Assembly: GCA_020718925.1 (NCBI GenBank) | Contig: DYRC01000003.1 | Coordinates: 1-40,246 of the forward strand | Length of the DNA stretch: 40,246 bases | Reading direction: 5' to 3' | Source of the DNA: Desulfonema limicola | Lineage (GTDB): Bacteria > Desulfobacterota > Desulfobacteria > Desulfobacterales > DYRC01 | In this document: positions 1 to 40,246 of the stretch, piece by piece | How the letters are laid out: each line of letters starts with the position of its first letter | Numbering within the stretch: position 1 is the first letter of the stretch | Program-made: the position numbers and the translations under genes | Notes under the pieces: model-generated | What the model was told of the DNA's origin: nothing | What the model saw: only the letters and a program-made list of their open reading frames with translations | Databases searched by the model: none

Positions 1-22
1 AGTAAAAAAGCAGCGCTTTCTT

Positions 23-160
23 ATACCAAATCGCTTTCAAACTCACCTAACCCCCTGGCCCCCTTCCCTGAAAGGGAAGGGGGGAGACGTCGTCATCAGT
101 ACTCCCCTCTCCTTTCAGGGGAGGGTCCGGGGGAGGGGTGCTTTGATAGCGAATCGGTAT
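23..160. repeat. Composite imperfect palindrome: an outer ~19-bp inverted repeat enclosing two GC-rich hairpins. REP/MITE-like element and probable terminator downstream of the catalase gene.
   Basis: 23-41 ataccaaatcgctttcaaa matches the reverse complement of 141-160 at 16/19 positions. Inner hairpin 59-83 is cccccttccct-gaa-agggaaggggg (11-bp perfect stem). Inner hairpin 105-125 has a ~9-bp stem with one G-U pair. Confidence 0.5.
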
Positions 161-202
161 TACTCCGAAATCATGCTGACATGAACCACTAAGCCATTCC
201 GC

Positions 203-1659
203 TTATTTGGGCAATTCATCAGGCGAAATGCCAAGCGCGTCAGCAATTCCCTTTCCATACGCCGGATCAGCTTTCAGACAATTGCCGATATGTCGGAGTT
301 TGATCTCCTTCGGTGCTTCGGCAATGGCGCGGGCAGTATTTTCAAACAGAACTTTCTGCTGCGCCGGAGTCATCAGTCGGAAAAGCTTGCCGGGCTGTGA
401 GTAATAGTCTTCATCCTCACGATGATTCCAATGATCAGCCGCGCCTTCAAGACTGAGGGGCGGTTCGGCAAATTCCGGCTGCTGCTGCCATTGTGCGTAG
501 CTGTTCGGCTCATAACCGAGCGTGGAGCCGTAATTGCCGTCAACCCGCATCGCGCCATCGCGGTGATAGCTGTGAAACGGGCAGCGCGGGGCATTGACCG
601 GAATCAGATGATGATTCACGCCGAGCCGGTATCGCTGGGCATCGCCGTAGGAAAACAAACGTCCCTGCAACATTTTATCCGGTGAGAATCCGATACCCGG
701 CACAATATTTGCCGGATTGAATGCCGCCTGCTCAACTTCGGCAAAATAGTTTTCAGGATTACGGTTCAGTTCCATCACGCCGACTTCGATCAGCGGATAA
801 TCCTTGTGAAACCAGACTTTTGTGAGGTCAAACGGATTATAGGGACACTTTGCCGCATCTTTTTCCGGCATGACCTGAATGAACATTGTCCATTTGGGAA
901 AGTCGCCTTTTTCAATGCTGTTATACAGATCACGCTGATGGCTTTCCCTGCATTTGCCGATAATTGCCTCTGATTCTGCGTCTGTAAGATTTTTAATGCC
1001 CTGCTGGGTATGAAGATGAAACTTGACCCAGAATCGCTCGTTTTCGGCATTGATCATGCTGAAGGTATGACTGCCGAAACCGTGCATGTGGCGGTAAGAC
1101 GCCGGAATGCCCCGGTCGCTCATCACAACAGTAACCTGATGCAGGGCTTCCGGCAGAGATGTCCAGAAATCCCAATTGTTCAAGGCACTTCTCAGATTGG
1201 TGCGCGGATCCCGCTTGACCGCATGATTGAGATCCGGAAATTTCAGAGGATCGCGCAGAAAAAAACCGGCGTGTTGTTTCCTACCAAATCCCAGTTTCCC
1301 TGTTCAGTATAGAATTTGATAGCAAAGCCCCGTATGTCCCGCTCCGCATCTGCCGCGCCGCGCTCGCCTGCCACTGTGGAAAAGCGGGTGAAGAGTTCGG
1401 TCTTTTTTCCCACTTGGGAGAATATTTTGGCTTTGGTATAACGGGTAATGTCGTGGGTAACGGTAAATGTTCCGTAAGCCCCGGAGCCTTTGGCGTGCAT
1501 CCGCCGCTCAGGAATCACTTCCCGGTCAAAATGTGCCAGCTTTTCCAGAAACCAGACATCCTGAAGCAGCATCGGACCGCGTTTTCCGGCGGTCAGGACA
1601 TTCTGATTGTCAACCACAGGCGAGCCTGCATTGTTGGTCAGCTTTTTCTGTTCACTCAT
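203..1659 (-). pseudogene. katA: Monofunctional heme catalase (KatA-like, about 485 aa if repaired), split into two ORFs by a 1-nt frameshift in a homopolymer.
   Basis: ORF 1243..1659 encodes the catalase N-terminus ([22 protein letters not shown] ... VGNNTPVFF). ORF 203..1183 encodes the rest ([23 protein letters not shown] ... [14 protein letters not shown]). Adding one T to the T7 run (A7 on the + strand, 1259-1265) restores the expected [28 protein letters not shown] junction. Confidence 0.85.
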
Positions 1660-1714
1660 TTGTTTTCTCCTTTGTTGGTGTATTGGGGAATATAAAACAA
1701 TAATTGATATTTGA

Positions 1715-1729
1715 AGATAATTATTATTG
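1715..1729. promoter_or_regulatory. Fur/PerR-type 7-1-7 operator-like box upstream of the catalase gene.
   Basis: agataattattattg matches about 12/15 positions of the TGATAATNATTATCA consensus. It lies about 55 nt upstream of the catalase ATG (1659) in an AT-rich intergenic region. Confidence 0.45.
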
Positions 1730-1783
1730 AATATAGGATAAAAAAAATCGTGCTGTGTTAAAGAAGCGACATGTTTTCCGAAA

Positions 1784-2224
1784 TTATCTGTTTTTCTGAC
1801 ACTCAGAACATAAACCGAAGAAATCCAGACGATGGCTCGTAATTCTGAATCCTGTTTCTTCTGATACCTCTGCGGTCATATCGTGCAGAGAGTCTAAATC
1901 CGGATCAATAATGGTTCTGCATCTTGTACAAATCAGATGCGGATGCGGATAGGGCTTGTTGCCGTCATATCTGCTGCTGCCATCGCCAAAACCGATTTCA
2001 AGCACTTCCCCGATCCCTTTCAACAGAATAATGGTCTTATAGATTGTCGCAAGGCTTGTTGTCGGAAAATCACCTCTGACCTGCTCATAAATCCGCTCAA
2101 CGCTCGGATGCTCGGAACTTTCTGATAATATTTTCAATACAGCAAATCGCTGCGGGGTAATCCGCATTTCTTTTTCTTTGAGCTTTGCAAGCATGGTTTC
2201 AAGTCGTTTTTGCGGATCAGCCAT
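1784..2224 (-). CDS. perR: Fur-family transcriptional regulator, probably the peroxide-responsive PerR type.
   Basis: Fur-family winged-helix pattern ([13 protein letters not shown]...HPSVERIY) plus C-terminal CxxC...CxxC (CTRC ... CSEC). It sits directly upstream of catalase. Start moved to the ATG at 2224, which is preceded by an RBS-like ggaaagaaaagag. Confidence 0.8.
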
Positions 2225-2241
2225 CTCTTTTCTTTCCAAAC

Positions 2242-2272
2242 AAATAATGATTATCAATAAATAATGATTCAA
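2242..2272. promoter_or_regulatory. Two adjacent Fur/PerR-like boxes upstream of perR, suggesting autoregulation.
   Basis: 2242-2256 aaataatgattatca matches 13/15 positions of TGATAATNATTATCA. 2258-2272 aaataatgattcaat repeats a good half-site. Confidence 0.5.
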
Positions 2273-2318
2273 TTATAATATGAGAATTATCTGCTGTCAA
2301 GGTCTGTTTTTCAAAAAT

Positions 2319-4058
2319 TCAGCTTGCCAATCTTGTTGTCCTCTCACAGAGCCTGAACACGCTCACCTTTTCCACCAATTCCTCGGCAATCCGGGCGTGG
2401 CTGTTGTTCAGGAGTGCCATCTCGCTGACCGCTTTGCTGATCTGATCGATCCCGGCTGCCTGCTCGCCGGTCGCGGCTGCAATGGCATTCATAAGAGAGC
2501 GGATATGACTGCTGCCTGTCGTGATACGGGTGAATATGTCATCAATCTCGGCAATCAGCATCAGCCCGTGATCCAGCCGGTCCATTATATCGGTTATCAG
2601 AATGGTCGTATTTTTAACGGCTTCTGCGGAGCGATGTGCCAGATTTTTCACTTCAGCCGCAACCACCGAGAATCCCGCGCCGGATTCTCCTGCTCTTGCC
2701 GCTTCGATTGCCGCATTCAGTGAGAGCATATTGATCTGAAATGCAATATCATCAATGACTTTGACGATTTTCCGCATTGCCTGCCCCGACTCGCCGATGC
2801 TTTTCATGGAATCTGTCAACTGCATCATAGAACGGTTATGCAGGATAGATTGCTTTGCTTTCTCAATCATCGTATCTGATGATGCGACAAGATTATCCGC
2901 CTTTGCCGCGTTTTCCGCATTGTTTTTTGCCATCGCATCTATCTGGTTCAGCGAAGCGGAGGTTTCCTCAATATTGGTCGCCTGACGGATTACGCCGTCT
3001 GCCAGCGTATGTGATTTTCCGATAATTCCCCCGATCATCTGATGCAGGCTTGCAATCATGCGGTTCTGAACCTCAGCCAGTTCGCCGATTTCATCTTTCC
3101 GATTCATCTTCAGGGTTTGGGTCAGATCGCCGTTTGCGATACAGTGTGAGCATTCGCAAAGCTGCCTCAGATTGCGGGAAATGCGTTTGGAAAAAACAAC
3201 CGCAGATACGGATGCGAAAAACCCGAGAATGCTGCCCATAATCAGAGATATACTGATGATTTCGCTGTGAAGTCTGCGAACATCATTTTTGTCTGTAAAG
3301 TACAGCAGCATCAGATTCCGATTTTCCGGGTCTTCTGTGAACGGTCTGATGATCAGAATACCGTCCTGCTGACCGACTGAGTAATGATCCGAGTAATAAG
3401 AAAGATCGTGCAGGCGAATATCCTCTGCTTTGAGCATTTCCTGTGATTCAGCAAGAATATTAACAGCATTGTTCTTTTTATCAAGAATCGCAATCACAGC
3501 ATTTTTGCCGGAGATACGTTTCAAAAATTTCGCATCAATGTTTTTCTTCAGTACCAGTGTACCGATAAATGCGCTATCTTTGATGACAGGCGCGTACAGA
3601 ACAATTCTCAACTGATGGTCTTCTGTTATAATCCTTTGAAAAATTTCCTGATTTTTCCATTTTTCTTTTGCAATGAAAAGTTGTTTTTCAGCGCTCTGAG
3701 TTTCCGTGCTTGCAATTAATTGATAATTTTTATCATAAAACTCAATAATATCCGAATTGACAATCTTTTGCTGCAACAGGAGTTTTTTGTGCAGCGGCTC
3801 GGTTTCTTTGGTGAACCATGCAATTTTGATCAAATCAGATAAATTCGGATCCGATACGACAAAATGAGTATATTTGCGATACTGCTCGATAACAAACCTG
3901 AAATCTGCAACGATTTTATCAATATCCTGCAATATTCTTTCATTTTTATCAGATACGAGAACCTTTTCCGACTGAACGGAAAATACGCATACCATTGACA
4001 AAATCGCTGCGATGGACAATCCGGCAGCAAACACAGCCAGTTTTGTTCCGATTTTCAT
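2319..4058 (-). CDS. Methyl-accepting chemotaxis protein: two TM helices, a ~250-aa periplasmic sensor domain, a HAMP domain and an MA signalling domain.
   Basis: Conserved MCP hairpin region (IAFQINMLSLNAAIEAARAGESGAGFSVVAAEVKNLA). A HAMP-like segment follows the second TM helix. The track start at 4076 is GTG, so I prefer the ATG at 4058 (MKIGTKL). Confidence 0.9.
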   Translation of the reverse strand: MKIGTKLAVFAAGLSIAAILSMVCVFSVQSEKVLVSDKNERILQDIDKIVADFRFVIEQYRKYTHFVVSDPNLSDLIKIAWFTKETEPLHKKLLLQQKIVNSDIIEFYDKNYQLIASTETQSAEKQLFIAKEKWKNQEIFQRIITEDHQLRIVLYAPVIKDSAFIGTLVLKKNIDAKFLKRISGKNAVIAILDKKNNAVNILAESQEMLKAEDIRLHDLSYYSDHYSVGQQDGILIIRPFTEDPENRNLMLLYFTDKNDVRRLHSEIISISLIMGSILGFFASVSAVVFSKRISRNLRQLCECSHCIANGDLTQTLKMNRKDEIGELAEVQNRMIASLHQMIGGIIGKSHTLADGVIRQATNIEETSASLNQIDAMAKNNAENAAKADNLVASSDTMIEKAKQSILHNRSMMQLTDSMKSIGESGQAMRKIVKVIDDIAFQINMLSLNAAIEAARAGESGAGFSVVAAEVKNLAHRSAEAVKNTTILITDIMDRLDHGLMLIAEIDDIFTRITTGSSHIRSLMNAIAAATGEQAAGIDQISKAVSEMALLNNSHARIAEELVEKVSVFRLCERTTRLAS

Positions 4059-4076
4059 CCGAAAACCCTTTTCCAC

Positions 4077-5243
4077 CTAAAACTCAATAGCAATCTGTGC
4101 GGTCAGCACATCTGCTTTATCATCATTTTCAAATTCATCATGGCGATATTCCAGTGCAACAGATGTTTTATCGAATATATTTACGCTGACAACACCCATG
4201 TAGCGGCTTTCGGGAAAGAACTCCTCTGCATGATCCGATCCCTGATATGCCAAGCCGAATGTGGTCTCTTTGCCAAACATCTCGGCGGTATAGCCGATTT
4301 CAGCATTCCATGTGCTTGTTTTTTCCCCTGTAAAAACAGGTCCGATTCCCATTGCTTCCAATGCGCCCGGTAACAACTCCGACATATTCCATTCCGGTTC
4401 CTCAAGCATGGTGATATATTCTCCGATCAGCGTCAACTGTCCGAATTTGATGACAGCATAAGCACCGAGACCGGGTATGTAGTCCCGAAAAGAAAACGCA
4501 AGTCCCATACTTTCGGCATGGCTCTTTTCTTCTTCAAGAACATCTCCCCAGCCGTTTGAATCAATCAGGCTGTTGATGTATCCCAGCCCGATATCCATGC
4601 TGAAACCCTCTTTTCCCATCGTATAGCCCGCAGCAACACCGAAGTTGTCCGCATGATTATCGCCGCCGTCTTTATTCACATCTCCGTTGAACATATATGC
4701 CGCAGCATAAAACCCTTCTGATTTGAAACCGATTTCAACAGCCGATTCCCGTGTTTCACCCAATTCCAGCGTCAGCGGATCGGAAATCATATTGGATTTG
4801 AAATTGCCGAAAGGCACATACAGCTTTCCTGCCTTGAGATAAAGCGGCATGACATCCGCACCATCCAGCAGAATAAAGCCTTTATCCAGAACAACATCTT
4901 CATCGTCTTCGTATAAAAAGAGCAGACTTCCTTTGACATGCTTGGCAATATCAATATCAATGCCCACCTCCACTTTTGATAAAGCCAGATCACTGGTATT
5001 GTTGTCCTCCGCGTAGGGATCGGCAAAATTCATTTTTTCATAGCTTCCTTCTGCTTCGATAACGCCGCTGAAACTGATACGCTCTGCCCATTTGCCCGGA
5101 AGCGCTTTATCTTTCAACTGCTCCTCAATCTGCTTAACCCGTTCACTCAGATCACCACTCGGTGTTTCCTCGGCATACGCCGTGAATACAAGCGAAAACA
5201 CGCATACCACCAGACACAATACTGCCCTGTTCACTTTTTTCAT
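4077..5243 (-). CDS. Putative outer-membrane beta-barrel porin.
   Basis: Signal peptide (MKKVNRAVLCLVVCVFSLVFTAYA), alternating-hydrophobicity strands rich in G/Y/D, and a C-terminal ...IAIEF ending in Phe. An RBS aaaaggaga precedes the ATG. Confidence 0.6.
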   Translation of the reverse strand: MKKVNRAVLCLVVCVFSLVFTAYAEETPSGDLSERVKQIEEQLKDKALPGKWAERISFSGVIEAEGSYEKMNFADPYAEDNNTSDLALSKVEVGIDIDIAKHVKGSLLFLYEDDEDVVLDKGFILLDGADVMPLYLKAGKLYVPFGNFKSNMISDPLTLELGETRESAVEIGFKSEGFYAAAYMFNGDVNKDGGDNHADNFGVAAGYTMGKEGFSMDIGLGYINSLIDSNGWGDVLEEEKSHAESMGLAFSFRDYIPGLGAYAVIKFGQLTLIGEYITMLEEPEWNMSELLPGALEAMGIGPVFTGEKTSTWNAEIGYTAEMFGKETTFGLAYQGSDHAEEFFPESRYMGVVSVNIFDKTSVALEYRHDEFENDDKADVLTAQIAIEF

Positions 5244-5281
5244 TGACTTGTTCTCCTTTTTTATAAAAAATTATTTTCATC

Positions 5282-6169
5282 CTAAAATCCCTGCTGAAGC
5301 CAATCCATCGCAAGCCCTTTTTCAATCAGTTCTCTGCCATGAGGGCTTTTCATAAACGCAAGATATTTCTGTGCTGCTTCCGAAGATGCTGCCCGACTGA
5401 CCAAAGAAATATTTGCAAGAAACGGATATGTGCCATTTTTTTCAACTGCCCGTGTCGGAAAGATACCGCCGATTTTCAGAACTTTGCTCTTATCGTTGAG
5501 AAAAAAGCGCGGCGCCATAGTGATTGCCATTTCCAAGTCCGCAATTTTCTCAAACTGATTATCCGTAATTTCAACAGACATCACGGCGTGTTTCAGTCGT
5601 TCCCGATTCTTGGCAATTCCGGCTTTTTTGATGGCTTGCTCAATCAGATCATCGTAATTTGCGCCGCATTCCTGCCGATAAATGATGATATTTCTGTCTT
5701 TTCCGCCGACTTCTTTCCAATTTCCGATCTGACCTGCAAAAATCTTCAACACCTGTTCAACAGTAAGTTCGTTCACCGGATTGTTTTTGTTCACGATCAC
5801 GGAATAAGCCAGCGAATCCAATCGGGTTTCCACGATTCCGGCTGCCTGTTCCTCGGCAGTCAGCGGTCTGTGCAGCGTTCCGATGTCTGCTTTTCCCAGA
5901 CGAACCGTTTCAACGCCTTTGTGAACACCGGAGCAATCGTTGTTCATGGAAAACGCATAACTCGTCTCTTTTTTGTAAGGATTGGAAAATGTTTTCTGCT
6001 CCTCATGCCCGACCACCACGAACGGAAAAATACACCGCGATGTAACATTGACTGTTAATTCAGGCAGTTTAGGATTATCGGCAAATACTACCTGTGGAAA
6101 TCCCATCACTCCTGCCGCAGCCGCGCTCAGTTTTAAAAAATGCCGTCTGGTGCAAGACCTGCAATTCAT
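5282..6169 (-). CDS. Tat-exported periplasmic substrate-binding protein, PstS/PBP_like_2 (phosphate-binding) family.
   Basis: Twin-arginine signal (CTRRHFLKLSAAAAGVMG). PstS-family motif LTVEQVLKIFAGQIGNWKEVGG. Confidence 0.7.
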   Translation of the reverse strand: MNCRSCTRRHFLKLSAAAAGVMGFPQVVFADNPKLPELTVNVTSRCIFPFVVVGHEEQKTFSNPYKKETSYAFSMNNDCSGVHKGVETVRLGKADIGTLHRPLTAEEQAAGIVETRLDSLAYSVIVNKNNPVNELTVEQVLKIFAGQIGNWKEVGGKDRNIIIYRQECGANYDDLIEQAIKKAGIAKNRERLKHAVMSVEITDNQFEKIADLEMAITMAPRFFLNDKSKVLKIGGIFPTRAVEKNGTYPFLANISLVSRAASSEAAQKYLAFMKSPHGRELIEKGLAMDWLQQGF

Positions 6170-6247
6170 ATTTACCTCTTTTATGTTCGGGCTTCCGGCA
6201 AAACCCGGATCGGATTTCTGTCGGAAGCCTTAATAAACCAATTATAA

Positions 6248-6424
6248 TTACTCCGGTTTCTGATACGCATTGTAATGCCAGATGGAAAATCCGACCAGAG
6301 CGATGCCTGCCCATGTATGAATCTGCCGATTCGGACATCTTTTTCCCGCGCCGGTGAATACGAGCGCGGCAAGAGAAAATGTCATTCCGGCTTTTGCAAG
6401 GAATCTGATGTCGGAGCTTTTCAT
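6248..6424 (-). CDS. Small (58 aa) two-TM membrane protein, the last gene of the iron operon.
   Basis: Internal ATG at 6424 with RBS gaggaataat. It starts 1 nt after the upstream stop. Sequence: MKSSDIRFLAKAGMTFSLAALVFTGAGKRCPNRQIHTWAGIALVGFSIWHYNAYQKPE. The 94-aa track ORF upstream of this ATG overlaps the preceding gene. Confidence 0.5.
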   Translation of the reverse strand: MKSSDIRFLAKAGMTFSLAALVFTGAGKRCPNRQIHTWAGIALVGFSIWHYNAYQKPE

Positions 6425-6425
6425 A

Positions 6426-6767
6426 TTATTCCTCAGCCTCTGCTTTCTGACGCACTTCAGCCTGAACATCCTCGAATTTTTCTTTGAGTTCGTTCGCGCC
6501 GCTCTGCACCATATCATACAGCTTGATAGCACCTTTCATCACCGCTTTCTGAACCCCTTCATTGGTAACAAAAATCGCGGCGATAGCGCCCAGCGCAATG
6601 CCTTTCCAGAACTGCTGGCTGTGATAAAAAACAGCCGGATCATCATAAGCATTCTGGTAATATGCAGGATACATTCCTGATTGAGAAGAATGTCCTGCGG
6701 GTGTGCTGCATCCGCCATGCCCCGGATGACCCGAATGACCGGAACGATATTCACTGTAATCAGACAT
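6426..6767 (-). CDS. His/Gly-rich small membrane-associated protein with an amphipathic acidic C-terminal helix.
   Basis: N-terminus SGHSGHPGHGGC. Hydrophobic motif FWKGIALGAIAAIFV, shared with the C-terminus of the 7135..7704 product. Strong RBS ggaggag. It overlaps the upstream gene by 8 nt. Confidence 0.65.
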   Translation of the reverse strand: MSDYSEYRSGHSGHPGHGGCSTPAGHSSQSGMYPAYYQNAYDDPAVFYHSQQFWKGIALGAIAAIFVTNEGVQKAVMKGAIKLYDMVQSGANELKEKFEDVQAEVRQKAEAEE

Positions 6768-7116
6768 TTTCTGACTCCTCCTTTTTCGATACGCTTTTCA
6801 CTTTTTCAGAACCCGATTTTCCGACTGAATTGAGCAGATAAACCACAGAACTGGCAGCCGCAGCCATTACGACCACAGACATAAAACCGCCGCTGATTGT
6901 GGAAGCGGCAGCAGCTCCGACAGCCGTTGCCACGCCTGCTCCCGCGCCTTTTGCAAGACTGTTGCTGAGAGCCTGCTCCATTGTCATTTCATTGCTGCGG
7001 ACTTTGTGAAGATTCATGCCCAATGCTGCCGAACCTCCTACAACTGTTCCGAGAATTCCCGCGTTGAGAACATATTTCGGATTATACGATGATGACGGAG
7101 TGCTATATACTCGCAT
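6760..7116 (-). CDS. MamC/Mms13-like two-TM Gly/Ala-rich membrane protein.
   Basis: GILGTVVGGSAALGMN...(loop)...KGAGAGVATAVGAAAAS...GG resembles my recollection of magnetosome MamC (GILGGIVGGAAALAKN...KEAAGAGLATAFSAVAA...GGG). ATG at 7116 with RBS gaaggga; the track start at 7131 is TTG. Confidence 0.6.
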   Translation of the reverse strand: MRVYSTPSSSYNPKYVLNAGILGTVVGGSAALGMNLHKVRSNEMTMEQALSNSLAKGAGAGVATAVGAAAASTISGGFMSVVVMAAAASSVVYLLNSVGKSGSEKVKSVSKKEESENV

Positions 7117-7134
7117 AAATTTTCCCTTCAATTA

Positions 7135-7704
7135 CTAAGATTTGAACGCTTTGGTCAGTATCAGCGCACCCACCGCGCCCAATGCAATGCCTGTCCAGAA
7201 TCGGGTGTTTTGGCAGTCAATCCCGAAAAAGCTGCTGACAGTATTCATATCCGCCGCAGTTACGCCGCCGGTCATAAATCGCCCCATCATTTCCGATACA
7301 TGACCGGGACCATATTGCTGCTGATCTCCGCACGAGCAATGACTCTGCCCCTGCTTCGGATGACCGCCTTTCATGCCTGAATGAGACGATTGATTCGGAT
7401 AATATCCGCCTTGCTGAAAATTCTGCTGCATATCCGAGTATGGCGGCTGCTGATTCGCATATCCGCCCGAAGGTCCCATATTCATCTGCTGACTCTGATG
7501 ACTGGAGCCGGAGCATTTATGAGAGCTTTGCGGCGGCTGATTCGGGTATCCGCCCGGATGTCCCATATTCATCTGACCCTGATGACCACTTGCCGCGCCC
7601 TTCTGTTCGCCTGATGCGGCATCGCCCTGATTGTTCTGAAACGCTGCTTCCTGCGCCATAGCCTGTCCGCCTTTTTCAGAATGACTGCATGTTTCCTGTT
7701 CCAT
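7135..7704 (-). CDS. Gln/His/Gly/Pro-rich repeat protein with Cys/His clusters and a C-terminal membrane anchor.
   Basis: Repeats GHQGQMNMGHPGGYPNQPPQ and SHQSQQMNMGPSGGYANQQPP. HKCSGSSH and SHCSCGD clusters. C-terminal RFWTGIALGAVGALILTKAF. RBS aaaggag. Confidence 0.65.
   Translation of the reverse strand: MEQETCSHSEKGGQAMAQEAAFQNNQGDAASGEQKGAASGHQGQMNMGHPGGYPNQPPQSSHKCSGSSHQSQQMNMGPSGGYANQQPPYSDMQQNFQQGGYYPNQSSHSGMKGGHPKQGQSHCSCGDQQQYGPGHVSEMMGRFMTGGVTAADMNTVSSFFGIDCQNTRFWTGIALGAVGALILTKAFKS
7442..7587. repeat. Intragenic tandem DNA repeat: two ~58-60-bp units about 90 bp apart that encode the Q/H/G-rich peptide repeats.
   Basis: 7442-7501 ggcggctgctgattcgcatatccgcccgaaggtcccatattcatctgctgactctgatgac versus 7530-7587 gcggcggctgattcgggtatccgcccggatgtcccatattcatctgaccctgatgacc. 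Confidence 0.7.
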
Positions 7705-7728
7705 AATTCCGAATTTCTCCTTTTTGAT

Positions 7729-9936
7729 TTAAACCGACTTTTCGCCTTTTTTTGCCAATTCTTCCATATCTGTCTGATAAAAAAGCAATTTTGCAGAATT
7801 GCCCACCACGCCTACGGTAATCAGATTGTGAAACAACGCGCCAGCCATCGGTGAAAGCCATCCGAAAGCAGCCAGCACAATGCCTGCCAGATTCAATCCG
7901 ATAGAAATGGCATAATTCTGCTGAATCCCGGACAAAGTTCTCTGTCCCAAATCCGCACACCGGACAACCAAAGCCAGATCGCCTTGTCTGATCACAACAT
8001 CCGCATGTTCGATTGCCGCATCCGCGCCGGTGTCTCCCATTGCAACACTCAAATCCGCATGAGAAAACGCAGGCGTATCATTGATGCCGTCTCCGACCAT
8101 GCCCACAACAGTATCGGGATATTTTTCCTTCCATGAAGCAATCCATGCTGCCTTGTCTTCGGGAGATTGCTGCCAAAGCACCATGTCAATCGGCAGGTCT
8201 TTGGCAATATTGACCGCATGACGCTCATGGTCTCCGGTAATCATTGCCAGATGCTTCACATTCAAGCCTTTGAGCGCGTACAGCACTTCTTTGGCTTTTT
8301 CCTTCAGACGGTCTTCGATGCCGATCAGCCCGATCAGACGGCGGTTGAATGCCACAAACAGCACGCTTTCGCCTTTGTTGAGAATCCGCTCTTCTTCGTC
8401 ATGCCCCATTTCATGGTCAACTTCGTAATCTTCCATAAAATGATGACTGCCTACCAGAACCTCATCCCCGTTGATTTTTGCCCTGACGCCATGCCCGATA
8501 ATAAGTTCGGTTTCCTCGTGTCTTGGAATTTCGATTTCGATTTCCCGAACCTTTTCAAGCACTGCCAGCGTCATGGGATGTTTCCAATGAATCTGAGAAC
8601 TTGCTGCCAATTGCAGAATGCGGATCGGTTCGAATTGAGGATCCAGCGTAACAATTCTCGACACTCTGGGAATGCCTTTGGTCAGTGTGCCGGTTTTGTC
8701 GAAAAACAGCGTATCCATACGCCCGGCAATTTCCAGATAGCACCCGCCTTTGATCAGTATTCCCTGCCGAGCCGCATTGCCCATTGCTGCCATGATTGCC
8801 GTAGGTGTTGACAGCGCAACCCCGCAGGGACACGCGATAATCAGCATGGACAAGGCTCTGGAGATGCTTCGGGTAAGGAAAAATACTGCCATCGAAAGAC
8901 ACAGGGAAATCGGCACCACCGCATCGCTGAATTTTTCAGCAGACAACTGCACTTTGGAGATTGCGCCGTCTCCGTTTTCAATCAGGCGGATAATTGCCGC
9001 AAGCCGGGTATCTTCGCCCACAGAATCCGCTCTCACGAAAACATGCCCCATTTCCACAGTTGTTCCGGCAAATACTTTGTCGCCTTCGGTTTTGAACGCT
9101 GGCAAAGATTCGCCGGTCAGCGTGGCTTCGTTCATCAGGCAGTCTCCGCGAATGACCGTGCCGTCTGCCGGAACAGAACTGCCCATTCTCAGACTCAGAA
9201 TATCGCCTCTGACCAATTCCGATACCCGGACGGAAACTTCCACTTCATCCCTGAGTATCCACACTTCGCGGTTTTCCTGCTTCAGCATAGCACGCACGGC
9301 TTTGCGGGTTCTTTCCTGTGTTCTGTTTTCGATCCATGCGGAAAAATTGATCAGCCATACCACGACCATTGCGGTGATCGGCTCTCCCATGACAATGGAC
9401 AGATAGGACGCGCTGACAATCAGCAAGTCCATGTTCACACGCCGATCCCTGAACAGACTTTCCAGCCCGTCTTTGAGAATCGGAATGCTTAAAGCTATTG
9501 ACAATATGGCAGGAACATTGAAAATTCTGCCGATTCCCGAAAATATCCCGGAGCTTTTGTGAAAAAAGAAGCGATGTATCCACAGCCCCAGCATGTATAT
9601 CCCGGAAATTGCCAATATCGGACCCGGAACATGGGATTCTTTGCCCGAATAAGACGGACAGGATTTTTCTTTGACAGCACAAGCCCTGTTTTCCGAACCG
9701 CAGATATGCGGAAAATCTTTTTCCAGCATTGCCCGGACAGATTCCAATCCGAAATCCGCTTCATGCAGAAGAACCACCGAGCCGGTATTCAGCCGGATTT
9801 CCGCAGAAGAAATTCCGGGAATATGCACCAGTGCGTCCGATACCTGCTGTGCCAGCGATTTTTTCTGCTTCAGAGCAAGAAGTCGGATTCTGCTCCGCCG
9901 GGGCAGACGATGTTCAATATGAAACTGTTTTTTCAT
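7729..9936 (-). CDS. Heavy-metal P1B-type ATPase, paralogue 1, with a non-canonical metal-site signature.
   Basis: DKTGTLT, TGDH, GDGINDTPAF and a TM4 ACPC motif. The N-terminal HMA-like domain has no CxxC (HRLPRRSRIRL). Cys-rich linker CGSENRACAVKEKSC. TM6 reads LFHNLITVGVVGNS rather than MxxSS (Cu) or DxG (Zn). Confidence 0.9.
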   Translation of the reverse strand: MKKQFHIEHRLPRRSRIRLLALKQKKSLAQQVSDALVHIPGISSAEIRLNTGSVVLLHEADFGLESVRAMLEKDFPHICGSENRACAVKEKSCPSYSGKESHVPGPILAISGIYMLGLWIHRFFFHKSSGIFSGIGRIFNVPAILSIALSIPILKDGLESLFRDRRVNMDLLIVSASYLSIVMGEPITAMVVVWLINFSAWIENRTQERTRKAVRAMLKQENREVWILRDEVEVSVRVSELVRGDILSLRMGSSVPADGTVIRGDCLMNEATLTGESLPAFKTEGDKVFAGTTVEMGHVFVRADSVGEDTRLAAIIRLIENGDGAISKVQLSAEKFSDAVVPISLCLSMAVFFLTRSISRALSMLIIACPCGVALSTPTAIMAAMGNAARQGILIKGGCYLEIAGRMDTLFFDKTGTLTKGIPRVSRIVTLDPQFEPIRILQLAASSQIHWKHPMTLAVLEKVREIEIEIPRHEETELIIGHGVRAKINGDEVLVGSHHFMEDYEVDHEMGHDEEERILNKGESVLFVAFNRRLIGLIGIEDRLKEKAKEVLYALKGLNVKHLAMITGDHERHAVNIAKDLPIDMVLWQQSPEDKAAWIASWKEKYPDTVVGMVGDGINDTPAFSHADLSVAMGDTGADAAIEHADVVIRQGDLALVVRCADLGQRTLSGIQQNYAISIGLNLAGIVLAAFGWLSPMAGALFHNLITVGVVGNSAKLLFYQTDMEELAKKGEKSV

Positions 9937-12137
9937 GCTGTTTTTCCATTATCTCCTTTCCAAGTCAGCAGACGACTCGAATTTGCCAAAATTCCCAAAG
10001 TATGGACAATATGCAGCATACCGCCCATCAGAGGACTGAGCAGCCCCATTGCACCGAAAACCATGCCGAAAATATTGGTGGAGGTGGCAAGCCAGTAATT
10101 CTGGTCAATGACTCTGAGCGTCTGACGGCTCAACTGTCTGAGTGTGAGCAGCCGTTTCAGATCACTGTCTGTCAGGGCGATGTCTGCGGCTTCGATGGCA
10201 ACATCCGCACCGCCCGCGCCCATTGCAATTCCGACACTTGCTCTGGACAATGCCAATGCGTCATTCACGCCGTCTCCCACCATGACCACCCGGCATCCGC
10301 TGCTTTCCAGCATTTCCAGATGATACGCTTTGTCTTCCGGCAAAAGTTCTGCTTTGTAATCATCAAATCCCAGACTTTCAGCCAGATGCTTTGCCACAGG
10401 CTCGGTATCTCCGGTAATCAGATGCAGATTTTTCACCCCGTCTTTTCTGAGATATTCAAGCACACTCAGGGCATGAGGGCGAAGCGTGTTACCGACAGCG
10501 ATCAGTCCGTGAAGTGTCTGATTTTCCGCCACATAAATCAGAGTCTGCCCCATTGCCACACGCTTTTCCGCTTCTTCGGCAAAAAAGGAAATGTCAATTC
10601 CGCCCTGATTCATAAACCTGCTGTTTCCCACCATGATTTTATTGCCGTTCACCTGCGCGGTTACGCCCAATCCCAGCACAAATTCGCAGGTTACATGAGA
10701 CCTTGGCAGGATGCCCCGAATCTCCGCTTCTTTCATCACAGCTTTTGCCAAAGGATGTTCGTTATGGATTTCGGCAATCGCCGCCAGTTCCAGAACATCG
10801 TTTTCGGTTTTATCCGCTAAGAATGAAATAATTTCAGATATCTGCGGAACATCAATGGTCAGGGTTCCGGTTTTGTCAAAGCAGAAACTATCGGCTTTTC
10901 CGACCATTTCCAGATACAGCCCGCCTTTGATGAGAATATGGTTTTTGGCAGCATTGGCAATTGCCGCGCTGATTGCCGTAGAAGCCGCAAGCACGGTCGC
11001 GCACGGACATGCCATGACCAGCATGACCGTAAATGCCCGGAACGGATTAAGCGTAATCAGCAGCGTGCCGACAGTTGCAGATATGCCGATTTTGAACAGA
11101 CGTTCAGCCAGAATATCCGCCTGCTGCTCGACCGGAGCGCGGTTTTCCAAAGAATCTTCAACCAATTGCAGAATGCGGCATAAGTATGTGTCATCTCCGA
11201 CTTTTTCAGCGTGGATGAAAATAACGCCTTTCTGAACAATGGTTCCGGCAAACACAATATCGTTTTCCCCGCGCGTCTCCGCTTCCGCGCGACCCGTGAT
11301 ATGCGATTCGTCAATAATCGCCTGACCTCTGACAATCGTGCCGTCAACCGGAATTTTTTCGCCGGTATGAATCACCACCGTATCTCCGGGGTTGAGTTCA
11401 TCCGCACAGATGCGGACTTCTATGCCGTTGACAAAAATGTAGGTATCTTTTTCCGCAATCTGAAGAATCTCGCGGATGGCTTTGCGCGATTGTTCTGCCA
11501 CATAATCCTCCAGCAGCATTCCGACCCGAAGAATCCAGATCACTTCAAGCGCGGTCATGGCTTCTCCCATTGCAATGCCGAGCAGAATGGAGCAAGCAAG
11601 AAAGGGAAACAGGCTTTTGTGCCTTCCGTGGCGCAGGTCGGCGATAGCATGTCGGAACAAGGGAATGGACGCAATCAGACTGACCAGAGATGTCAGGCTG
11701 AAAATGCCCTGTGCCGCAGGAGATTTGGAAATCACCCGCCGGATAATGACATAGCCCACAAACAGGGTCAGTGCGATAATGCCGAGCAGCGAGTCGAACA
11801 AAGACTGCTTTTTCCGCTTTGTTTTTTCAGACGGATCACACTTTACGCAACTCATGGCGCACACCGAAGGCATCCGGGAAGATCGCGCCTGTTTCGGATG
11901 AATCTCCAATGCCTGTATCAGCAGTTCCCTGAGTTGTTCGGGCTTGATCTCCTTGTGTTTGTAGCACACAATCACGCTTCCCGAATGCGCCCGGACTTCA
12001 ATTTTGGTGATGCCGTTTTTCTGAGCCAGCCATTTTTCCAATGAGACTGCCCGCTCATACGCATGGAGAATCTCATTGACATTGAATCGCAGCCGCCCCG
12101 AAATAGCATGTCGGATTGTAATTCGGCTTTTTTTCAT
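9933..12137 (-). CDS. Heavy-metal P1B-type ATPase, paralogue 2, with a non-canonical metal-site signature.
   Basis: DKTGTLT, TGDT, GDGVNDALAL and a TM4 ACPC motif. N-terminal HMA2-like ISGRLRFNV without a loop-1 CxxC. Linker CAMSCVKC. TM6 reads MLHIVHTLGILANS. ATGA overlap with the downstream paralogue. Confidence 0.9.
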   Translation of the reverse strand: MKKSRITIRHAISGRLRFNVNEILHAYERAVSLEKWLAQKNGITKIEVRAHSGSVIVCYKHKEIKPEQLRELLIQALEIHPKQARSSRMPSVCAMSCVKCDPSEKTKRKKQSLFDSLLGIIALTLFVGYVIIRRVISKSPAAQGIFSLTSLVSLIASIPLFRHAIADLRHGRHKSLFPFLACSILLGIAMGEAMTALEVIWILRVGMLLEDYVAEQSRKAIREILQIAEKDTYIFVNGIEVRICADELNPGDTVVIHTGEKIPVDGTIVRGQAIIDESHITGRAEAETRGENDIVFAGTIVQKGVIFIHAEKVGDDTYLCRILQLVEDSLENRAPVEQQADILAERLFKIGISATVGTLLITLNPFRAFTVMLVMACPCATVLAASTAISAAIANAAKNHILIKGGLYLEMVGKADSFCFDKTGTLTIDVPQISEIISFLADKTENDVLELAAIAEIHNEHPLAKAVMKEAEIRGILPRSHVTCEFVLGLGVTAQVNGNKIMVGNSRFMNQGGIDISFFAEEAEKRVAMGQTLIYVAENQTLHGLIAVGNTLRPHALSVLEYLRKDGVKNLHLITGDTEPVAKHLAESLGFDDYKAELLPEDKAYHLEMLESSGCRVVMVGDGVNDALALSRASVGIAMGAGGADVAIEAADIALTDSDLKRLLTLRQLSRQTLRVIDQNYWLATSTNIFGMVFGAMGLLSPLMGGMLHIVHTLGILANSSRLLTWKGDNGKTA

Positions 12138-12292
12138 TCTGCTTTTCCATTCTTAGTCAATATGCAGTTACATGATGAACACCCGCATCCGCCGCCGCAT
12201 CTTTCGGGATTTTTTGCTGTTTTCCGAACCGTATTGGCAAGATAGAGAACAGCCATACTGATAATGAGAAAAATGACTATGTTTTCAAACAT
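12134..12292 (-). CDS. FeoB-associated Cys-rich small membrane protein (52 aa).
   Basis: MFENIVIFLIISMAVLYLANTVRKTAKNPERCGGGCGCSSCNCILTKNGKAE: one TM helix plus a CGGGCGCSSCNC tail. RBS aaggag. It starts 17 nt after the feoB stop, and its stop overlaps the ATPase start (ATGA). Confidence 0.75.
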   Translation of the reverse strand: MFENIVIFLIISMAVLYLANTVRKTAKNPERCGGGCGCSSCNCILTKNGKAE

Positions 12293-12309
12293 TTTTTCAT
12301 CTCCTTTGC

Positions 12310-14448
12310 TTATAAAATCAGCGATCCGATCTGAAATACCAGCACCGCCAGCGTAAATGCCAGCAAAGTATTGAATATCATTGAAAACGCTCCCCATTTC
12401 CACGATCCGGCTTCTCTGGCAATACACACCACCGTTACAAAGCAGGGCGCGTAAAACATGATGAAAATAATCAGACTGAGCGCGGTCAGAGGAGACCATC
12501 CGGGAGATTTGGTAAGCATTTCTCCCAAAGAATCACTGGCTTCGGGATCAACATTTCCCATCGAATATGCCGTACCCAGTGTGGAAACCACGACTTCTTT
12601 TGCCGCAAAGCCGCCCACCAGCGCGATATTGGTGCGCCAGTCAAACCCTGCAAGCCATGAAATGCTTTCCAATGCGGTTCCTATTCTTCCGGCTATCGAA
12701 TATTTCAGCCCTGCTTCAGCCTGAGCAGCATCAATCGCAGTAAGCTTATCTTTGTCAGATTGCGCCACAGTATTGCGCTGCTGATCGAATTTCTCCGCTT
12801 CCGAATCCGGCAGTCCGGGGAATGTCATCATGCCCCATAAAACCACGGAAACCGCGAGAATCACCGTGCCTGCTTTTCTGATATACTGCCACGTTCTTTC
12901 ATAAGTATGAGTGGCAAGACCTTTGAGCGTTGGAAGCCGGTACGGCGGAAGTTCCATAACAAAGGGCGATGCTTCTCCTTTGATGACAGTCATCCGCAGA
13001 AGTTTTGCCACCAGCAGCGCGCCGCCCCATGAAATCAGCGTCAGGGCAAACATAAGCAGTCCTTTGTGATTCGGAAAAAATGCGGCAATCAGAAGGGCAA
13101 ATACCGGCAATTTCGCGCCGCAGTTCATAAACGGAGCGGTCAGAAGTGTTGCCAACTGCTCACGCGGTGATTTCAGAGTCCGGGCTGCCATAACGCCGGG
13201 AACCGCGCACCCTCCGGCAATGCCGCCGGATACGATAAATGCCATCACCGAACTGCCGTGCAGCCCGAACATGCCGAATACTTTATCAAGCATGAAAGCA
13301 ACCCGTGCCAGATAGCCGGAATCTTCAAGTGCGGCAATGCCCAGAAACATAAGCATAATCAGCGGCACAAAACTCAGAACTCCGCCCAGTCCGTCAATAA
13401 TGCCGGATATGATCAGAGATTTCAAAAGTCCGTCAGGCAGAGTTTCGGATGCCAGTCCGTTCAGCCATGCGAAAAAAGCATCCAGCCATTTCACAGGTAT
13501 TTCGCTGAATGTGAAAATGAACTGATACAGCCCGAAAAGTATCAGCAGCATTATCACGGGTCCTGCGATTCGGTGCGTCAGAACTTTGTCAATTTTATCC
13601 GATGCGTAAAGCCGGTTTTTATCGTATTTTTCCTTCAGCACGCCCTGTTTGAGAACCGAGCGGATATAGCCATAACGATAATCGGCAATCAGAGCTTCGG
13701 GATAAGTATCTGATGTGTACTGCAAATGCTCTGACACTCTTTCGACAATGCGTTCAAGTTTTGCAGACAAAACCGCATTTCTGCCCCGCCCCTTTGCCAA
13801 AAGCTGCTCGTCTTTTTCCATATATTTAAGGGCAATCCAGCGCGAAGGATAAATGTCTGTCAGAAAATTACCGGCACAGATTTCTTTTTCCATTTCGAGA
13901 ATCGCGCTGTCTATATCCTGTCCGTAAGAAATCACAAGAGGCTGCTTTTTCTCTTTTTTATCGGCAAAAGCGGCAGCAGTATCCATCAGTTCCTGTTTGC
14001 CGTATCCGGTTCTGGCGATAATCGGAACCACCGGAACGCCTAATGATTTTGAAAGCCTTTCCGCATTGATTTCTATGCCCCGATCTTTTGCCAAATCCAT
14101 CATGTTCAGGGCAATACAGACCGGGACGCCGAGTTCGAGCATCTGAATGGTCAGATACAGATTGCGTTCCAAATTGGAAGCATCCGCAATATTGATAGTT
14201 ACGTCCGGCGATTCATTGACCAGAAAATCTCTGGCAACCACTTCTTCCATCGAATACGCGGTCAGAGAATAGGTTCCGGGAAGATCGGTAATCCGCATCT
14301 TGTAACCGTTATACACACACCTGCCTTCTTTTTTTTCTACGGTAACTCCCGGATAATTGCCAACATGCTGACGCGCACCGGTCAGTTCGTTGAACAGCGT
14401 GGTTTTGCCGCAGTTGGGATTTCCGCCCAGTGCAATGGTCGTTTCCAT
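12310..14448 (-). CDS. feoB: Ferrous iron transporter FeoB (N-terminal G domain plus polytopic membrane domain).
   Basis: G1 motif GNPNCGKTTLFN, then DLPGTYSL and NMMD, followed by the gate/core membrane domain. 712 aa. Confidence 0.95.
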   Translation of the reverse strand: METTIALGGNPNCGKTTLFNELTGARQHVGNYPGVTVEKKEGRCVYNGYKMRITDLPGTYSLTAYSMEEVVARDFLVNESPDVTINIADASNLERNLYLTIQMLELGVPVCIALNMMDLAKDRGIEINAERLSKSLGVPVVPIIARTGYGKQELMDTAAAFADKKEKKQPLVISYGQDIDSAILEMEKEICAGNFLTDIYPSRWIALKYMEKDEQLLAKGRGRNAVLSAKLERIVERVSEHLQYTSDTYPEALIADYRYGYIRSVLKQGVLKEKYDKNRLYASDKIDKVLTHRIAGPVIMLLILFGLYQFIFTFSEIPVKWLDAFFAWLNGLASETLPDGLLKSLIISGIIDGLGGVLSFVPLIMLMFLGIAALEDSGYLARVAFMLDKVFGMFGLHGSSVMAFIVSGGIAGGCAVPGVMAARTLKSPREQLATLLTAPFMNCGAKLPVFALLIAAFFPNHKGLLMFALTLISWGGALLVAKLLRMTVIKGEASPFVMELPPYRLPTLKGLATHTYERTWQYIRKAGTVILAVSVVLWGMMTFPGLPDSEAEKFDQQRNTVAQSDKDKLTAIDAAQAEAGLKYSIAGRIGTALESISWLAGFDWRTNIALVGGFAAKEVVVSTLGTAYSMGNVDPEASDSLGEMLTKSPGWSPLTALSLIIFIMFYAPCFVTVVCIAREAGSWKWGAFSMIFNTLLAFTLAVLVFQIGSLIL

Positions 14449-14450
14449 AG

Positions 14451-14684
14451 TTACTGCACCTCCACCTCAATATAATCTGCCTCTTTGTTTCTTAAAGTCA
14501 GTATGAATCCTTTGATTCTCAGCGCAACCGGATCATATAGCGGCGCGCGTCCCTGAACTTTGATTTCCGTGCCGGGTACAAGCCCCATATCCCGGATCCG
14601 CCTGCCCAATTCTCCGGCAGCTTTCACAGAAGTAACGATTCCTGCCTGATTGTCCTGCATCTGTCGCATGATTAAACGAGCCAT
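14451..14684 (-). CDS. feoA: FeoA family protein.
   Basis: SH3-like FeoA pattern (RRIRDMGLVPGTEIKV...APLYDPVALRIKGFILTLRNKEADYIEV). It lies directly upstream of feoB with a 2-nt gap. Confidence 0.85.
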   Translation of the reverse strand: MARLIMRQMQDNQAGIVTSVKAAGELGRRIRDMGLVPGTEIKVQGRAPLYDPVALRIKGFILTLRNKEADYIEVEVQ

Positions 14685-15688
14685 TATGATAAGCCTCCTG
14701 ATTCAGACAGTTTTTTCTTGGCAGAATATGGGCAGTTTTTGCAATTCCCGCTGCAATGATGTTTTTTGGCTTCAGGCGCAACAATCACCTTGCTTCCGTT
14801 GGGCGCGATGTCAAATCCTTTTTTTCCTTTGAAAAAGATACGATCTGCGGGCAGCAGGTTGAAATTCAGTCCGCACCGGAACGTATTACACCCGAAAGAG
14901 CAGAGATGATGCAGATGATTTGTGTCAATAAACACTCTTCCCCTGCCGTCATATTTATTATGAATAAAATTAAGCAGTTCATAAGCGGAACTCCCGTCAA
15001 AATCCCCTCTGGGCTTCAGATGAAGATCACCGTTGCTGTTTCTTGATTCGATCTGAAAATCTGCACTCATGTTTTTTCCTCCGATCACTGAAAATAACGT
15101 TTGAATTTTGTCCCTATCAGCAGATAAGGCATGAACAATGTCGGGATCGAACTGCGTCCCGGAATTTATGATAATTTCATCAACAGCCGCATCAAATGTT
15201 TTTGGCAGCCGATATGAACGACAGCCTGTCATGGCAGACAAACTATCTGCTACGGCAATGATTCTTGCGCCGAGCGGAATCGCCCTGCCTTTCAATCCGT
15301 GCGGATATCCCTGTCCGTCATAACGTTCATGGTGATAAAGCACCATCTCGCAGATACCGGCTGCCTCAATTTCCCGAACCGGACCAAGAATCGCTGCTCC
15401 GATCTGCGGATGTCTGCGTACAGCCTGCCATTCGGCATCATTCAATTTGCCTTGTTTGTTCAGAATACAATCCGGCACGCCGATTTTTCCGATGTCGTGA
15501 AGATGTCCGGCAATATGAATAATATCCGCATGATTTGTTTCCAAGCCGAGCGATAATGCTAAAATGCGGGATATTTCGGCAACTTCCAGCGAATGCTTTT
15601 CCGTGTAAGCATCTTTGGCATCAACGGCATTGCCCAGAGATTCGGCAAACTGATGAATCGCTGTCATGGATTTCGGTACGGACTTCAT
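14684..15688 (-). CDS. HD-GYP domain protein (putative c-di-GMP phosphodiesterase) fused to a STAS-like C-terminal domain and a Cys-rich tail.
   Basis: HSLEVAE...HLHDIGKIGVPD...HHERYDGQGYPHGL. The C-terminal ~130 aa follow a STAS-like pattern (LHLKPRGDFDGSSAYELL...VFIDTNHLHHLCSFG). Tail HHCSGNCKNCP. Its stop shares 1 nt with the feoA ATG (TAATG). Confidence 0.8.
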   Translation of the reverse strand: MKSVPKSMTAIHQFAESLGNAVDAKDAYTEKHSLEVAEISRILALSLGLETNHADIIHIAGHLHDIGKIGVPDCILNKQGKLNDAEWQAVRRHPQIGAAILGPVREIEAAGICEMVLYHHERYDGQGYPHGLKGRAIPLGARIIAVADSLSAMTGCRSYRLPKTFDAAVDEIIINSGTQFDPDIVHALSADRDKIQTLFSVIGGKNMSADFQIESRNSNGDLHLKPRGDFDGSSAYELLNFIHNKYDGRGRVFIDTNHLHHLCSFGCNTFRCGLNFNLLPADRIFFKGKKGFDIAPNGSKVIVAPEAKKHHCSGNCKNCPYSAKKKLSESGGLS

Positions 15689-16941
15689 AGCTCCCTTACC
15701 GCGCCGGAAGTTGCTGCGATATTCGGTCTCTGAATCCCCTGAAATATCGCATTCAAGCCTGAGCCTGAAAGCATCTGAACCGGCTTATGGTGTTTTTTGC
15801 CCAGTTGTTTGACCAGTGTACATGCCGCATGACTGTTGCAGTTGACCGGACACAGCACGATGTCTGCCCGCCTGAGACTGCATTCAAGCTTGCCCACGCC
15901 TCCTTTGACATGCCCGTCATGGTATTCAAAGATTCCGCCGCTGCGCTCAACTACCTGACGATACAGCGATTCCATCCTGCTGATGCCGCCGACAATCAAT
16001 ACCCGCTTTCTGCACAAATCAAAGGACGGACAGCTTTGATTACAGCCATTTATTCCGCAGGACTGCATCATCATATCGTGAATTTCTTTCTGAAAATTCG
16101 ATTCCGATTCGCTCTTCCTCAGCAAATCAGTGGTTAATCGCTGATTTTCCGCTTCAAGCTTGACAATCTGCTTTGCAAACAATACGGCTTTTTCGGAAAT
16201 CCTTGTCTGATCCGCCTTTAATTTCCGGTTTTCCTTTTTCAACTCTTCAAATTCTGCATGAAGTTTCCGATCTTTTGCTGCCTCAAGCTCGGTCTCAAGC
16301 AGGATTTTCTGTTTTTCCGAAATATCCAGACGAAGTTTCAGTTCATTCGCTGCATTTTGCAGAGATTCGACTTCTTTTTGCAGAATTTTGCGATGCCTGT
16401 TTTCTTCATCTGCTTTCTCCGCAGCTTTGCGGCTTTGTTCCTGCATCAGATCGGTGCGTCTGAGCATATCCGCCCGCTCTTCGCTGTTTCTGTGCATGGA
16501 CATGTGAATATCCCCGAACACTTCCCGGCGGAATTCTTTTGACAGATTGCGGCGGGAGGCAAGATACCAGAATATTCCGATATATTCTCCGGCTTTGAAA
16601 CAGATCTGCCACTGCGCTGCCAATTCTGCTTCTGTCATGGCTGCAAATAATTCCGATTCGCGGGAAAATTTACGGACAAGCAGGCTGTCAATTTTCCGGG
16701 ATAAACGATTTTCACTTTTTGAACTGGCAACCAGAATTTCGTGCATCTCGAAAAGACTTGTTTTTTTCAAAGAAAGCCCTGATTTTTTAAGTAGTTGCTT
16801 TTGTTCGGATACGCTAAGACATATCCCTGCTATCGGGCATGAGAAAAAATCATCTGTCTCCCAAAACTTCAAACGGGCGGAGTGATCGCTCTGTGCCGTA
16901 ATTTCAGTGAAATCCGGCAGCATTTTGCCTGAATTTTGCAT
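15685..16941 (-). CDS. DUF2325-domain protein with a long central coiled coil.
   Basis: N-terminal ETDDFFSCPIAGICLS motif. About 130 aa of heptad-rich K/E/L sequence. C-terminal DUF2325-like VLIVGG...ADIVLCPVNCNSHAAC. RBS aaaggagg. 4-nt overlap with the next gene. Confidence 0.7.
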   Translation of the reverse strand: MQNSGKMLPDFTEITAQSDHSARLKFWETDDFFSCPIAGICLSVSEQKQLLKKSGLSLKKTSLFEMHEILVASSKSENRLSRKIDSLLVRKFSRESELFAAMTEAELAAQWQICFKAGEYIGIFWYLASRRNLSKEFRREVFGDIHMSMHRNSEERADMLRRTDLMQEQSRKAAEKADEENRHRKILQKEVESLQNAANELKLRLDISEKQKILLETELEAAKDRKLHAEFEELKKENRKLKADQTRISEKAVLFAKQIVKLEAENQRLTTDLLRKSESESNFQKEIHDMMMQSCGINGCNQSCPSFDLCRKRVLIVGGISRMESLYRQVVERSGGIFEYHDGHVKGGVGKLECSLRRADIVLCPVNCNSHAACTLVKQLGKKHHKPVQMLSGSGLNAIFQGIQRPNIAATSGAVREL

Positions 16942-16955
16942 GAATACCTCCTTTC

Positions 16956-17007
16956 AAATAAAAAAGGCGCAGCCCAAGACGGATTTATCCGTATCGAGTT
17001 ACGCCTT
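16956..17007 (-). terminator. Rho-independent terminator-like hairpin plus U-run. It lies 3' of the 95-aa ORF and only ~15 nt 5' of the RBS of the iron operon.
   Basis: The outer stem pairs aaggcg (16964-16969) with cgcctt (17002-17007). There is an inner perfect hairpin acggat-tt-atccgt. On the minus strand the structure is followed by ttttttatttg. Confidence 0.55.
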
Positions 17008-17066
17008 CACTTTTTCCGCGCTGATTCAGCCGGAAACCGTAAGACATCCCAAACTATTCAATAAAT

Positions 17067-17354
17067 TTATTCAGATTCAATCAACGCCTGAGTAAGTTGT
17101 CTGCGTAATACCTCAAGCCGCTTGGATTTGAATGCTTTTCTGCTTTCATCCAATACTTCGATGGCGTCTCTGATCGCTGTTTTCAGTCTGAGTTCACGAG
17201 AACATAAAACCGGGTGATTTCCAAAACCGTGTTCACCGGATTGCCTCTCCAAAATGGAAGCTATCACACAACGATGTTTTTCAATATCCTGATACAACGA
17301 ATGAATGCTCTCATGAACAGTTCTGAGCATCAGATCGTTTTTGTCCGACTCCAT
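17067..17354 (-). CDS. Hypothetical 95-aa helical protein.
   Basis: Clean ORF between dtxR and the iron operon, on the same strand. I recognise no domain. Confidence 0.45.
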   Translation of the reverse strand: MESDKNDLMLRTVHESIHSLYQDIEKHRCVIASILERQSGEHGFGNHPVLCSRELRLKTAIRDAIEVLDESRKAFKSKRLEVLRRQLTQALIESE

Positions 17355-17420
17355 ATTAATCTCTCCTATTAATATTTGATATATCTAACTTTTAAAACAA
17401 AAAAAATATAATTTATGTGT

Positions 17421-17888
17421 TTAATCGGTTTTCTCCGATTTTCGGCTTCTATATTCTTCAAAATGATTGAGACGATCTCCGCCCATCGGACATGTCTGTA
17501 TAAATTCAATGAAATCCGTAAGGCTGTCCAGCGTTGACGGACTGAGCGTATGTTCTATCCTGCACGCGTCTTCATCTGCGGTTCTGAAATCAATTTGCAG
17601 GATTTCAGTCAGAAACTTTCGGATAAGCTCATGGCGTCTCCGCATTTCTCTGCCGATGTCAGCGCCATGCTCCGTCAGTTCCACATATTCGTATTTTTCA
17701 TAGTGAACCAACTTCCGCTCATTCAATGTTTTGAGCATACTGGTAACAGAGGGCATCCTGACCTCCATCCTTTTGGCAATATCCCTGACCCGCACAATCT
17801 TCTGATCTCTGTCAAGGTCATAAATCGCTTCAAGGTAATCTTCCATCACAGATGTAAGAGGCTTCTCTGCCGCATGATCGCTTATCAT
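17421..17888 (-). CDS. DtxR/MntR-family metal-dependent transcriptional repressor.
   Basis: N-terminal HTH pattern MEDYLEAIYDL...VRVRDIAKRMEVRMPSVTSMLKTL. Dimerisation/metal domain with HELIRKFL...EDACRIEH. Confidence 0.85.
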   Translation of the reverse strand: MISDHAAEKPLTSVMEDYLEAIYDLDRDQKIVRVRDIAKRMEVRMPSVTSMLKTLNERKLVHYEKYEYVELTEHGADIGREMRRRHELIRKFLTEILQIDFRTADEDACRIEHTLSPSTLDSLTDFIEFIQTCPMGGDRLNHFEEYRSRKSEKTD

Positions 17889-18099
17889 TCCATTATCCTT
17901 TTGTTAAAGCAATCTAATATGATTTCGTCTTCCTAATAACCTGCTTTGTTATCTGTTGTCAAGACTTTTTTGCTTATGAAGATCGGAATTTATCCCTGAA
18001 ATCTGTTCAGAGGCTTTTTTAATCATACGGATTATGATATACTGTTTTTCATAAAGAGTCGGATAATCTTGTCAGAAAACGCGAGGAGACACATAACCG

Positions 18100-19164
18100 A
18101 TGTTTATAAAAAAAATGATTCTGGTCATAGCCGCAATGCTATCCGCAACGTATTGTTTTGCCGCAGATTATGAACGGGAAACTCCGGTGGTGAGAGCGGT
18201 GAGAAAAGTCAGTCCATCGGTGGTCAACATCAATACCGAATACACCGCGCAGGCAAGTCCTTTCGGAAAATTAGACCCGTTTTTCGATTTGTTTTTCAAG
18301 GATTTCTTGGAGCCTCTGCCCAAAAGTCAATATAAAGGAACCAGTCTGGGATCGGGCGTGATTATTGACGGAAAGCGCGGGCTGATTCTGACAAACGCGC
18401 ACGTCATTTCCAAAGGCGGCATTATCAAAGTGATTTTAAACGATACCCGCGAATTTCAAGCCAGAGTGGTCGGCGCTGACCCGGATACGGATTTGGCAAT
18501 ACTGAGAATTTCTTCTCCTTCGCCTCTTCCCGCGCTGGAGATGGGCAATTCAGACGATCTGATGATTGGCGAAACCGTATTTGCCATCGGTAATCCCTTC
18601 GGATTTTCCAACACCGTAACCACCGGCGTTATCAGCGCGATAGGACGCAGCATCCGCTCGGATCAGCATGTGTTTCACGATTTTATTCAGACCGATGCCT
18701 CCATCAATCCGGGCAACAGCGGTGGACCTCTGCTCAATATCAAAGGCGAGCTTATCGGCATAAACACGGCGATTTACGCCAAAGCTCAGGGCATCGGATT
18801 TGCCATTCCTATCAGTAAAGCCAAAAAAATCGTAGCAGAACTGGTTCGGCATGGCGAAATGACAGACCGATATGCCGCTCCGGGAACTATCAGCGAAGAT
18901 TTGGGCTGGAAACTGCTGGGCGTCCGGGTGAATGATTCTGATGCTGAAGGCGTGATGATTAAAGAAATCCGCACGGATTCCTATCTTGCACAGGTCGGCG
19001 CCAGACCCGGAGACGTGATTCGGCAGGTTGATGAATTGGGTGTCGCAACCGTGAAAGATTTTGAAACTGCCCTGTATCGCTACCGCCAGAAATCTTCGCT
19101 GGTGCTTTTGTTGCAGCGCGGCTCACGCGGCTATTACATCACTGTTAAAATCAGAGCATCATGA
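18100..19164 (+). CDS. htrA: Periplasmic serine protease of the HtrA/DegP (S1C) family with one PDZ domain.
   Basis: Signal peptide. Catalytic triad context TNAHV, DLAIL, GNSGGPL. C-terminal PDZ-like GVMIKEI...AGARPGDVI. Confidence 0.9.
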   Translation: MFIKKMILVIAAMLSATYCFAADYERETPVVRAVRKVSPSVVNINTEYTAQASPFGKLDPFFDLFFKDFLEPLPKSQYKGTSLGSGVIIDGKRGLILTNAHVISKGGIIKVILNDTREFQARVVGADPDTDLAILRISSPSPLPALEMGNSDDLMIGETVFAIGNPFGFSNTVTTGVISAIGRSIRSDQHVFHDFIQTDASINPGNSGGPLLNIKGELIGINTAIYAKAQGIGFAIPISKAKKIVAELVRHGEMTDRYAAPGTISEDLGWKLLGVRVNDSDAEGVMIKEIRTDSYLAQVGARPGDVIRQVDELGVATVKDFETALYRYRQKSSLVLLLQRGSRGYYITVKIRAS

Positions 19165-20081
19165 AACAAAAACGATACCGGGATTTTAACGGCTATTTAA
19201 GAGAAATTTTCGGATGTCGGGTGCAGAAAATCACGGTGGATGCCGGACTGAACTGCCCCAATCGGGACGGAACAATTTCGACCGGCGGCTGTATCTACTG
19301 TAATGCCAAAGGTTCAGGAACCGGCGCGTCTGCCAAAGGATTATCTGTAAAGCAGCAATTGGAAGATGGCAGACTATTTCTATCTCGGAGATACAAAGCA
19401 AATAAGTTCTTAGCATATTTTCAATCTTTTTCAAATACTTATGCGAATATTGAAAAACTGAAAGAACTGTATGACGCCGCGTTGTCCGTAGAAGGCGTTG
19501 TCGGGCTTTGTATCGGCACAAGACCTGATTGCGTAAATGAAGCCGTGTTATCGCTGCTTGAATCTTACAGCAGAAATTATCTGATTTGGATTGAGTACGG
19601 GCTGCAATCTGCCCATGACAAAACCCTTGTCATGCTCAATCGGGGACATGATTTTGCCTGCTTTCAACACGCTGTAAAGGCAACAAAACATAGAAATATC
19701 AGGATTTGCGCCCATGTCATTTTAGGGCTTCCGGGAGAAACAAAGGCGGATATGCTTGACACCGCGCAGAGGGTTGCCGAATCGGAAATTGACGGCGTAA
19801 AGCTTCATCTGCTGTATGTTGTCAAAGGAACGCCGATGGAAACGCTGTATCAGGAGGAAAAATATCGTTGCCTTGAGCAGTCCGAATATGTTGAACTGGT
19901 TTGTGATGTGCTGGAGCGATTGCCTGAAAATATGGTGATTCAGCGATTGACCGGAGATCCGCACCCGGAAGAACTGGTTGCGCCTCAGTGGGCGTTGAAA
20001 AAGGCGCAAACGCTTTCCTTAATTCAGGAAACATTGGAAAAGCGCGATTCATGGCAGGGAAAACGGGGCGCAATCCCCTGA
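19161..20081 (+). CDS. Radical SAM protein, TIGR01212 (YhcC-like) family.
   Basis: Family-typical N-terminus KITVDAGLNCPNRDG...GGCIYCN. 4-nt overlap with htrA. Confidence 0.8.
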   Translation: MKQKRYRDFNGYLREIFGCRVQKITVDAGLNCPNRDGTISTGGCIYCNAKGSGTGASAKGLSVKQQLEDGRLFLSRRYKANKFLAYFQSFSNTYANIEKLKELYDAALSVEGVVGLCIGTRPDCVNEAVLSLLESYSRNYLIWIEYGLQSAHDKTLVMLNRGHDFACFQHAVKATKHRNIRICAHVILGLPGETKADMLDTAQRVAESEIDGVKLHLLYVVKGTPMETLYQEEKYRCLEQSEYVELVCDVLERLPENMVIQRLTGDPHPEELVAPQWALKKAQTLSLIQETLEKRDSWQGKRGAIP

Positions 20082-20159
20082 TTGACTTACAACATCGCTT
20101 CTGTTATGTTATGTTTATGTTGTAAGGCATCTGAAAGCAAAGGGTAAAAAAGAAAACGT

Positions 20160-20858
20160 ATGAATATATTCAAAATATGGATAATCAGCGGATTGTGTTT
20201 TCTGATGATCGGCTGTAGTTATGAAAATTCTCTCCAAAAGCTTGCTCAAAAAAGCCTGACTTATGAAGCTGAATCAAACATGCTGAACGCAGGTATCGGG
20301 AATTATGAAGCCGGTGAATTTGAAAAAGCATCTGAAATTTTTGAGGCGTTAAGCAAAAGTTCTTCGGATGAGTCTGTTCAGCGCAAGGCATTGTACGGAC
20401 TTGTCTGTACCCGGCTGCTGTCGGCTCAGAGTCAGGAAGAATTTGGCGATGCTGTCGTGCTGTGGGAAAATTGGAGCCATATCCGAGGCACTAAACTAGG
20501 CGCGGAAGACCCCCGTATGCTCGCTCCGTTGTTTCATAAAATATTTCCGACACTCCCGGAATCCTGTTCCGAACCAGATGAAAATGACGCGGAAGAGGAG
20601 GATATTGATGAGGAAGCAGAAGAATCCTCGCCGGAACTGCCGAATATGATCGAGTCTTCAAAACCCGATAACACGCAGAAAGAACCCCGCTCCGGCTTAT
20701 GTTCCGGACTTCTCAAAACCAGAGAGAAAGAAATTCAGACCCTGAAAACATCCAATGCCAAAATGAAAAAAGATATTCAACAGCTTAAAGATCAGATCAA
20801 TTCGCTGGAAGCCATTCATCGGAAAATTCAGGAAAAAAAGAAAGAAATTGTGCCGTAA
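20160..20858 (+). CDS. Lipoprotein with an acidic low-complexity region and a C-terminal coiled coil.
   Basis: Lipobox LMIGC. DENDAEEEDIDEEAEE stretch. C-terminal heptad repeats. Confidence 0.6.
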   Translation: MNIFKIWIISGLCFLMIGCSYENSLQKLAQKSLTYEAESNMLNAGIGNYEAGEFEKASEIFEALSKSSSDESVQRKALYGLVCTRLLSAQSQEEFGDAVVLWENWSHIRGTKLGAEDPRMLAPLFHKIFPTLPESCSEPDENDAEEEDIDEEAEESSPELPNMIESSKPDNTQKEPRSGLCSGLLKTREKEIQTLKTSNAKMKKDIQQLKDQINSLEAIHRKIQEKKKEIVP

Positions 20859-20869
20859 AGGAGTCAGCG

Positions 20870-22216
20870 TTGACACATCAACAAACTATTCTGATCGTAG
20901 ATGATGATCTGCATATTCTGGAGGTGCTGGAAGCCCGGCTCTCATCTGCCGGATTCTGCGTCTTAAAAGCAGCAAGTCCTAAAGAGGCGTTGAATCTCTT
21001 AAAAACGCATCATCCTGATCTGATGATCTCTGATATGAAAATGCCGGATATGAGCGGAATGAGCCTGCTGACGGAGGTTCATTCACTGCACCCCGGTCTG
21101 CCGGTCATTTTTCTGACAGCTTACGGGACAATTCCCGATGCAGTCCGAGCGGTCAAAGCCGGGGCTGTGGAATATTTCACCAAGCCCTTTGACGGACGGG
21201 AACTGATTAAAAAAGTTCAGGATGTTCTCAAAGCCAACGCGATTCCCAAAAAGACCGTTTCAACAGGTCACGGATTTTATCTGGGGCAAAGCCGTGCCAT
21301 GAAAGAACTTTATGAAATGATTGAGCGCGTGGCAGCCAGTGATGTGAATGTGTTGGTTCTGGGAGAAAGCGGGGTCGGAAAAGAGCGGGTAGCCCGACTG
21401 ATTCATGATCAGGGAGTGCGAAAAGACTATCCGTTTGTGGTGGTGGATTGCGGCTCAACACCGACGGGGCTTTTGGAAAGCGAGCTGTTCGGGCATGTCA
21501 AAGGCTCTTTTACCCATGCCATCCGCGATAAAAAAGGATTGATGGAAGCCGCGCATACCGGAACCTTGTTTTTGGATGAAATCGGCAATATTTCATCTGA
21601 AATGCAGGTTCGTCTGCTGAGATTTTTGGAAGACCGCAAAATCCGCAGAATCGGCGATATTCGTGAAATATCGGTGGACTGCCGGGTGATTGCCGCGACC
21701 AATTCCAATCTGGCAGATGAGATCAGGGAGGGAAATTTCAGAGAAGATTTGTATTATCGGCTGCGCGTGGTTTCGCTGACCATTCCGCCTCTTCGGGAAA
21801 GAAAAGAAGATATTCCGGCATTTGCTCAGAATTTTGCCGAAGCATTCTGCAAGAGCAAAGGCATTGCGCCGATAAAACTGCTGCCTGAAACCATTGAGTA
21901 TTTATGCCGCTATCGCTGGCCCGGCAATGTCAGAGAACTTAAAAACGCGCTGGAAGGCGGCATCGTGTTATCTCAGAACGGAGTTTTGCGCTCAGAAGAC
22001 CTGCAACTCGCCAGAATTTCTGAAAATCCGAAATCACCGGAAAATCCTTTTTCTTTGGATGACAGTGAGCGCGACACCATCGTCCGGGCATTGCGCGAGT
22101 CCGGCGGCGTTCAGAAAGATGCGGCGGATCTCTTGGGAATCAGCCGCAGAGCCATTCATTATAAAATCAAAAAATACGGAATAAAAATTTCCGATATTCG
22201 TGCAAACGGGAGGTAG
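20870..22216 (+). CDS. Sigma-54-dependent response regulator (NtrC family: REC, AAA+ and Fis-type HTH domains).
   Basis: REC domain (LIVDDD...DMKMPDMSG), Walker A GESGVGKE, GAFTGA-like GSFTHA, ESELFGH, and C-terminal HTH AADLLGISRRAIHYKIKKYGI. TTG start. Confidence 0.9.
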   Translation: MTHQQTILIVDDDLHILEVLEARLSSAGFCVLKAASPKEALNLLKTHHPDLMISDMKMPDMSGMSLLTEVHSLHPGLPVIFLTAYGTIPDAVRAVKAGAVEYFTKPFDGRELIKKVQDVLKANAIPKKTVSTGHGFYLGQSRAMKELYEMIERVAASDVNVLVLGESGVGKERVARLIHDQGVRKDYPFVVVDCGSTPTGLLESELFGHVKGSFTHAIRDKKGLMEAAHTGTLFLDEIGNISSEMQVRLLRFLEDRKIRRIGDIREISVDCRVIAATNSNLADEIREGNFREDLYYRLRVVSLTIPPLRERKEDIPAFAQNFAEAFCKSKGIAPIKLLPETIEYLCRYRWPGNVRELKNALEGGIVLSQNGVLRSEDLQLARISENPKSPENPFSLDDSERDTIVRALRESGGVQKDAADLLGISRRAIHYKIKKYGIKISDIRANGR

Positions 22217-22218
22217 TT

Positions 22219-22746
22219 ATGTTCAAAGAAGACAGAGACGAATGTACGTTTTCATGGGCTGATATGGGAGATATTCAACTGGGCAGACCCAATCTGGGAG
22301 ACATGACCTCGGTAACCGTGTATCGTCTGATGCAATACACGCTCCGGGATGTGCTTATCCGCCGATTTGATCCGGTAACTGCCGGAGAAATTTTCTATGA
22401 AGCCGGAAAGCTTGCCGGAACAGAATTTTGCAAAAATGTCTTAAAGACAGATGTTGACTTCAACGAATTTGTCGCACAGATACAAAAAGTCCTTAAAGAC
22501 CTTCGCATCGGTATTTTCAAGGTGGAAAAAGCCGACCTTGAGCGGTTAAATCTGACGATTACCGTTGACGAAGACCTTGACTGTTCAGGACTTCCCTTAA
22601 GCGACGAGACGGTCTGCGACTATGACGAAGGCTTTATTGCCGGCGTTTTGGAAGCATATACCGGGAAAGCCTTTGACGTAAAAGAGACAGACTGCTGGGC
22701 TATGGGAGGACGTACCTGTCGCTTTGAAGCCAAAAAGAAAATTTGA
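22219..22746 (+). CDS. V4R (4-vinyl reductase) domain protein, a putative small-molecule-binding partner of the upstream activator.
   Basis: C-terminal V4R-like CDYDEGFIAGVLEAYTGKAFDVKETDCWAMGGRTCRFE. It starts 3 nt after the upstream stop. Confidence 0.7.
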   Translation: MFKEDRDECTFSWADMGDIQLGRPNLGDMTSVTVYRLMQYTLRDVLIRRFDPVTAGEIFYEAGKLAGTEFCKNVLKTDVDFNEFVAQIQKVLKDLRIGIFKVEKADLERLNLTITVDEDLDCSGLPLSDETVCDYDEGFIAGVLEAYTGKAFDVKETDCWAMGGRTCRFEAKKKI

Positions 22747-22757
22747 TTTTTTTTTTG

Positions 22758-22928
22758 CTATCCCTGTTTTAAGACACAGATTCGCTTTTCCTGCTCGCCT
22801 TTTCTACGGCGAATCACGGTGCAAAGACCGGGTTGTGAGGGGGTTGATTCTTTTTCCTGACACCTGAAACTGTTTTCAAACATTTCCTTCAGTTTTTCTT
22901 CCAGACTTCTTTTCTTTTCCGCATCCAT
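22758..22928 (-). CDS. Possible 56-aa basic protein. Weak call.
   Basis: ATG at 22928 preceded by gtgaggttaaga. Sequence: MDAEKKRSLEEKLKEMFENSFRCQEKESTPSQPGLCTVIRRRKGEQEKRICVLKQG. No recognisable family. Confidence 0.25.
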   Translation of the reverse strand: MDAEKKRSLEEKLKEMFENSFRCQEKESTPSQPGLCTVIRRRKGEQEKRICVLKQG

Positions 22929-23201
22929 TCTTAACCTCACGGCTTATAATCTGATTTTTGCGATACCCTGTATTTTCAACTTTGTCAATGATTTTTTTTA
23001 TCTTTCCGAAAAAATGCCATAAAAATAATGTCAGACAGGCAAAAATTATACAACGGAGGGGAAAGGCGAGAGCTTTCTTTGATGCCTTCCCATGCTGTGG
23101 CAATCTCTTTCAGCGCACCTTCCGGTGTGTCTGAGAACGCCGAAATTTTCAAATCCGAAGGATTGATATGATTATAGAGAATATGCAGGGTGCGGAACAG
23201 A

Positions 23202-23293
23202 ATCCCGAAGGGATGATATACATATTTCACCCTTCGGGGTTTCCGATCATTTTGAAATTACGGATTTCTATAATCATCACACCCCTTCGGGGT
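23202..23293. repeat. Three copies of a ~13-17-nt C(UUCG)G-type tetraloop hairpin motif (two direct, one inverted) just downstream of lon.
   Basis: 23202-23214 atcccgaagggat (inverted copy), 23229-23240 acccttcggggt, 23281-23293 accccttcggggt. Shared context atca(c)cccttcgggRtt. Confidence 0.5.
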
Positions 23294-23311
23294 TAAAATT
23301 CAACAAGCTTA

Positions 23312-25720
23312 TCAGTTCAGAGGAACTCTCGACTCAATCCGCTCTTCTTTTATCGAAAGTATCTCTGCCGGCATGTCATTTTTCTGAAACAGGCTTTGGT
23401 CTTTTTCCACAATCAGCGCGTAGGACAACACTTCGTCCATGTGTTCCACCATCGTAATTTCAATCTGCTTTGAAATCATGACCGGAATATCTTTCAAATC
23501 CTTCTCATTTTCTTTGGGAATGAGAACTTTTTTGATTCCGCCCCGATGCGCGGCTAAAATTTTCTCTTTCAACCCCCCAATAGGTAAAACCCTGCCTCTG
23601 AGCGTAATTTCGCCGGTCATGGCAATATCCCGGCGCACCGGTCTTTTGCTGATGGCAGATACAATGGAGGTACACATGGTGATTCCCGCAGATGGACCGT
23701 CTTTAGGAATCGCGCCTTCCGGAACATGGATGTGAATGTCATATTCTTTATGAAAATCCCTGTCAATTTTGAGCGCGTCAGAGCGGGATCGGACATAGCT
23801 CACCGCAGCCTGCGCGGATTCTTTCATCACCTCGCCCAATTTGCCGGTAACCATCAGCGTTCCCTTGCCGGGCATAATCAGCGTTTCAATGCTCAACAAC
23901 TCTCCGCCGACCTGAGTCCACGCCAGCCCGGTAACCAGCCCAATCTGATCTTTTTGCTCAATCTGCCCATGCCTGAACTGAATCGGTCCCAGATGCTTCT
24001 GCGCTGTTTTCTCACTAATCGGAAAAGGTTTCGGCGTACCTTTTTGCCTGTCTTTCAAAGCTTCCCGCGCCACCTTCCGGCATATTGAAGAAATTTCGCG
24101 CTCCAAGTTTCTCACGCCGGCTTCGCGGGTATAATTTTGAATGACCTTATAAATGGAGCCTTTGGAAAACGTGATATTTACGTCCTGAAGCCCGTTCTGC
24201 GTAATCTGCTTAGGAATAAGGAACTTTTTAGCAATGTGATATTTCTCATATTCGGTATAGCCGGACAGACGAATCACTTCCATTCTGTCCTGTAACGGAA
24301 GCGGAATATCCAGAGTGTTAGCAGTGGTAATGAACAAAATATCACTCAGATCATAATCCATGTCCATATAGTGATCATTGAATGCGATATTCTGCTCAGG
24401 ATCAAGCACTTCTAAGAGCGCGGCAGACGGATCGCCTCTGAAATCCATGCTCATCTTATCCACTTCATCCAAACAGAACACCGGATTATTCACACCTGCT
24501 TTTTTCAAGGATTGAATAATCTTGCCCGGCATAGCGCCGATATAAGTGCGCCGATGTCCCCGGATTTCCGCCTCATCCCGAACTCCGCCCAGAGAAATCC
24601 GCACGAATTTTCTGCCCGTAGCTCTCGCTACAGATTTGGCAATAGAAGTTTTGCCCACACCCGGCGGACCTACCAGACACAGAATCGGTCCCCGCACTTT
24701 TTTGGTCAATCCCTGAACTGCCAGATATTCCAGAATCCGCTCTTTAGGTTTTTCCAATCCGTAATGGTCTTCGTTAAGAATTTTTTCAGCAATTTCAATA
24801 TCATCATGAACCTTGCTTTTTTCAAACCACGGCAGGGTGATGATCCAGTCAATATAATTGCGGACAACGGTTGACTCTGCGGACATAGGCGGCATCAGTT
24901 TGAGTTTTTTCATCTCATGGTGAACTTTGTGAACCGCCTCTTTTGACATGCGCTTGCGCCGAATGCGTTTTTCAAGTTCTTTGTTCTCGTCAACGCTTTC
25001 TTCCTCTGCCCCCATTTCCTTTTTGATCGCCCGGATCTGCTCAGACAGATAATAATTTTTCTGCGCCTTATCCATCTGCTCTTTGACCCGGACTTTGACG
25101 CGCTGATCCACCTGAAACACTTCGATTTCCATACGGATCATGCTGACAAGTTCCGTCAGCCGTTCCGCCGGAGATAAGGTTTCAAGCAATCGCTGCTTGT
25201 CTTCAAGCTTGAATCCGAAATGCGCGCACACCGCATCTGACAATTGCGATGGATTTGACATCGCAGTCAGGTTGTTCATCAGTTCTTTGGACAGATTTTT
25301 GTTGACTTTTGCATATTCTTCCAGTGCTTCCAACACGGATCGGGATATGGCGATGGACTCTGACGGCAATGTTTCAGGTTCCCTCAGCAATTCGATTTCC
25401 GCATGAAAGAACTCGCGGTTCGGGATAAATCCGACAATCCTGCCGCGGGCTTTTCCTTCCACCAACGCCTTTACTGTTCCGTCGGGAAGTCTGAGCAGTT
25501 GAAGCACCGTGCCGATAGTACCGACCGCGCTGACATCTTTTTCCTGTGGTTCGTCAACGCCTGCGCTTTTCTGCGTGGCAAGAAAAACATGCTTATCGTT
25601 ATTCATGGCGGTTGCAAGCGCCTTGACCGATCTCGGACGCCCGACAAACAGCGGCGCTACCATGTGAGGAAAAACAACAATGTCCCTGAGCGGCAGCAAG
25701 GGCAGGGTAAAGCGTGCCAT
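23312..25720 (-). CDS. lon: ATP-dependent Lon protease.
   Basis: LON N-domain ([15 protein letters not shown]), Walker [10 protein letters not shown], and protease-domain PKDGPSAG with the catalytic Ser. Confidence 0.97.
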
Positions 25721-25732
25721 TATCTCAATCCT

Positions 25733-26983
25733 TTATGCTTGCTTTTTAACTTGTTCATATAACAGAATCGGCTCTTCTTTGTTCACAATCACATCTTCGC
25801 CGATAACACATTCTTTCACATTTTCCAAAGAAGGAAGATCATACATAATATCAAGCATGGCGGTTTCCAACACCGCCCGCAGTCCTCTTGCACCGGATTT
25901 GCGCTTCAACGCCTCTTTGGCAGCAGCTAAGAGCGCGCTGTCCGTAAATCTCAGATTCACGCCTTCCATTTCAAAAAGCCGCTGAAACTGCTTGACCAAG
26001 GCGTTTTTGGGTTCTTTCAGAATGCGGATCAGCGTTGATTCGGTCAGTTCATCCAAGGTGGCAACCACCGGCAGACGCCCCAGAAATTCGGGAATCAGAC
26101 CGAATCGGATAAGGTCTTCGGGCTGAACCTGTCTTAAAATTTCACCCATTGTTTTTTCTTCAGGCTTGATCACCTTTGCGCCAAAGCCCATGACCTTATC
26201 CCCCAGACGGCGCTGAATGATTTTATCCAGATGGTTGAAGGTTCCGCCGCAGATAAACAGAATATTGCTGGTGTCCACCTTGATAAAATCCTGCTGGGGA
26301 TGCTTTCTGCCGCCTTTGGGCGGGACGCTTGCATGAGTTCCTTCAATGATTTTCAGCAAAGCCTGCTGAACGCCTTCGCCGGACACATCGCGGGTAATGG
26401 AGGGATTATCGCCTCTTGAGGCAATCTTGTCAATTTCATCAATATAGACAATGCCCCGCTGCGCCTTTTCAGCATCATAATCCGCGTTCTGAAGCAATGC
26501 CAGAATGATATTTTCCACATCCTCGCCCACATAACCGGCTTCGGTCAGCGTGGTGGCGTCAGCAATGGTGAACGGCACATTGAGAAACCGCGCAAGGGTC
26601 TGGGCAAGCAGCGTTTTTCCCGATCCCGTAGGACCGATGAGCAGAATATTGCTTTTCTGAAGTTCCACGCCTGCCGGAGAGGTGTTGAGTTTGGAATCCA
26701 ACCGCTTGTAATGATTATACACGGCTACGGAAAGCACTTTTTTGGCATATTCCTGCTCGATCACATAATCATCGAGCATTGTCTTGATTTCTCTGGGAAT
26801 AATGTTGACTTCCGCACCGGAAGCGTCTTTTCCGTTTTCTTCGGTAATAATCTCGCCGCACAACTGAATGCACTCATCGCAGATATATACCGCAGGACCT
26901 GCAATCAGTTTTTTGACGTCATTCTGGTTTTTGCCGCAGAACGAGCAGTAGAGATTGTCAATTTCATCTTTTTTTTTGGACAT
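25733..26983 (-). CDS. clpX: ATP-dependent Clp protease ATP-binding subunit ClpX.
   Basis: Zinc-finger CSFCGK...CDEC, Walker [15 protein letters not shown]. Confidence 0.97.
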
Positions 26984-27598
26984 CTAAGCCTCCGCCTGAA
27001 CGATTTTTTCAAGATCGTCGCGGTTTGCCATGACGTGATCCACAAGTCCGTACTGTCTGGCATCTTCGCCGGACATAAAAAAATCACGATCCGTATCTGT
27101 CTGAATCTGCTCCAGACTCTGAGAGGTATGATCCGCCAGAATCTTATTCAGCGACTCTCTCATCCGAAGAATTTCTTTTGCCTGAATCGCAATATCAGAC
27201 GCCTGCCCGTAAGAGCCGCCCATCGGCTGATGAATCATAATCCGGGAATGGGGCAGGGAATAGCGTTTGCCTTTGGTTCCTGCCGCAAGCAATATTGCGC
27301 CCATGCTCGCTGCCTGACCGATGCACAAGGTGGTGATATCCGGCTTGATATACTGCATGGTGTCATATATTGCAAGCCCTGCGGTAACACTGCCGCCCGG
27401 AGAATTGATATATATATTGATGTCTTTTTCCGGATCTTCGGATTCCAGAAACAACAGTTGGGCAATCAGCAGATTTGCAACATAGTCATCTATGGGCGTT
27501 CCCAGAAAAATGATTCTGTCTTTAAGAAGCCGCGAATAAATATCATAGGCACGCTCGCCCCTGCTGCTTTGTTCGATTACAATAGGTATGACCGGCAC
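26984..27598 (-). CDS. clpP: ATP-dependent Clp protease proteolytic subunit ClpP.
   Basis: [27 protein letters not shown] and the catalytic context GQAASMG. Confidence 0.97.
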
Positions 27599-27609
27599 AG
27601 TTCTTCTCC

Positions 27610-28929
27610 TTATTCCTGCTTTTCTTCATTGGCATCGGGCTTAAATTCGTCAATTTTTCCATGCTCGATGATTAGTCTGATAGCGCGTTTTTCAAGCAGC
27701 GTATGTTTGAGATATTCGAGTTTATCTTTGTTTTCCCGATAATAATCCCGAATATGATCCACCGGCTGCCCGAAGGTCTGCGCCATATCCTGATAAGCGA
27801 CCTGCATCTCTTCATCTGACAACTCAAATTTTTCCTGCTCAATGATTTTTGAGAGAATCAGATGTCGTTTCACCTGTTTTACAGCAAGATCATGATATTT
27901 TTCACTCAGATGCTCCCGCGTCAAGCCCAACTGTTCGGCTGAGGTGTTGTGATACTGAAATGTCCCTTCAATCTCCGCCAGAATGCCGTCCAATTCATAG
28001 TTAATCATTACTTCAGGCACTTCAAAACTCTGTCTTTCAATCAGCGTCTGAAAAATCTGCTCCTGAATATCCTGATCTGCCCGCTTTTCATATCGGTGAT
28101 TCAAATCCCTGAGAATATCAGCTTTCAATTCTTCCAAAGTCTGATACTTGCCGAACTGCTTTGCAAAATCATCATCTATTTCAGGAAGAATTTCTTTTCT
28201 GATTTCTTTGAGCGTTACTTTGAAATCAACGGTTTTCCCGGATAATGCGGGATTTTTATACTCATCGGGAAATGTAATCGTGATGTCCTTACATTGTCCG
28301 GGCGTCATCCCGACAACCTGCTCATCAAGCGTCTGGGTGATTGCGCCCACGCCGAGTTTCATGATGTAATTATCGGTTTTCTGAACTTCCGGCAGCATTT
28401 TTCCGTCCTGAAAGCCTTCATAATCTATCATTGCCAGATCGCCATCTGCAATCGGACGCTGCTCGGTTATCGGCTCCTGTTTTGCCAGATTACGCTGAAG
28501 CATTTTAAGCTGAAGCTCAAGTTCTTCATCTTTAACCTGATAAACCGCCTTTTTAAGCGGCAATCCCTTGAAATCAATCTCTTCCAAATCCGGGCTGACT
28601 TCAACGGTCGCGCTGTACGCGTAAGGTTTCTGAGATTCCAATTCCGGAGGATTGATCTGCGGACTGCCGATAACTTTCAAGCCTTTTTCAATAATCGCAT
28701 TGGTAAGAGATTCCTGAATCAGTTTTGAGGATATATCCGCGTTCACATCTTTTTTGAACATCCGCTCCAACACAGAACGAGGCACTTTACCCGGACGAAA
28801 TCCCTTGATTTTGGCGTTCTGTTTCATGTCCGAGTACGCGGTCTCTATTTCGCGCGTAACATCTTGCTCAGGAATTTCAATATGCAGGATTTTTTTTACA
28901 CTGCTGACATCTTCCACACTGACTTGCAT
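27610..28929 (-). CDS. tig: Trigger factor.
   Basis: N-terminal ribosome-binding GFRPGKVP motif. Position upstream of clpP-clpX-lon. Confidence 0.95.
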
Positions 28930-28953
28930 TGAGGGTCCTTTCTGAATAAATCA

Positions 28954-28985
28954 GATGCCTGAAGCTGCTCTTATCTTCAGGCATC
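28954..28985 (-). terminator. Stable hairpin between tRNA-Leu and tig: a partial terminator or processing site.
   Basis: gatgcctgaag (28954-28964) pairs with cttcaggcatc (28975-28985), giving an 11-bp perfect stem and 10-nt loop. On the minus strand it is followed by ctgatttattc, a weak U-tract. Confidence 0.45.
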
Positions 28986-28998
28986 ATGGTGATTCTGG

Positions 28999-29085
28999 TG
29001 GTGCGAAAGGGGAGACTTGAACTCCCATTCCGTCGCCGGAGCCGGATCCTAAGTCCGGTGCGTCTGCCAATTCCGCCACTCTCGC
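28999..29085 (-). tRNA. tRNA-Leu (anticodon TAG), class II with a long variable arm and an encoded CCA.
   Basis: The minus strand reads gcgagagtggcggaattggcagacgcaccggacttaggatccggctccggcgacggaatgggagttcaagtctcccctttcgcacca. The acceptor stem gcgagag pairs with ctttcgc, the anticodon loop is ct-tag-ga, and the T-loop is gttcaagtc. Confidence 0.9.
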
Positions 29086-29302
29086 TGATGAATTTTGTGA
29101 ATAATTCTTAAAATTAATATTAAATTGTAATCATGTCAAGGAATTTTAAAGGGCAGTGTTGAGCAACCTGATTTAAAAGCTTTATCCTGTTAATAACCGC
29201 TTTCTTCTTGACAGTTGAGGGCGGAGTGTCATAAAAGCTGCTTGAATCCTTTTAAGTCCTGTATGGTATGAACTCTGAAAAACATAAGGAACTTTCAAAC
29301 TC

Positions 29303-29791
29303 ATGGAACGAATTGCAATATATCCGGGGTCTTTTGATCCGGTAACCAACGGACATTTGGATATTGTCGAAAGAGGACTCAAAATTTTCGATAAAATCAT
29401 CGTAACCATTCTGCATAATCCGGCAAAAACCACGCTCTTTAATGTGAGTGAGCGGCTGGAGATGCTCAGAACAAGCATTGAGAAATTCCCGAATGCGGAA
29501 ATTGACAGCTTTAACGGGCTGCTGGTGGATTATGTGGTTCAACGCAAGGCGCACGCTATTCTGCGCGGAATGCGGGCAGTATCGGATTTTGAATTTGAAT
29601 TTCAGATGGCACTGATGAACCGCCGACTGAACCGTGAAATTCAGACGGTATTTTTAATGACAGGCTTGCGCTGGATATTTACCAGCTCTTCGATTATCAA
29701 GGAAGCATCCCGCTTCGGAGGCGATATTTCAGATATGGTGCCGCCGATAGTTCACCAGAAACTCAATGAAAAATTCGGATTTACCCGGTAA
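29303..29791 (+). CDS. coaD: Phosphopantetheine adenylyltransferase.
   Basis: IAIYPGSFDPVTNGHLDIVERG and the C-terminal SSSIIKE motif. Confidence 0.95.
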   Translation: MERIAIYPGSFDPVTNGHLDIVERGLKIFDKIIVTILHNPAKTTLFNVSERLEMLRTSIEKFPNAEIDSFNGLLVDYVVQRKAHAILRGMRAVSDFEFEFQMALMNRRLNREIQTVFLMTGLRWIFTSSSIIKEASRFGGDISDMVPPIVHQKLNEKFGFTR

Positions 29792-29798
29792 TATCATT

Positions 29799-30710
29799 AT
29801 GGATTTATGGCAGTTACACATATTCTGCAAAGTGGTTGAACTCAGAAGCTTCTCAAAAGCGGCAAAAGCCGTCCGCTTGTCTCAGCCGACGGTCAGCACA
29901 CATATTCAGGAATTGGAAGCACATTTCAAAACCCGCCTGATTGACCGCTCATCACGAGAAGCGCATACCACAAAAGCAGGTCAGATTCTGTATGCGTATG
30001 CCCGCAAGATACTTGCTTTGCGCGATGAAACAGAAACAGCGGTCGCCGAATTTCAGGGAGAAATCCGGGGACGCCTGATTATCGGCGGCAGCACGATTCC
30101 GGGCGCGTATCTTCTGCCCCGCATGATCAGCCAATTTATCAGAGAATATCCCGATGTAACCATTTCTTTATATATCGGAGACACGGAAAAAATCATCAAT
30201 GATATTATTTCCGGCGTATCGGAATTGGGCGTGGTGGGCGCTAAAACCGGCGATAGAAAAGTTGTTCAGGAAATGCTTGCAGATGATGAACTGCGGCTGG
30301 TGGTATGGGCGGATCATCCCTGGGCATCAGAAGAATCTGTCAGTTCGGAAATGCTGATGACAGCGCCGTTTATTATGAGAGAACAAGGCTCAGGTACGCT
30401 CAAATCGCTTAAAGAAAGTATTCGCAGCGCGGGCTATGATATGGATGATTTTAAGATTGTGGCTGAAATGGGCAGCACTGAGGCGGTGGTTCAGGGAATC
30501 AAAGCCCGGTTAGGCGTGTCCATTCTTTCCGTCATTGCGGTATCCGAAGAAATAGCCTCCGGCGCATTAAAAGCCATCTCAATTAAAGGCTTGAATCTCA
30601 AACGAAGTTTTTATCTGACAACTCCCAAACAGCGAAGTCCGTCTCCGCTGGCTGAGGCGTTTATCAGCTTTATCCGCAGAAAACTCACTCATGCGTCTTT
30701 TTTGCCATAA
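29799..30710 (+). CDS. LysR-family transcriptional regulator.
   Basis: HTH region MDLWQLHIFCKVVELRSFSKAAKAVRLSQPTVSTHIQELE plus a LysR substrate-binding domain. Start moved to the ATG at 29799, avoiding overlap with coaD. Confidence 0.9.
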   Translation: MDLWQLHIFCKVVELRSFSKAAKAVRLSQPTVSTHIQELEAHFKTRLIDRSSREAHTTKAGQILYAYARKILALRDETETAVAEFQGEIRGRLIIGGSTIPGAYLLPRMISQFIREYPDVTISLYIGDTEKIINDIISGVSELGVVGAKTGDRKVVQEMLADDELRLVVWADHPWASEESVSSEMLMTAPFIMREQGSGTLKSLKESIRSAGYDMDDFKIVAEMGSTEAVVQGIKARLGVSILSVIAVSEEIASGALKAISIKGLNLKRSFYLTTPKQRSPSPLAEAFISFIRRKLTHASFLP

Positions 30711-31380
30711 TATCAGCTTCAGATACCCGAATGCTGAAAATGATGTGTTCAGAAATCTTTCCTATCAGATTTCAGAGCCGGGATTCAACGCGCTTTTCGG
30801 ACCTTCGGGCGTGGGGAAAACCTCGTTTGCCCGAATCATCTCCGGAGAAATCAAAAACTTTTCAGGAGAAATCAGCAGCCAAGGCATTGCCCGCATTGCA
30901 TATTCTTACAATCTTGAACGCCTGCCGGGCTGGTCCGGCGTAGGAACGCACATAGAGCAAAATATTCCGCCCGCTCAGAAACGCTTAAAAGACGAGCTGA
31001 TTAACGTATTCGGGCTTGAAAACTGCATTCACCTCCGATTTTCTCAGTTGTCTATGGGACAGAAAAACCGCGTCAATCTGCTTCGCTATCTGCTTGAAGG
31101 CTTTGATCTGCTGATTATGGATGAAAGCCTTGCCAATGTGGATGAGCAGACCAGAGAAACCATTATTCTCAAAATCAAAGAAATCTTTCCTGAAACGCTG
31201 TTTTTATATATTTCGCACAACGTGATCGAAGTCTCGAAATTCTGCAAAGACATTCTGGTCTTCCGGGGGCATGAAAAAAGCCCGCTTATGGTTCGGGGAC
31301 AAAATCTGAGAGCCGGACAAGCCTTAAATCAATCCGTGCTGGATAAAACCATGCTGGAGATTATGAATGCTTCTGTTTAG
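30691..31380 (+). CDS. ABC transporter ATP-binding protein (nitrate/sulfonate/taurine-type family).
   Basis: Walker A GPSGVGKTS, signature LSMGQKNR, Walker B LLIMDE. Confidence 0.85.
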   Translation: MRLFCHNISFRYPNAENDVFRNLSYQISEPGFNALFGPSGVGKTSFARIISGEIKNFSGEISSQGIARIAYSYNLERLPGWSGVGTHIEQNIPPAQKRLKDELINVFGLENCIHLRFSQLSMGQKNRVNLLRYLLEGFDLLIMDESLANVDEQTRETIILKIKEIFPETLFLYISHNVIEVSKFCKDILVFRGHEKSPLMVRGQNLRAGQALNQSVLDKTMLEIMNASV

Positions 31381-32113
31381 ACGGATATATCAGTTTCTCA
31401 TTATCTACGCTTTGGGAATTGCCTTTTTACTTCTGCTCAAATACGGGCTGAGGCTATCCGATTACGTGATTCCTGGTCCCATAGAGATTTGGCGGATATT
31501 CGGCGAAGTATTCAGAAACTATTTCGGCGATGTGATGAATACGCTTTCGGTCTCTGTTATCGGACAGATTGCGTCAATCTGCATGGCATTTTTTGTGGGA
31601 ATTTTGGGGCGGCAGACCTCGTGGTTCGGCTCGTTTGTCAAAGTGGCGGCTTATAATATTCAGGCATATCCGATTGTTGCGATTGCGCCGATAATCTTTA
31701 TCCTGCTCGGAGACGGATTTGTCTCCCGGCTTCTGATTGCCGCCATGATTTGTTATTTTCCGCTGCTCTTATCCGTGCTGGGCATTATGTCAGAACCGAT
31801 TGATGATATTGAACATTTTTACCGAGTTACCGGGCGGATGCGCTGGCAGCTTGAAATCAGAATCCGGGCGTATGAAAACTTAAGCAAGCTGACTACGGTG
31901 ATTTCAGGCAGCGCAACGCTGGCAATGGCAGGCACAATTGTTGCCGAATTTATTGCAGCAAATGAAGGAATCGGGTATAGTATCCGGGTCGCGTTGTATC
32001 AGAGCGATTTATCAAAAGTTTTAGCCGCGCTGTTTTTAATCGGAATCACATTGTCCGTGTATCAGGGGCTTTTGGAACTGATCGGGCATTATATCAAAGA
32101 AAAATTGAAATAA
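31367..32113 (+). CDS. ABC transporter permease.
   Basis: Six predicted TM segments. Overlaps the ATPase gene by 14 nt. EAA-like region. Confidence 0.8.
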   Translation: MLLFRRIYQFLIIYALGIAFLLLLKYGLRLSDYVIPGPIEIWRIFGEVFRNYFGDVMNTLSVSVIGQIASICMAFFVGILGRQTSWFGSFVKVAAYNIQAYPIVAIAPIIFILLGDGFVSRLLIAAMICYFPLLLSVLGIMSEPIDDIEHFYRVTGRMRWQLEIRIRAYENLSKLTTVISGSATLAMAGTIVAEFIAANEGIGYSIRVALYQSDLSKVLAALFLIGITLSVYQGLLELIGHYIKEKLK

Positions 32114-32117
32114 AACT

Positions 32118-33347
32118 ATGACGGACGCCTCACAGAAAATATATACGATTTCACAGCTTAGTGCTGATATTAAGGAAATTTTGGAAAACCGATTCCCGTT
32201 TATCTGGGTCTGCGGCGAGATTTCCAATTTCCGCATTCCGGCATCCGGACATTTTTATTTCACCTTGAAAGATGAATTATCGCAAATCAGCGCGATGATG
32301 TTCCGGGGGCAGAACCGCAGCCTGAAATTCATGCCTGAAGACGGCATGACGGTGACGGGGCTGGGCAGACTCAGTCTGTATGAACCCAGAGGCACATATC
32401 AGGTTATTTTTGAATATTTGGAACCCAAAGGACTTGGCGCGCTGCAAGCCTCTTTTGAGCAACTGAAAGCCCGCCTGAGTGCCGAAGGTCTGTTTGATGA
32501 AGAACATAAAAAGCCGATTCCGTTTCTGCCCAAAAAGATTGCTGTGATTACATCTCCTACCGGCGCAGTGATTCACGACATCATCAATATTGTCAGCCGC
32601 CGCTTTGCCAATGTGCATATTGAAATATTTCCGGTCAGAGTTCAGGGAGAAGGCGCGGCGCAGGAGATTGTCTCAGCAATTCAATTGATGAATCTTCGGG
32701 CAGATGCGGATGTGGCGATTTTAGCCAGAGGCGGCGGGTCTTTGGAAGATTTGAGCGCGTTCAATACGGAAATGGTGTCCAGAGCCATCTTTGCTTCAAA
32801 AATTCCCATGATTTCAGCGGTGGGGCATGAAACAGATTTTACCATTGCAGATTTTGCGGCAGATATGCGCGCGCCGACACCTTCGGCTGCCGCAGAGCTT
32901 GTGGTGCCGCTTAAAGATGAACTGAAGCGCAGAATTTCGGAACTTGAGAGCGCGTTGAAACATCGGATTTACGCTCAGATTGAACGCTATCGCCATATAT
33001 TGAGCGATATGTCAAAACGGCTGATTCATCCCAAAAAGAATATTCAGATGCTGCGCCTCAAGCTTGATGAGATTACAGAACGGCTGATTTTTCAGATGAA
33101 CAAAGAACTTCAGCAGCAGCGCGAGCGATTGTTATGGAAAACTGACAGATTGAACATTTTAAGCGTTTTTACGGTACTATCACGCGGATACGGCATTGTC
33201 CGAACAGTTCCGAAAGCGGTGATTGTCAAAGATTCGGATGCGGTGGAGATTGGCGGGGAAATTGAAATTCTGCTTGAAAAGGGCGCACTGCGGTGCAGGG
33301 TGGAAGGAAAATCATCATGGCAAAACAAACTTATGAAAAAGCCTTGA
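32118..33347 (+). CDS. xseA: Exodeoxyribonuclease VII large subunit.
   Basis: OB-fold N-terminus (YTISQLSADIKEILENRFPFIWVCGEISNF), the catalytic region, and a C-terminal coiled coil. Confidence 0.93.
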   Translation: MTDASQKIYTISQLSADIKEILENRFPFIWVCGEISNFRIPASGHFYFTLKDELSQISAMMFRGQNRSLKFMPEDGMTVTGLGRLSLYEPRGTYQVIFEYLEPKGLGALQASFEQLKARLSAEGLFDEEHKKPIPFLPKKIAVITSPTGAVIHDIINIVSRRFANVHIEIFPVRVQGEGAAQEIVSAIQLMNLRADADVAILARGGGSLEDLSAFNTEMVSRAIFASKIPMISAVGHETDFTIADFAADMRAPTPSAAAELVVPLKDELKRRISELESALKHRIYAQIERYRHILSDMSKRLIHPKKNIQMLRLKLDEITERLIFQMNKELQQQRERLLWKTDRLNILSVFTVLSRGYGIVRTVPKAVIVKDSDAVEIGGEIEILLEKGALRCRVEGKSSWQNKLMKKP

Positions 33348-33532
33348 AAAATTTGGAAGATATTGTCAAAGAAATTGAATCCGGAGATTTGCCGCTTGAG
33401 CAGGCGATCAGAAAATTTGAAGAAGGCATCCGGCTTTCCAAGTTCTGCTCTCAGCTTTTGGATGAGACTGAGCAGAAAATCACGATATTGTTAAAAGATT
33501 CAGACGGGAATATTTCAGAAGAGCAGCGATGA
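33317..33532 (+). CDS. xseB: Exodeoxyribonuclease VII small subunit.
   Basis: MAKQTYEKALKNLEDIVKEIESGDLPLEQAIRKFEEGIRLSKFC is typical of XseB. ATG at 33317 with RBS ggaagga. Confidence 0.9.
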   Translation: MAKQTYEKALKNLEDIVKEIESGDLPLEQAIRKFEEGIRLSKFCSQLLDETEQKITILLKDSDGNISEEQR

Positions 33533-36243
33533 TGCTGAAGTCTTATGACAACGACATTGAAGATTTGGCGGTAGTTTGCGCGCACAGCGGTATAAAAAAA
33601 GATCGGGAAAATCGGATTTATGCGATTTCCGCCACCATTATCCGCCCGGATGCGTCAGGACAGGAATTTTCTTCATTGGTGCGTTACGCGCATTTCAGCG
33701 CAAGAGAGCGATATTATTCCAATCTTTCCAAAGATGCGGTTCTTTCCGCTCCTAAAGTTGATCAGGTTCAATCTGAGCTTGAGACATTTCTTCAGGGACA
33801 TCAATTTATCCTTGTTTCAGATAATCGGGGCAATATCAATGCGGTACAGAAATTTTGCGGACATCGCCGTGTGATTGATCTCGGATTTGCCGCCGAGTTT
33901 TTTCTGCCCTTTATGGAGTCGTTCACCCCCAAGCGAATGTGGGAATATCTTTTTAAAAAACAGCGCGATAAAATGAGATTTTCAAGCTCTGAAATCGTGT
34001 ATCTGTCGGTCGCGCTGATCCGGCATATCTGCGGCACGAGTCTGAATGACAAAACCACGCCATCCGCGCCTGCTATCCGCTATTATCTGAATAAAAGTAA
34101 CACGTTGTTCGGAAAATTCTTTGTTCATATTGCCAAAAATTTCAAGCGGTATTTCGGGGGAATGTTTGATCCCTGCACAATTCATGATACCGGGAGATGG
34201 AAAACTTTTCTGAAAAAAGCCGCTTCTGCTTCCCGTAAAAAAGAAAGCGATACTTCTCATAAACCCGTTTCGGCGGAAATGATTGATCAGATATTCCGGC
34301 AGATGGCAGAGTCCGGCAGGGGCTACAAATTTCGTCCTGAGCAGTCGGAATATGCCCGCCATGTTGCAGACGCCTTGAATGACGCGGCAATTCTGACCAT
34401 CGAAGCCGGAACCGGAACTGGGAAAACGCAAGGCTATCTCATTCCGGTGCTGGAATTTCTGCGCCTCAATCCCAAAGCAAAAATTGCCATTTCCACCTAC
34501 ACCAAAAGCCTTCAGGAGCAGATTTTTGAGCGTGAACTCGCCCTGACCAAAGAAATTTTCAAGGATTTGTACCGCGATATTTCCGTAACCCTGCTCAAAG
34601 GAAAATCCGGCTATATCTGCGCCCAGAAGTTGGATAATGTGTATGAAGAAGATATGTCCGGCGAAAAGCTGCTGTCATGGTTATATTTTGTCAATATTGT
34701 GTTTCATTTCCGCCATGCAGACCGGGATTCGGTGGGCGAAAAAATACGATTTTATTTAAATAATCCGTATTTCAGGCAGTTATTCAGTGCGACATCGGCA
34801 AGAACCGGCTGTACTGCCGGGCATTTTCTGTGTCCGGCTCAGGTCATCACCGCCGAAGCACAATCGGCAAATCTGATTATCACCAATCATCATAAATTGG
34901 CATTGCTGGATACTGATCCCTTGCTGGTCGGACTTTTCAGAAATTATGTGATTGATGAAGCCAATCATTTTGAACATGCGGTCAGAAACGCGCTCGGTGA
35001 TGAAATTTTTTCAGCAGAAATCGCGGATACGCTTGATTATCTTGATCCTGCGGCAAGCCGCATTTCGGAAAAAGCATCCGGCGCTCATGTTCAAAGCATC
35101 AGAGACGCTCTGTCAAAAATCAGCATCGCCCGCACAAGCATGGCTGAGTTGAGAACCATGCTAGGCAGCATTGCGCCCAATGCCCAGCCCGGAATGGTCT
35201 GCGAACTTGAAACTTCTCACCCTGTTTTCAGAGACGGCGCAATCAGCAACGCATCAGATAATCTCAAATCTGCATTAAAAGACATTGTTAAATCATTGGA
35301 ATTTATCAAAGATGCGGATGAGAGCCGGATGCTTAAAATTGTGTCACGGACAGCAGAGCGCATGAAAAGTGCTATCAATCAACTGACCGAATACGCTGAC
35401 GCGCTGAATACCATTCAGGAAAGCTTCAAATCTCACAATACCGTGATTTCGTATCAGGTCTTTGCCAAAAATTGGATACTGACTTCTCAGCAGGTCGAGG
35501 TCGGCGACACGATTCGGCGTCATATTTATGAAAAAAAAGACTGCGTTGTTTATACTGCCGCGACTCTGTGCTATAAAGAAAGCTTTGATAATTTCAAAGA
35601 AATATGCGGCATGAATCAGCCGTTATCTCCGGAAATTGACGATGAAACATTGCCGAAAGAGTTTCGTTTTGCCATTATTGATTCGCCGTTTTCCAAAGAT
35701 GCGATGGAAATTATCGTTCATGATAAAGCAGTCAGCGGCGCGTTCGGCAACAAAGCTGCCTGGCTTAATGCGGTTACAGAACTTTTGCCGGAGCTGATCC
35801 GAAAAAACAAGGGCAGAACGCTGGTGCTATTTTCAAGTTACAGTGATTTGAATACGGTAAAAGAGCGCGTGGAGGCGTCTGTCAAAAATACGACATATCC
35901 CCTGCTGATTCAGCAGAACAGTTCTCCGACCGCCAATTTATGCGAAGAATTCAGAGACATCAGAGAAAGTGTGTTGTTCGGCGTGGATACTTTTTGGTAT
36001 GGTGTTGATTTCAAAGGAGATACTTTAACACAGGTAGTTATCACCCGGATTCCGTATCCATCGCCTTATGACGCGCTTCAGATGGCGCGGAAAAAAAGCC
36101 TGAGTGCGAAAGGATATTGGAATCGCTATCATTATGACACGCATATCAAGCTCAGACAAGGCATAGGAAGGCTGATCCGTTCTGAAACAGATCGGGGCAA
36201 AGTCATTATTCTGGATTCACGGTTTAAAACCGATACCCTTTGA
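33529..36243 (+). CDS. DinG/Rad3-family ATP-dependent DNA helicase with an N-terminal exonuclease-like extension that appears degenerate.
   Basis: Motif I EAGTGTGKTQ. Motif II VIDEANHF (DEAN rather than DEAH). C-terminal helicase domain (TLVLFSSY ... GIGRLIRSETDRGKVIILDSR). 4-nt overlap with xseB. Confidence 0.8.
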   Translation: MMLKSYDNDIEDLAVVCAHSGIKKDRENRIYAISATIIRPDASGQEFSSLVRYAHFSARERYYSNLSKDAVLSAPKVDQVQSELETFLQGHQFILVSDNRGNINAVQKFCGHRRVIDLGFAAEFFLPFMESFTPKRMWEYLFKKQRDKMRFSSSEIVYLSVALIRHICGTSLNDKTTPSAPAIRYYLNKSNTLFGKFFVHIAKNFKRYFGGMFDPCTIHDTGRWKTFLKKAASASRKKESDTSHKPVSAEMIDQIFRQMAESGRGYKFRPEQSEYARHVADALNDAAILTIEAGTGTGKTQGYLIPVLEFLRLNPKAKIAISTYTKSLQEQIFERELALTKEIFKDLYRDISVTLLKGKSGYICAQKLDNVYEEDMSGEKLLSWLYFVNIVFHFRHADRDSVGEKIRFYLNNPYFRQLFSATSARTGCTAGHFLCPAQVITAEAQSANLIITNHHKLALLDTDPLLVGLFRNYVIDEANHFEHAVRNALGDEIFSAEIADTLDYLDPAASRISEKASGAHVQSIRDALSKISIARTSMAELRTMLGSIAPNAQPGMVCELETSHPVFRDGAISNASDNLKSALKDIVKSLEFIKDADESRMLKIVSRTAERMKSAINQLTEYADALNTIQESFKSHNTVISYQVFAKNWILTSQQVEVGDTIRRHIYEKKDCVVYTAATLCYKESFDNFKEICGMNQPLSPEIDDETLPKEFRFAIIDSPFSKDAMEIIVHDKAVSGAFGNKAAWLNAVTELLPELIRKNKGRTLVLFSSYSDLNTVKERVEASVKNTTYPLLIQQNSSPTANLCEEFRDIRESVLFGVDTFWYGVDFKGDTLTQVVITRIPYPSPYDALQMARKKSLSAKGYWNRYHYDTHIKLRQGIGRLIRSETDRGKVIILDSRFKTDTL

Positions 36244-36256
36244 AGGAGGATATAAC

Positions 36257-36679
36257 ATGCGTAAACTTCTTGTTATTCTGATGATATTGGTATTTTCGGA
36301 TTCATCGGCGTTTGCGGAAATATTTTCGTGGACTGATGAGAAAGGCGTTAAGCATTACAGCACCACCCCGCCAGATGACAAAGACAATTACCGAAAAAGC
36401 AGTGAAGTTCCTTACAATGCCCAAGAAGACGAAGCGCAGGCGCAGGCATATCAGCAATGGCTTGATCAGAAGCAGCGGGAAGAATCCGAAAAAGCTCTTG
36501 AAAAAGAAAAACAGGCGGAGGAAAAGAAGAAAGAACAGGAGAAAAAAACTCAGGAAGGGGCTGAAAAAGCAAAGCCTCCGGCTGATACGGAAAAGGCGCA
36601 GGTTGAAGGTGAGAAGCCTCAGACAGAAACCGAACAACCCCCGCCACAGAATCAGCAAAAGAGACGCAGGACTTTCTGA
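36257..36679 (+). CDS. DUF4124-like secreted protein with a Lys/Glu-rich tail.
   Basis: Signal peptide, then FSWTDEKGVKHYSTTPP (a DUF4124 hallmark), then a K/E/Q low-complexity region. Confidence 0.7.
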   Translation: MRKLLVILMILVFSDSSAFAEIFSWTDEKGVKHYSTTPPDDKDNYRKSSEVPYNAQEDEAQAQAYQQWLDQKQREESEKALEKEKQAEEKKKEQEKKTQEGAEKAKPPADTEKAQVEGEKPQTETEQPPPQNQQKRRRTF

Positions 36680-36706
36680 GTATCAGAAATGGATAACAGG
36701 CTTGAT

Positions 36707-37993
36707 TTATACCGCATAACGATAACCGTCTGCTTTTTGGATTACCTTGCAGTATTTATGAGAGAGTTCCAACCGTGTTCTGCCTTCAACCGGCATGTGA
36801 AAGATACCTGAAGCTCTTACGGTGATTCGTCCCGAATATATTCCCGCGTTTTTTCCTTTTGTAATAAAGGCTTTGACCATATCACCGGTCTGAAAACCGA
36901 AGAATGACTTCTGTCCGGTTCTGTGTCTGATAGGAAATCCGTATTTATCCGTTTGGCAGATCTGCCGAGTACCGAATCCCATAGCTCTGATCTGCAATGA
37001 TCCGATTCCGTCTGTCTTCAGAGTTTCGGGAGTACTCAATCCCACACATGCGGCATCTGCCCAGTGGGTTTTCGATAATGAACGCTGAATTCTGTTGAAT
37101 TTCGTCAGTCCGCCGCTTCCTGCTTCTACCGGACATCCGAATGATTTCAATCTTCCGAATAACGCCCATCGGGTAGCATTGACCGCCGCCGCATCTTTTA
37201 ACGGAGCTTTTGCCTGTGCTTTGATCTTTTTCAGCACTTCCGGCTTTTTCTTCAGAAAATCCTCTACGGGCTTATTGCCTTTTTTCTCATTACATGAACG
37301 GCAGGACAGCGTAAGATTGCTGATTCTGTCAGACCCGCCGCTGCTTCTCGGATTGATATGTTCGATTTCCAAAGGAACATCTTTCTTTCCGCAATAAGCG
37401 CATGTCCGCCGCCACTTTTCAAGCAGATATTCCCTGCACTCATATCCGGCAAGCGTTCCCTGCTGATATTCAACGCCGGAAATTTCAGGGTTTTCCATTT
37501 TCTGCGTATCAAACCGCACAAGTTCCTGAGAAATCGCCTGAATCGGAGATATTTTAATCAGACGCCGAATCCATGTTTCAACATTGGCAATGCGGCTTTC
37601 CAATGAAGGCGGCAGCCATCCTTTTTTGCGGGTACGGTTCATAAATCGCGGCTTGCGATAACGGGTATTCCGGTTTCTTCGTGATCGTCTGATTGCCCTT
37701 CTGCTCTCCAGACTGTCTCTGACTCTCTGACCACGATGTTCTATCTCCGCTGCAAAAACAACTTCTCCTGAAATATCATTGACAATCGCAAGCCCTGTCT
37801 TTTTGCTTCCCGGATCAATTTTGACTCTCAGCGGCATGGGTGAGGCATCAGGCACTTCGTGTTTCAGAATAATCGTGAACGGAAATCTGCGGAATACCGC
37901 CGCTTTTCCCTGTTTCAGCAATTCCCTTGCACGTTTCGGTCTGCATGGCGTCAATGTTCTGTTTTTCGTGTCTGTTACAAAAACTCTCTGCAT
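36707..37993 (-). CDS. iscB: IscB RNA-guided endonuclease (OMEGA system; a Cas9-ancestor type with a split RuvC domain and an HNH insertion).
   Basis: N-terminal PLMP-like domain (VFVTDTKNRTLTPCRPKRARELLKQGKAAVFRRFPFTIILK). RuvC-I KIDPGSKKTGLAI (D60). Arg-rich bridge helix RRAIRRSRRNRNTRYRKPRF. RuvC-II SQELVRFD (E157). HNH CAYCGK...EIEHINPRSSGGSDRISNLTLSCRSCNEKKGN. RuvC-III THWADAACVG (H310, D313). Confidence 0.9.
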   Translation of the reverse strand: MQRVFVTDTKNRTLTPCRPKRARELLKQGKAAVFRRFPFTIILKHEVPDASPMPLRVKIDPGSKKTGLAIVNDISGEVVFAAEIEHRGQRVRDSLESRRAIRRSRRNRNTRYRKPRFMNRTRKKGWLPPSLESRIANVETWIRRLIKISPIQAISQELVRFDTQKMENPEISGVEYQQGTLAGYECREYLLEKWRRTCAYCGKKDVPLEIEHINPRSSGGSDRISNLTLSCRSCNEKKGNKPVEDFLKKKPEVLKKIKAQAKAPLKDAAAVNATRWALFGRLKSFGCPVEAGSGGLTKFNRIQRSLSKTHWADAACVGLSTPETLKTDGIGSLQIRAMGFGTRQICQTDKYGFPIRHRTGQKSFFGFQTGDMVKAFITKGKNAGIYSGRITVRASGIFHMPVEGRTRLELSHKYCKVIQKADGYRYAV

Positions 37994-38241
37994 TTTTTAA
38001 AAGCTCCTTTAAGAGCATCAGCCTTGCGGCTGTAATGTTTGCCTCGCCAATGTTATAACGGCTTTTTACGCTCGGCACACTGACTTCACCTCTTTCATCT
38101 GTTTAATACCGAACAACAGAGCATAGAACTGGCAGGCATTCTATGGTGTTATGACCGAAATAACGTAGTTCTTTTCAGAACTCAGGCTGGTCACACATAG
38201 GACTCTCTCAAGCCCTTCGCGCAGGCGCGTGAGGGTGTGAC
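37994..38241 (-). ncRNA. Predicted omega RNA scaffold of IscB. Boundaries are approximate and the guide is expected at its 5' (higher-coordinate) end.
   Basis: This is a non-coding, hairpin-rich ~250 nt directly 5' of iscB on the same strand. Hairpins include cagccgcaaggctg and the ccctcacgcg..cgcgaaggg hairpin at 38209-38241. In characterised IscB loci the omega RNA occupies exactly this position. It was not checked against a covariance model. Confidence 0.5.
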
Positions 38242-38350
38242 TATTATAAGCCGATTGTTGCGGAGATACCCCGTCCAAGCCCTTCGCGCACACGCGTGAG
38301 GGTATGACATCAGCAGCGGTTTTTTTTATACTTACTATGCCCTTCGCGCA
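38209..38350. repeat. A 33-bp palindromic repeat in two full copies (30/33 identical) plus one 12-nt partial copy, separated by unique 34-bp and 30-bp spacers.
   Basis: Copy 1, 38209-38241: caagcccttcgcgcaggcgcgtgagggtgtgac. Copy 2, 38276-38308: caagcccttcgcgcacacgcgtgagggtatgac. Partial copy, 38339-38350: gcccttcgcgca. Confidence 0.8.
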
Positions 38351-38426
38351 TGTATAAGAAAACTTCTGATAAAAAATATGTCCACAGATATAGACAAAAC
38401 TATAGTAACTTCAATAAATAATTTGA

Positions 38427-39071
38427 TTATGTTACCAAAGATATTAGCTTGGTTACTATTGGAGAAAATTTATAATTCATAGTTCCTCCCCAGCCACTTT
38501 CTTGAATCAGTAATAATCCCATATTGATAAGTCCATTTATTAATAAAGCATCCTTACTTTCTGGACTAACCCAAAGAACTTTTTCTTTGGAATCGGAAGA
38601 TGAATCTTTATCGGAAGATTCTGTTCCAATAATAACCTCGCTATAATGAGAATGATTTATTAAGAACATTATCTCATCAGCAGAAATATCTCTGATTATT
38701 CTTGATAAAAGATATGATTCATGGGGAGTTATATCTTCATCCTTAATGCAGTTTTGAACCACTCTCTTCAGATATCTGATCTTTTCTTCATCAATAGTCT
38801 GAAGAACTGACAGAATCGCTTCATTAGTGATTTTATATTGTGAATCTGACATATTACGAATTTTATCTTCTTGCGATTTTAGGATATCTTCTATCTCCTT
38901 AATTGCCGTTTCAGTACGCTTTTTATAACGACCAAATGCTAAAGTGTTCATAAAAAGCGGAAGAAGTGCCGCAGTTCCTCCAACAGCAGCTATAGCCGTT
39001 GCAGCAATGCTCACTGGCAAACTACCACTCACCTTTTCCAAAAAAGATTCTTTTTCCATATTTTCCCTCAT
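38427..39071 (-). CDS. Hypothetical N-terminally membrane-anchored protein in a visibly AT-rich segment.
   Basis: TM segment LPVSIAATAIAAVGGTAALLPLFMNTLAF followed by a helical domain. An alternative ATG at 39059 has the better RBS (gaggga). No recognisable family. Confidence 0.55.
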   Translation of the reverse strand: MRENMEKESFLEKVSGSLPVSIAATAIAAVGGTAALLPLFMNTLAFGRYKKRTETAIKEIEDILKSQEDKIRNMSDSQYKITNEAILSVLQTIDEEKIRYLKRVVQNCIKDEDITPHESYLLSRIIRDISADEIMFLINHSHYSEVIIGTESSDKDSSSDSKEKVLWVSPESKDALLINGLINMGLLLIQESGWGGTMNYKFSPIVTKLISLVT

Positions 39072-39313
39072 GGATTAAAATTCAAAATATAAAATGAGAC
39101 TTTCATTAAAACACTTTATCTATTTCAACAAAACGCTGAATGTTTATCACATGATTTGAAGGATGTCAAACTATGTACATCAAAAAAGGAATGCTAAAGT
39201 ATTCAGCAATTCATTATGAGATATGGCAGGTTCGCCGTATCTTTATCACGGTGATTATCCGATGTCAGACAAAGCTGCCCTTGCCGGAAGTTTCTTTTTA
39301 TTCGGATTAACAT

Positions 39314-39340
39314 AAATCCCGCGATTTCATCAGCCCTGAT
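39314..39340. repeat. 27-bp direct repeat, copy A, upstream of mazEF.
   Basis: aaatcccgcgatttcatcagccctgat is identical to 40128-40154. Confidence 0.85.
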
Positions 39341-39435
39341 TTCAACCTCTTTCAACCCGCTTCTTTTCAATTCTTGACTTTTGCCCGCAAGTGATGATAC
39401 TGGATTATCTGATGAAAACAAAAGAGGAGGCTGAT

Positions 39436-39675
39436 ATGTATCAGAAAATCAATATCGTTTTACCTGAAACAACATTGCGTCTGATTGATCATATAACAGA
39501 TAAAAAGAACAGAAGTCGGTTTATTGACGAGGCTGTTAAATATTACATGGAACAGGTCGGAAAAATCAGTCTGCGGGAGCAGTTGAAACAGGGAGCAATC
39601 AGAAGATCGGAAAGAGACCTGAATCTTTCACGGGAATGGAATGTTTTTGAAGAGGAAGCATGGCAAAAAAGATAG
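39436..39675 (+). CDS. mazE: Ribbon-helix-helix (CopG/MazE-like) antitoxin.
   Basis: MYQKINIVLPETTLRLIDHITDKKNRSRFIDEAVKYYM has an RHH pattern. Strong RBS aaagaggagg lies 5 nt before the ATG at 39436. It overlaps the toxin gene by 16 nt. Confidence 0.75.
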   Translation: MYQKINIVLPETTLRLIDHITDKKNRSRFIDEAVKYYMEQVGKISLREQLKQGAIRRSERDLNLSREWNVFEEEAWQKR

Positions 39676-40025
39676 AACCTCCGAAACGGGGAGAAGTGTT
39701 TCTGGTCAATTTTGATCCCACAATCGGAGCTGAGATTAAAAAAACAAGACCGGCTCTGATTCTACAGAATGATATTTCAAATGAATACAGTTCTGTAACA
39801 ATAGTGGCAGCGATAACATCCCGATTTGACGAAACTTTATATCCGACCGAAGTGCTGATACATGCACCGGAAGGAGGTCTGAGCAATGATTCTGTCATAT
39901 TACTGAATCAGATACGATCAATTGACAAACAAAGACTGATTAAAAGATTGGGCTTATTGAAACCGGACACTATGAAAAAAGCAGACTTGGCACTGCAAAT
40001 CAGTTTCGGACTTATTGAAGTATGA
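39660..40025 (+). CDS. mazF: MazF/PemK-family endoribonuclease toxin.
   Basis: PKRGEVFLVNFDPTIGAEIKKTRPALILQND...VTIVAAITS...ILLNQIRSIDKQRL is the canonical PemK fold signature. Confidence 0.9.
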   Translation: MAKKIEPPKRGEVFLVNFDPTIGAEIKKTRPALILQNDISNEYSSVTIVAAITSRFDETLYPTEVLIHAPEGGLSNDSVILLNQIRSIDKQRLIKRLGLLKPDTMKKADLALQISFGLIEV

Positions 40026-40127
40026 AAACAGATTGATAATTATTATAAAATCGGTTAATTAAAGCATAATCATCTGACCGCAACCGAAATCTAAAAGGGA
40101 GTGTAAAACTTTGCTGCCCACTTGAAC

Positions 40128-40154
40128 AAATCCCGCGATTTCATCAGCCCTGAT
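40128..40154. repeat. 27-bp direct repeat, copy B, downstream of mazEF.
   Basis: aaatcccgcgatttcatcagccctgat is identical to 39314-39340. Confidence 0.85.
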
Positions 40155-40246
40155 GTTCCGCTCTGACTTCATAAAAAACAATCGCTGTCCTTTCATATTT
40201 TCCGTTGCTTTTTTCAATCTGTTCGGATATAAATTTCAAAAGGATT

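Follow-up and report, generated by a model that had tools for sequence, protein, structure and literature searches.

The locus described here is probably a FezB-less variant of the ferrosome-type (fez-family) iron sequestration operons, encoded by an uncultured Desulfobacterales bacterium. It forms part of a 40,246-nt stretch of DNA (the window), and two of its features are truly unusual: FezB is absent, and feoAB is coupled directly to the ATPases. Ferrosomes that depend on FezB have been established experimentally in D. magneticus, S. putrefaciens, and R. palustris (bioRxiv 10.1101/2020.01.10.902569) and in C. difficile (PMC13307979). An earlier note on this DNA favored a fez-type system over ordinary metal efflux, and the apparent FezH-family pump and fez accessory module bear this out; its alternative, a distinct new compartment system, is set aside.

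The operon runs on the minus strand from position 16941 to 6248 and includes eleven open reading frames (g1 to g11), each intact, with an ATG start codon and no internal stops. The g1 and g2 genes overlap by 4 nt, and g2 overlaps feoA (g3) by 1 nt. Gaps of 2 nt and 17 nt separate feoA from feoB (g4) and feoB from the gene for a Cys-rich peptide (g5). Overlaps of 4 nt are found both between this peptide and ATPase-2 (g6) and between ATPase-2 and ATPase-1 (g7; ATGA). Downstream of ATPase-1, the junctions are, in order, a 24-nt gap, an 18-nt gap, an 8-nt overlap, and a 1-nt gap. The eleven-gene string and all junction lengths of the earlier note were reproduced exactly, and its domain calls (DUF2325, HD-GYP, FeoA, FeoB, ATPases, MamC-like, and DtxR) agree with Pfam and NCBIfam results. 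The gene arrangement is not due to chance; more than 20 independent loci carry the block of an ATPase and four small genes.

The first gene, g1 (15685..16941), encodes a protein of 418 aa, coiled-coil in its middle region, whose C-terminal domain is DUF2325 (Pfam, E 4.6e-24). Fez clusters in five other loci (L009, L013, L016, L020, and L030) likewise have DUF2325 genes at their flanks; in the unrelated L013 and L030 these genes adjoin FezB, and among these cases are a locus of Firmicutes type and one on an Arcobacter plasmid. The g2 product (14684..15688) is an HD-GYP-type phosphohydrolase (Pfam HD_5, E 5.8e-38) with a Cys-rich C-terminal extension and an HHERYDGQGYP motif in its translation; it is predicted to be a c-di-GMP phosphodiesterase, and its orthologue in L016 is 71% identical. 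FeoA (14451..14684; Pfam FeoA, E 2.2e-18) is followed by the ferrous iron transporter FeoB (12310..14448; TIGR00437 feoB, 559.9 bits, cutoff 315.65) and a 52-aa FeoB-associated Cys-rich membrane peptide (12134..12292; Pfam FeoB_associated, 34.4 bits, cutoff 27). Feo genes repeatedly adjoin the pump and four-small-gene block in other loci; beyond the window, direct coupling of feoAB to an ATPase is found only in the close relatives L097 and L114.

Both ATPases begin with an HMA_2/R-rich N-terminal domain and fall within a superclade of R-rich pumps (FezB, FezH, and CPC/HN pumps; 100% bootstrap). They are only 33% identical and represent distinct families rather than products of a recent duplication; what had been described as a duplicated ATPase is instead a pairing of FezH with a CPC/HNxIT-clade pump. 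ATPase-2 (9933..12137) is assigned to the R-rich P1B ATPases of the FezH family by its motifs and clade (neighbor-joining bootstrap 100%). Its TM4 (ACPCATV), TM6 (HIVHT), and N-terminal (GRLRF) motifs match the 42-member FezH-motif group (ACPCATV, HI.HT, GR.R) that the ferrosome preprint lists in its Supplementary Table 1; the preprint describes FezH for larger clusters (bioRxiv 10.1101/2020.01.10.902569). The phosphorylation site of ATPase-2 is retained, but TGR replaces TGE as the actuator motif. Arg occupies the position of the catalytic Glu in 70/70 FezH-family sequences, a substitution that appears to be unreported in the searchable literature.

ATPase-1 (7729..9936) is placed by motifs, clade, and synteny in a Desulfobacterota CPC/HNxIT clade of R-rich P1B ATPases and looks canonical. 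It has ACPCGV in TM4, HNLIT in TM6, and RRSRIR at the N-terminus, and its TGES, DKTGT, and GDGIND motifs are intact. The earlier note raised the possibility that the ATPases belong to FezB (P1B-6), yet TM4 of each carries CPC in place of the D[Y/F]SCA of FezB, and FezB so defined is absent from the cluster in the 40-kb window. The tree placement it proposed does unite the window pumps with FezB in the R-rich superclade; however, the ATPase-1 clade (100% bootstrap) groups with FezB in 0/100 neighbor-joining replicates and joins a CtpC-like group at 46%. The identification of ATPase-1 as FezB is rejected on its TM4 motif and this grouping. Its motif set is that of Desulfomonile tiedjei Desti_4193, and sister loci carry FezB at the position that ATPase-1 occupies here.

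Four small membrane proteins complete the operon. The 189-aa g8 product (7135..7704) has an N-terminal region rich in Gln, His, Gly, and Cys and, toward the C-terminus, the GxxxG helix FWTGIALGAVGAL; the protein has no match in Pfam, and its orthologues in at least 10 loci share the helix ...FW[KT]G..(G/A).... Its paralogue g10 (6426..6767; 113 aa) is rich in His and Gly at the N-terminus and has two helices, the GxxxG helix QFWKGIALGAIAAI and a charged one at the C-terminus. The His/Cys/Gln-rich tracts previously noticed in two small proteins are thus upheld. An hhalign comparison of g10 with the YtxH-annotated GxxxG gene directly upstream of Azospirillum FezB gives a probability of 97.6% (E 3.7e-12), and hmmsearch scores are 56.6 bits for the equivalent Arcobacter gene and 44.9 bits for the Azospirillum gene. 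By these profiles g10 is a homologue of a canonical fez GxxxG protein and is classed as FezE/FezG-like ("YtxH-like"), and g8 and g10 are read as two GxxxG "YtxH-like" conserved fez accessories. The 118-aa g9 product (6760..7116) is a two-helix membrane protein of the MamC superfamily in the FezF position (precomputed Pfam assignment PF26373). The proposed resemblance of one small protein to MamC was confirmed by NCBIfam MamC (E 6.7e-11) and by hhalign against a Magnetococcales MamC (97.7%, E 1.5e-12), and g9 is judged on sequence to be a true MamC homologue; it is not an equivalog, because its NCBIfam score of 42 bits falls below the cutoff of 100. It shares about 38% identity with MamC (Mms13) over 91 aligned columns, including the two helices and connecting loop. 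Homology of FezF-position proteins to magnetosome MamC appears to be unreported in the searchable literature. The last gene, g11 (6248..6424), encodes a 58-aa two-helix peptide, HTWAGIALVGFSVWHYN, that is weakly DUF4405-like (Pfam E 0.027, below threshold) and has orthologues in 12 loci (47-76% identity). DUF4405-type proteins are named as fez components in the ferrosome preprint (bioRxiv 10.1101/2020.01.10.902569).

A synteny search of the kind proposed in the earlier note found the small genes conserved near the pumps in these more than 20 independent loci. The g8-g9-g10-g11 module adjoins FezH and true FezB (VDYSC[AV], HN..T) in other Desulfobacterota loci (L009, L020, L022, L025, L027, and L028), and in L024 the g9-g11 genes adjoin FezB alone; a MamC-like gene lies near true FezB in all seven. 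This gene is found in 9/10 metagenome loci having FezH and FezB and in 4/4 having FezH and a CPC/HNLIT pump. Because the module adjoins FezH and FezB elsewhere, DUF2325, DtxR, the Feo neighbors, the second ATPase, and the MamC-like gene all belong to what recurs at fez loci and are not unique to this one. Of the "unusual elaborations" claimed earlier, FezH, the MamC-like gene, the Feo neighbors, and DUF2325 recur in fez loci, and the direct feoAB-to-ATPase coupling stands as unusual.

Upstream of the operon, a 155-aa DtxR-family metal-dependent repressor (17421..17888, minus strand; Pfam Fe_dep_repress E 1e-18, Fe_dep_repr_C E 7.3e-22) is likely the regulator of the locus, and its orthologues adjoin the cluster in L018, L009, and L103. 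Between this gene and the operon lies a conserved 95-aa protein (17067..17354, minus strand) that has no match in Pfam; orthologues with 52-58% identity are in the equivalent position in L016 and L018, and the L081 match is weaker. In the 133-nt intergenic region, an inverted repeat (16964..17007, minus strand) forms a strong hairpin with a U-run behind it, 16 nt ahead of the start codon of g1 (fold energy of the region -43.4 kcal/mol, z = -3.9). Its sequence and stem are kept in L016 and L018 with an altered apical stem, and it either terminates the DtxR/95-aa unit or acts as an attenuator in the operon's leader. A Fur-family gene is present near the cluster within the window, and no operator site for DtxR- or Fur-type control was identified at the locus. 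Regulators of the DtxR family, like transporters of the Feo type, can serve Mn as well. The linkage to Feo and DtxR noted earlier holds, as both adjoin the cluster and the preprint reports FeoA, FeoB, Fur, and DtxR as common fez neighbors (bioRxiv 10.1101/2020.01.10.902569).

Canonical fez operons (D. magneticus fezABC and the six-gene operons of S. putrefaciens and R. palustris; Grant & Komeili) resemble the window locus in their anaerobic lineage, in their Feo, DtxR, and Fur neighbors, and in combining an R-rich P1B ATPase with a two-helix protein, a protein of DUF4405 type, and small membrane proteins of the GxxxG kind. In contrast, the window locus lacks FezB and the separate FezC- or FezD-type HMA_2 proteins, joins feoAB and the Cys-rich peptide straight to the pumps, and begins with HD-GYP and long DUF2325 proteins. 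Larger Desulfobacterota clusters with FezB and FezH are listed in the preprint tables (Desulfobacter vibrioformis Q366_02514 / 02520 / 02522 / 02524; D. alaskensis Dde_0489-0498). The equivalent Desulfobacter locus, L027, shares FezH, the g8-g11 homologues, and a CPC/HNLIT pump of the ATPase-1 clade with the window; these large clusters retain true FezB, whereas the window pumps are FezH and CPC/HNLIT only. A cultured organism, Desulfomonile tiedjei DCB-1, has this motif pair in Desti_4191 (ACPCATV, HIVHT) and Desti_4193 (ACPCGVS, HNLIT, WRTRIKV), pumps that are 56-60% identical to those of the window. The pair is included in the preprint's tables without discussion; Desti_4193 is the only member of the ATPase-1 clade, the sole sequence with its color code, and unassigned in Supplementary Table 1, which lists no FezB for this species. 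Desulfomonilaceae MAG loci L007 and L021 have a window-like gene order with g8-g11 homologues, but no direct Feo fusion.

A CtpC/PacL-like efflux platform ("effluxosome") in the cytoplasmic membrane, in which the P1B pumps rid the cytoplasm of surplus Fe, Mn, or Zn by export to the periplasm, or supply metal to secreted proteins, and the small single-helix proteins are stabilizing scaffolds or chaperones, is an unlikely explanation. CtpC of M. tuberculosis is a plasma-membrane Zn exporter that requires the small membrane partner PacL1 (PMC13460109), and small membrane partners accompany the pumps at both loci. ATPase-1 bears the signature of CtpC, in that its N-terminus is R-rich, TM4 contains CPC, and TM6 contains H-N-x-(S/T), and JGI annotates close relatives as "P-type ATPase C"; however, its grouping with CtpC-like pumps in the tree has only 46% bootstrap. 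Weak DUF1490 matches occur in FezA-like proteins adjoining true FezB, but none among the window proteins, and the g10 profile is unrelated to a real DUF1490 protein beside a CtpC-like pump in Rhodococcus (hhalign 4.8%), as against 97.6% for the canonical fez GxxxG protein. The context of CtpC-PacL1 is metal intoxication and that of the window is iron import; storage fits tight coupling to an Fe(II) importer better than detoxification does, and true FezB elsewhere has these accessory genes too.

It is very improbable that the locus is a fortuitous run in which genes for Feo import and for heavy-metal efflux pumps unrelated to it stand side by side without working together. Scans for promoters and terminators across the locus performed no better than chance, and the direct junction of feoB with an ATPase occurs only in close relatives, but stop and start codons overlap at five junctions of the eleven-gene string, Feo genes adjoin repeatedly, and the block is kept across lineages whose pumps share only 57-81% identity. 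Magnetosome islands often include feoAB, and this, together with the MamC homology of g9 and a homologous cluster in L028 from a multicellular magnetotactic Magnetomoraceae genome, could suggest a magnetosome remnant or accessory reflecting magnetite/greigite biomineralization instead of ferrosomes. That origin is scarcely credible: the L028 cluster is made of fez parts, the g9 score is below the MamC cutoff, and MamC-like genes accompany FezH-, FezB-, or CPC-type pumps in every locus seen, always embedded in fez-type clusters. The window has no magnetosome gene cluster, a Pfam scan of its larger ORFs found no further magnetosome-associated family, and the neighbors are housekeeping tig-clpP-clpX-lon, catalase, Fur, and xseA.

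As a FezB-less ferrosome-type operon, the locus would probably be controlled by the upstream DtxR-family repressor, with a Fur-family gene nearby. FeoA, FeoB, and the Cys-rich peptide would carry Fe(II) into the cytoplasm, and the two R-rich P1B ATPases, residing in an internal membrane vesicle, would move it from the cytoplasm to the vesicle lumen. ATPase-1, in which every catalytic motif is present, is likely the working pump in FezB's stead, and ATPase-2, with Arg replacing the dephosphorylation Glu, more likely acts as a partner that is slow, regulatory, or structural. A link to signaling is probably provided by the HD-GYP and DUF2325 proteins. The four small membrane proteins (two GxxxG, one MamC/FezF-like, and one DUF4405-like) would form or coat the compartment, with the His/Cys/Gln-rich tails of the GxxxG proteins either cytoplasmic or lumenal, and may bind metal or nucleate mineral.

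The Desulfonema limicola locus is a fez-type (ferrosome) gene cluster without FezB, the signature P1B-6 ATPase of such clusters, and is a variant of a known system. It consists of eleven minus-strand genes running from 16941 to 6248; all ORFs are intact and the junctions are exactly as the earlier note had read them, with overlaps of 4, 1, 4, 4, and 8 nt and gaps of 2, 17, 24, 18, and 1 nt. Family scans assign the first seven genes to DUF2325 (g1), HD-GYP (g2), FeoA (g3; Pfam, 66.5 bits versus a cutoff of 23), FeoB (g4; TIGR00437, 559.9 bits versus a cutoff of 315.65), a FeoB-associated Cys-rich peptide (g5), and two P1B ATPases, each with an N-terminal HMA_2 domain (Pfam): ATPase-2 (g6, 9933-12137) and ATPase-1 (g7, 7729-9936). 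Both components of Feo ferrous iron transport therefore exceed their curated cutoffs. Four small membrane proteins complete the string: g8 has no family match, g9 matches NCBIfam MamC (E 6.7e-11), g10 matches DUF5132 and YtxH weakly, and g11 has a weak match to DUF4405 (E 0.027).

A DtxR-family gene and a conserved 95-aa gene lie upstream of the operon on the same strand. A stable hairpin with a U-run at 16964-17007 (-) stops 16 nt short of the g1 start codon, and the 133-nt intergenic region upstream of g1 has a folding z of -3.9. The larger element that follows the 95-aa gene, 16964-17045 (-), is also conserved in two comparison loci, L016 (about 1860-1945) and L018 (about 4270-4365), where the conserved part is a 5' flank of ~40 nt and then the hairpin and U-run; the apical stem of this RNA-like element varies among the three, with pairing kept. 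The hairpin may be the terminator of the DtxR/95-aa unit or a leader. An Rfam scan of the whole window gives no match within the locus, the sole matches being a tRNA and a HEARO RNA elsewhere, and promoter and terminator counts over 5200-18200 are at shuffle level and uninformative on the operon. On the 3' side of g11, a hairpin without a U-run is followed on the same strand (4077-6169, -) by a TAT-signal PBP_like_2 (phosphate-binding-protein-like) gene and a porin-like gene. These two are kept on contigs of the same species, but the more distant loci that were examined lack them; the PBP_like_2 gene is of note as a neighbour only since the ferrosome mineral is iron phosphate.

Outside the locus, the window holds chromosomal housekeeping genes (tig-clpP-clpX-lon, Fur, catalase, xseA). 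The catalase gene (203-1659, -) is split into two ORFs, with the Pfam Catalase domain covered at positions 1-128 and 155-383. The gene is called with an identical split on L002 and L003, which are independent MAG contigs, and the split therefore probably reflects a genuine disruption or a site of recoding, not an error in sequencing. Toward the right end, an IscB-type gene (RRXRR + HNH, 428 aa; 36707-37993, -) lies directly 3' of the HEARO RNA (Rfam RF02033, 143.6 bits; 38032-38241, -), and together (36707-38241) they look like an OMEGA-type RNA-guided nuclease unit. A MazF/PemK-type toxin gene (39660-40025, +) near this unit suggests that the right end is a small mobile or accessory region.

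The pumps of ferrosome clusters have been described by Grant and Komeili (bioRxiv 10.1101/2020.01.10.902569; hereafter the preprint). In their definition, FezB is a P1B-6 ATPase whose TM4 carries D[Y/F]SCA, whose TM6 carries HNxxT, and whose N-terminus carries an R-rich motif (RxR or RxRxR). For larger clusters they mention a further R-rich pump, FezH, and their Supplementary Table 1 lists motif sets clade by clade. The earlier note had left open whether the two ATPases fall in the FezB clade; neither is FezB, TM4 being IIACPCGV in ATPase-1 and VMACPCAT in ATPase-2, without D[Y/F]SCA. The last metal-binding helix carries HNLIT in ATPase-1 and HIVHT, the FezH form of HNxxT, in ATPase-2, and an N-terminal R-rich motif is present in both (RRSRIR and GRLRF, respectively). 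ATPase-2 (ACPCATV, HIVHT, GRLRF) fits a 42-member group of Supplementary Table 1, characterized by TM4 [AST]CPC[AS]T, TM6 H-x-x-H-[TS], and an R-rich N-terminus (e.g., Dde_0489, Q366_02520, Desti_4191), a group to which we give the name FezH by inference from the preprint text. ATPase-1 (ACPCGV, HNLIT, RRSRIR) fits one sequence in that table, Desulfomonile tiedjei Desti_4193, which is the sole entry with its colour code and lies two genes from Desti_4191; a pair of FezH and a CPC/HNLIT pump is thus already in the supplementary table of the preprint, undiscussed there.

ATPase-1 is 33% identical to ATPase-2 and likewise 33% identical to a true FezB. In a bootstrapped neighbour-joining tree of 80 sequences, a simple method whose deep branching is provisional, the FezH clade including ATPase-2, the Desulfobacterota CPC/HNxIT clade including ATPase-1, and an R-rich superclade of FezB, FezH, and CPC/HN pumps are each recovered in 100/100 bootstraps; a grouping of ATPase-1 relatives with FezB is recovered in 0/100. 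Identical copies of ATPase-1 are found on MAG and metagenome contigs with the gene order unchanged, and its close homologues are labelled Desulfobacterales or Desulfamplus. A tblastn search of plasmids with ATPase-2 finds no FezH, the best matches being CtpC-like pumps at identities of <=35%.

The canonical P-type catalytic motif set (TGE(S/A), DKTGT, GDGxND) is complete in ATPase-1 and incomplete in ATPase-2, where DKTGT and GDGVND are intact and the actuator reads TGR in place of TGE(S/A) at about residue 283. In P-type ATPases, the glutamate of TGE drives dephosphorylation. The change is a substitution, not a register shift, because a proline three residues downstream still aligns. Arginine occupies the catalytic glutamate position in every FezH copy examined across loci L007-L028 and L031-L115: [TN]GR is found in 12/12 FezH of the fetched comparison loci and in 58/58 metagenome copies (TGR in 56, NGR in 2), a sample picked by TM4 pattern that covers FezH with ACPCATV(L)A only. 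The neighbouring pumps retain TGE, both FezB (13/13) and CPC/HNLIT (4/4). This pattern points to an altered or very slow FezH cycle, and FezH may have a partner role beside a canonical pump; in the window, the ATPase-2 gene overlaps the ATPase-1 gene by ATGA.

Species-level genomes were searched with a profile built from relatives of g9; at least 11 of them carry a MamC-like gene, and contigs encoding relatives were retrieved. The earlier note had staked its reading on conservation of the small genes beside the ATPases, and the block of a FezH-type pump, a second pump, and g8-g11 does recur, in Desulfobacterales, Desulfomonilaceae, a SEEP-SRB2-labelled MAG, Anaeroferrophillacea, a complete Desulfobacter genome, and a magnetotactic Magnetomoraceae genome. 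The second pump is true FezB (VDYSC[AV], HN..T) in six loci (L009, L020, L022, L024, L025, and L028) and of the ACPCG/HNLIT type in the window and six others (L007, L016, L017, L018, L021, and L023). At the Desulfobacter locus (L027), a TCPC/HNLIT pump stands with both FezB and FezH, making three pumps in all, in agreement with the D. vibrioformis entries in the preprint tables; there, as in the six FezB loci, the accessory genes adjoin true FezB. A metagenome scan for the FezH TM4 motif gives 68 FezH loci; where the second pump is visible, it is FezB in 10 (9 with a MamC-like gene) and a CPC/HNLIT pump in 4 (all 4 with a MamC-like gene). The small genes therefore belong to fez clusters, and the arrangement without FezB that the window shows is a recurrent one. 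A direct feoA-feoB-peptide-FezH junction occurs only in close relatives (L097 and L114, about 90% identity); more distant loci have Feo genes nearby in different placements.

DUF2325 genes also lie beside fez clusters in unrelated lineages, namely a Firmicutes-type locus, an Arcobacter plasmid, and Desulfobacterota (L013, 5854-6129; L030, 3108-3440; L009, 265-1584; L020, 4793-6352); the term DUF2325 is not found in the preprint tables consulted. Candidatus Magnetomoraceae gMMP-15, a multicellular magnetotactic bacterium, has a full fez cluster (L028, 6175-13602) with FezH, g8-like, MamC-like, g10-like, and g11-like proteins, FezB, and a FeoA-domain protein, and the MamC homologue there too is therefore inside a fez-type cluster.

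Sequence comparison shows g9 to be a genuine homologue of MamC. Among 1.84 billion proteins, the g9 family profile matches no more than 216 representative clusters, one of which is a Magnetococcales protein named MamC by NCBI (E 1.5e-7). With hhalign, g9 matches that protein at a probability of 97.7% (E 1.5e-12); against the NCBIfam MamC equivalog it scores 42.4 bits and does not reach the cutoff of 100. By gene order, the MamC-like gene of the Desulfobacter locus corresponds to D. vibrioformis Q366DRAFT_02522 (132 aa), which the preprint places in Group 4-6; Group 4 includes Sputcn32_3195 and RPA2335. The gene at the FezF position (that of a two-helix protein) in Arcobacter scores 118 bits to P0420, a protein that is itself a library-wide match to the g9 profile (E 8e-8), and is placed in the MamC-like family through this link. 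Direct hhalign comparisons of the g9 profile with single FezF-position proteins (Azospirillum, 11%; Arcobacter, 29%) are too weak alone. The connection between g9 and FezF thus appears to hold for the Arcobacter type, via P0420, and is unproven by sequence for the Azospirillum / Rhodopseudomonas / Shewanella type. No paper linking MamC with ferrosome genes was found in the literature searched, where published ferrosome work was taken from the 2020 preprint with its tables.

The GxxxG "YtxH domain" gene immediately 5' of FezB in canonical six-gene fez operons, here those of an Azospirillum plasmid and an Arcobacter plasmid, is homologous to g10 (hmmsearch, 44.9 bits for Azospirillum and 56.6 bits for Arcobacter; hhalign with the Azospirillum protein, 97.6%, E 3.7e-12). 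Its motif QFWKGIALGAIAAI is similar to the Group 2-1 motifs in Supplementary Table 4 of the preprint, and g10 is a small hydrophobic GxxxG protein homologous to those of characterised fez operons. A paralogue of g10, g8 shares the same FW[KT]G...G helix and has a long Gln/His/Gly/Cys-rich N-terminal region. Orthologues of g11 are present in 12 loci, and the preprint includes DUF4405-type proteins among fez components. Two metagenome proteins, P0336 (252 aa) and P0434 (285 aa), are natural fusions of an N-terminal MamC-like part with a C-terminal g10-like (GxxxG/YtxH-like) part, and lend support to the idea that these small proteins are functionally linked.

The main rival is a CtpC/PacL-like efflux platform at the cell membrane, in which a CtpC-like pump would work with a small PacL-type partner. 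In its favour, ATPase-1 has the CPC in TM4 and H-N-x-(S/T) in TM6 that are used to recognize CtpC (PMC13460109), as ACPC and HNLIT, but the adjacent DUF1490 (PacL) scaffold partner is absent (no match in g8-g11 even at E <= 10), the CPC/HNxIT clade joins CtpC-like pumps in a weak 46/100 bootstraps, and true FezB is accompanied by the same accessory genes, which leaves this model rather improbable. As a candidate PacL relative, g10 was ruled out (hhalign 4.8% against a true DUF1490 protein beside a CtpC-like pump in Rhodococcus). A magnetosome remnant, suggested by the MamC family of g9, is unlikely: a Pfam scan of the larger ORFs of the whole window finds no other magnetosome-associated family, and a magnetosome island is ruled out by this lack of magnetosome genes and by the housekeeping neighbours. 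Chance juxtaposition of the genes is also unlikely, the pump and small-gene block being conserved across lineages.

The earlier note had offered a fez-type cluster or a new iron compartment; the fez-type assignment holds, given accessory genes that stand beside true FezB elsewhere, and the FezB component does not, both pumps being of the CPC type. Comparison by homology and gene order with FezB clusters that have been studied experimentally indicates that the locus is probably a ferrosome-type Fe(II) sequestration system, and every functional step is drawn from the same comparison. Fe(II) would be imported by Feo and loaded by ATPase-1, with FezH as partner, into an internal vesicle that would be built or coated by the GxxxG, MamC-like, and DUF4405-like proteins. 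Two outcomes go beyond the original claim: the homology between MamC and the FezF-position protein, and the family-wide TGE-to-TGR change in FezH. The joint proposal that the FezF-position two-helix component and MamC are one family, and that FezH is altered throughout its family and acts only as partner or regulator of a canonical pump (FezB or CPC/HNxIT), is advanced tentatively and is somewhat more doubtful than probable.

If the FezF-position component and MamC are one family, ferrosomes and magnetosomes would share an ancestral membrane component, and the MamC link is a concrete handle on the evolution of the two known lipid-bounded bacterial iron organelles. If FezH is the partner of a FezB or CPC/HNxIT pump, there would be a FezB-independent route to an iron compartment, and its Glu-to-Arg change is a testable prediction for an uncharacterised pump family. 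Ferrosomes are genetically defined by FezB, and a conserved cluster that keeps FezH and all accessory parts while FezB is swapped for another pump bears on which parts compartment building really needs, on whether other metals can be stored likewise, and on genome searches, since those based on FezB would miss such clusters.

Follow-up and report, generated by a model that had tools for sequence, protein, structure and literature searches.

Results

Four small membrane-protein genes in a string with feoAB and two ATPases

The window (the whole stretch of DNA analysed, 40,246 nt) carries four tightly packed minus-strand genes, encoding proteins of 189, 118, 113 and 58 aa, directly 3′ of feoA, feoB and the genes of two P1B-type ATPases (Table 1). 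All four open reading frames lie where a preliminary description of this DNA had placed them, and the peptides quoted there (HKCSGSSH, SHCSCGD, SGHSGHPGHGGC and two near-repeats) were all found in the translations. The quartet genes overlap or abut in an operon-like arrangement; the 118-aa gene starts with ATG downstream of a GAAGGGA ribosome-binding site, and the 58-aa gene with ATG after GAGGA. The ferrous iron importer genes feoA and feoB (12310..14684) belong to the same gene string, and a 52-aa Cys-rich ORF sits between feoB and ATPase #1, overlapping the start of the latter by 4 nt. Because a promoter and terminator scan of positions 4000-18200 returned sites no more commonly than shuffled sequence, we infer an operon from the gene overlaps only; on this reading the quartet is probably co-transcribed with feoAB and the two ATPases under iron-responsive control. 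A DtxR/IdeR-family repressor is encoded upstream of the string, and homologs of it also adjoin the related clusters L004, L006 and L011; the Pfam and NCBIfam scan of the window placed a Fur-family regulator adjacent and an LbtU-type siderophore porin nearby.

Table 1 Positions of the quartet and associated genes in the window
Feature	Position	Strand	Evidence
58-aa two-helix FezC-membrane-domain / DUF4405-like module	6248..6424	-	Weak DUF4405 match, phmmer, profile, invariant His
113-aa GxxxG protein, FezG type	6426..6767	-	phmmer to fez-cluster YtxH proteins, synteny, conservation map
118-aa MamC-family membrane protein, FezF / Grant Group 4 type	6760..7116	-	NCBIfam, hhalign, shuffle control, synteny
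189-aa tail-anchored GxxxG protein, FezG/FezE type	7135..7704	-	ORF, repeat, hydrophobicity, orthologs, Grant motif
P1B-type ATPase #2, HMA_2, CPC/HNxxT class	7729..9936	-	Pfam, NCBIfam, motifs
P1B-type ATPase #1, FezH type, HMA_2	9933..12137	-	Pfam, NCBIfam, motifs per Grant Suppl. Table 1
Small Cys-rich membrane ORF, 52 aa from MFENIV..., with GGGCGCSSCNC	12134..12292	-	ORF translation
feoB	12310-14448	-	Pfam FeoB_N 1e-68; NCBIfam TIGR00437 7.6e-168
feoA	14451-14684	-	phmmer matches to FeoA genes of related loci
DtxR/IdeR-family metal-dependent repressor	17421..17888	-	Pfam Fe_dep_repress + Fe_dep_repr_C; upstream of gene string

A FezH-type ATPase and a CPC/HNxxT ATPase

FezH is recognized by the motifs [AS]CPC[AS]T[VIA] and H[ILVM]xH[TS] together with an R-rich motif (Grant et al., bioRxiv 10.1101/2020.01.10.902569). 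ATPase #1, with ACPCATV in TM4, HIVHT in TM6 and the R-rich motif HAISGRLRF, agrees with this definition in a motif comparison with Grant Suppl. Table 1. FezB is a P1B-6 ATPase with DYSCA[LI]K in TM4 and HNxxT in TM6 (Grant et al., bioRxiv 10.1101/2020.01.10.902569), and no canonical FezB (TM4 DYSCA[LI]K) was found in the 40-kb window. ATPase #2, which combines ACPCGVA in TM4, HNLIT in TM6, the R-rich motif HRLPRRSRIRL and an N-terminal HMA_2 domain, appears to represent a third class standing in place of canonical FezB; its sole equivalent in Grant Suppl. Table 1 is Desti_4193 of Desulfomonile tiedjei, listed as unclassified (bioRxiv 10.1101/2020.01.10.902569). ATPases of this CPC/HNxxT type were present at 11 of 22 related genome loci. 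FezB is the ATPase reportedly shown to be necessary for ferrosomes and, since the window contains no canonical copy, this cluster could serve a different organelle or even a different metal.

CPC motifs are typical of Cu/Zn/Cd pumps, and the best NCBIfam subfamily matches of both ATPases are generic heavy-metal, Cd and Cu families. Together with the Met/His/Cys-rich low-complexity segments of the 189-aa and 113-aa proteins, the CPC in TM4 of both ATPases would fit heavy-metal (Cu/Zn/Cd/Co) detoxification, with two efflux ATPases and His/Met/Cys-rich membrane chaperones or buffers acting at the cytoplasmic membrane and no organelle involved. We regard this as improbable, given that the FezH signature is accompanied by an R-rich HMA_2 N-terminus rather than the CxxC HMA domains of CopA/ZntA, that feoAB stand in the gene string with DtxR, Fur and a siderophore-type porin close by, that canonical FezB accompanies the module at 8 of the 22 related loci, and that the small proteins are homologous to fez-cluster proteins.

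The 118-aa protein is related to MamC

The most abundant membrane protein of magnetosomes, MamC (Mms13/Mam12), is found in magnetotactic Alphaproteobacteria and Magnetococcales and is commonly regarded as specific to magnetotactic bacteria. The 118-aa product had been called MamC-like from its Gly/Ala-rich helices, and profile searches bore this out with significant matches. NCBIfam NF038051, an equivalog model of magnetosome protein MamC with a curated whole-protein cut-off of 100 bits, matched the 118-aa protein at 42.4 bits (E 6.7e-11), short of that cut-off, as against 135.8 and 146.7 bits for control MamC sequences. The model also matched all 23 aligned orthologs (best E 1.8e-14), none of which is likely to attain 100 bits. 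In hhalign, the ortholog profile aligned with a database MamC from Magnetococcales (P0275) at 97.7% probability (E 1.9e-12); the MamC alignments together gave 97.1-97.7% over 70-91 columns, across which MamC is ~37-38% identical to the ortholog consensus, and a search of 1.84 billion representatives with the same profile recovered a named MamC (E 6.8e-8). Real MamC scored 47.5 bits with the ortholog profile, and the maxima from shuffled versions (1000 each) were 7.2 bits for full shuffles, 19.3 bits for 10-residue blocks and 30.0 bits for 5-residue blocks, all below the real score, which rules out composition as the cause of the resemblance. Pfam PF26373 “MamC” has precomputed matches on homologs up to 96% identical to the 118-aa protein; the Pfam set that we scanned lacked this model and left bona fide MamC P0275 unmatched too, so that its silence on the 118-aa protein is no evidence against homology. 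By these comparisons the 118-aa protein is a genuine MamC homolog outside the equivalog class.

The homology extends over a Gly/Ala-rich TM1 (residues about 16-34), a polar conserved loop of ~20 aa (N35...K56) and an extended hydrophobic region rich in Gly and Ala (residues 57-98), which reproduce the TM1, ~20-residue loop and second hydrophobic region with GAG(L/V)ATA of MamC itself (hhalign, hydrophobicity map). The two proteins fall in the same size class and have in common the signature N-x3-[VL]-x4-[IM]-T-x3-A-x2-[DN]-[ST]...GAG[VL]ATA. An AlphaFold2 model built from 23 sequences is of low confidence (pLDDT 60.3, pTM 0.35) and was read for helix count only, giving three helices at 13-40, 46-73 and 80-114; the topology of the 118-aa protein is a predicted one. 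Few parts of the MamC superfamily are as well conserved as this loop (conservation map). In MamC, its residues Glu66 and Asp70 bind iron and magnetite (PMC6584501), whereas in the 118-aa protein these acidic residues are absent and the aligned positions are Q48 and N52. Across the superfamily, the column of E66 holds E in 47%, Q in 25% and D in 11% of sequences, and that of D70 holds D in 42%, N in 19% and E in 8%. The proteins differ further in their tails, acidic in MamC but Lys/Ser/Glu-rich in the 118-aa protein, and in their genomic partners, the 118-aa gene lying not in a mam cluster but beside the Fez ATPase set.

Two GxxxG proteins with low-complexity domains

The 189-aa protein has a low-complexity N-terminal domain rich in Gly, Gln, Ser, Met and His, a conserved segment preceding the anchor (HVSEMMGRF...FFGIDCQNTRFWTG) and a single TM helix at the C-terminus (RFWTGIALGAVGALILTKAF) within its sole hydrophobic stretch, residues 168-187. 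The domain contains an internal 29-codon repeat, with two near-repeats at residues 40 and 68, and the DNA repeat previously noticed within this gene is real (7431-7488 versus 7518-7575; 83% identity over 58 nt, in-frame spacing of 87 nt). Orthologs were identified at loci L006, L011, L012 and L013 (E 1e-32 to 1e-40), and L002, L004 and L008 encode position-equivalent low-complexity proteins of 240-324 aa with the same C-terminal module. In the 113-aa protein, a poorly conserved low-complexity N-terminus (SGHSGHPGHGGC) precedes a TM helix (QFWKGIALGAIAAIFV) and an invariant C-terminal amphipathic helix (TNExVQK...ELKEKFEDVQAE).

The membrane-anchor motif said to be common to these two proteins, FW(K/T)GIALGA, is indeed shared, and is already published as the GxxxG motif of fez proteins (Grant Group 2-1, FezG-like): QFWKGIALGAIAAI and RFWTGIALGAVGAL agree with listed Group 2-1 sequences, among them ELLKGIAIGAGMTY and RFVKGLLIGAAAAY (Grant Suppl. 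Table 4). The anchor also forms a repeat at the DNA level (6562-6611 versus 7151-7200; 72% identity over 50 nt), with a third, shorter copy in the 58-aa gene at 6292-6313. Shared ancestry of the corresponding WAGIALVG segment with the GxxxG anchor was considered and rejected on account of its shortness (22 nt, 77%), and we take it as a convergent helix-packing sequence. Proteins of the 113-aa type are named “YtxH domain-containing” by NCBI in other genomes; the 113-aa protein itself reached 14.0 bits (E 0.069) with Pfam YtxH PF12732, below the gathering threshold of 37.5 bits, its Azospirillum counterpart reached 22.2 bits, and its Pfam DUF5132 match was weak. Comparison by phmmer linked it directly to YtxH proteins of fez clusters in Arcobacter (2.5e-10), Azospirillum (2.5e-9) and Vibrio (1.6e-7).

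The quartet had been proposed to consist of metal-binding or mineral-interface proteins tethered to a membrane. The membrane and iron-organelle side of that proposal stands; its His/Cys metal clusters do not, as they vary among orthologs, which keep only a Gly/Pro/Gln/Met-rich, nearly uncharged composition. Specific metal sites in these clusters were rejected as a conserved feature, the idea of a metal-binding His/Gln repeat is weakly supported, and the variation also speaks against heavy-metal detoxification. A cytoplasmic location is probable for the low-complexity domains: since the 189-aa protein carries a tail anchor, its large domain most likely faces the cytoplasm and not a mineral. Crystal-shaping proteins of the Mms6 / MamD / MamG type are likewise small, single-pass, repetitive and of low complexity, with genes beside that of an iron-organelle protein, but the quartet proteins lack their Leu-Gly repeats and acidic C-terminal iron-binding tail, and here the low-complexity domain precedes a tail anchor and is thus probably cytoplasmic. 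Pfam and NCBIfam scans detected no sequence similarity to the Mms6, MamD or MamG families.

A two-histidine module related to FezC

The quartet had been described as small membrane proteins; its 58-aa member proved to be of a different kind, a FezC/DUF4405-like two-histidine module. H36 and H50, which lie 14 residues from each other on helix 2 (HTWAGIALVGFSIWH), are invariant in all 23 family sequences, and the identical spacing occurs in the C-terminus of an Azospirillum FezC-like protein and in a DUF4405-like fez protein of Arcobacter. The latter matches Pfam DUF4405 at E 6.8e-4 and is related to the 58-aa protein by phmmer (3.1e-8) and by the family profile (3.3e-18); the 58-aa protein itself scored 15.4 bits with DUF4405 (E 0.027), below the gathering score of 26.7 bits. 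The N-terminal HMA/R-rich domain of FezC proper is absent from it, and it is the FezC/DUF4405 membrane module as a free-standing protein.

Demonstrated binding of heme b is confined to FezC of D. indicum, which binds it as a homodimer, and a single DUF4405 protein (PMC11334425). The 58-aa protein has in common with these cytochromes the two-helix module and two invariant His 14 residues apart on helix 2, but it is far shorter than the six-TM DUF4405 proteins, and we propose it by analogy as a candidate dimeric heme-b mini-cytochrome.

The module is conserved beside Fez-type ATPases

We followed the module through 22 genomes, all of them MAGs of Desulfobacterota, with the subfamily read from sequence alone. 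The scan of the genome collection used exact peptide patterns and found only Desulfobacterota; distant members are missed by such patterns, and the taxonomic range is a lower bound. A MamC-like gene followed by a 113-like gene was present at 22/22 loci, with a 58-like gene next in order at 21 of them. The preliminary description had tied the quartet to the ATPases, and an HMA_2 P1B-ATPase of Fez type indeed lies ≤10 kb from the module at 21 of the 22 loci, the remaining one being a short contig. The same neighbourhood, with no mam cluster, recurs in all longer metagenome contigs examined.

These neighbourhoods bear on the possibility that the 118-aa gene is a true mamC of a magnetotactic Desulfobacterales bacterium, with magnetosome-associated neighbours and the rest of a magnetosome cluster beyond the window. 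Some orthologs are named “magnetosome protein MamC” by NCBI, a close relative comes from a MAG of Desulfamplus (a genus including a magnetotactic species), and one family member derives from a Candidatus Magnetomoraceae genome. We nevertheless consider a true mamC very unlikely, as the NF038051 score lies far from those of true MamC sequences (42 versus 136-147 bits), Fez-type ATPases are the neighbours at 21 of the 22 loci, and the superfamily is also present in fez clusters of Arcobacter, Vibrio and Azospirillum. That the gene lies outside a magnetosome island, as first noted, agrees with the Pfam and NCBIfam scans, which detected no mam or mad gene in the larger ORFs of the 40-kb window.

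In those fez clusters, the MamC-superfamily profile picks out the gene lying upstream of that for the YtxH/GxxxG protein (Arcobacter 6e-19, Vibrio 8.5e-16, Azospirillum 1.5e-9). This is the position of FezF, and the proteins encoded there measure 117 aa in Arcobacter (equivalent to Abu_0713), 101 aa in Vibrio and 118 aa in Azospirillum, those of Arcobacter and Vibrio also matching NCBIfam MamC. Grant Group 4 includes FezF, Sputcn32_3195 (Grant et al., bioRxiv 10.1101/2020.01.10.902569), and the 118-aa protein appears to belong with FezF / Grant Group 4, FezF itself being placed via its Group 4 membership. We also considered that Group 4 might be the DUF4405 group and rejected this, as the Arcobacter order Abu_0712, 0713, 0715 and the profile matches put Group 4 with the MamC-like gene; the Arcobacter DUF4405-like gene is located elsewhere in the fez cluster, away from the Group 4 gene. 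Two natural fusions were also found, P0195 joining a MamC-like to a FezG-like protein and P0185 a DUF2202 ferritin-like domain to a MamC-like TM region.

The small proteins might instead serve general membrane stress or remodelling (YtxH-like, Gly-zipper) and stand beside metal pumps by chance, without a function devoted to iron storage; many small stress proteins have Gly/Ala-rich helices, and the Pfam matches to YtxH, DUF5132 and DUF4405 are weak. Such an assignment is very improbable when the order of MamC-like, 113-like and 58-like genes beside Fez ATPases spans several Desulfobacterota orders, the MamC-like and 113-like genes are also kept as a pair in Campylobacterota, Alpha- and Gammaproteobacteria, and fusions join the families among themselves and with a ferritin-like domain.

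Discussion

Fez clusters comprise FezB/FezH ATPases, the GxxxG proteins FezA/E/G, FezF and FezC (Grant et al., bioRxiv 10.1101/2020.01.10.902569; Nature 2022). The locus resembles them in its FezH-type ATPase (ACPCATV/HIVHT), R-rich N-terminal motifs and HMA_2 domains, in two small proteins with the Group 2-1 GxxxG motif (189 and 113 aa), in a two-helix Group 4 (FezF-like) gene beside a FezG-like gene, in a DUF4405/FezC-like module, and in its linkage to iron homeostasis through feoA and feoB within the string and the DtxR, Fur and LbtU-type genes nearby. It differs in that a P1B-6 FezB is missing and an ACPCGVA/HNLIT ATPase is present instead, that the first GxxxG protein is tail-anchored with a long, repeat-bearing low-complexity domain, and that the FezC-like module lacks the HMA/R-rich domain; the cluster type is known from genes alone. 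We consider it very likely that the quartet forms the accessory set of membrane proteins within a gene cluster for a ferrosome-type (fez) iron-storage organelle. The cluster appears to be a fez-type variant, and not the site of a stray magnetosome gene, in which a CPC/HNxxT ATPase replaces canonical FezB. Synteny and Fez homologies thus uphold the original view that the quartet belongs with the ATPases and an iron-organelle logic; of the analogy to Mms/MamC outside a magnetosome setting, the link to an iron organelle holds, whereas the notion of an orphan analog gives way to that of an accessory module of a fez-type cluster. No paper linking MamC to Fez proteins was found, Grant et al. being covered as the preprint with its supplementary tables.

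The homologies described above suggest a working scheme in which the role of each protein is conjectural. The FezH-type ATPase and the CPC/HNxxT ATPase, in place of FezB, would pump Fe(II) into a vesicle of the cytoplasmic membrane. The FezG-like 189-aa and 113-aa proteins would insert by their GxxxG helices and self-associate and, together with the amphipathic helix that is invariant in the 113-aa protein, shape and stabilize the vesicle membrane; their disordered Gly/Pro/Gln/Met(/His)-rich N-terminal domains on the cytoplasmic face may serve to cluster the organelle or to bind Fe(II) loosely. In the manner of MamC in magnetosomes, the 118-aa MamC/FezF-family hairpin would expose its conserved helical loop in the lumen of the vesicle and there contact iron or an iron-phosphate mineral. 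The 58-aa protein would dimerize into a small heme-b cytochrome, like the membrane domain of FezC, and move electrons across the organelle membrane, controlling the redox state of the iron.

The ferrosome is a bacterial iron-storage organelle of recent discovery and, to our knowledge, almost nothing is known of its small membrane proteins. The lumenal loop of MamC binds iron and templates magnetite, and homology of a FezF-type protein to MamC offers a concrete idea of which Fez protein touches the mineral. MamC is also the standard anchor for protein display on magnetosomes, and its ferrosome relatives may serve as display anchors in organelle engineering; the locus further defines a conserved four-gene module that could be transferred as one unit into model ferrosome formers. 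We advance tentatively, as a reading with somewhat less than an even chance, that MamC is a specialized offshoot of an older and much wider ferrosome family (FezF / Grant Group 4 / Pfam PF26373) and that the Desulfobacterota type, with FezH, a CPC/HNxxT ATPase, a low-complexity GxxxG protein, a MamC-like protein and a mini-cytochrome but no FezB, builds an undescribed ferrosome variant. If true, ferrosomes and magnetosomes would have part of a mineral-facing membrane toolkit in common. The occurrence of a MamC relative in a fez-type cluster connects two iron organelles usually regarded as genetically separate, and the FezF–MamC homology suggests a common origin for part of their machinery. Among sulfate-reducing Desulfobacterota, the locus suggests a family of fez-like clusters operating without the canonical FezB pump.

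A fez-type gene cluster with a third class of ATPase

The four small proteins considered here (189, 118, 113 and 58 aa) are encoded by overlapping or almost touching genes (see table), and every peptide string quoted for them in the preliminary description is there. Two P-type ATPase genes lie directly 5′ of this quartet. Genes for HD-GYP and DUF2325 proteins and for a DtxR-family repressor lie upstream; those downstream encode a PstS-like protein with a TAT signal, a porin of the LbtU type, a chemoreceptor and a regulator of the Fur family. Housekeeping genes (HtrA, Lon, ClpXP, trigger factor) make up the rest of the window. Among the larger ORFs of its 40 kb no mam or mad gene was found, in keeping with the absence of core mam and mad genes stated from the sequence.

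Positions of genes and elements at the quartet locus and elsewhere in the window
Feature	Position	Strand	Remarks
Catalase, C-terminal ORF	203-1183	minus	spans Pfam Catalase positions 155-382
Catalase, N-terminal ORF	1243-1659	minus	ends …NNTPVFF, then stop
LbtU-family siderophore porin	4077-5243	minus	291 bits
TAT-signal PstS-like phosphate-binding-fold protein	5282-6169	minus	directly downstream of quartet
58-aa gene	6248-6424	minus	ORF, plausible ribosome-binding site
113-aa gene	6426-6767	minus	ORF, plausible ribosome-binding site
118-aa gene	6760-7116	minus	ORF, plausible ribosome-binding site
189-aa gene	7135-7704	minus	ORF, plausible ribosome-binding site
ATPase 2, 735 aa	7729-9936	minus	4-nt overlap with ATPase 1
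ATPase 1, 735 aa	9933-12137	minus	FezH type
Small Cys-rich ORF, 52 aa	12134-12292	minus	between feoB and FezH gene; 4-nt overlap with ATPase start codon
feoB	12310-14448	minus	
feoA	14451-14684	minus	
HD-GYP-type HD_5 protein	14684-15688	minus	overlap-coupled to feoA string
418-aa coiled-coil protein, C-terminal DUF2325 domain	15685-16941	minus	overlap-coupled to feoA string
IscB-type 428-aa ORF	36707-37993	minus	Pfam RRXRR 4e-72 + HNH domains
HEARO/omega RNA, full length	38032-38241	minus	RF02033, 143.6 bits, E 3.6e-30; directly upstream of IscB ORF

Four features have been used to define ferrosome (fez) clusters (Grant et al., bioRxiv 10.1101/2020.01.10.902569). The first is a P1B-6 ATPase, FezB, with DYSCA[LI]K in TM4, HNxxT in TM6 and an R-rich motif at the N-terminus; the second, often present, is another ATPase, FezH, with ACPCATV and HIxHT. 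The others are small proteins sharing a conserved GxxxG hydrophobic motif, and proteins of R-rich or HMA type, FezC among them. The motifs of ATPase 1 (ACPCATV, HIVHT, HAISGRLRF) are those of a textbook FezH. ATPase 2 combines the R-rich motif and HNLIT with a TM4 that reads ACPCGVA, and it is about equidistant from FezB (343 bits) and FezH (about 405 bits). By its motifs (TM4 ACPCG[VI][AGS], TM6 HN[LM]IT and an R-rich HMA_2 N-terminus) it represents a distinct P1B class. This combination occurs once in the table of Grant et al. (10.1101/2020.01.10.902569), in the unclassified Desulfomonile tiedjei protein Desti_4193, which adjoins a FezH, Desti_4191. Given these motifs and this precedent, the window therefore holds a fez-type cluster in which a third ATPase class stands in place of canonical FezB. 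The class takes the place of canonical FezB in 11 of 22 related genomes. Among the related loci compared (L numbers), it is also present at L002, L006, L008, L010-L015, L022, L023, L025, L026, L028 and L030.

Several flanking features accompany the cluster. Homologs of the HD_5 and DUF2325 proteins adjoin related clusters L012, L013, L022, L028 and L030, and the fez cluster on the Arcobacter plasmid (L037) likewise has a DUF2325 gene at its side; the pair may work with fez clusters in a regulatory capacity. The LbtU-type porin recurs by L006, L008, L011 and L013. The PstS-like gene was seen in the window only, and its place beside the quartet is suggestive because the ferrosome mineral is an iron phosphate. 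In the 78-nt spacer between them (6170-6247), an inverted repeat (GGCTTCCG...CGGAAGCC, loop of ~23 nt, no T-run), missed by the terminator scan, may be where the fez transcript ends, or may form a regulatory hairpin ahead of the PstS-like gene. The 52-aa ORF encodes a single hydrophobic helix with a Cys cluster (ERCGGGCGCSSCNC), similar to the small Cys-rich proteins that are common after feoB.

Conservation of the module with Fez-type ATPases

All of the longer metagenome contigs that were inspected have the MamC-like gene (that of the 118-aa protein) beside HMA_2-bearing P1B-ATPases. When one genome per species was scanned with sequence patterns, 22 loci were recovered, all in Desulfobacterota MAGs (including Desulfococcaceae, Desulfamplus, Desulfatiglandales, Desulfomonilaceae, Syntrophales, SEEP-SRB2, Thermodesulfobacteriaceae and others). 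The MamC-like gene is followed by a 113-like gene in 22/22 and next by a 58-like gene in 21/22, with DtxR, feoAB, porin, HD-GYP and DUF2325 genes recurrent nearby. A Fez-type ATPase lies within 10 kb in 21 of the 22, the exception being a 7-kb contig: ten loci have FezH with the CPCG/HNxIT type and one the latter alone, seven FezH with canonical FezB, two FezH alone and one FezB alone. The possibility that the small proteins are not co-conserved with the ATPases, which the preliminary description had named as grounds for refutation, is therefore not borne out.

The 118-aa protein as a probable link between the FezF and MamC families

The resemblance of the 118-aa protein to MamC, proposed from its helix arrangement, was upheld by profile comparison. 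The NCBIfam MamC equivalog model matches it at E 6.7e-11 (residues 16-90, model 9-84 of 97) and matches 23/23 of its aligned orthologs (best 1.8e-14); at 42.4 bits, below the equivalog cut-off of 100 bits, the protein is not a MamC equivalog (two control MamC sequences, one of them from M. gryphiswaldense, score 136 and 147 bits on this curated model). Pfam PF26373, named MamC, is assigned to homologs with as much as 96% identity. Searching 1.84 billion proteins with the ortholog profile (A1) yielded 220 representative clusters at E <= 0.001, among them P0275 (6.8e-8), a Magnetococcales protein named magnetosome protein MamC by NCBI, which hhalign pairs with A1 at 97.7% probability (E 1.9e-12, 91 columns); the M. 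gryphiswaldense control MamC aligns to A1 in the same way. A match arising from Gly/Ala composition was weighed by shuffling: the real MamC score is 47.5 bits, and the maxima of 1000 trials each were 7.2 (whole sequence), 19.3 (10-residue blocks) and 30.0 (5-residue blocks), far enough below it that composition is not the cause.

The alignment spans TM1, the loop and the GAG(V/L)ATA helix, and the loop is among the best-conserved parts of the superfamily (N35, V39, M/I44, T/S45, A49 at 95%, D/N52). At the columns of the MamC iron-binding residues Glu66 and Asp70 (PMC6584501), the superfamily has mostly E/Q/D and D/N/E; the window protein has Q48 and N52.

In fez clusters, the gene that immediately precedes the FezG-like one matches the broad MamC-superfamily profile in Arcobacter (6e-19), Vibrio (8.5e-16) and Azospirillum (1.5e-9), and the Arcobacter and Vibrio genes match NCBIfam MamC directly (9.4e-7 and 8.8e-9). 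The canonical FezB DYSCA motif in TM4 was seen in the Arcobacter and Azospirillum clusters, the two whose ATPase motifs were inspected. By gene order and length the Arcobacter gene corresponds to Abu_0713, which places it in Group 4, the FezF-containing group found across fez clusters, with members including RPA2335 and Sputcn32_3195 (Grant et al., 10.1101/2020.01.10.902569). With the same-position genes so placed, the 118-aa protein is, by gene position and by profile matches to the Arcobacter, Vibrio and Azospirillum genes, a FezF-family member, and the FezF and MamC families are, as judged from these sequences, homologous. A functional link is supported by two fusions, P0195 (252 aa; MamC-like and FezG-like domains) and P0185 (226 aa; DUF2202 ferritin-like domain and MamC-like TM region). 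Furthermore, the two context-examined superfamily members closer to true MamC (about 50-55 bits, phmmer) are both in fez clusters, one of them, P0166, reaching about 70 bits on the NCBIfam model, and one of these fez loci (L039 1492-13050) has three MamC-family paralogs.

GxxxG anchor proteins and a putative mini-cytochrome

The anchor motif described for the 113- and 189-aa proteins is present (QFWKGIALGAIAAI and RFWTGIALGAVGAL, respectively) and fits the Group 2-1 GxxxG list, which includes ELLKGIAIGAGMTY, RFVKGLLIGAAAAY and the FezG entry Sputcn32_3194 (Grant et al., 10.1101/2020.01.10.902569). The 113-aa protein matches its fez-cluster counterparts in Arcobacter (2.5e-10), Azospirillum (2.5e-9) and Vibrio (1.6e-7; phmmer); NCBI names the first two 'YtxH domain-containing', and the Vibrio stretch is without annotation. 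The TM helix and the amphipathic tail (TNExVQK...ELKEKFEDxQAE) do not vary within this family; conservation is lacking in the N-terminal part, the SGHSGHPGHGGC cluster included.

Close orthologs of the 189-aa protein occur in the nearest genomes only. More distant clusters have proteins of 240-324 aa at this position, with a common C-terminal module (...DMVGR...LNF..DQFWKG...) and N-terminal domains that share composition only (Gly 12-23%, Pro 6-15%, Gln 8-22%, Met 3-10%, His 1-11%; charged residues nearly absent). The DNA repeat first placed at 7442-7587 is real (7431-7488 versus 7518-7575, 83% identical); 6562-6611 and 7151-7200 are 72% identical. Because the C-terminus lies five residues past its sole hydrophobic helix, the 189-aa protein is tail-anchored, and with no signal peptide its 165-residue domain should be cytoplasmic, which argues against a mineral-facing role for the repeats.

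The 58-aa protein has two hydrophobic helices and a weak DUF4405 match. The Arcobacter fez cluster encodes a DUF4405-like protein that it matches at 3.1e-8 (family profile, 3.3e-18). H36 and H50 are invariant in 23/23 family members, and an Azospirillum FezC-like protein has the same 14-residue spacing in its membrane domain. FezC has been shown to be a heme-b cytochrome, with DUF4405-like heme sites formed via homodimerization; modulation of the redox state of iron in ferrosomes was proposed as its role (PMC11334425). The best reading of the 58-aa protein is a putative FezC heme module lacking FezC's HMA domain.

Other features of the window

A complete IscB-type OMEGA element occupies 36707-38241 (minus strand). 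Beginning at 38 kb, the GC content drops to 0.38. The catalase gene (203-1659) is split by a frameshift, through pseudogene formation or assembly error.

Interpretation

The quartet is probably an accessory module of a fez-type organelle cluster; the main points that weaken this reading are the missing canonical FezB, the CPC motifs of the ATPases and the Q/N at the MamC iron-binding positions. Building on the homologies, conserved gene order and iron-gene context, the ATPases would load Fe(II) into a vesicle whose membrane the GxxxG proteins might shape by oligomerizing, the MamC-like loop could contact iron or iron-phosphate mineral in the lumen, and the mini-cytochrome may carry electrons. 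Each of these roles, taken singly, is tentative, from rather doubtful to an even chance.

No paper that links MamC to Fez proteins came up in full-text searches, and Grant et al., consulted in the preprint version, make no mention of MamC. The observations of the preliminary description hold, and its interpretation finds partial support. The locus itself is a variant form of the fez cluster, a type already known; of greater interest is the homology of the FezF and MamC families suggested by these comparisons, which we did not find discussed in the literature and which is visible in database models.

Follow-up and report, generated by a model that had tools for sequence, protein, structure and literature searches.

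Every ferrosome system proven so far depends on FezB, a P1B-6 ATPase that carries the motif D[Y/F]SCA. According to Grant et al. (bioRxiv 10.1101/2020.01.10.902569), the hallmarks of fez clusters are GxxxG proteins, DUF4405, FeoA and the presence of feoAB and DtxR genes nearby. The larger clusters contain a second, uncharacterised P1B-ATPase, named FezH in the text of that preprint, of which Dde_0489, SMUL_2754 and Desti_4191 are examples; Supplementary Table 1 of the same work groups the motifs [AST]CPC[AS]T, HxxH[TS] and GRxR, and Supplementary Table 3 (group 1-2) equates that group with the second fez-cluster ATPase. Desti_4193 of Desulfomonile tiedjei is entered in Supplementary Table 1 with ACPCGVS, HNLIT and WRTRIKV. 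CtpC is described in a review as a plasma-membrane zinc exporter that responds to zinc, not to iron.

We analyzed a stretch of 40,246 nucleotides (the window) from an uncultured member of the Desulfobacterales, in which two adjacent P1B-ATPase genes lie in a tightly packed string: feoA, feoB, pump, pump, three small membrane proteins and a DUF4405-like ORF, with DtxR upstream. We consider it probable, with some reserve, that these pumps serve as the ATPases of a ferrosome-type (fez-like) iron cluster without a canonical FezB. No convincing minus-strand terminator was found within the string. The genes of the string and its surroundings are the following:

17421..17888, minus strand: DtxR-family iron-dependent repressor gene, head of the string (Pfam Fe_dep_repress and Fe_dep_repr_C)
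17067..17354, minus strand: conserved 95-aa protein of unknown function (homologues at E 1e-26 to 1e-29)
15685..16941, minus strand: DUF2325 protein with a long coiled-coil N-terminus (Pfam DUF2325, E 4.6e-24)
14684..15688, minus strand: HD-GYP-type (HD_5) domain protein (Pfam HD_5, E 5.8e-38)
14451..14684, minus strand: FeoA (Pfam FeoA, E 2.2e-18)
12310..14448, minus strand: FeoB, ferrous iron uptake permease/GTPase (TIGR00437 feoB, 560 bits, over cut-off; Pfam FeoB_N, Gate and FeoB_C)
12134..12292, minus strand: FeoB-associated Cys-rich small membrane protein, 52 aa (Pfam PF12669, E 2.7e-8)
9933..12137, minus strand: upstream pump, FezH-type P1B-ATPase, 734 aa
7729..9936, minus strand: downstream pump, unnamed CPC/HNxxT clade near CtpC, 735 aa
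7135..7704, minus strand: 189-aa protein, N-terminus Gln/Gly/His/Cys-rich and of low complexity
6760..7131, minus strand: MamC-like two-helix membrane protein (p123), probable ATG start at 7116
6426..6767, minus strand: 113-aa protein (p113) with His/Gly-rich N-terminus, QFWKGIALGAIAA helix and charged helical tail
6248..6424, minus strand: two-helix DUF4405-like ORF (FezF-like), 58 aa (Pfam DUF4405 weak, E 0.027, under cut-off)
5282..6169, minus strand: TAT-signal periplasmic binding protein, PstS/PBP_like_2 family (Pfam PBP_like_2, E 7e-19, and TAT_signal; TIGR02136 match under cut-off)
4077..5243, minus strand: LbtU-family siderophore porin of the outer membrane (NF033652, 291 bits, cut-off 90)

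A DtxR homologue stands ahead of the pumps in related loci L083, L084, L085, L124 and L129, and in the first three of these homologues of the 95-aa protein sit between DtxR and the pumps, and an LbtU porin follows the DUF4405-like ORF. Read by eye, the sequence 3' of the 95-aa protein gene shows a hairpin and a T-run. The DUF2325 family adjoins the pump pair in L001, L002, L085, L121, L122 and L124, and the HD_5 protein beside it is kept in related loci. Orthologues of the 189-aa protein, whose C-terminal membrane helix contains GIALGAVG (GxxxG), come after the pump pair in L001, L083, L084 and L085 (E 1e-32 to 1e-39), and a weak relative occurs in the FezB-containing locus L096. The three small membrane proteins all have GxxxG-type or Gly/Ala-rich segments, and one is MamC-like: NCBIfam MamC NF038051 matches p123 at E 7.6e-11, under its cut-off, and 19 of 20 members of the p123 family, and the L002 orthologue carries a Pfam MamC annotation. 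The helix motif of p113, which also has weak YtxH and DUF5132 matches, corresponds to examples in group 2-1 of Grant et al. such as DYLKGLALGAGVAL and QFLLGLLIGGLAAY, and the L001 orthologue of the DUF4405-like ORF matches DUF4405 at E 3.8e-5.

These accessory proteins link the locus to canonical ferrosome genes. Homologues of p123 (E 1e-24 to 1e-33), p113 (E 1e-16 to 1e-20) and the DUF4405-like ORF (E 1e-18 to 1e-22) occur in FezB-containing clusters, and in 11 genomes the MamC-like, p113-like and DUF4405-like homologues lie beside canonical DYSCA FezB and FezH-type pumps. The FezB-less layout of the window was found in nine species-representative genomes, with L129 as a further one; FezB, a FezH-type and a downstream-type pump occur together in four Desulfobulbaceae genomes and one Desulfobacter locus (L130). 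The cluster is also present in Desulfobulbus, Desulfomonilaceae, Planctomycetota and a spirochaete.

The initial annotation had described two pumps of about 735 aa with an ATGA overlap, and both the overlap, in the ORF list and junction sequence, and every motif string quoted for the two pumps, in the ORF translations, were indeed present. The junction reads ...ACAGCATGAAAAAA, the ATG of the downstream pump overlapping the TGA of the upstream pump at 9933-9936; at 12134-12137 another ATGA is shared by the stop codon of the small FeoB-associated gene and the start codon of the upstream pump. The motifs are located as follows:

12084-12101, minus strand: upstream pump, R-rich SGRLRF, residues 13-18
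11838-11861, minus strand: upstream pump, CAMSCVKC (CxxxCxxC), residues 93-100
11283-11297, minus strand: upstream pump, TGR replacing TGE
11001-11009, minus strand: upstream pump, CPC, residues 377-379
10863-10877, minus strand: upstream pump, DKTGT
10074-10082, minus strand: upstream pump, M5 STN
9999-10013, minus strand: upstream pump, M6 HIVHT, residues 709-713
9880-9900, minus strand: downstream pump, RRSRIRL, residues 13-19
residues 79-93, minus strand: downstream pump, CGSENRACAVKEKSC linker
9106-9117, minus strand: downstream pump, TGES
8824-8832, minus strand: downstream pump, CPC, residues 369-371
8686-8700, minus strand: downstream pump, DKTGT
7891-7899, minus strand: downstream pump, M5 GLN
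7816-7830, minus strand: downstream pump, M6 HNLIT, residues 703-707

Both pumps match TIGR01525, the P1B heavy-metal ATPase model (484 and 514 bits), as well as E1-E2_ATPase and Hydrolase. Pfam HMA_2 (PF19991) matches the upstream pump at E 5e-12 and the downstream pump at E 1.4e-6 with 28.8 bits, slightly below the 30-bit cut-off. AlphaFold2 models (pLDDT 83 and 81.5) predict that each pump begins with a beta-beta-alpha-beta-beta-alpha domain, continues with a disordered linker that contains Cys, and has eight membrane helices, with M4 broken at CPC. A Cys-rich linker had been proposed for both proteins; the strings are there in both, but conservation of the cysteines, as CxxxCxxC(x)P, is confined to the upstream family, and the conserved linker element of the downstream family is SHV[PS]G. 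The earlier statement that both pumps lack the MxxSS signature of Cu(I) and the DxG signature of Zn(II) holds, and their scores against the NCBIfam equivalog models of CopA and ZntA fall far short of the cut-offs. The suggestion of a hybrid signature outside published classification does not, as both motif sets had already been tabulated by Grant et al.

The upstream pump (ACPCATV, HIVHT, GRLR) is by its sequence a FezH-type protein, because its motifs fit the tabulated group of Grant et al. (TM4 [AST]CPC[AS]T, TM6 HxxH[TS], N-terminal GRxR) and it lies in a clade with 100% bootstrap support; [AS]CPCA and HxxH[TS] were found in all 119 full-length relatives. Relatives of the downstream pump share CPC and HN..T, and this pump (ACPCG, HNLIT, RxRxR) is placed in a well-supported unnamed clade near CtpC, also with 100% bootstrap, which takes in third ATPases of Desulfobulbaceae fez clusters and of which Desti_4193 is the one previously tabulated member. 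Judged from its residues, the downstream pump retains the full set of catalytic motifs that a working P1B-ATPase has, and by gene order it fills the position that FezB has in other clusters. The tree is a neighbour-joining tree only, and its deep nodes are weak (52-62% bootstrap). The pair recurs in adjacent position in at least nine species-representative genomes and is not due to chance, and the two genes are translationally coupled in the window and in L083, L084 and L085.

The A-domain TGE glutamate is lost throughout the FezH-type clade, usually replaced by Arg (TGR). In the alignment that shows this, D421, H461, D622 and D626 are invariant; the DKTGT, HP and GDGxND residues are invariant across the clade, so that the ATP-binding and phosphorylation residues are kept despite the loss of TGE, and CPC and the His-rich M6 site are strictly conserved. 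The FezH-type branch has swapped a residue otherwise invariant in pumps of P1B type. We found no prior report of the loss in the literature, and the text and searchable supplement of Grant et al. make no mention of it. With TGR for TGE, the FezH-type pump is probably incapable of the normal dephosphorylation step, and it could be a slow or specially regulated pump, or the partner of a conventional one. In the window TGR is present in the upstream partner alone, and the downstream pump keeps canonical TGE. This one-sided change makes the heteromer suggested in the initial annotation somewhat more plausible; its other suggestion, action on two membranes, found no support.

How the two pumps relate to each other has been read in more than one way. 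Adjacent genes of near-equal length (734 and 735 aa) with identical domain order might suggest a recent tandem duplication undergoing sub-functionalisation, and the initial annotation spoke of a duplicated pair. That description misleads: the pumps are merely 33% identical, which rules out recent duplication, they fall into separate clades with 100% bootstrap, each spread across several phyla, and the two families are also found apart and in other combinations. A recent origin has, in our estimate, a next to negligible probability, and the pumps are best regarded as ancient paralogues. A refinement of the ferrosome model, tentative and to our minds rather doubtful, would make the FezH-type pump a phosphorylatable, non-cycling partner complexed with a conventional pump and acting as regulator, scaffold or iron-release gate. 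The clade-wide loss of the glutamate beside invariant DKTGT, HP and GDGxND is consistent with this, as are the translational coupling and the finding that most loci with enough flank have an R-rich ATPase with TGE (FezB-type or downstream-type) no more than 10 kb away. Natural fusions in which a P2-type ATPase is attached to an R-rich P1B-like unit whose motifs are degenerate show that such units can function physically joined to another pump, but these fusions lie outside the FezH clade. Moreover, four full-flank loci (L090, L105, L117 and L120) have a FezH-type gene without an R-rich partner, and the strict conservation of CPC and the M6 site suggests that the protein is still able to bind metal and probably to move it.

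Other explanations concern the cluster as a whole. The pumps could be CtpC-like plasma-membrane proteins that send Zn, Mn, Cd or surplus Fe(II) out to the periplasm. The small single-helix GxxxG proteins would then be scaffolds or chaperones in the manner of PacL (an 'effluxosome'), without any organelle. CtpC (Rv3270, M. tuberculosis) likewise combines CPC in TM4, HN-x-(S/T) in TM6 and an R-rich MBD without CxxC; the review had already described its CPC together with the P1B-6 type of TM6 motif and the lack of CxxC. CtpC, with PacL1 as its partner, relies on small single-helix PacL proteins with a GxxG motif and Glu/Ala repeats, and small single-helix proteins with GxxG or GxxxG are encoded beside the pumps in both systems; in p113 a Glu/Ala/Lys-rich tail comes after the GxxxG-type helix. 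Both families are annotated at source as 'manganese/zinc-transporting P-type ATPase C', and both models have eight TM helices, like plasma-membrane P1B-1 and P1B-2 pumps. However, the downstream clade joins CtpC and Firmicute CPC/HNxST pumps with 52% bootstrap only, CtpC itself reads ACPCAVG and HNASS with 35-38% identity to the downstream pump, and no DUF1490 (PacL) match came up in the window at any E value up to 5. The accessory genes have their homologues among the neighbours of canonical FezB, not in PacL, no metal-resistance regulator of ArsR, MerR or CsoR type was found nearby, and the Fe(II) importer in the pump gene string, with DtxR upstream, fits storage better than detoxification. 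We regard efflux as unlikely. The MamC matches, and the presence of Desulfamplus sp. and a Magnetomoraceae bacterium among the closest named pump relatives, might point to a magnetosome island; this is very improbable, since every MamC match is far under the 100-bit equivalog cut-off, other mam or mad genes are absent from the 40-kb window, the cluster has the broad distribution given above, and in D. magneticus ferrosomes do not depend genetically on magnetosomes (Grant et al.).

The reading as a ferrosome-type cluster draws on FeoA, FeoB, the FeoB-associated protein, DtxR and the ATGA overlaps between genes. Iron, proposed earlier as the substrate, stands as the best reading of this context of feoA/feoB in the string, DtxR upstream and fez-type accessory genes. 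Against the ferrosome reading, CtpC is the characterised protein to which the downstream pump is most closely related, and the DUF4405 and MamC matches in the window are under curated cut-offs. A FezB with D[Y/F]SCA is absent from the 40-kb window, though a canonical fezB could be elsewhere in the genome, and no R-rich protein of the FezC or FezD type is present in the window. Most likely, Fe(II) imported by FeoB would be pumped into a membrane compartment: Fe(II) would enter the cytoplasm through FeoB, the downstream pump would drive it with ATP from the cytosol into a membrane-bounded compartment for storage, and the small membrane proteins would shape that compartment. If the pumps deliver metal to a compartment of its own, it would make sense to co-transcribe an Fe(II) importer with P1B pumps, which clear the cytosol.

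Among known pumps, CopA (P1B-1) and ZntA (P1B-2) share with the window pumps the overall fold and eight-helix topology (top Foldseek matches 4bbj, 7r0g and 4umw), CPC in M4 and the conserved M5 Asn, but have the M6 MxxSS or DxG motifs and the CxxC HMA domain that the window pumps lack. The P1B-4 pumps are not known to carry either the additional pair of N-terminal helices or an MBD at the N-terminus. As had been noted earlier, the M6 His followed by Thr four residues on (HNLIT, HIVHT) resembles HEGxT of the P1B-4 group (PfeT, CtpD/CtpJ, CzcP, sCoaT), for which Fe(II)/Co(II)-type specificity has also been proposed; however, P1B-4 pumps have SPC instead of CPC and Glu-Gly after the M6 His, neither window pump clusters with them, and sCoaT (PDB 7qbz) is no closer than CopA. 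Compared with FezB (D. magneticus DMR_28330 and the FezB of S. putrefaciens, R. palustris and C. difficile), the downstream pump shares HNxxT in TM6, an R-rich N-terminus, canonical TGE, and adjoining GxxxG, DUF4405 and Feo genes. It differs in TM4 (IACPCG against D[Y/F]SCA), in its separate clade, FezB-type sequences forming their own group with 100% bootstrap, and in being about 32-35% identical to DYSCA proteins; eight helices are predicted in both window pumps, against six described for FezB. The likeness of the upstream pump to FezH extends from motifs and clade to the accessory genes alongside, the difference being that here no canonical FezB is nearby.

Ferrosomes, the lipid-bounded compartments in which anaerobes store iron, have only recently been recognised, and to our knowledge only fez clusters based on the P1B-6 ATPase FezB have been tested experimentally. 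We determined the gene content, motifs, synteny and clade membership of the window cluster, which from the layouts of related loci and the homology of its accessory genes to neighbours of FezB appears to be of fez type, with a CPC/HNxxT pump in the place usually taken by FezB. From 17888 down to 4077 all genes lie on the minus strand, mostly overlapping or separated by gaps of a few bases, in a chromosomal setting (tig-clpP-clpX-lon is found further along):

Genes of the string, in order along the minus strand
first in the string, minus strand, DtxR-family repressor
next, minus strand, 95-aa protein
14684-16941, minus strand, DUF2325 protein, then HD-GYP-type protein
next, minus strand, FeoA, then FeoB
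next, minus strand, FeoB-associated Cys-rich peptide, its stop overlapping the start of the upstream pump
9933-12137, minus strand, upstream pump, 734 aa
7729-9936, minus strand, downstream pump, 735 aa
7135-7704, minus strand, p189, a 189-aa Gln/Gly/His-rich protein with a C-terminal GIALGAVG helix
6760-7131, minus strand, MamC-like two-helix protein
6426-6767, minus strand, p113, a 113-aa protein with a QFWKGIALGAIAA helix
6248-6424, minus strand, 58-aa DUF4405-like ORF
4077-6169, minus strand, TAT-exported PstS-family binding protein, then LbtU-family porin, last in the string

Promoter and terminator scans gave signals at background level, with no strong terminator evident inside the gene string. 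A search of the window for the DtxR/IdeR consensus box at up to 3 mismatches was empty, and consequently no operator is claimed. None of the RNA sequencing runs contains the locus, and the DNA sequencing runs that contain it are exclusively soil, biofilm and cave metagenomes. Between the 95-aa and DUF2325 genes, just ahead of the DUF2325 ribosome-binding site, the sequence shows a GC-rich hairpin with a T-run behind it (16975-17035, minus strand), which was read by eye and is not listed by the terminator scan. On this account dtxR and the 95-aa gene may be transcribed as a unit of their own or as an attenuated one. In several genomes the pump pair is directly preceded by the DUF2325 and HD-GYP-type genes (also at 7386-9946 in related locus L001, and at 8619-9791 and 17584-19265 in L002), and this conservation suggests that the cluster responds to signalling, possibly through cyclic di-GMP. 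At the other end, the porin that follows the cluster with the PstS-family protein has the same place in loci L083, L084 and L085, and it may be more than chance that a phosphate-binding-type protein adjoins a cluster for an iron-phosphate store. Elsewhere in the window, a catalase gene (203-1659, minus strand) is divided into two ORFs by one frameshift at a T-run (…NTPVFF / LRDPLKFPD…), being either a pseudogene or an assembly error; next to it, a Fur-family gene (1784-2272) carries a perfect TTGACA-17-TATAAT promoter-like site.

As in fez clusters, the ATPases are accompanied by GxxxG-motif membrane proteins and a DUF4405-like ORF, with iron homeostasis genes near. Both p189 and p113 bear G(I)ALGA motifs, and the match to DUF4405, weak for the window ORF, reaches E 3.8e-5 for its orthologue in L001. 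The ORF at 6760-7131 matches the NCBIfam MamC model with 42 bits (E 7.6e-11), below the equivalog cut-off of 100, and its product is, by sequence, MamC-like and not MamC. The same model was matched by 19 of 20 relatives, including ones beside canonical FezB (best E 1.8e-14), and we found no literature tying MamC-like proteins to fez clusters. Their presence in these clusters hints that ferrosome and magnetosome membrane proteins share ancestry. A reading of the locus as a magnetosome island was rejected.

The initial annotation had described tandem pumps of about 735 aa with an ATGA overlap, and this description was borne out: the start ATG and the stop TGA share 9933-9936 in the junction ACAGCATGAAAAAA, and position mapping located every one of the quoted motif strings in the two ORFs. 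The pumps score 484 and 514 bits against TIGR01525, the P1B heavy-metal ATPase model (cut-off 346), and match Pfam E1-E2_ATPase and Hydrolase. Both have DKTGT, TGD, GDGxND, HP and a Cys-containing M4 tripeptide, the upstream pump departing from the P1B motif set at one point, where it has TGR, not TGE. The N-terminal HMA_2 domain (PF19991) is significant in the upstream pump and slightly under threshold in the downstream pump, and the N-terminal R-rich motifs are GRLRF and RRSRIRL, respectively. AlphaFold2 models (pLDDT 83 and 81.5) predict for both an N-terminal beta-beta-alpha-beta-beta-alpha domain whose first hairpin carries the Arg-rich motif, cysteines in a disordered linker, and eight membrane helices with M4 unwinding at CPC; their best structural matches are CopA, ATP7B, ZntA and sCoaT. 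In the upstream family a CxxxCxxC(x)P motif is conserved in the linker, right ahead of the first membrane helix (ACGLECPVCHP is one example; window 11838-11861), and is missing from a few deeper members. It could serve to bind or sense metal in the cytosol.

In the classification of Grant et al. (bioRxiv 10.1101/2020.01.10.902569), FezB is defined by D[Y/F]SCA and HNxxT, and its R-rich N-terminal motif is common to related pumps including CtpC. Their Supplementary Table 1 also holds a group with [AST]CPC[AS]T, H[IVM]xH[TS] and GRxR (for example Dde_0489, SMUL_2754 and Desti_4191), and their Supplementary Table 3 gives the [AST]CPC[AS]T / H[IVM]xH[TS] set as a second ATPase group, 1-2. The upstream pump (ACPCATV in TM4, HIVHT in TM6, SGRLRF at the N-terminus) fits the motifs of this FezH-type group exactly. 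All its full-length relatives have [AS]CPCA in M4 and HxxH[TS] in M6, and nearly all have GRxR N-terminally. Group 1-2 was compiled from ATPases encoded no more than about 10 genes away from a FezB homologue, a proximity that the upstream pump lacks, as no D[Y/F]SCA ATPase was found in the 40-kb window. Desti_4191 of Desulfomonile tiedjei, likewise without a neighbouring FezB homologue, is in Supplementary Table 1 and missing from Table 3. Two locus tags away, Desti_4193 is an ungrouped entry of Supplementary Table 1 (ACPCGVS / HNLIT / WRTRIKV) that by these motifs is a downstream-type pump, and the part of the supplement available to us has no D[Y/F]SCA entry for D. tiedjei. CPC together with HN..T marks the relatives of the downstream pump, which grade to mycobacterial CtpC and further to D[YF]SCA / HNxxT proteins; a review of mycobacterial pumps describes CtpC as mixing CPC with the P1B-6 HN-x-(S/T), without CxxC.

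The signature of the pair had initially been called hybrid and closer to Fe/Co-type sites, with Fe(II) or a related divalent metal as the likely substrate. It is not unclassified, as both motif sets are already tabulated in Supplementary Table 1 of Grant et al.; iron transport by the window pumps is plausible from the gene context. The exclusion of copper and zinc types stood, with neither the Cu(I) MxxSS nor the Zn(II) DxG motif in the pumps and CopA and ZntA equivalog scores of 271-337 bits against cut-offs of 1005-1316. A neighbour-joining tree (66 sequences, 692 columns, 100 bootstraps) recovered with 100% bootstrap each a FezH-type clade including the upstream pump, a downstream-type clade that takes in the third ATPases found in fez clusters of Desulfobulbaceae, the D[YF]SCA group, and CtpC; an R-rich superclade had 62%. 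The clade of the upstream pump holds the FezH-type proteins of the FezB-containing loci L093, L096, L101, L108, L110, L122 and L125. With the two pumps in separate 100%-bootstrap clades and only 33% identical, the suggestion of a duplicated pair, and any recent duplication, was rejected.

A Desulfamplus MAG and a Desulfomonilaceae genome likewise have the pump pair with the upstream DUF2325 and HD-GYP-type genes and the three downstream small proteins. A FezH-specific C-terminal pattern from a six-sequence alignment yielded 46 loci in species-representative genomes, which were sorted from their ORF calls, phmmer matches and motifs; a scan of genomes that used the full-length downstream-family alignment was discarded, as its generic P-type motifs returned unrelated P1B pumps. 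Nine genomes have the window layout (FezH-type, downstream-type with IACPCG / HNLIT, MamC-like, p113-like and DUF4405-like), and in none of the nine is there a D[YF]SCA pump within 10 kb. In 11 genomes a D[YF]SCA FezB and a FezH-type pump are found with the same small proteins, often with feoAB too. FezB, FezH-type and a downstream-type third pump occur together in four Desulfobulbaceae and in the Desulfobacter locus L130, and at four loci whose flanks are complete the FezH-type gene has no R-rich partner. The window proteins match homologues beside canonical FezB with E values of 1e-24 to 1e-33 (MamC-like), 1e-16 to 1e-20 (p113-like) and 1e-18 to 1e-22 (DUF4405-like). Furthermore, the more distant downstream-type pump P0025 follows DtxR, FeoA, FeoB and a FezH-type gene, with small R-rich HMA_2 proteins alongside. 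Together, these observations support the reading of the locus as a FezB-less variant of a fez-type cluster.

The searches also returned proteins of about 1600-1700 aa in which two ATPase units are fused (P0267, P0276, P0287, P0289, P0324 and P0333). The N-terminal one resembles P1B pumps, has an R-rich motif and carries a degenerate M4 site (AGCPA, AACPS or AAAPA) and in some a degenerate TGE, and the C-terminal one is a P2-type ATPase with a PEGLP motif. A P2-type ATPase gene adjoins a FezH-type gene in L090 (539-3739) and L105 (11670-14873).

The A domain has a built-in phosphatase, the TGE loop. At this site the upstream pump has ITGRAE (TGRAE at residues 281-285; window 11283-11297), and HMMER places its T-G-R-A over the S-G-E-P of A. 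fulgidus CopA without gaps. Among 119 full-length relatives, 118 have [TNS]GR and the remaining one TGK, and none of the FezH-type ORFs with a readable motif at the genome loci keeps Glu (TGR, NGR or SGR, and TGN in two Planctomycetota). Searching 1.84 billion proteins with a profile gave, among 50%-identity representatives, 24 HxxH[TS] proteins with a readable motif, with Arg in 20, His, Val or Gln in three and Glu in one. TGE is retained in all downstream-type, CtpC-type, FezB-type, CopA-like and ZntA-like sequences examined. Across an alignment of 41 sequences, G282, R283, C377-P378-C379, D421-K-T-G-T, H461, D622, N625, D626, T687, H709 and H712 do not vary, so that ATP-binding as well as phosphorylation residues are preserved. 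Since the glutamate is lost while the phosphorylation site is strictly conserved, the pattern suggests an altered catalytic cycle, not decay. That FezH-type ATPases are a natural clade that has lost the TGE glutamate, usually to arginine, has kept intact sites for ATP binding and phosphorylation and a His-rich metal site, and works outside the Post-Albers cycle, for example as long-lived phosphoenzymes, is a tentative proposal that we hold to be rather doubtful. Were it true, their phosphoenzymes could gate the release of stored iron or control the neighbouring conventional pump, and ferrosome-type compartments would be served by two ATPases, a loader and one of a different mechanism, here without canonical FezB. 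A literature search found no earlier report of the loss of the TGE glutamate.

In the mechanism we propose, FeoB would bring Fe(II) in, and the catalytically canonical downstream pump would take it from the cytosol, through a putative Cys/Cys/Asn/His/Asn/Thr membrane site, into a compartment, as proposed for FezB. GxxxG-type, MamC-like and DUF4405-like proteins would shape this compartment. The FezH-type pump would probably form a long-lived phosphoenzyme and work either as a pump that is slow or regulated, or together with the conventional pump as its partner. The PstS-family protein may matter here, because the ferrosome mineral is iron phosphate. Co-transcription of an importer with P1B pumps, which expel metal from the cytosol, would make sense if the pumps loaded some other compartment. 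The strongest competing explanation is a CtpC/PacL-like platform for efflux at the plasma membrane. The downstream pump is 35-38% identical to mycobacterial CtpC (ACPCAVG / HNASS), and the tree groups downstream-type, CtpC and Firmicute CPC/HNxST pumps at only 52% bootstrap; the downstream pump has ACPCGVA / HNLIT, the CtpC type ACPCA[VA]G / HN[ATL]S[ST]. Whereas a DUF1490 (PacL) gene directly upstream marks the CtpC type, here feoB and the FeoB-associated gene are in that place, and no small window protein matches DUF1490 (Pfam, E up to 5). Efflux is weakened by this iron-uptake context and by accessory genes homologous to fez genes rather than to PacL.

At the locus and its relatives a version of the cluster recurs in which a CPC-type pump of an unnamed clade replaces FezB, broadening the range of genomes that may build ferrosome-type compartments. 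FezB-less clusters also provide a natural test of which metal-site residues matter, and a P-type clade with the phosphorylation machinery and without the dephosphorylation glutamate would be of interest for the P-type catalytic cycle.

Compared with named systems, both pumps lack the N-terminal CxxC HMA domain of CopA and ZntA (PF00403 unmatched). P1B-4 pumps (PfeT, CtpD, sCoaT) have SPC and HEGxT, whereas the window pumps have CPC with HNLIT or HIVHT, and only the His and Thr positions coincide. In the FezH-type proteins P0248, P0249 and P0264, SPC replaces CPC in M4 (ASPCAT, TSPCAT), as in Co/Fe-type P1B-4 pumps. FezB has six helices, in contrast to the eight modelled in both pumps, and its TM4 D[Y/F]SCA is in neither (IACPCG downstream, MACPCA upstream). 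The TM6 HNxxT of FezB, absent from the upstream pump (HIVHT), is present in the downstream pump (HNLIT), and its R-rich N-terminus (RxR or RxRxR) is present in both.

Follow-up and report, generated by a model that had tools for sequence, protein, structure and literature searches.

IscB is a transposon-borne, RNA-guided DNA cutter and the ancestor of Cas9. What, then, is an iscB gene that has no transposase beside it and carries, upstream, a second copy of the start of its own guide RNA? The question is raised by a locus in the window, by which we mean the whole 40,246-nucleotide stretch analyzed here (contig DYRC01000003.1 of the Desulfonema limicola assembly GCA_020718925.1). An initial annotation, made from the letters alone, read the locus as an intact IscB with an omega RNA encoded 5' of it on the same strand and no TnpA. 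Protein family models, sequence and fold matches in the PDB, and the Rfam model concur with that core reading. Very probably, the locus belongs to the IS200/IS605 superfamily as a non-autonomous OMEGA module consisting of IscB and its omega RNA, immobile with respect to TnpA and with the 5' module of the RNA tandemly duplicated. Its features and their immediate neighbors are as follows.

36257–36679 (+): flanking convergent host gene, DUF4124 (Pfam PF13511), 140 aa, outside the element
36700–36706 (−): stop-side element boundary (multi-copy alignment); similarity ends at ...TAAATCAAG (36700–36703), 4–7 nt past the stop codon
36707–37993 (−): iscB ORF, 428 aa, ATG start (ORF listing); from N to C terminus a PLMP-like N-terminus, RuvC-I (D60), Arg-rich bridge helix, RuvC-II (E157), HNH (C198/C201, H212, N226, C231/C234), RuvC-III (H310, D313) and a C-terminal beta-rich WED/TI region
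37994–38031 (−): linker from the HEARO match to the ATG; in the sequence and its MFE fold, two small hairpins, the second bearing an AAGGAG ribosome-binding site
38032–38241 (−): omega RNA scaffold, Rfam HEARO RF02033 (cmscan), 5' end GUCACA
38209–38241 (−): repeat copy 1, the first 33 nt of the omega RNA (repeat search); GTCACA, then the imperfect hairpin CCCTCACGCG-CC-TGCGCGAAGGG, then CTTG
38242–38257 (−): predicted guide position, 16 nt directly 5' of the scaffold, CAAUCGGCUUAUAAUA (HEARO 5' boundary and published guide geometry)
38242–38275 (−): spacer 1, 34 nt, between repeat copies 2 and 1, holding the guide position (repeat coordinates)
38276–38308 (−): repeat copy 2, identical to copy 1 at 30 of 33 positions, with the same hairpin (repeat and pattern search)
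38309–38338 (−): spacer 2, 30 nt (locus comparison)
38339–38353 (−): repeat copy 3, a degenerate half copy with TGCGCGAAGGGC exact and the 5' arm of the hairpin lost (pattern search)
38427–39071 (−): co-oriented upstream ORF, 214 aa, no family match (ORF listing)

The protein is recognized by the curated equivalog model for IscB (NCBIfam NF040563, guided_IscB) at 474.3 bits against a cut-off of 175, over residues 4–318 and the whole profile (1–314 of 314). Pfam reports RRXRR at 242 bits and HNH at 53.6 bits, and IscB chains in the PDB are matched by sequence. D60 lies within KIDPGSKKTG, E157 within ISQELVRF, and H310 and D313 within KTHWADAAC of RuvC-III; C198/C201 and C231/C234 form the CxxC...CxxC pairs, and H212 is the HNH histidine. 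None of these residues varies among 43 aligned homologues. When profile-aligned to 7xht, they match the OgeuIscB motifs IDPG, LELNRF, HYHHVVP and KDHYLDAYC, which hold the published catalytic residues D61, E193, H247, H340 and D343 (PMC9640706), so that D60, E157, H212, H310 and D313 align with these five in turn.

Sequence models of IscB stop at about residue 348, and the remainder was assessed from an AF2 model (pLDDT 79, falling below 50 at residues 341–359). The top Foldseek matches of this model are all IscB–omega RNA complexes (E 3e-23), aligned over the whole length in about 520 columns, and six beta strands are predicted at residues 367–427, where local pLDDT is 73–84. The model thus contains the predicted C-terminal WED/TI beta-barrel, in keeping with the TID-like domain proposed in the initial annotation. 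Compared with two copies that are 95–96% identical, dN/dS of iscB is 0.29–0.52 overall and 0.10–0.41 for residues 1–320. Judged by its sequence, ORF 36707–37993 is an intact, full-length IscB that retains all catalytic and zinc residues and would be expected to cleave DNA; the full architecture claimed initially is borne out by NF040563, Pfam, the PDB and fold matches and the 43-homologue alignment. The 'PLMP-like' N-terminus also claimed stands as a domain, which aligns, but the motif itself deviates. It reads T13-L14-T15-P16, with T for the first P in all three copies of the sub-family, where 90% or more of the 43 homologues carry P13. Since PLMP mutations lower cleavage (PMC9640706), the deviation to TLTP means that activity is not assured.

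The best-studied comparison is the OgeuIscB–omega RNA complex (PDB 7XHT, 7UTN, 8CSZ; Altae-Tran 2021, Kato 2022, Schuler 2022). The order of PLMP, RuvC-I, bridge helix, RuvC-II, HNH, RuvC-III and WED/TI is the same, the omega RNA is likewise encoded 5' of the ORF, and the predicted fold matches over the whole length. The window protein differs in sharing only about 20% sequence identity, in its length of 428 rather than 496 aa, in having TLTP in place of PLMP, and in the duplication of the omega RNA 5' module upstream.

A covariance-model scan returned HEARO at 143.6 bits against a gathering score of 83 (E 3.6e-30; model positions 1–211 of 211, not truncated). The roughly 250 nt upstream of the gene, initially described as non-coding and a probable omega RNA, therefore hold a full-length match at 38032–38241 (−), which ends 38 nt short of the iscB ATG, on the same strand and upstream. 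HEARO was found at the equivalent relative place in 20 related loci and in the two further intact copies, L072 and L073; across the three sub-family copies the scores are 134–144 bits. Measured against Rfam RF02033 (Weinberg et al. 2010), the scaffold is full-length, far over the curated threshold and upstream of an HNH-containing ORF; its one difference from the consensus is a P1 stem two base pairs shorter. RF02033 leaves out downstream structural elements (Meers et al., bioRxiv 10.1101/2023.03.14.532601), and the linker at 37994–38031 probably extends the omega RNA at its 3' end.

Published IscB guide geometry (PMC9640706) and a guide length of 16 nt (PMC12660989) would place the guide at 38242–38257. 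The initial annotation derived it from the transposon-flank junction. Its position at the 5' end of the RNA holds, but it is not a simple junction, as it sits between two copies of the omega RNA 5' module. Searches for a target gave no candidate. The 16-nt guides of all six spacers, searched in the window and the related loci, including the IscB-less allele L079, gave nothing meaningful at up to 3 mismatches. The guide did not match L079, although a homing model would predict that it should. No matches in IMG/VR were obtained for the 20-nt guide-proximal sequence or the repeat, and BLAST of the spacer region against a phage collection gave chance-level matches alone (E at least 0.3).

No terminator-like site was found by scan between the 214-aa ORF and the repeats, so read-through from this ORF may supply the omega RNA transcript; a simple consensus scan for a minus-strand promoter upstream of the repeats was also negative. 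A bias of iscB toward co-orientation with the upstream gene has been reported (Meers et al., bioRxiv 10.1101/2023.03.14.532601). The 214-aa protein has no Pfam or PADLOC match, and an exact look-up gave no existing record. Farther upstream, a conserved 28-nt module at 39240–39267 looks promoter-like, by eye only.

In TnpA nomenclature the omega RNA side of such an element is the right end and the stop-codon side is the left end. As the initial annotation had it, there is no TnpA: no Y1 transposase occurs among the Pfam matches of the listed genes of the source contig, and no Y1_Tnp among ten further small ORFs of the 40-kb window. This absence is normal, since a neighboring tnpA is recorded for only about 1.5% of iscB genes (Meers et al., bioRxiv 10.1101/2023.03.14.532601). 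The stop-side boundary is sharp and common to all copies aligned (the window, L072, L073, L065 and L014), in two contexts, with BLAST end points at 36700/36701, and on neither strand does the segment 36695–36790, as DNA, fold better than its shuffles (z +0.39 and +0.69). Among the relatives examined, the three closest (L008–L010, about 70% identical) share a block of about 55 nt 3' of the stop codon, a left end with a hairpin, confirmed by folding in L009 (−11.9 kcal/mol, z −2.2); the window copy is without one. The final ~90 nt of iscB might also have concealed a left end; this was rejected, as no structure there exceeds that of shuffles. The near-invariance of the last 65 nt of the gene is within the range expected from its low dS.

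The initial annotation described the missing hairpin as that of the right end. Its absence at the stop side is true, but that end is the left one, and the right-end hairpin is present on the omega side (−8.5 kcal/mol, z −2.0). The lack of a stop-side hairpin, which relatives possess, supports the reading that the window copy is non-mobilizable and that TnpA would be unable to excise it, as had been proposed when the copy was called possibly immobilized. The close packing against the convergent DUF4124 gene was also described correctly: that gene ends at 36679, leaving a gap of exactly 27 nt (36680–36706). The locus resembles IscB of the ISGst elements of G. stearothermophilus (Meers et al., bioRxiv 10.1101/2023.03.14.532601), which is likewise non-autonomous, of IS200/IS605 type, without adjacent tnpA and co-oriented with an upstream gene. 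ISGst elements, however, keep both end hairpins, are moved in trans by a genomic TnpA and take their guide from the flank, whereas the window copy lacks the left-end hairpin and its guide position is flanked upstream by a second copy of the right end.

Relatives of the protein are numerous, with thousands of IscB proteins up to 72% identical. Beyond the 90% cluster to which the window protein belongs, the nearest are 69–72% identical, and the first 120 among the matches listed are at least 61% identical; they come from Desulfobacter, Desulfamplus, Ktedonobacteria and cyanobacteria, among others, with HEARO RNA at each locus examined. A search for further copies, suggested in the initial annotation, found, in other contexts, two that are intact (L072 and L073, 95–96% identical in amino acids) and one that is shattered into fragments (L065). 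We set aside the possibility that L065 is an assembly chimera: one of the iscB fragments contains the end of a PIN-like ORF and the downstream flank is shared with L072, and on these grounds we read it as probably a real decayed copy. The same lake sample holds an IscB-less allele, L079, in which the DUF4124 gene is followed by a different cassette, and a lineage with flanks 91.5% identical to those of the window carries iscB at the same site. The gene is less diverged than its surroundings, with dS of 0.085 in iscB and 0.26–0.33 in the host flank and the iscB core about 4-fold less diverged, and the sequence at the guide position differs between copies. Around iscB lie toxin-antitoxin modules. 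An integron-like cassette array was considered and set aside, as no integrase is present and the cassette orientations are mixed. No exact empty site was found; L079 differs by replacement of a whole cassette and so does not fix the omega-side boundary, which may lie at copy 1 or beyond copy 3.

Could the locus be a decaying, functionless relic of an old insertion, its ORF intact by chance or recency? The missing left-end hairpin and tnpA, the deviation to TLTP, the shattered sister copy in L065 and the failure to find a guide target in the window, the related loci, the phage collection or IMG/VR would all fit. We nonetheless consider a relic improbable: three independent full-length ORFs keep all catalytic residues with a core dN/dS of 0.1–0.4, the omega RNA scores 134–144 bits in three of three copies, and divergence of the iscB core is far below that of the host flank. 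Domestication by the host, which the initial annotation had raised and which might involve RNA-guided regulation or defense as in TnpB-derived regulators, is more improbable still, to the point of being remote. In its favor are the shared chromosomal location of the gene in two lineages with an 8.5% flank difference, the lack of a transposase and left end, and the toxin-antitoxin modules around it. The nuclease residues are intact, however, and regulators usually lose theirs; the guide differs between the two lineages at the same site, a decayed copy exists, and the IscB-less L079 makes the gene a presence/absence polymorphism within one lake sample. Together with the two further intact copies in other contexts and the roughly 4-fold lower divergence of the iscB core than of the flank, the polymorphism and the unconserved guides count against the suggestion of domestication.

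The preferred reading, an immobile OMEGA module, includes a feature that the initial annotation did not record, a direct repeat of the omega RNA 5' end farther upstream. In TnpA terms, repeat copy 1 consists of the right-end hairpin and the terminal ...TGAC. A pattern search for the module gave two matches where none is expected, and three against 0.35 expected once the half copy is included. The hairpin of copy 2 folds at −8.4 kcal/mol (z −2.2), and copy 2 is conserved at 87–93% in L072 and L073. Both of these loci share with the window an identical three-unit layout of two full repeats, one partial repeat and two spacers (three of three intact sub-family copies), and the outermost repeat is cut to a differing extent in each. 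Across the three loci the repeats are 80–100% identical. The spacers between loci are indistinguishable from shuffles; spacer 1, for example, is 49–52% identical to its equivalents in L072 and L073. Within L072, however, the two spacers are 65% identical to each other, a value reached in 1 of 500 shuffles, which implies tandem duplication of spacer plus repeat. Local duplication is also indicated by the window-specific CTTG found 3' of both copy 1 and copy 2 and by the 100% identity of the copies in L073. None of the 20 other IscB loci has the upstream duplicate that the window carries. The arrangement of repeat, spacer, repeat, spacer and half repeat resembles a modest CRISPR-style mini-array, the one unusual trait of an otherwise ordinary IscB copy; with three loci, all from closely related elements, and 2.5 units in each, the set is too short for a confident array call.

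Where did the extra repeats come from? A genome-wide REP-like element was rejected as their source, because no solitary hairpin copies occur in the window or the other fetched loci. A related explanation sees the extra repeats as surplus right-end sites for TnpA (alternative or relic ends) or as REP-like hairpins that already lay beside the insertion, with no role in guide RNA; it is unlikely though worth keeping in mind. Each full copy retains the hairpin and the terminal ...TGAC that marks the right-end cleavage point, the repeat begins exactly at the boundary of HEARO and the right end, and the spacers behave as locus-specific flank. Such sites would, however, have no tnpA and no left end as partner, solitary hairpins are missing from the 40-kb window and the other fetched loci of the population, and copy 2 carries the locus-specific traits of copy 1 (CTTG in the window, complete identity in L073), as expected of local duplication and not of a pre-existing target.

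The repeats also invite comparison with CRISPR. CRISPR arrays have joined IscB several times, and arrays may arise by serial duplication of omega RNA segments (PMC10691335; DelIscB, PMC12660989). As in CRISPR-associated IscB (DelIscB; Altae-Tran 2021, PMC12660989) and in 'omega-RNA arrays' (PMC10691335), direct repeats that derive from the guide-proximal part of the non-coding RNA, or would fit it, lie upstream of iscB in the window and are separated by unrelated spacers. The window differs in having 2.5 units only, a repeat that is the scaffold's own first 30–33 nt, and no long repeat/anti-repeat duplex. Are the three repeats, then, a functional, nascent CRISPR-like omega RNA array, in which each spacer plus repeat would be processed to serve as an alternative guide with a single scaffold and the spacers turn over? 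The repeats are conserved at 80–100% while between-locus spacers are no more alike than shuffles, the architecture occurs in three of three intact copies and is absent from the other 20 IscB loci, degeneracy of the outermost repeat is as in CRISPR arrays, and both IscB–CRISPR association and array birth have precedents (PMC10691335; DelIscB, PMC12660989). Against this, the array has only 2.5 units, and its repeat could pair with the remaining scaffold only through the 6-bp P1 stem (GUCACA/UGUGAC), a weak anti-repeat; cas1 and cas2 are absent from the annotated neighborhood; and the spacers match no phage, viral-contig or local sequence. The mutually duplicate spacers of L072 fit slippage or duplication rather than acquisition, and the sequence 3' of each outer repeat resembles decayed scaffold (GAGAC...). 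We regard a working array as very unlikely. If it were true, this IscB would have been caught en route to CRISPR-associated IscB and Cas9.

Returning to the immobile OMEGA module with a tandemly duplicated 5' module, its parts suggest the following mode of action. The iscB gene encodes a compact RuvC plus HNH endonuclease, and the ~210–250 nt directly upstream on the same strand its omega RNA (HEARO), whose transcription most likely reads in from the co-oriented gene upstream. Trimming of this RNA would leave about 16 nt (38242–38257) 5' of the GUCACA scaffold start as the guide; a guide is expected only from the spacer that abuts a complete scaffold. The complex of IscB and omega RNA would bind guide-complementary DNA beside a 3' TAM, which the C-terminal TI domain would recognize, with HNH predicted to cut the target strand and RuvC the non-target strand. 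During the life cycle of the transposon, alleles that lack the element are cut in this way, which forces recombination to copy it in again (Meers et al., bioRxiv 10.1101/2023.03.14.532601). The window copy may have lost the TnpA hairpin at its stop-codon (left) end or never had one, and its spread and turnover seem to proceed by homologous recombination within a small, hypervariable island of toxin-antitoxin cassettes. The guide-proximal 30–33 nt of the omega RNA, with the right-end hairpin, would have been duplicated in tandem along with adjacent sequence, giving the mini-array.

The pairing of IscB and omega RNA itself adds little, given thousands of homologues up to 72% identical and a family characterized both structurally and biochemically. 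At 428 aa, this IscB is a compact candidate editor. Near-identical copies vary most in the region of the TI domain, so the three proteins might recognize distinct TAMs while using a single scaffold. Its evolutionary interest lies in the tandem 30–33-nt copies of omega RNA sequence with unrelated spacers between them and in the recent duplication of spacer plus repeat visible in one copy. It is a tentative and very unlikely proposition that the guide-proximal omega RNA module has been duplicated repeatedly and independently at each locus, the copies kept by selection and the spacers replaced. If this were true, the locus would be a living intermediate between a transposon end and a CRISPR-like multi-guide array without Cas1/Cas2, in an immobilized IscB that spreads by recombination. 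The co-occurrence of IscB-bearing, IscB-less and shattered alleles in one lake population provides a natural system for studying how IscB persists and spreads once it is immobile with respect to TnpA.

The minus-strand iscB ORF has the full 428-residue length proposed in the initial annotation, and every residue named there lies at its claimed position: D60 (within KIDPGSKKTG), E157 (within ISQELVRF), C198/C201, H212, C231/C234, and H310 and D313 (both within KTHWADAAC). The protein matches Pfam RRXRR (242 bits) and HNH, scores 474 bits against the NCBIfam equivalog 'RNA-guided endonuclease IscB' (cut-off 175), and retrieves only IscB chains as its top PDB sequence matches. Across 43 aligned homologues there is no variation at D60, E157, C198, C201, H212, N226, C231, C234, N235, H310 or D313. 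A profile alignment with OgeuIscB (7xht) places these residues against the motifs IDPG, LELNRF, HYHHVVP and KDHYLDAYC, within which the published catalytic residues D61, E193, H247, H340 and D343 fall (PMC9640706). The AlphaFold2 model (pLDDT 79, pTM 0.72) ends in a beta-rich region whose strands fall within residues 367–427. Foldseek ranks IscB-omega RNA-DNA complexes first, aligned over the full length (E 3e-23), with IsrB, Cas9d and Cas9 next. The sole blemish is N-terminal: the position of the described PLMP-like motif is present, but its sequence is TLTP, with T in place of the first P, which at least 90% of the aligned homologues retain. The protein is a bona fide member of the IscB family, whose homologues number in the thousands; among the matches listed, the closest proteins outside its own 90% cluster are 69–72% identical.

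36707–37993, minus strand: iscB ORF, 428 aa
38-nt linker from the HEARO match to the ATG, minus strand: two small hairpins, one with an AAGGAG ribosome-binding site
38032–38241, minus strand: omega RNA (HEARO, RF02033), model matched end to end

The upstream region, said to be non-coding, indeed holds no credible ORF between 37994 and 38241. The initial annotation had proposed a covariance-model scan for an omega RNA; run with Rfam, it returned the HEARO match at 143.6 bits (gathering score 83, E 3.6e-30). RF02033 was the starting model for IscB omega RNA in Meers et al. (bioRxiv 10.1101/2023.03.14.532601). HEARO occurs at the equivalent position in 20 related loci and in the near-identical copies L072 and L073, and the window RNA is a bona fide member of that family.

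The reported lack of TnpA holds for the genes searched: the Y1 transposase domain is absent from the Pfam records of the source-contig genes listed and from another ten small ORFs in the window. With tnpA near only ~1.5% of iscB genes (Meers et al., bioRxiv 10.1101/2023.03.14.532601), a missing tnpA is the usual state. The element's ends are more telling. Downstream of the stop codon, three relatives (L008–L010, ~70% identical) have a ~55-nt block in common. It contains a hairpin similar to the one that opens their own omega RNA, which is what a left end recognised by TnpA should look like; folding confirms the hairpin in L009 (−11.9 kcal/mol, z −2.2). These ends (L008 4830–4890, L009 5291–5345, L010 3270–3325) lie in three different contexts, each followed by TTATGAAA; the reverse complement, TTTCATAA, contains TTCAT, which has been reported as the TAM of the Geobacillus IscB element. 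The window's stop-side end has no such block or hairpin. Similarity among all sub-family copies stops at ...TAAATCAAG, 4–7 nt past the stop codon (window 36700–36703), and with the convergent DUF4124 gene stopping at 36679, the gap is the 27 nt described. Neither strand of the last 96 nt folds better than shuffled sequence, in agreement with the end hairpin reported missing there. Measured against what makes an IS200/IS605 element mobilisable, the window element lacks both the pair of end hairpins and a tnpA, the latter lack being typical of the IscB family. The suggestion that it may be immobilised thus stands as to TnpA, which should not be able to excise an element without a stop-side hairpin.

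Extrapolating from the characterised IscB family, transcription would enter from the co-oriented 214-aa ORF upstream; no terminator-like site lies between that ORF and the omega RNA. The RNA would be trimmed to a ~16-nt guide (38242–38257) plus scaffold; IscB would bind the scaffold and locate guide-matched DNA beside a 3' TAM read by its TI domain, and HNH and RuvC would cut the two DNA strands. For intact elements, cutting at element-free alleles drives re-copying (Meers et al., bioRxiv 10.1101/2023.03.14.532601). The guide has no match in the window, the related loci (the IscB-less allele L079 included), the phage collection or IMG/VR. Since TnpA should not be able to act on it, the element appears to persist and spread by homologous recombination in a variable cassette island.

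The exact window protein occurs, always in the same context, on the seven contigs listed of eight, from Trout Bog lake metagenomes and MAGs, with DNA 99.95–100% identical. Allele L079 (jgi 3300000230 TB_GS10_10DRAFT_10006333, 3424–4324, compared with window 36690–40246) comes from the same sample as one of these and has a 99.4% identical flank, with a HigBA-like HTH_3/Gp49 cassette replacing IscB, the 214-aa ORF and MazEF. It runs from an identical DUF4124 gene through HTH_3 (93 aa) and a Gp49-like gene to sequence identical to window 40192–40246, ~0.8 kb standing in for ~3.5 kb.

In the L014 lineage, flanks are 91.5% identical to the window's and iscB sits at the same site; L073 overlaps L014 identically over 96 nt, flank included. 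Host-flank dS between the window and L014/L073 lineages is 0.26–0.33, against 0.085 for iscB (0.056 for residues 1–320, 0.18 for 321–428), so on these rates the element core is younger than the host split or has been homogenised by recombination. The iscB dN/dS is 0.29–0.52 overall and 0.10–0.41 in the catalytic core. Whichever pair of copies is compared, divergence peaks in the last ~300 nt, which encode the TI domain. Among three near-identical iscB copies, window 36745–36944 (residues ~350–416) shows 10–17 differences per 100 nt versus 0–3 mid-gene, with synonymous and non-synonymous changes both contributing; this pattern suggests that the region recombines or that TAM recognition is diversifying.

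L065 (DYRK01000578.1) carries three iscB fragments, 96–98% identical to the window's, interleaved with small TA-like ORFs, one of which runs into a fragment with its last codons. It looks like a shattered sister copy, since it and the intact copy in L072 have a common downstream flank. At the L072 contig end, 140 nt (2885–3024) are 100% identical to its own iscB (765–904) and to window 37698–37837, either a second fragment ~1 kb downstream or a product of misassembly. The IscB surroundings consist of toxin-antitoxin modules with shared intergenic blocks, and short conserved blocks recur between different small-gene cassettes.

L065 2513–2584, 2588–2792, 3496–3569: iscB fragments
Window 39240–39267 (minus strand), 39314–39340 = 40128–40154, 40184–40246: intergenic blocks
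L073 66–203; L065 1–110, 1035–1157, 1605–1742: intergenic blocks

One block, (C/T)TGACATC(G/A)GATAAT(C/T)ACCGTGATAAAG, lies upstream of the gene preceding iscB in the window, L073 and L065 and looks promoter-like, by eye only. Elsewhere in the window, a 138-aa ORF (1243–1659, minus strand) matches only positions 1–128 of a 383-position catalase profile and is followed on the same strand by a 326-aa ORF (203–1183); a catalase gene that has been split or frameshifted could account for the pair. The trigger factor, ClpP and ClpX genes are preceded by an 84-nt tRNA that has a long variable arm (29002–29085, minus strand; 55 bits to Rfam tRNA).

Upstream of the omega RNA, its 5' end is repeated, a feature that the initial annotation missed.

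38209–38241, minus strand: repeat copy 1, the first 33 nt of the omega RNA (GTCACA, hairpin CCCTCACGCG..TGCGCGAAGGG, CTTG)
38276–38308, minus strand: repeat copy 2, 30/33 identical to copy 1
38339–38350, minus strand: repeat copy 3, 3' hairpin arm TGCGCGAAGGGC only

Chance expectation is 0 matches for the repeat and 0.35 for the TGCGCGAAGGGC arm, and the rest of the window and the unrelated loci contain no further copy. In 20 other IscB loci, the omega-RNA 5' end is never duplicated upstream. Two further copies in the protein's 90% cluster are intact at 428 aa: L072, which lies in another context, and L073, from the L014 lineage. Both share the window's layout of partial repeat, spacer, full repeat, spacer and omega RNA. 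Repeats are 80–100% identical across copies and loci; spacers are 41–53% identical between loci, no better than shuffles. The two spacers within L072 are clearly related (65% identity, 1/500 shuffles), the mark of a recent tandem duplication of spacer plus repeat. Repeat copies 1 and 2 are identical in L073, CTTG is common to both window copies and absent from the other loci, and what lies beyond the outer repeats looks like scaffold in decay (GAGAC...). The most economical explanation is that the guide-proximal module has repeatedly been duplicated in place, with some homogenisation.

This repeat-spacer structure is like the omega-RNA arrays and CRISPR-associated IscB of the literature, but is far shorter and lacks a long anti-repeat. 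No cas1 or cas2 was found in the annotated neighbourhood, and no spacer matches in the window, related loci, phage collection or IMG/VR. That the repeats capture the birth of an array in progress is improbable, yet an interesting reading.

Follow-up and report, generated by a model that had tools for sequence, protein, structure and literature searches.

CRISPR arrays have become joined to IscB nucleases on several independent occasions, and serial duplication of omega RNA segments has been proposed as the origin of arrays (PMC10691335, which also summarises the CRISPR-associated IscB systems of Altae-Tran et al. 2021). In DelIscB (Zhang et al. 2025, PMC12660989), the guide RNA combines an array with an anti-repeat, works in cells and supports cleavage; about 100 nt between repeat and anti-repeat can be removed, and the repeat/anti-repeat hairpin itself could be truncated. 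For IscB elements of the transposon type, the omega RNA side has been assigned to the transposon right end (RE), and the elements show a preference for lying downstream of another gene in the same orientation (Meers et al.).

Here we describe an iscB locus within a 40,246-nt stretch of bacterial DNA (the window) whose upstream region we somewhat favour reading as a chromosomal and unusually minimal, rudimentary CRISPR-like array of repeats and spacers belonging to the known CRISPR-associated IscB kind. The host genome assembly (4.01 Mb, 85% complete) is of Desulfobacterales type and derives from sulfidic cave samples. The iscB open reading frame (36707–37993, minus strand, ATG at 37993) encodes 428 aa with RRXRR/PLMP, RuvC and HNH domains, matches the Pfam RRXRR and HNH families as well as solved IscB structures (TbaIscB, 6.8e-46; OgeuIscB, 1e-25), and is, on these matches, an intact RNA-guided nuclease gene. 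Directly upstream and co-oriented lies an omega RNA scaffold matching the complete Rfam HEARO model (RF02033, model positions 1–211) at 38032–38241 on the minus strand (cmscan 143.6 bits against a gathering score of 83, E 3.3e-31), so that protein and RNA together have the composition of an IscB/HEARO OMEGA system. Genome searches returned one full iscB copy and one HEARO, and among 5.8 billion proteins the nearest other IscB relative is 72% identical, with no relatives between 74% and 100% identity for either a full-length or an N-terminal query.

Read 5' to 3' along the minus strand, the locus runs through a stump, spacer 2, repeat R2, spacer 1, repeat R1 (the start of the omega RNA) and iscB. 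R1 (38209–38241; read from 38241 to 38209, GTCACACCCTCACGCGCCTGCGCGAAGGGCTTG) is laid out as GTCACAC-CCTCACGCGCCTGCGCGAAGG-GCTTG, i.e., the 7-nt terminus GUCACAC, which supplies the 5' strand of stem P1, then the first hairpin and finally another three to four bases (CUUG). Because HEARO model position 1 falls at 38241, R1 is nt 1–33 of the scaffold. R2 (38276–38308, minus strand; read from 38308 to 38276, GTCATACCCTCACGCGTGTGCGCGAAGGGCTTG) is a 30/33 copy of these nucleotides whose boundaries match those of R1 at both start and end. Two of the three differences lie in the 4-nt hairpin loop and the third is C5->T; all of them keep the fold, the loop changes falling in the tetraloop and C5->U turning a P1 G-C pair into G-U. 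Spacer 1 (34 nt, 38242–38275, minus strand) stands directly 5' of scaffold nt 1 and is unique in the genome, as is spacer 2 (30 nt, 38309–38338, minus strand). The unit farthest from iscB, R3, is a 12-nt 5'-truncated stump (TGCGCGAAGGGC, 38339–38350, minus strand) corresponding to the 3' arm of the hairpin. The locus thus presents direct repeats with unique spacers of similar length, co-oriented with and adjoining iscB, in a minimal case: two full repeats and a stump, unevenly spaced with periods of 67 and 60 nt.

These features bear out an earlier note on this DNA, made from its letters alone: its coordinates and identity count for the two 33-bp copies hold, alignment of both copies places two of the three differences in the hairpin loop, the 12-nt partial third copy and the 34- and 30-bp unique segments lie where it put them, and the first copy is indeed 216–248 nt from the iscB ATG. 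The note was also right to locate the repeats at the edge of the omega RNA region, but the first copy is itself omega RNA nt 1–33 within the HEARO match. The scaffold additionally carries an anti-repeat, GUGUGAC (38190–38196, minus strand), which is the P1 3' strand according to the structure line of the HEARO alignment, the sequence and constrained folds. In silico, this anti-repeat pairs perfectly with R1 nt 1–7 (GUCACAC) and over 7 bp, including one G-U, with R2 nt 1–7 (GUCAUAC), so the repeat is complementary to the scaffold anti-repeat over 7 bp. In constrained folds, the energies are about level whether P1 forms with R2 (-91.3 kcal/mol) or with R1 (-88.9 kcal/mol).

The repeated unit also coincides with a transposon end. 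In a related genome with 31 HEARO copies (G045), the seven copies inspected stop resembling each other precisely at HEARO position 1 on their upstream side, and in two of these seven the far end can be read downstream of iscB, where 12 nt follow a hairpin of almost identical sequence. Taken with the right-end assignment of Meers et al., this divergence indicates that the 33-nt unit is an IS200/IS605 right-end module and the guide-adjacent omega RNA start at once. The earlier expectation of either a guide-adjacent first stem or an IS200/IS605 left-end hairpin at this position is thereby borne out as to the guide-adjacent start and the transposon end, the end being the right rather than the left one (Meers et al.).

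In the window, the iscB stop is followed after only 27 nt by the end of a convergent DUF4124 gene, and no second-end hairpin was found in this interval. Matching transposon ends were likewise found nowhere else in the genome, and neither the two hairpin ends nor the multiple copies or cognate TnpA of a mobile IS200/IS605 element are in evidence. Given its single copy, the missing second-end hairpin and the lack of matching ends elsewhere in the genome, the iscB element appears to be stranded, in a small toxin-antitoxin/defence-type islet. Fragments of a Y1 (IS200/IS605 TnpA-type) transposase occur only at two contig ends (C264:4060-4251 and C260:6-152), suggesting an unassembled repeated IS elsewhere whose ends are unlike the 33-mer.

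Two contigs from one metagenome (Ga0316608), L094 and L101, emerged from a hairpin-pattern scan of metagenome contigs and resemble the window in omega RNA (about 87% identical) and flank; their iscB genes were not recovered. L101 is organised as a 21-nt stump, 35 nt, a full repeat, 36 nt and the omega RNA; L094 as a 27-nt stump, 36 nt and the omega RNA. Across the window, L094 and L101, spacer lengths are 30–36 nt in five of five cases and the distal repeat is 5'-truncated at all three loci, and repeats and scaffold are conserved while the spacers are mutually unrelated. Since the flanking conserved sequence is about 87–92% identical and the spacers show random-level identity, the spacers appear to have been replaced between related loci rather than to have drifted. 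Comparison with related loci, a check suggested at the outset, has in this way returned the same layout with differing spacer content in L094 and L101; among assemblies of the same population that reach the repeats we detected no ongoing change (4/4 identical). One L101 spacer holds a repeat vestige, CGAAGGGCG, and GGGTATC follows right after the repeat in both window spacer 1 and the L094 spacer, giving a shared start of 7–8 nt; together, these two features look like messy rearrangement rather than clean spacer insertion. The other matches to the hairpin pattern (L089-L093, L095-L100 and L102) represent one GC-rich sequence recurring across soil contigs and are unrelated; this sequence is apparently coding, and its genome record is a Rokubacteria genome.

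Farther upstream, a stretch of about 220 nt (window 39185–39405) is conserved at about 88–92% in L094, L101 and a third contig, L072, with about 91% identity in the first two, and its presence in L094 and L101, upstream at varying distance, indicates that the neighbourhood is shared. No further copy of this stretch exists elsewhere in the host genome. On one side it bounds a slot whose co-oriented genes differ from locus to locus. In the window, the slot is occupied by a 214-aa ORF of no family (38427–39071, minus strand), co-oriented with iscB and with no Pfam or PADLOC match; in L094 by a HEPN AbiU2 abortive-infection protein (280–990, minus strand; PF18734, 2e-12) directly upstream of the mini-array; and in L101 by orphans of 273 aa and 73 aa, the gene directly upstream of the mini-array there (893–1714, plus strand) being, like that of the window, an unrelated orphan. 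This variety suggests that the IscB locus borders a variable defence-type gene slot. The conserved stretch also contains a 27-nt perfect repeat (39314–39340 and 40128–40154, the second within the region 40100–40246) that brackets an RHH/PemK (MazF-like) pair, and on the minus strand it is readable as a small conserved ORF of about 72 aa (...SLLAGKSQEL.RSGLKEVE...).

L072, from Desulfatirhabdium butyrativorans of the same cave system (DYRK01000578.1), carries segments at 2678–2957 and 3661–3734 that are 96–99% identical to parts of iscB, including a 57-aa C-terminal ORF, in another gene context and without a HEARO. By these identities it is a decayed second copy of the same iscB lineage, and its fragments are uninformative about the array. 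An empty-site comparison with the same-genus genome G001 was likewise discarded, this genome being about 70–76% identical and not syntenic here. At the end of the window, the last 55 nt (40192–40246) recur without a difference as the opening 55 nt of contig C38, on which the iscB locus probably continues.

We next asked how rare such upstream copies are by comparing the first 30–33 nt of each of 53 HEARO matches with its 600 nt upstream. The omega RNA start is repeated upstream at two of the 53 loci, the window (30/33) and a locus in a Dehalococcoidia chromosome (L062, OZ253455.1), these being the only two above background; other loci scored 13–21. One score of 21/30, at L050 in Marinobacter bryozoorum, reflects the left-end hairpin of a tandem neighbouring element: two complete IscB/HEARO elements stand there in tandem (276–515 and 2250–2489), and the left-end hairpin of the first one precedes the second omega RNA by 330 nt. 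Tandem end remnants were absent from the 51 other ordinary HEARO loci, and the end motif was not found in tandem in G045 (31 HEARO copies; seven inspected), which argues that transposition does not ordinarily produce such repeats.

In L062, five or six repeats can be counted, and the five best keep an exact 61-nt period. This array (2383–2720; about 4,030,500–4,030,830 on the chromosome) consists of five 29-nt repeats and a degenerate distal one, and is joined directly to a HEARO omega RNA with an intact iscB. Its last repeat starts where the HEARO model does, at position 1, and so is the omega RNA start; the unit includes the first hairpin as well as the 5' strand of P1. The sole Cas1-like match in this genome, 2.5 Mb from the array, has a borderline score of 23.8 bits. 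Because the L062 IscB is 56% identical to that of the window and array-less IscBs are closer, at 72%, the two arrays are probably of independent origin.

Searches for spacer targets, another of the checks originally proposed, yielded no credible match in the host genome, plasmids or phages. For spacer 1, there were no protospacers in its own genome, phages, plasmids, IMG/VR or GTDB representative genomes; for spacer 2, these collections were likewise negative with a single exception. The repeat-proximal part of spacer 2 has one exact 22-nt match in a Saccharibacteria genome contig (L114, CAYHYS010000069.1, 4894–4915), with no extension, on a chromosomal contig with TrpRS and FtsH nearby, and we judged this match to be compatible with chance. 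A search of the 85%-complete host genome for Cas1 (PF01867) gave no match, a crude scan found no other CRISPR array with three or more repeats in it, and Rfam CRISPR-DR was not matched. The Cas1/Cas2 module or additional arrays that characterise a canonical CRISPR-Cas locus were therefore not found in this genome.

Reading the locus as a rudimentary array, we propose the following. An IS200/IS605-type IscB element appears to have become stranded while keeping its right end and omega RNA, and the first 33 nt of the omega RNA to have been copied upstream at least twice, with about 30–36 nt of unrelated DNA in between. Candidate routes for the addition of units are a stray Cas1-Cas2 integration in an ancestor or a TnpA-type reaction at the transposon end. 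Stray Cas1-Cas2 integration reportedly duplicates its target as a new repeat, as Nivala et al. are said to have described in 2018. No sigma-70-like promoter was found on the minus strand between 37900 and 39300, so transcription likely reads through into the array from the co-oriented 214-aa upstream ORF. The repeat-proximal 16–20 nt or so of spacer 1 would serve as the working guide of the complete omega RNA. Alternatively, R2 might replace R1 as the partner of the single anti-repeat GUGUGAC, with the intervening 67 nt looped out, and this pairing would offer IscB spacer 2 as a second guide; that DelIscB tolerates deletion between repeat and anti-repeat suggests, by analogy, that R2 could present spacer 2 in this manner.

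Several features of the locus speak against the array reading. The repeat/anti-repeat duplex is only 7 bp long, and R1 should usually win the anti-repeat pairing in this model, since it is nearer to the anti-repeat and pairs with it perfectly. Full repeats number only two, besides the stump; the periods are uneven, the distal repeats are truncated at all three related loci, and the spacers bear the marks of messy rearrangement noted above. Neither spacer matches nor, in the 85%-complete genome, Cas1 or another array were found. On the structural side, the array reading is the best fit among the alternatives raised in the earlier note: the unit starts at the guide/scaffold junction and carries the P1 5' strand, the spacers are 30–36 nt long and differ in L094 and L101, L062 shows the same design, and the arrangement is published as CRISPR-associated IscB.

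Another alternative raised there, a REP/BIME-type dispersed palindrome, draws on the unit being a GC-rich imperfect palindrome of REP-like size, and with it we considered chance and assembly artefact. The genome-wide count of the 33-mer, proposed as a check, gave two occurrences in 4.0 Mb, adjacent to each other at the iscB locus, and neither the 33-mer nor its core pattern has a match beyond R1 and R2 in the 4.01-Mb, 85%-complete assembly. For the assembled 85% of the genome, REP/BIME dispersal is refuted. Chance is opposed by the 24-nt core pattern, which at up to three mismatches matches twice in the window versus 0.00 times in 100 shuffles, and for the stump by the genome-wide frequency of the repeat 12-mer, from which 0.00075 occurrences would be expected within 200 nt upstream. 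Four independent assemblies/samples agree at every one of the 708 nt upstream of iscB, so the repeats are not an assembly artefact (a fifth contig, extending only 169 nt upstream of iscB, ends short of the repeats), and one copy is part of the 143.6-bit HEARO match. We accordingly assign this whole group of explanations a negligible probability. It is also improbable, though less extremely so, that the hairpins are RNA processing or insulating elements that protect or define the omega RNA 5' end in a read-through transcript rather than presenting guides. The likely read-through from the upstream ORF, the general preference of IscB elements for co-orientation behind an upstream gene (Meers et al.) and the fold-preserving changes of R2 would all suit such a role, but other HEARO loci in the same read-through situation lack such copies, and a simple protective hairpin would have no need of the 7-nt terminus that is part of the copies.

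A more serious competitor, possible although we rate it below the array reading, is that R2 and the stump are inert scars, i.e., right-end modules left over from earlier insertion, excision or recombination, with R1 alone working, as the 5' end of the one omega RNA, and the spacers being ordinary flank reshuffled during exchange of the adjoining gene slot. The repeated unit is, after all, a minimal transposon end, bounded at HEARO position 1 and with look-alike hairpins at both ends of related elements (G045; Meers et al.). The truncation point of the distal copy and the gene next to it differ among the window, L094 and L101; a repeat vestige sits inside one L101 spacer and two spacers share their first 7–8 nt; tandem IscB elements do exist, as at L050; and targets, adaptation genes and a regular period are all missing. 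Set against this are the lack of tandem end remnants at 51 other ordinary HEARO loci and in G045, the full terminus and fold-preserving sequence retained by R2, the spacing of 30–36 nt in all five cases, and the regular array of identical design in L062. Moreover, no TnpA reaction is known to leave a 33-nt end behind.

The specific version of duplicated IS200/IS605 ends put forward in the earlier note fares differently in its two parts: the unit is such an end with a subterminal hairpin, but nothing points to successive insertions. Beyond about nt 33–36, the second copy is followed by no omega RNA sequence, and tandem ends are absent from the seven inspected G045 copies and from the other ordinary HEARO loci scanned. 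A second, truncated omega RNA behind R2 was rejected, as there is no partial HEARO or other Rfam match in 38242–38430 and spacer 1 shares no 7-mers with omega RNA nt 34–78. Plain tandem duplication of a 67-nt unit is ruled out by the two spacers being unrelated, and a transition-biased decay of the 5' part of the stump was not significant (about 0.04 versus the local null).

Returning to the array reading, a bolder extension of it is that a CRISPR array is being born here and the locus captures a living intermediate, in which units are added and exchanged without Cas1-Cas2 by way of the right-end module, in a TnpA- or IscB-dependent manner, and in which a stranded IscB uses several guides for defence within a variable islet; we regard this extension as unlikely. 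The proposal that arrays of Cas9- and Cas12-type systems originated by serial duplication of omega RNA segments (PMC10691335) rests mainly on finished arrays. At this locus the repeat can still be read, letter for letter, as the opening 33 nt of a recognisable HEARO omega RNA, also the transposon end, and the array has only two to three units. If the distal unit were functional, the locus would be a minimal natural two-guide IscB and a system in which to study how an array starts and grows without adaptation genes; if inert, it would show that transposon-end debris can mimic an array, a caution for automated CRISPR calls near IscB and TnpB genes.

Among known systems, the ordinary IS200/IS605 IscB elements (GstIscB, OgeuIscB and the 31 G045 copies) share with the window the same protein and omega RNA family and a guide taken from the DNA flanking the transposon right end. 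They carry a single end module, their second end bears a look-alike hairpin, and they are often multicopy, whereas the window has extra upstream end modules, no second end and a single copy. Type II CRISPR-Cas resembles the locus in that stem P1 is comparable to the repeat:anti-repeat duplex and the guide lies 5' of the repeat, and differs from it in having Cas9, a separate tracrRNA gene, Cas1/Cas2 and a long RNase III duplex. Closer still are the CRISPR-associated IscBs (PMC10691335; DelIscB, PMC12660989), which likewise have a short array directly upstream and co-oriented, fused to an omega-RNA-like scaffold with an anti-repeat, with adaptation genes absent nearby and the spacer 5' of the repeat as in a Cas9 crRNA; the window differs from these in its two full repeats plus stump and uneven spacing. 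Its repeat is moreover literally omega RNA nt 1–33, the duplex is the 7-bp P1 only, the array is on a bacterial chromosome, and guide use is putative, whereas DelIscB has been shown to cleave. Finally, L062 and the window differ in repeat number (five or six in L062, of which the best five keep an exact 61-nt period, against two plus a stump), but both have a repeat that starts from HEARO position 1 and comprises the P1 5' strand and first hairpin, a last repeat that is the omega RNA start, and degenerate distal repeats.
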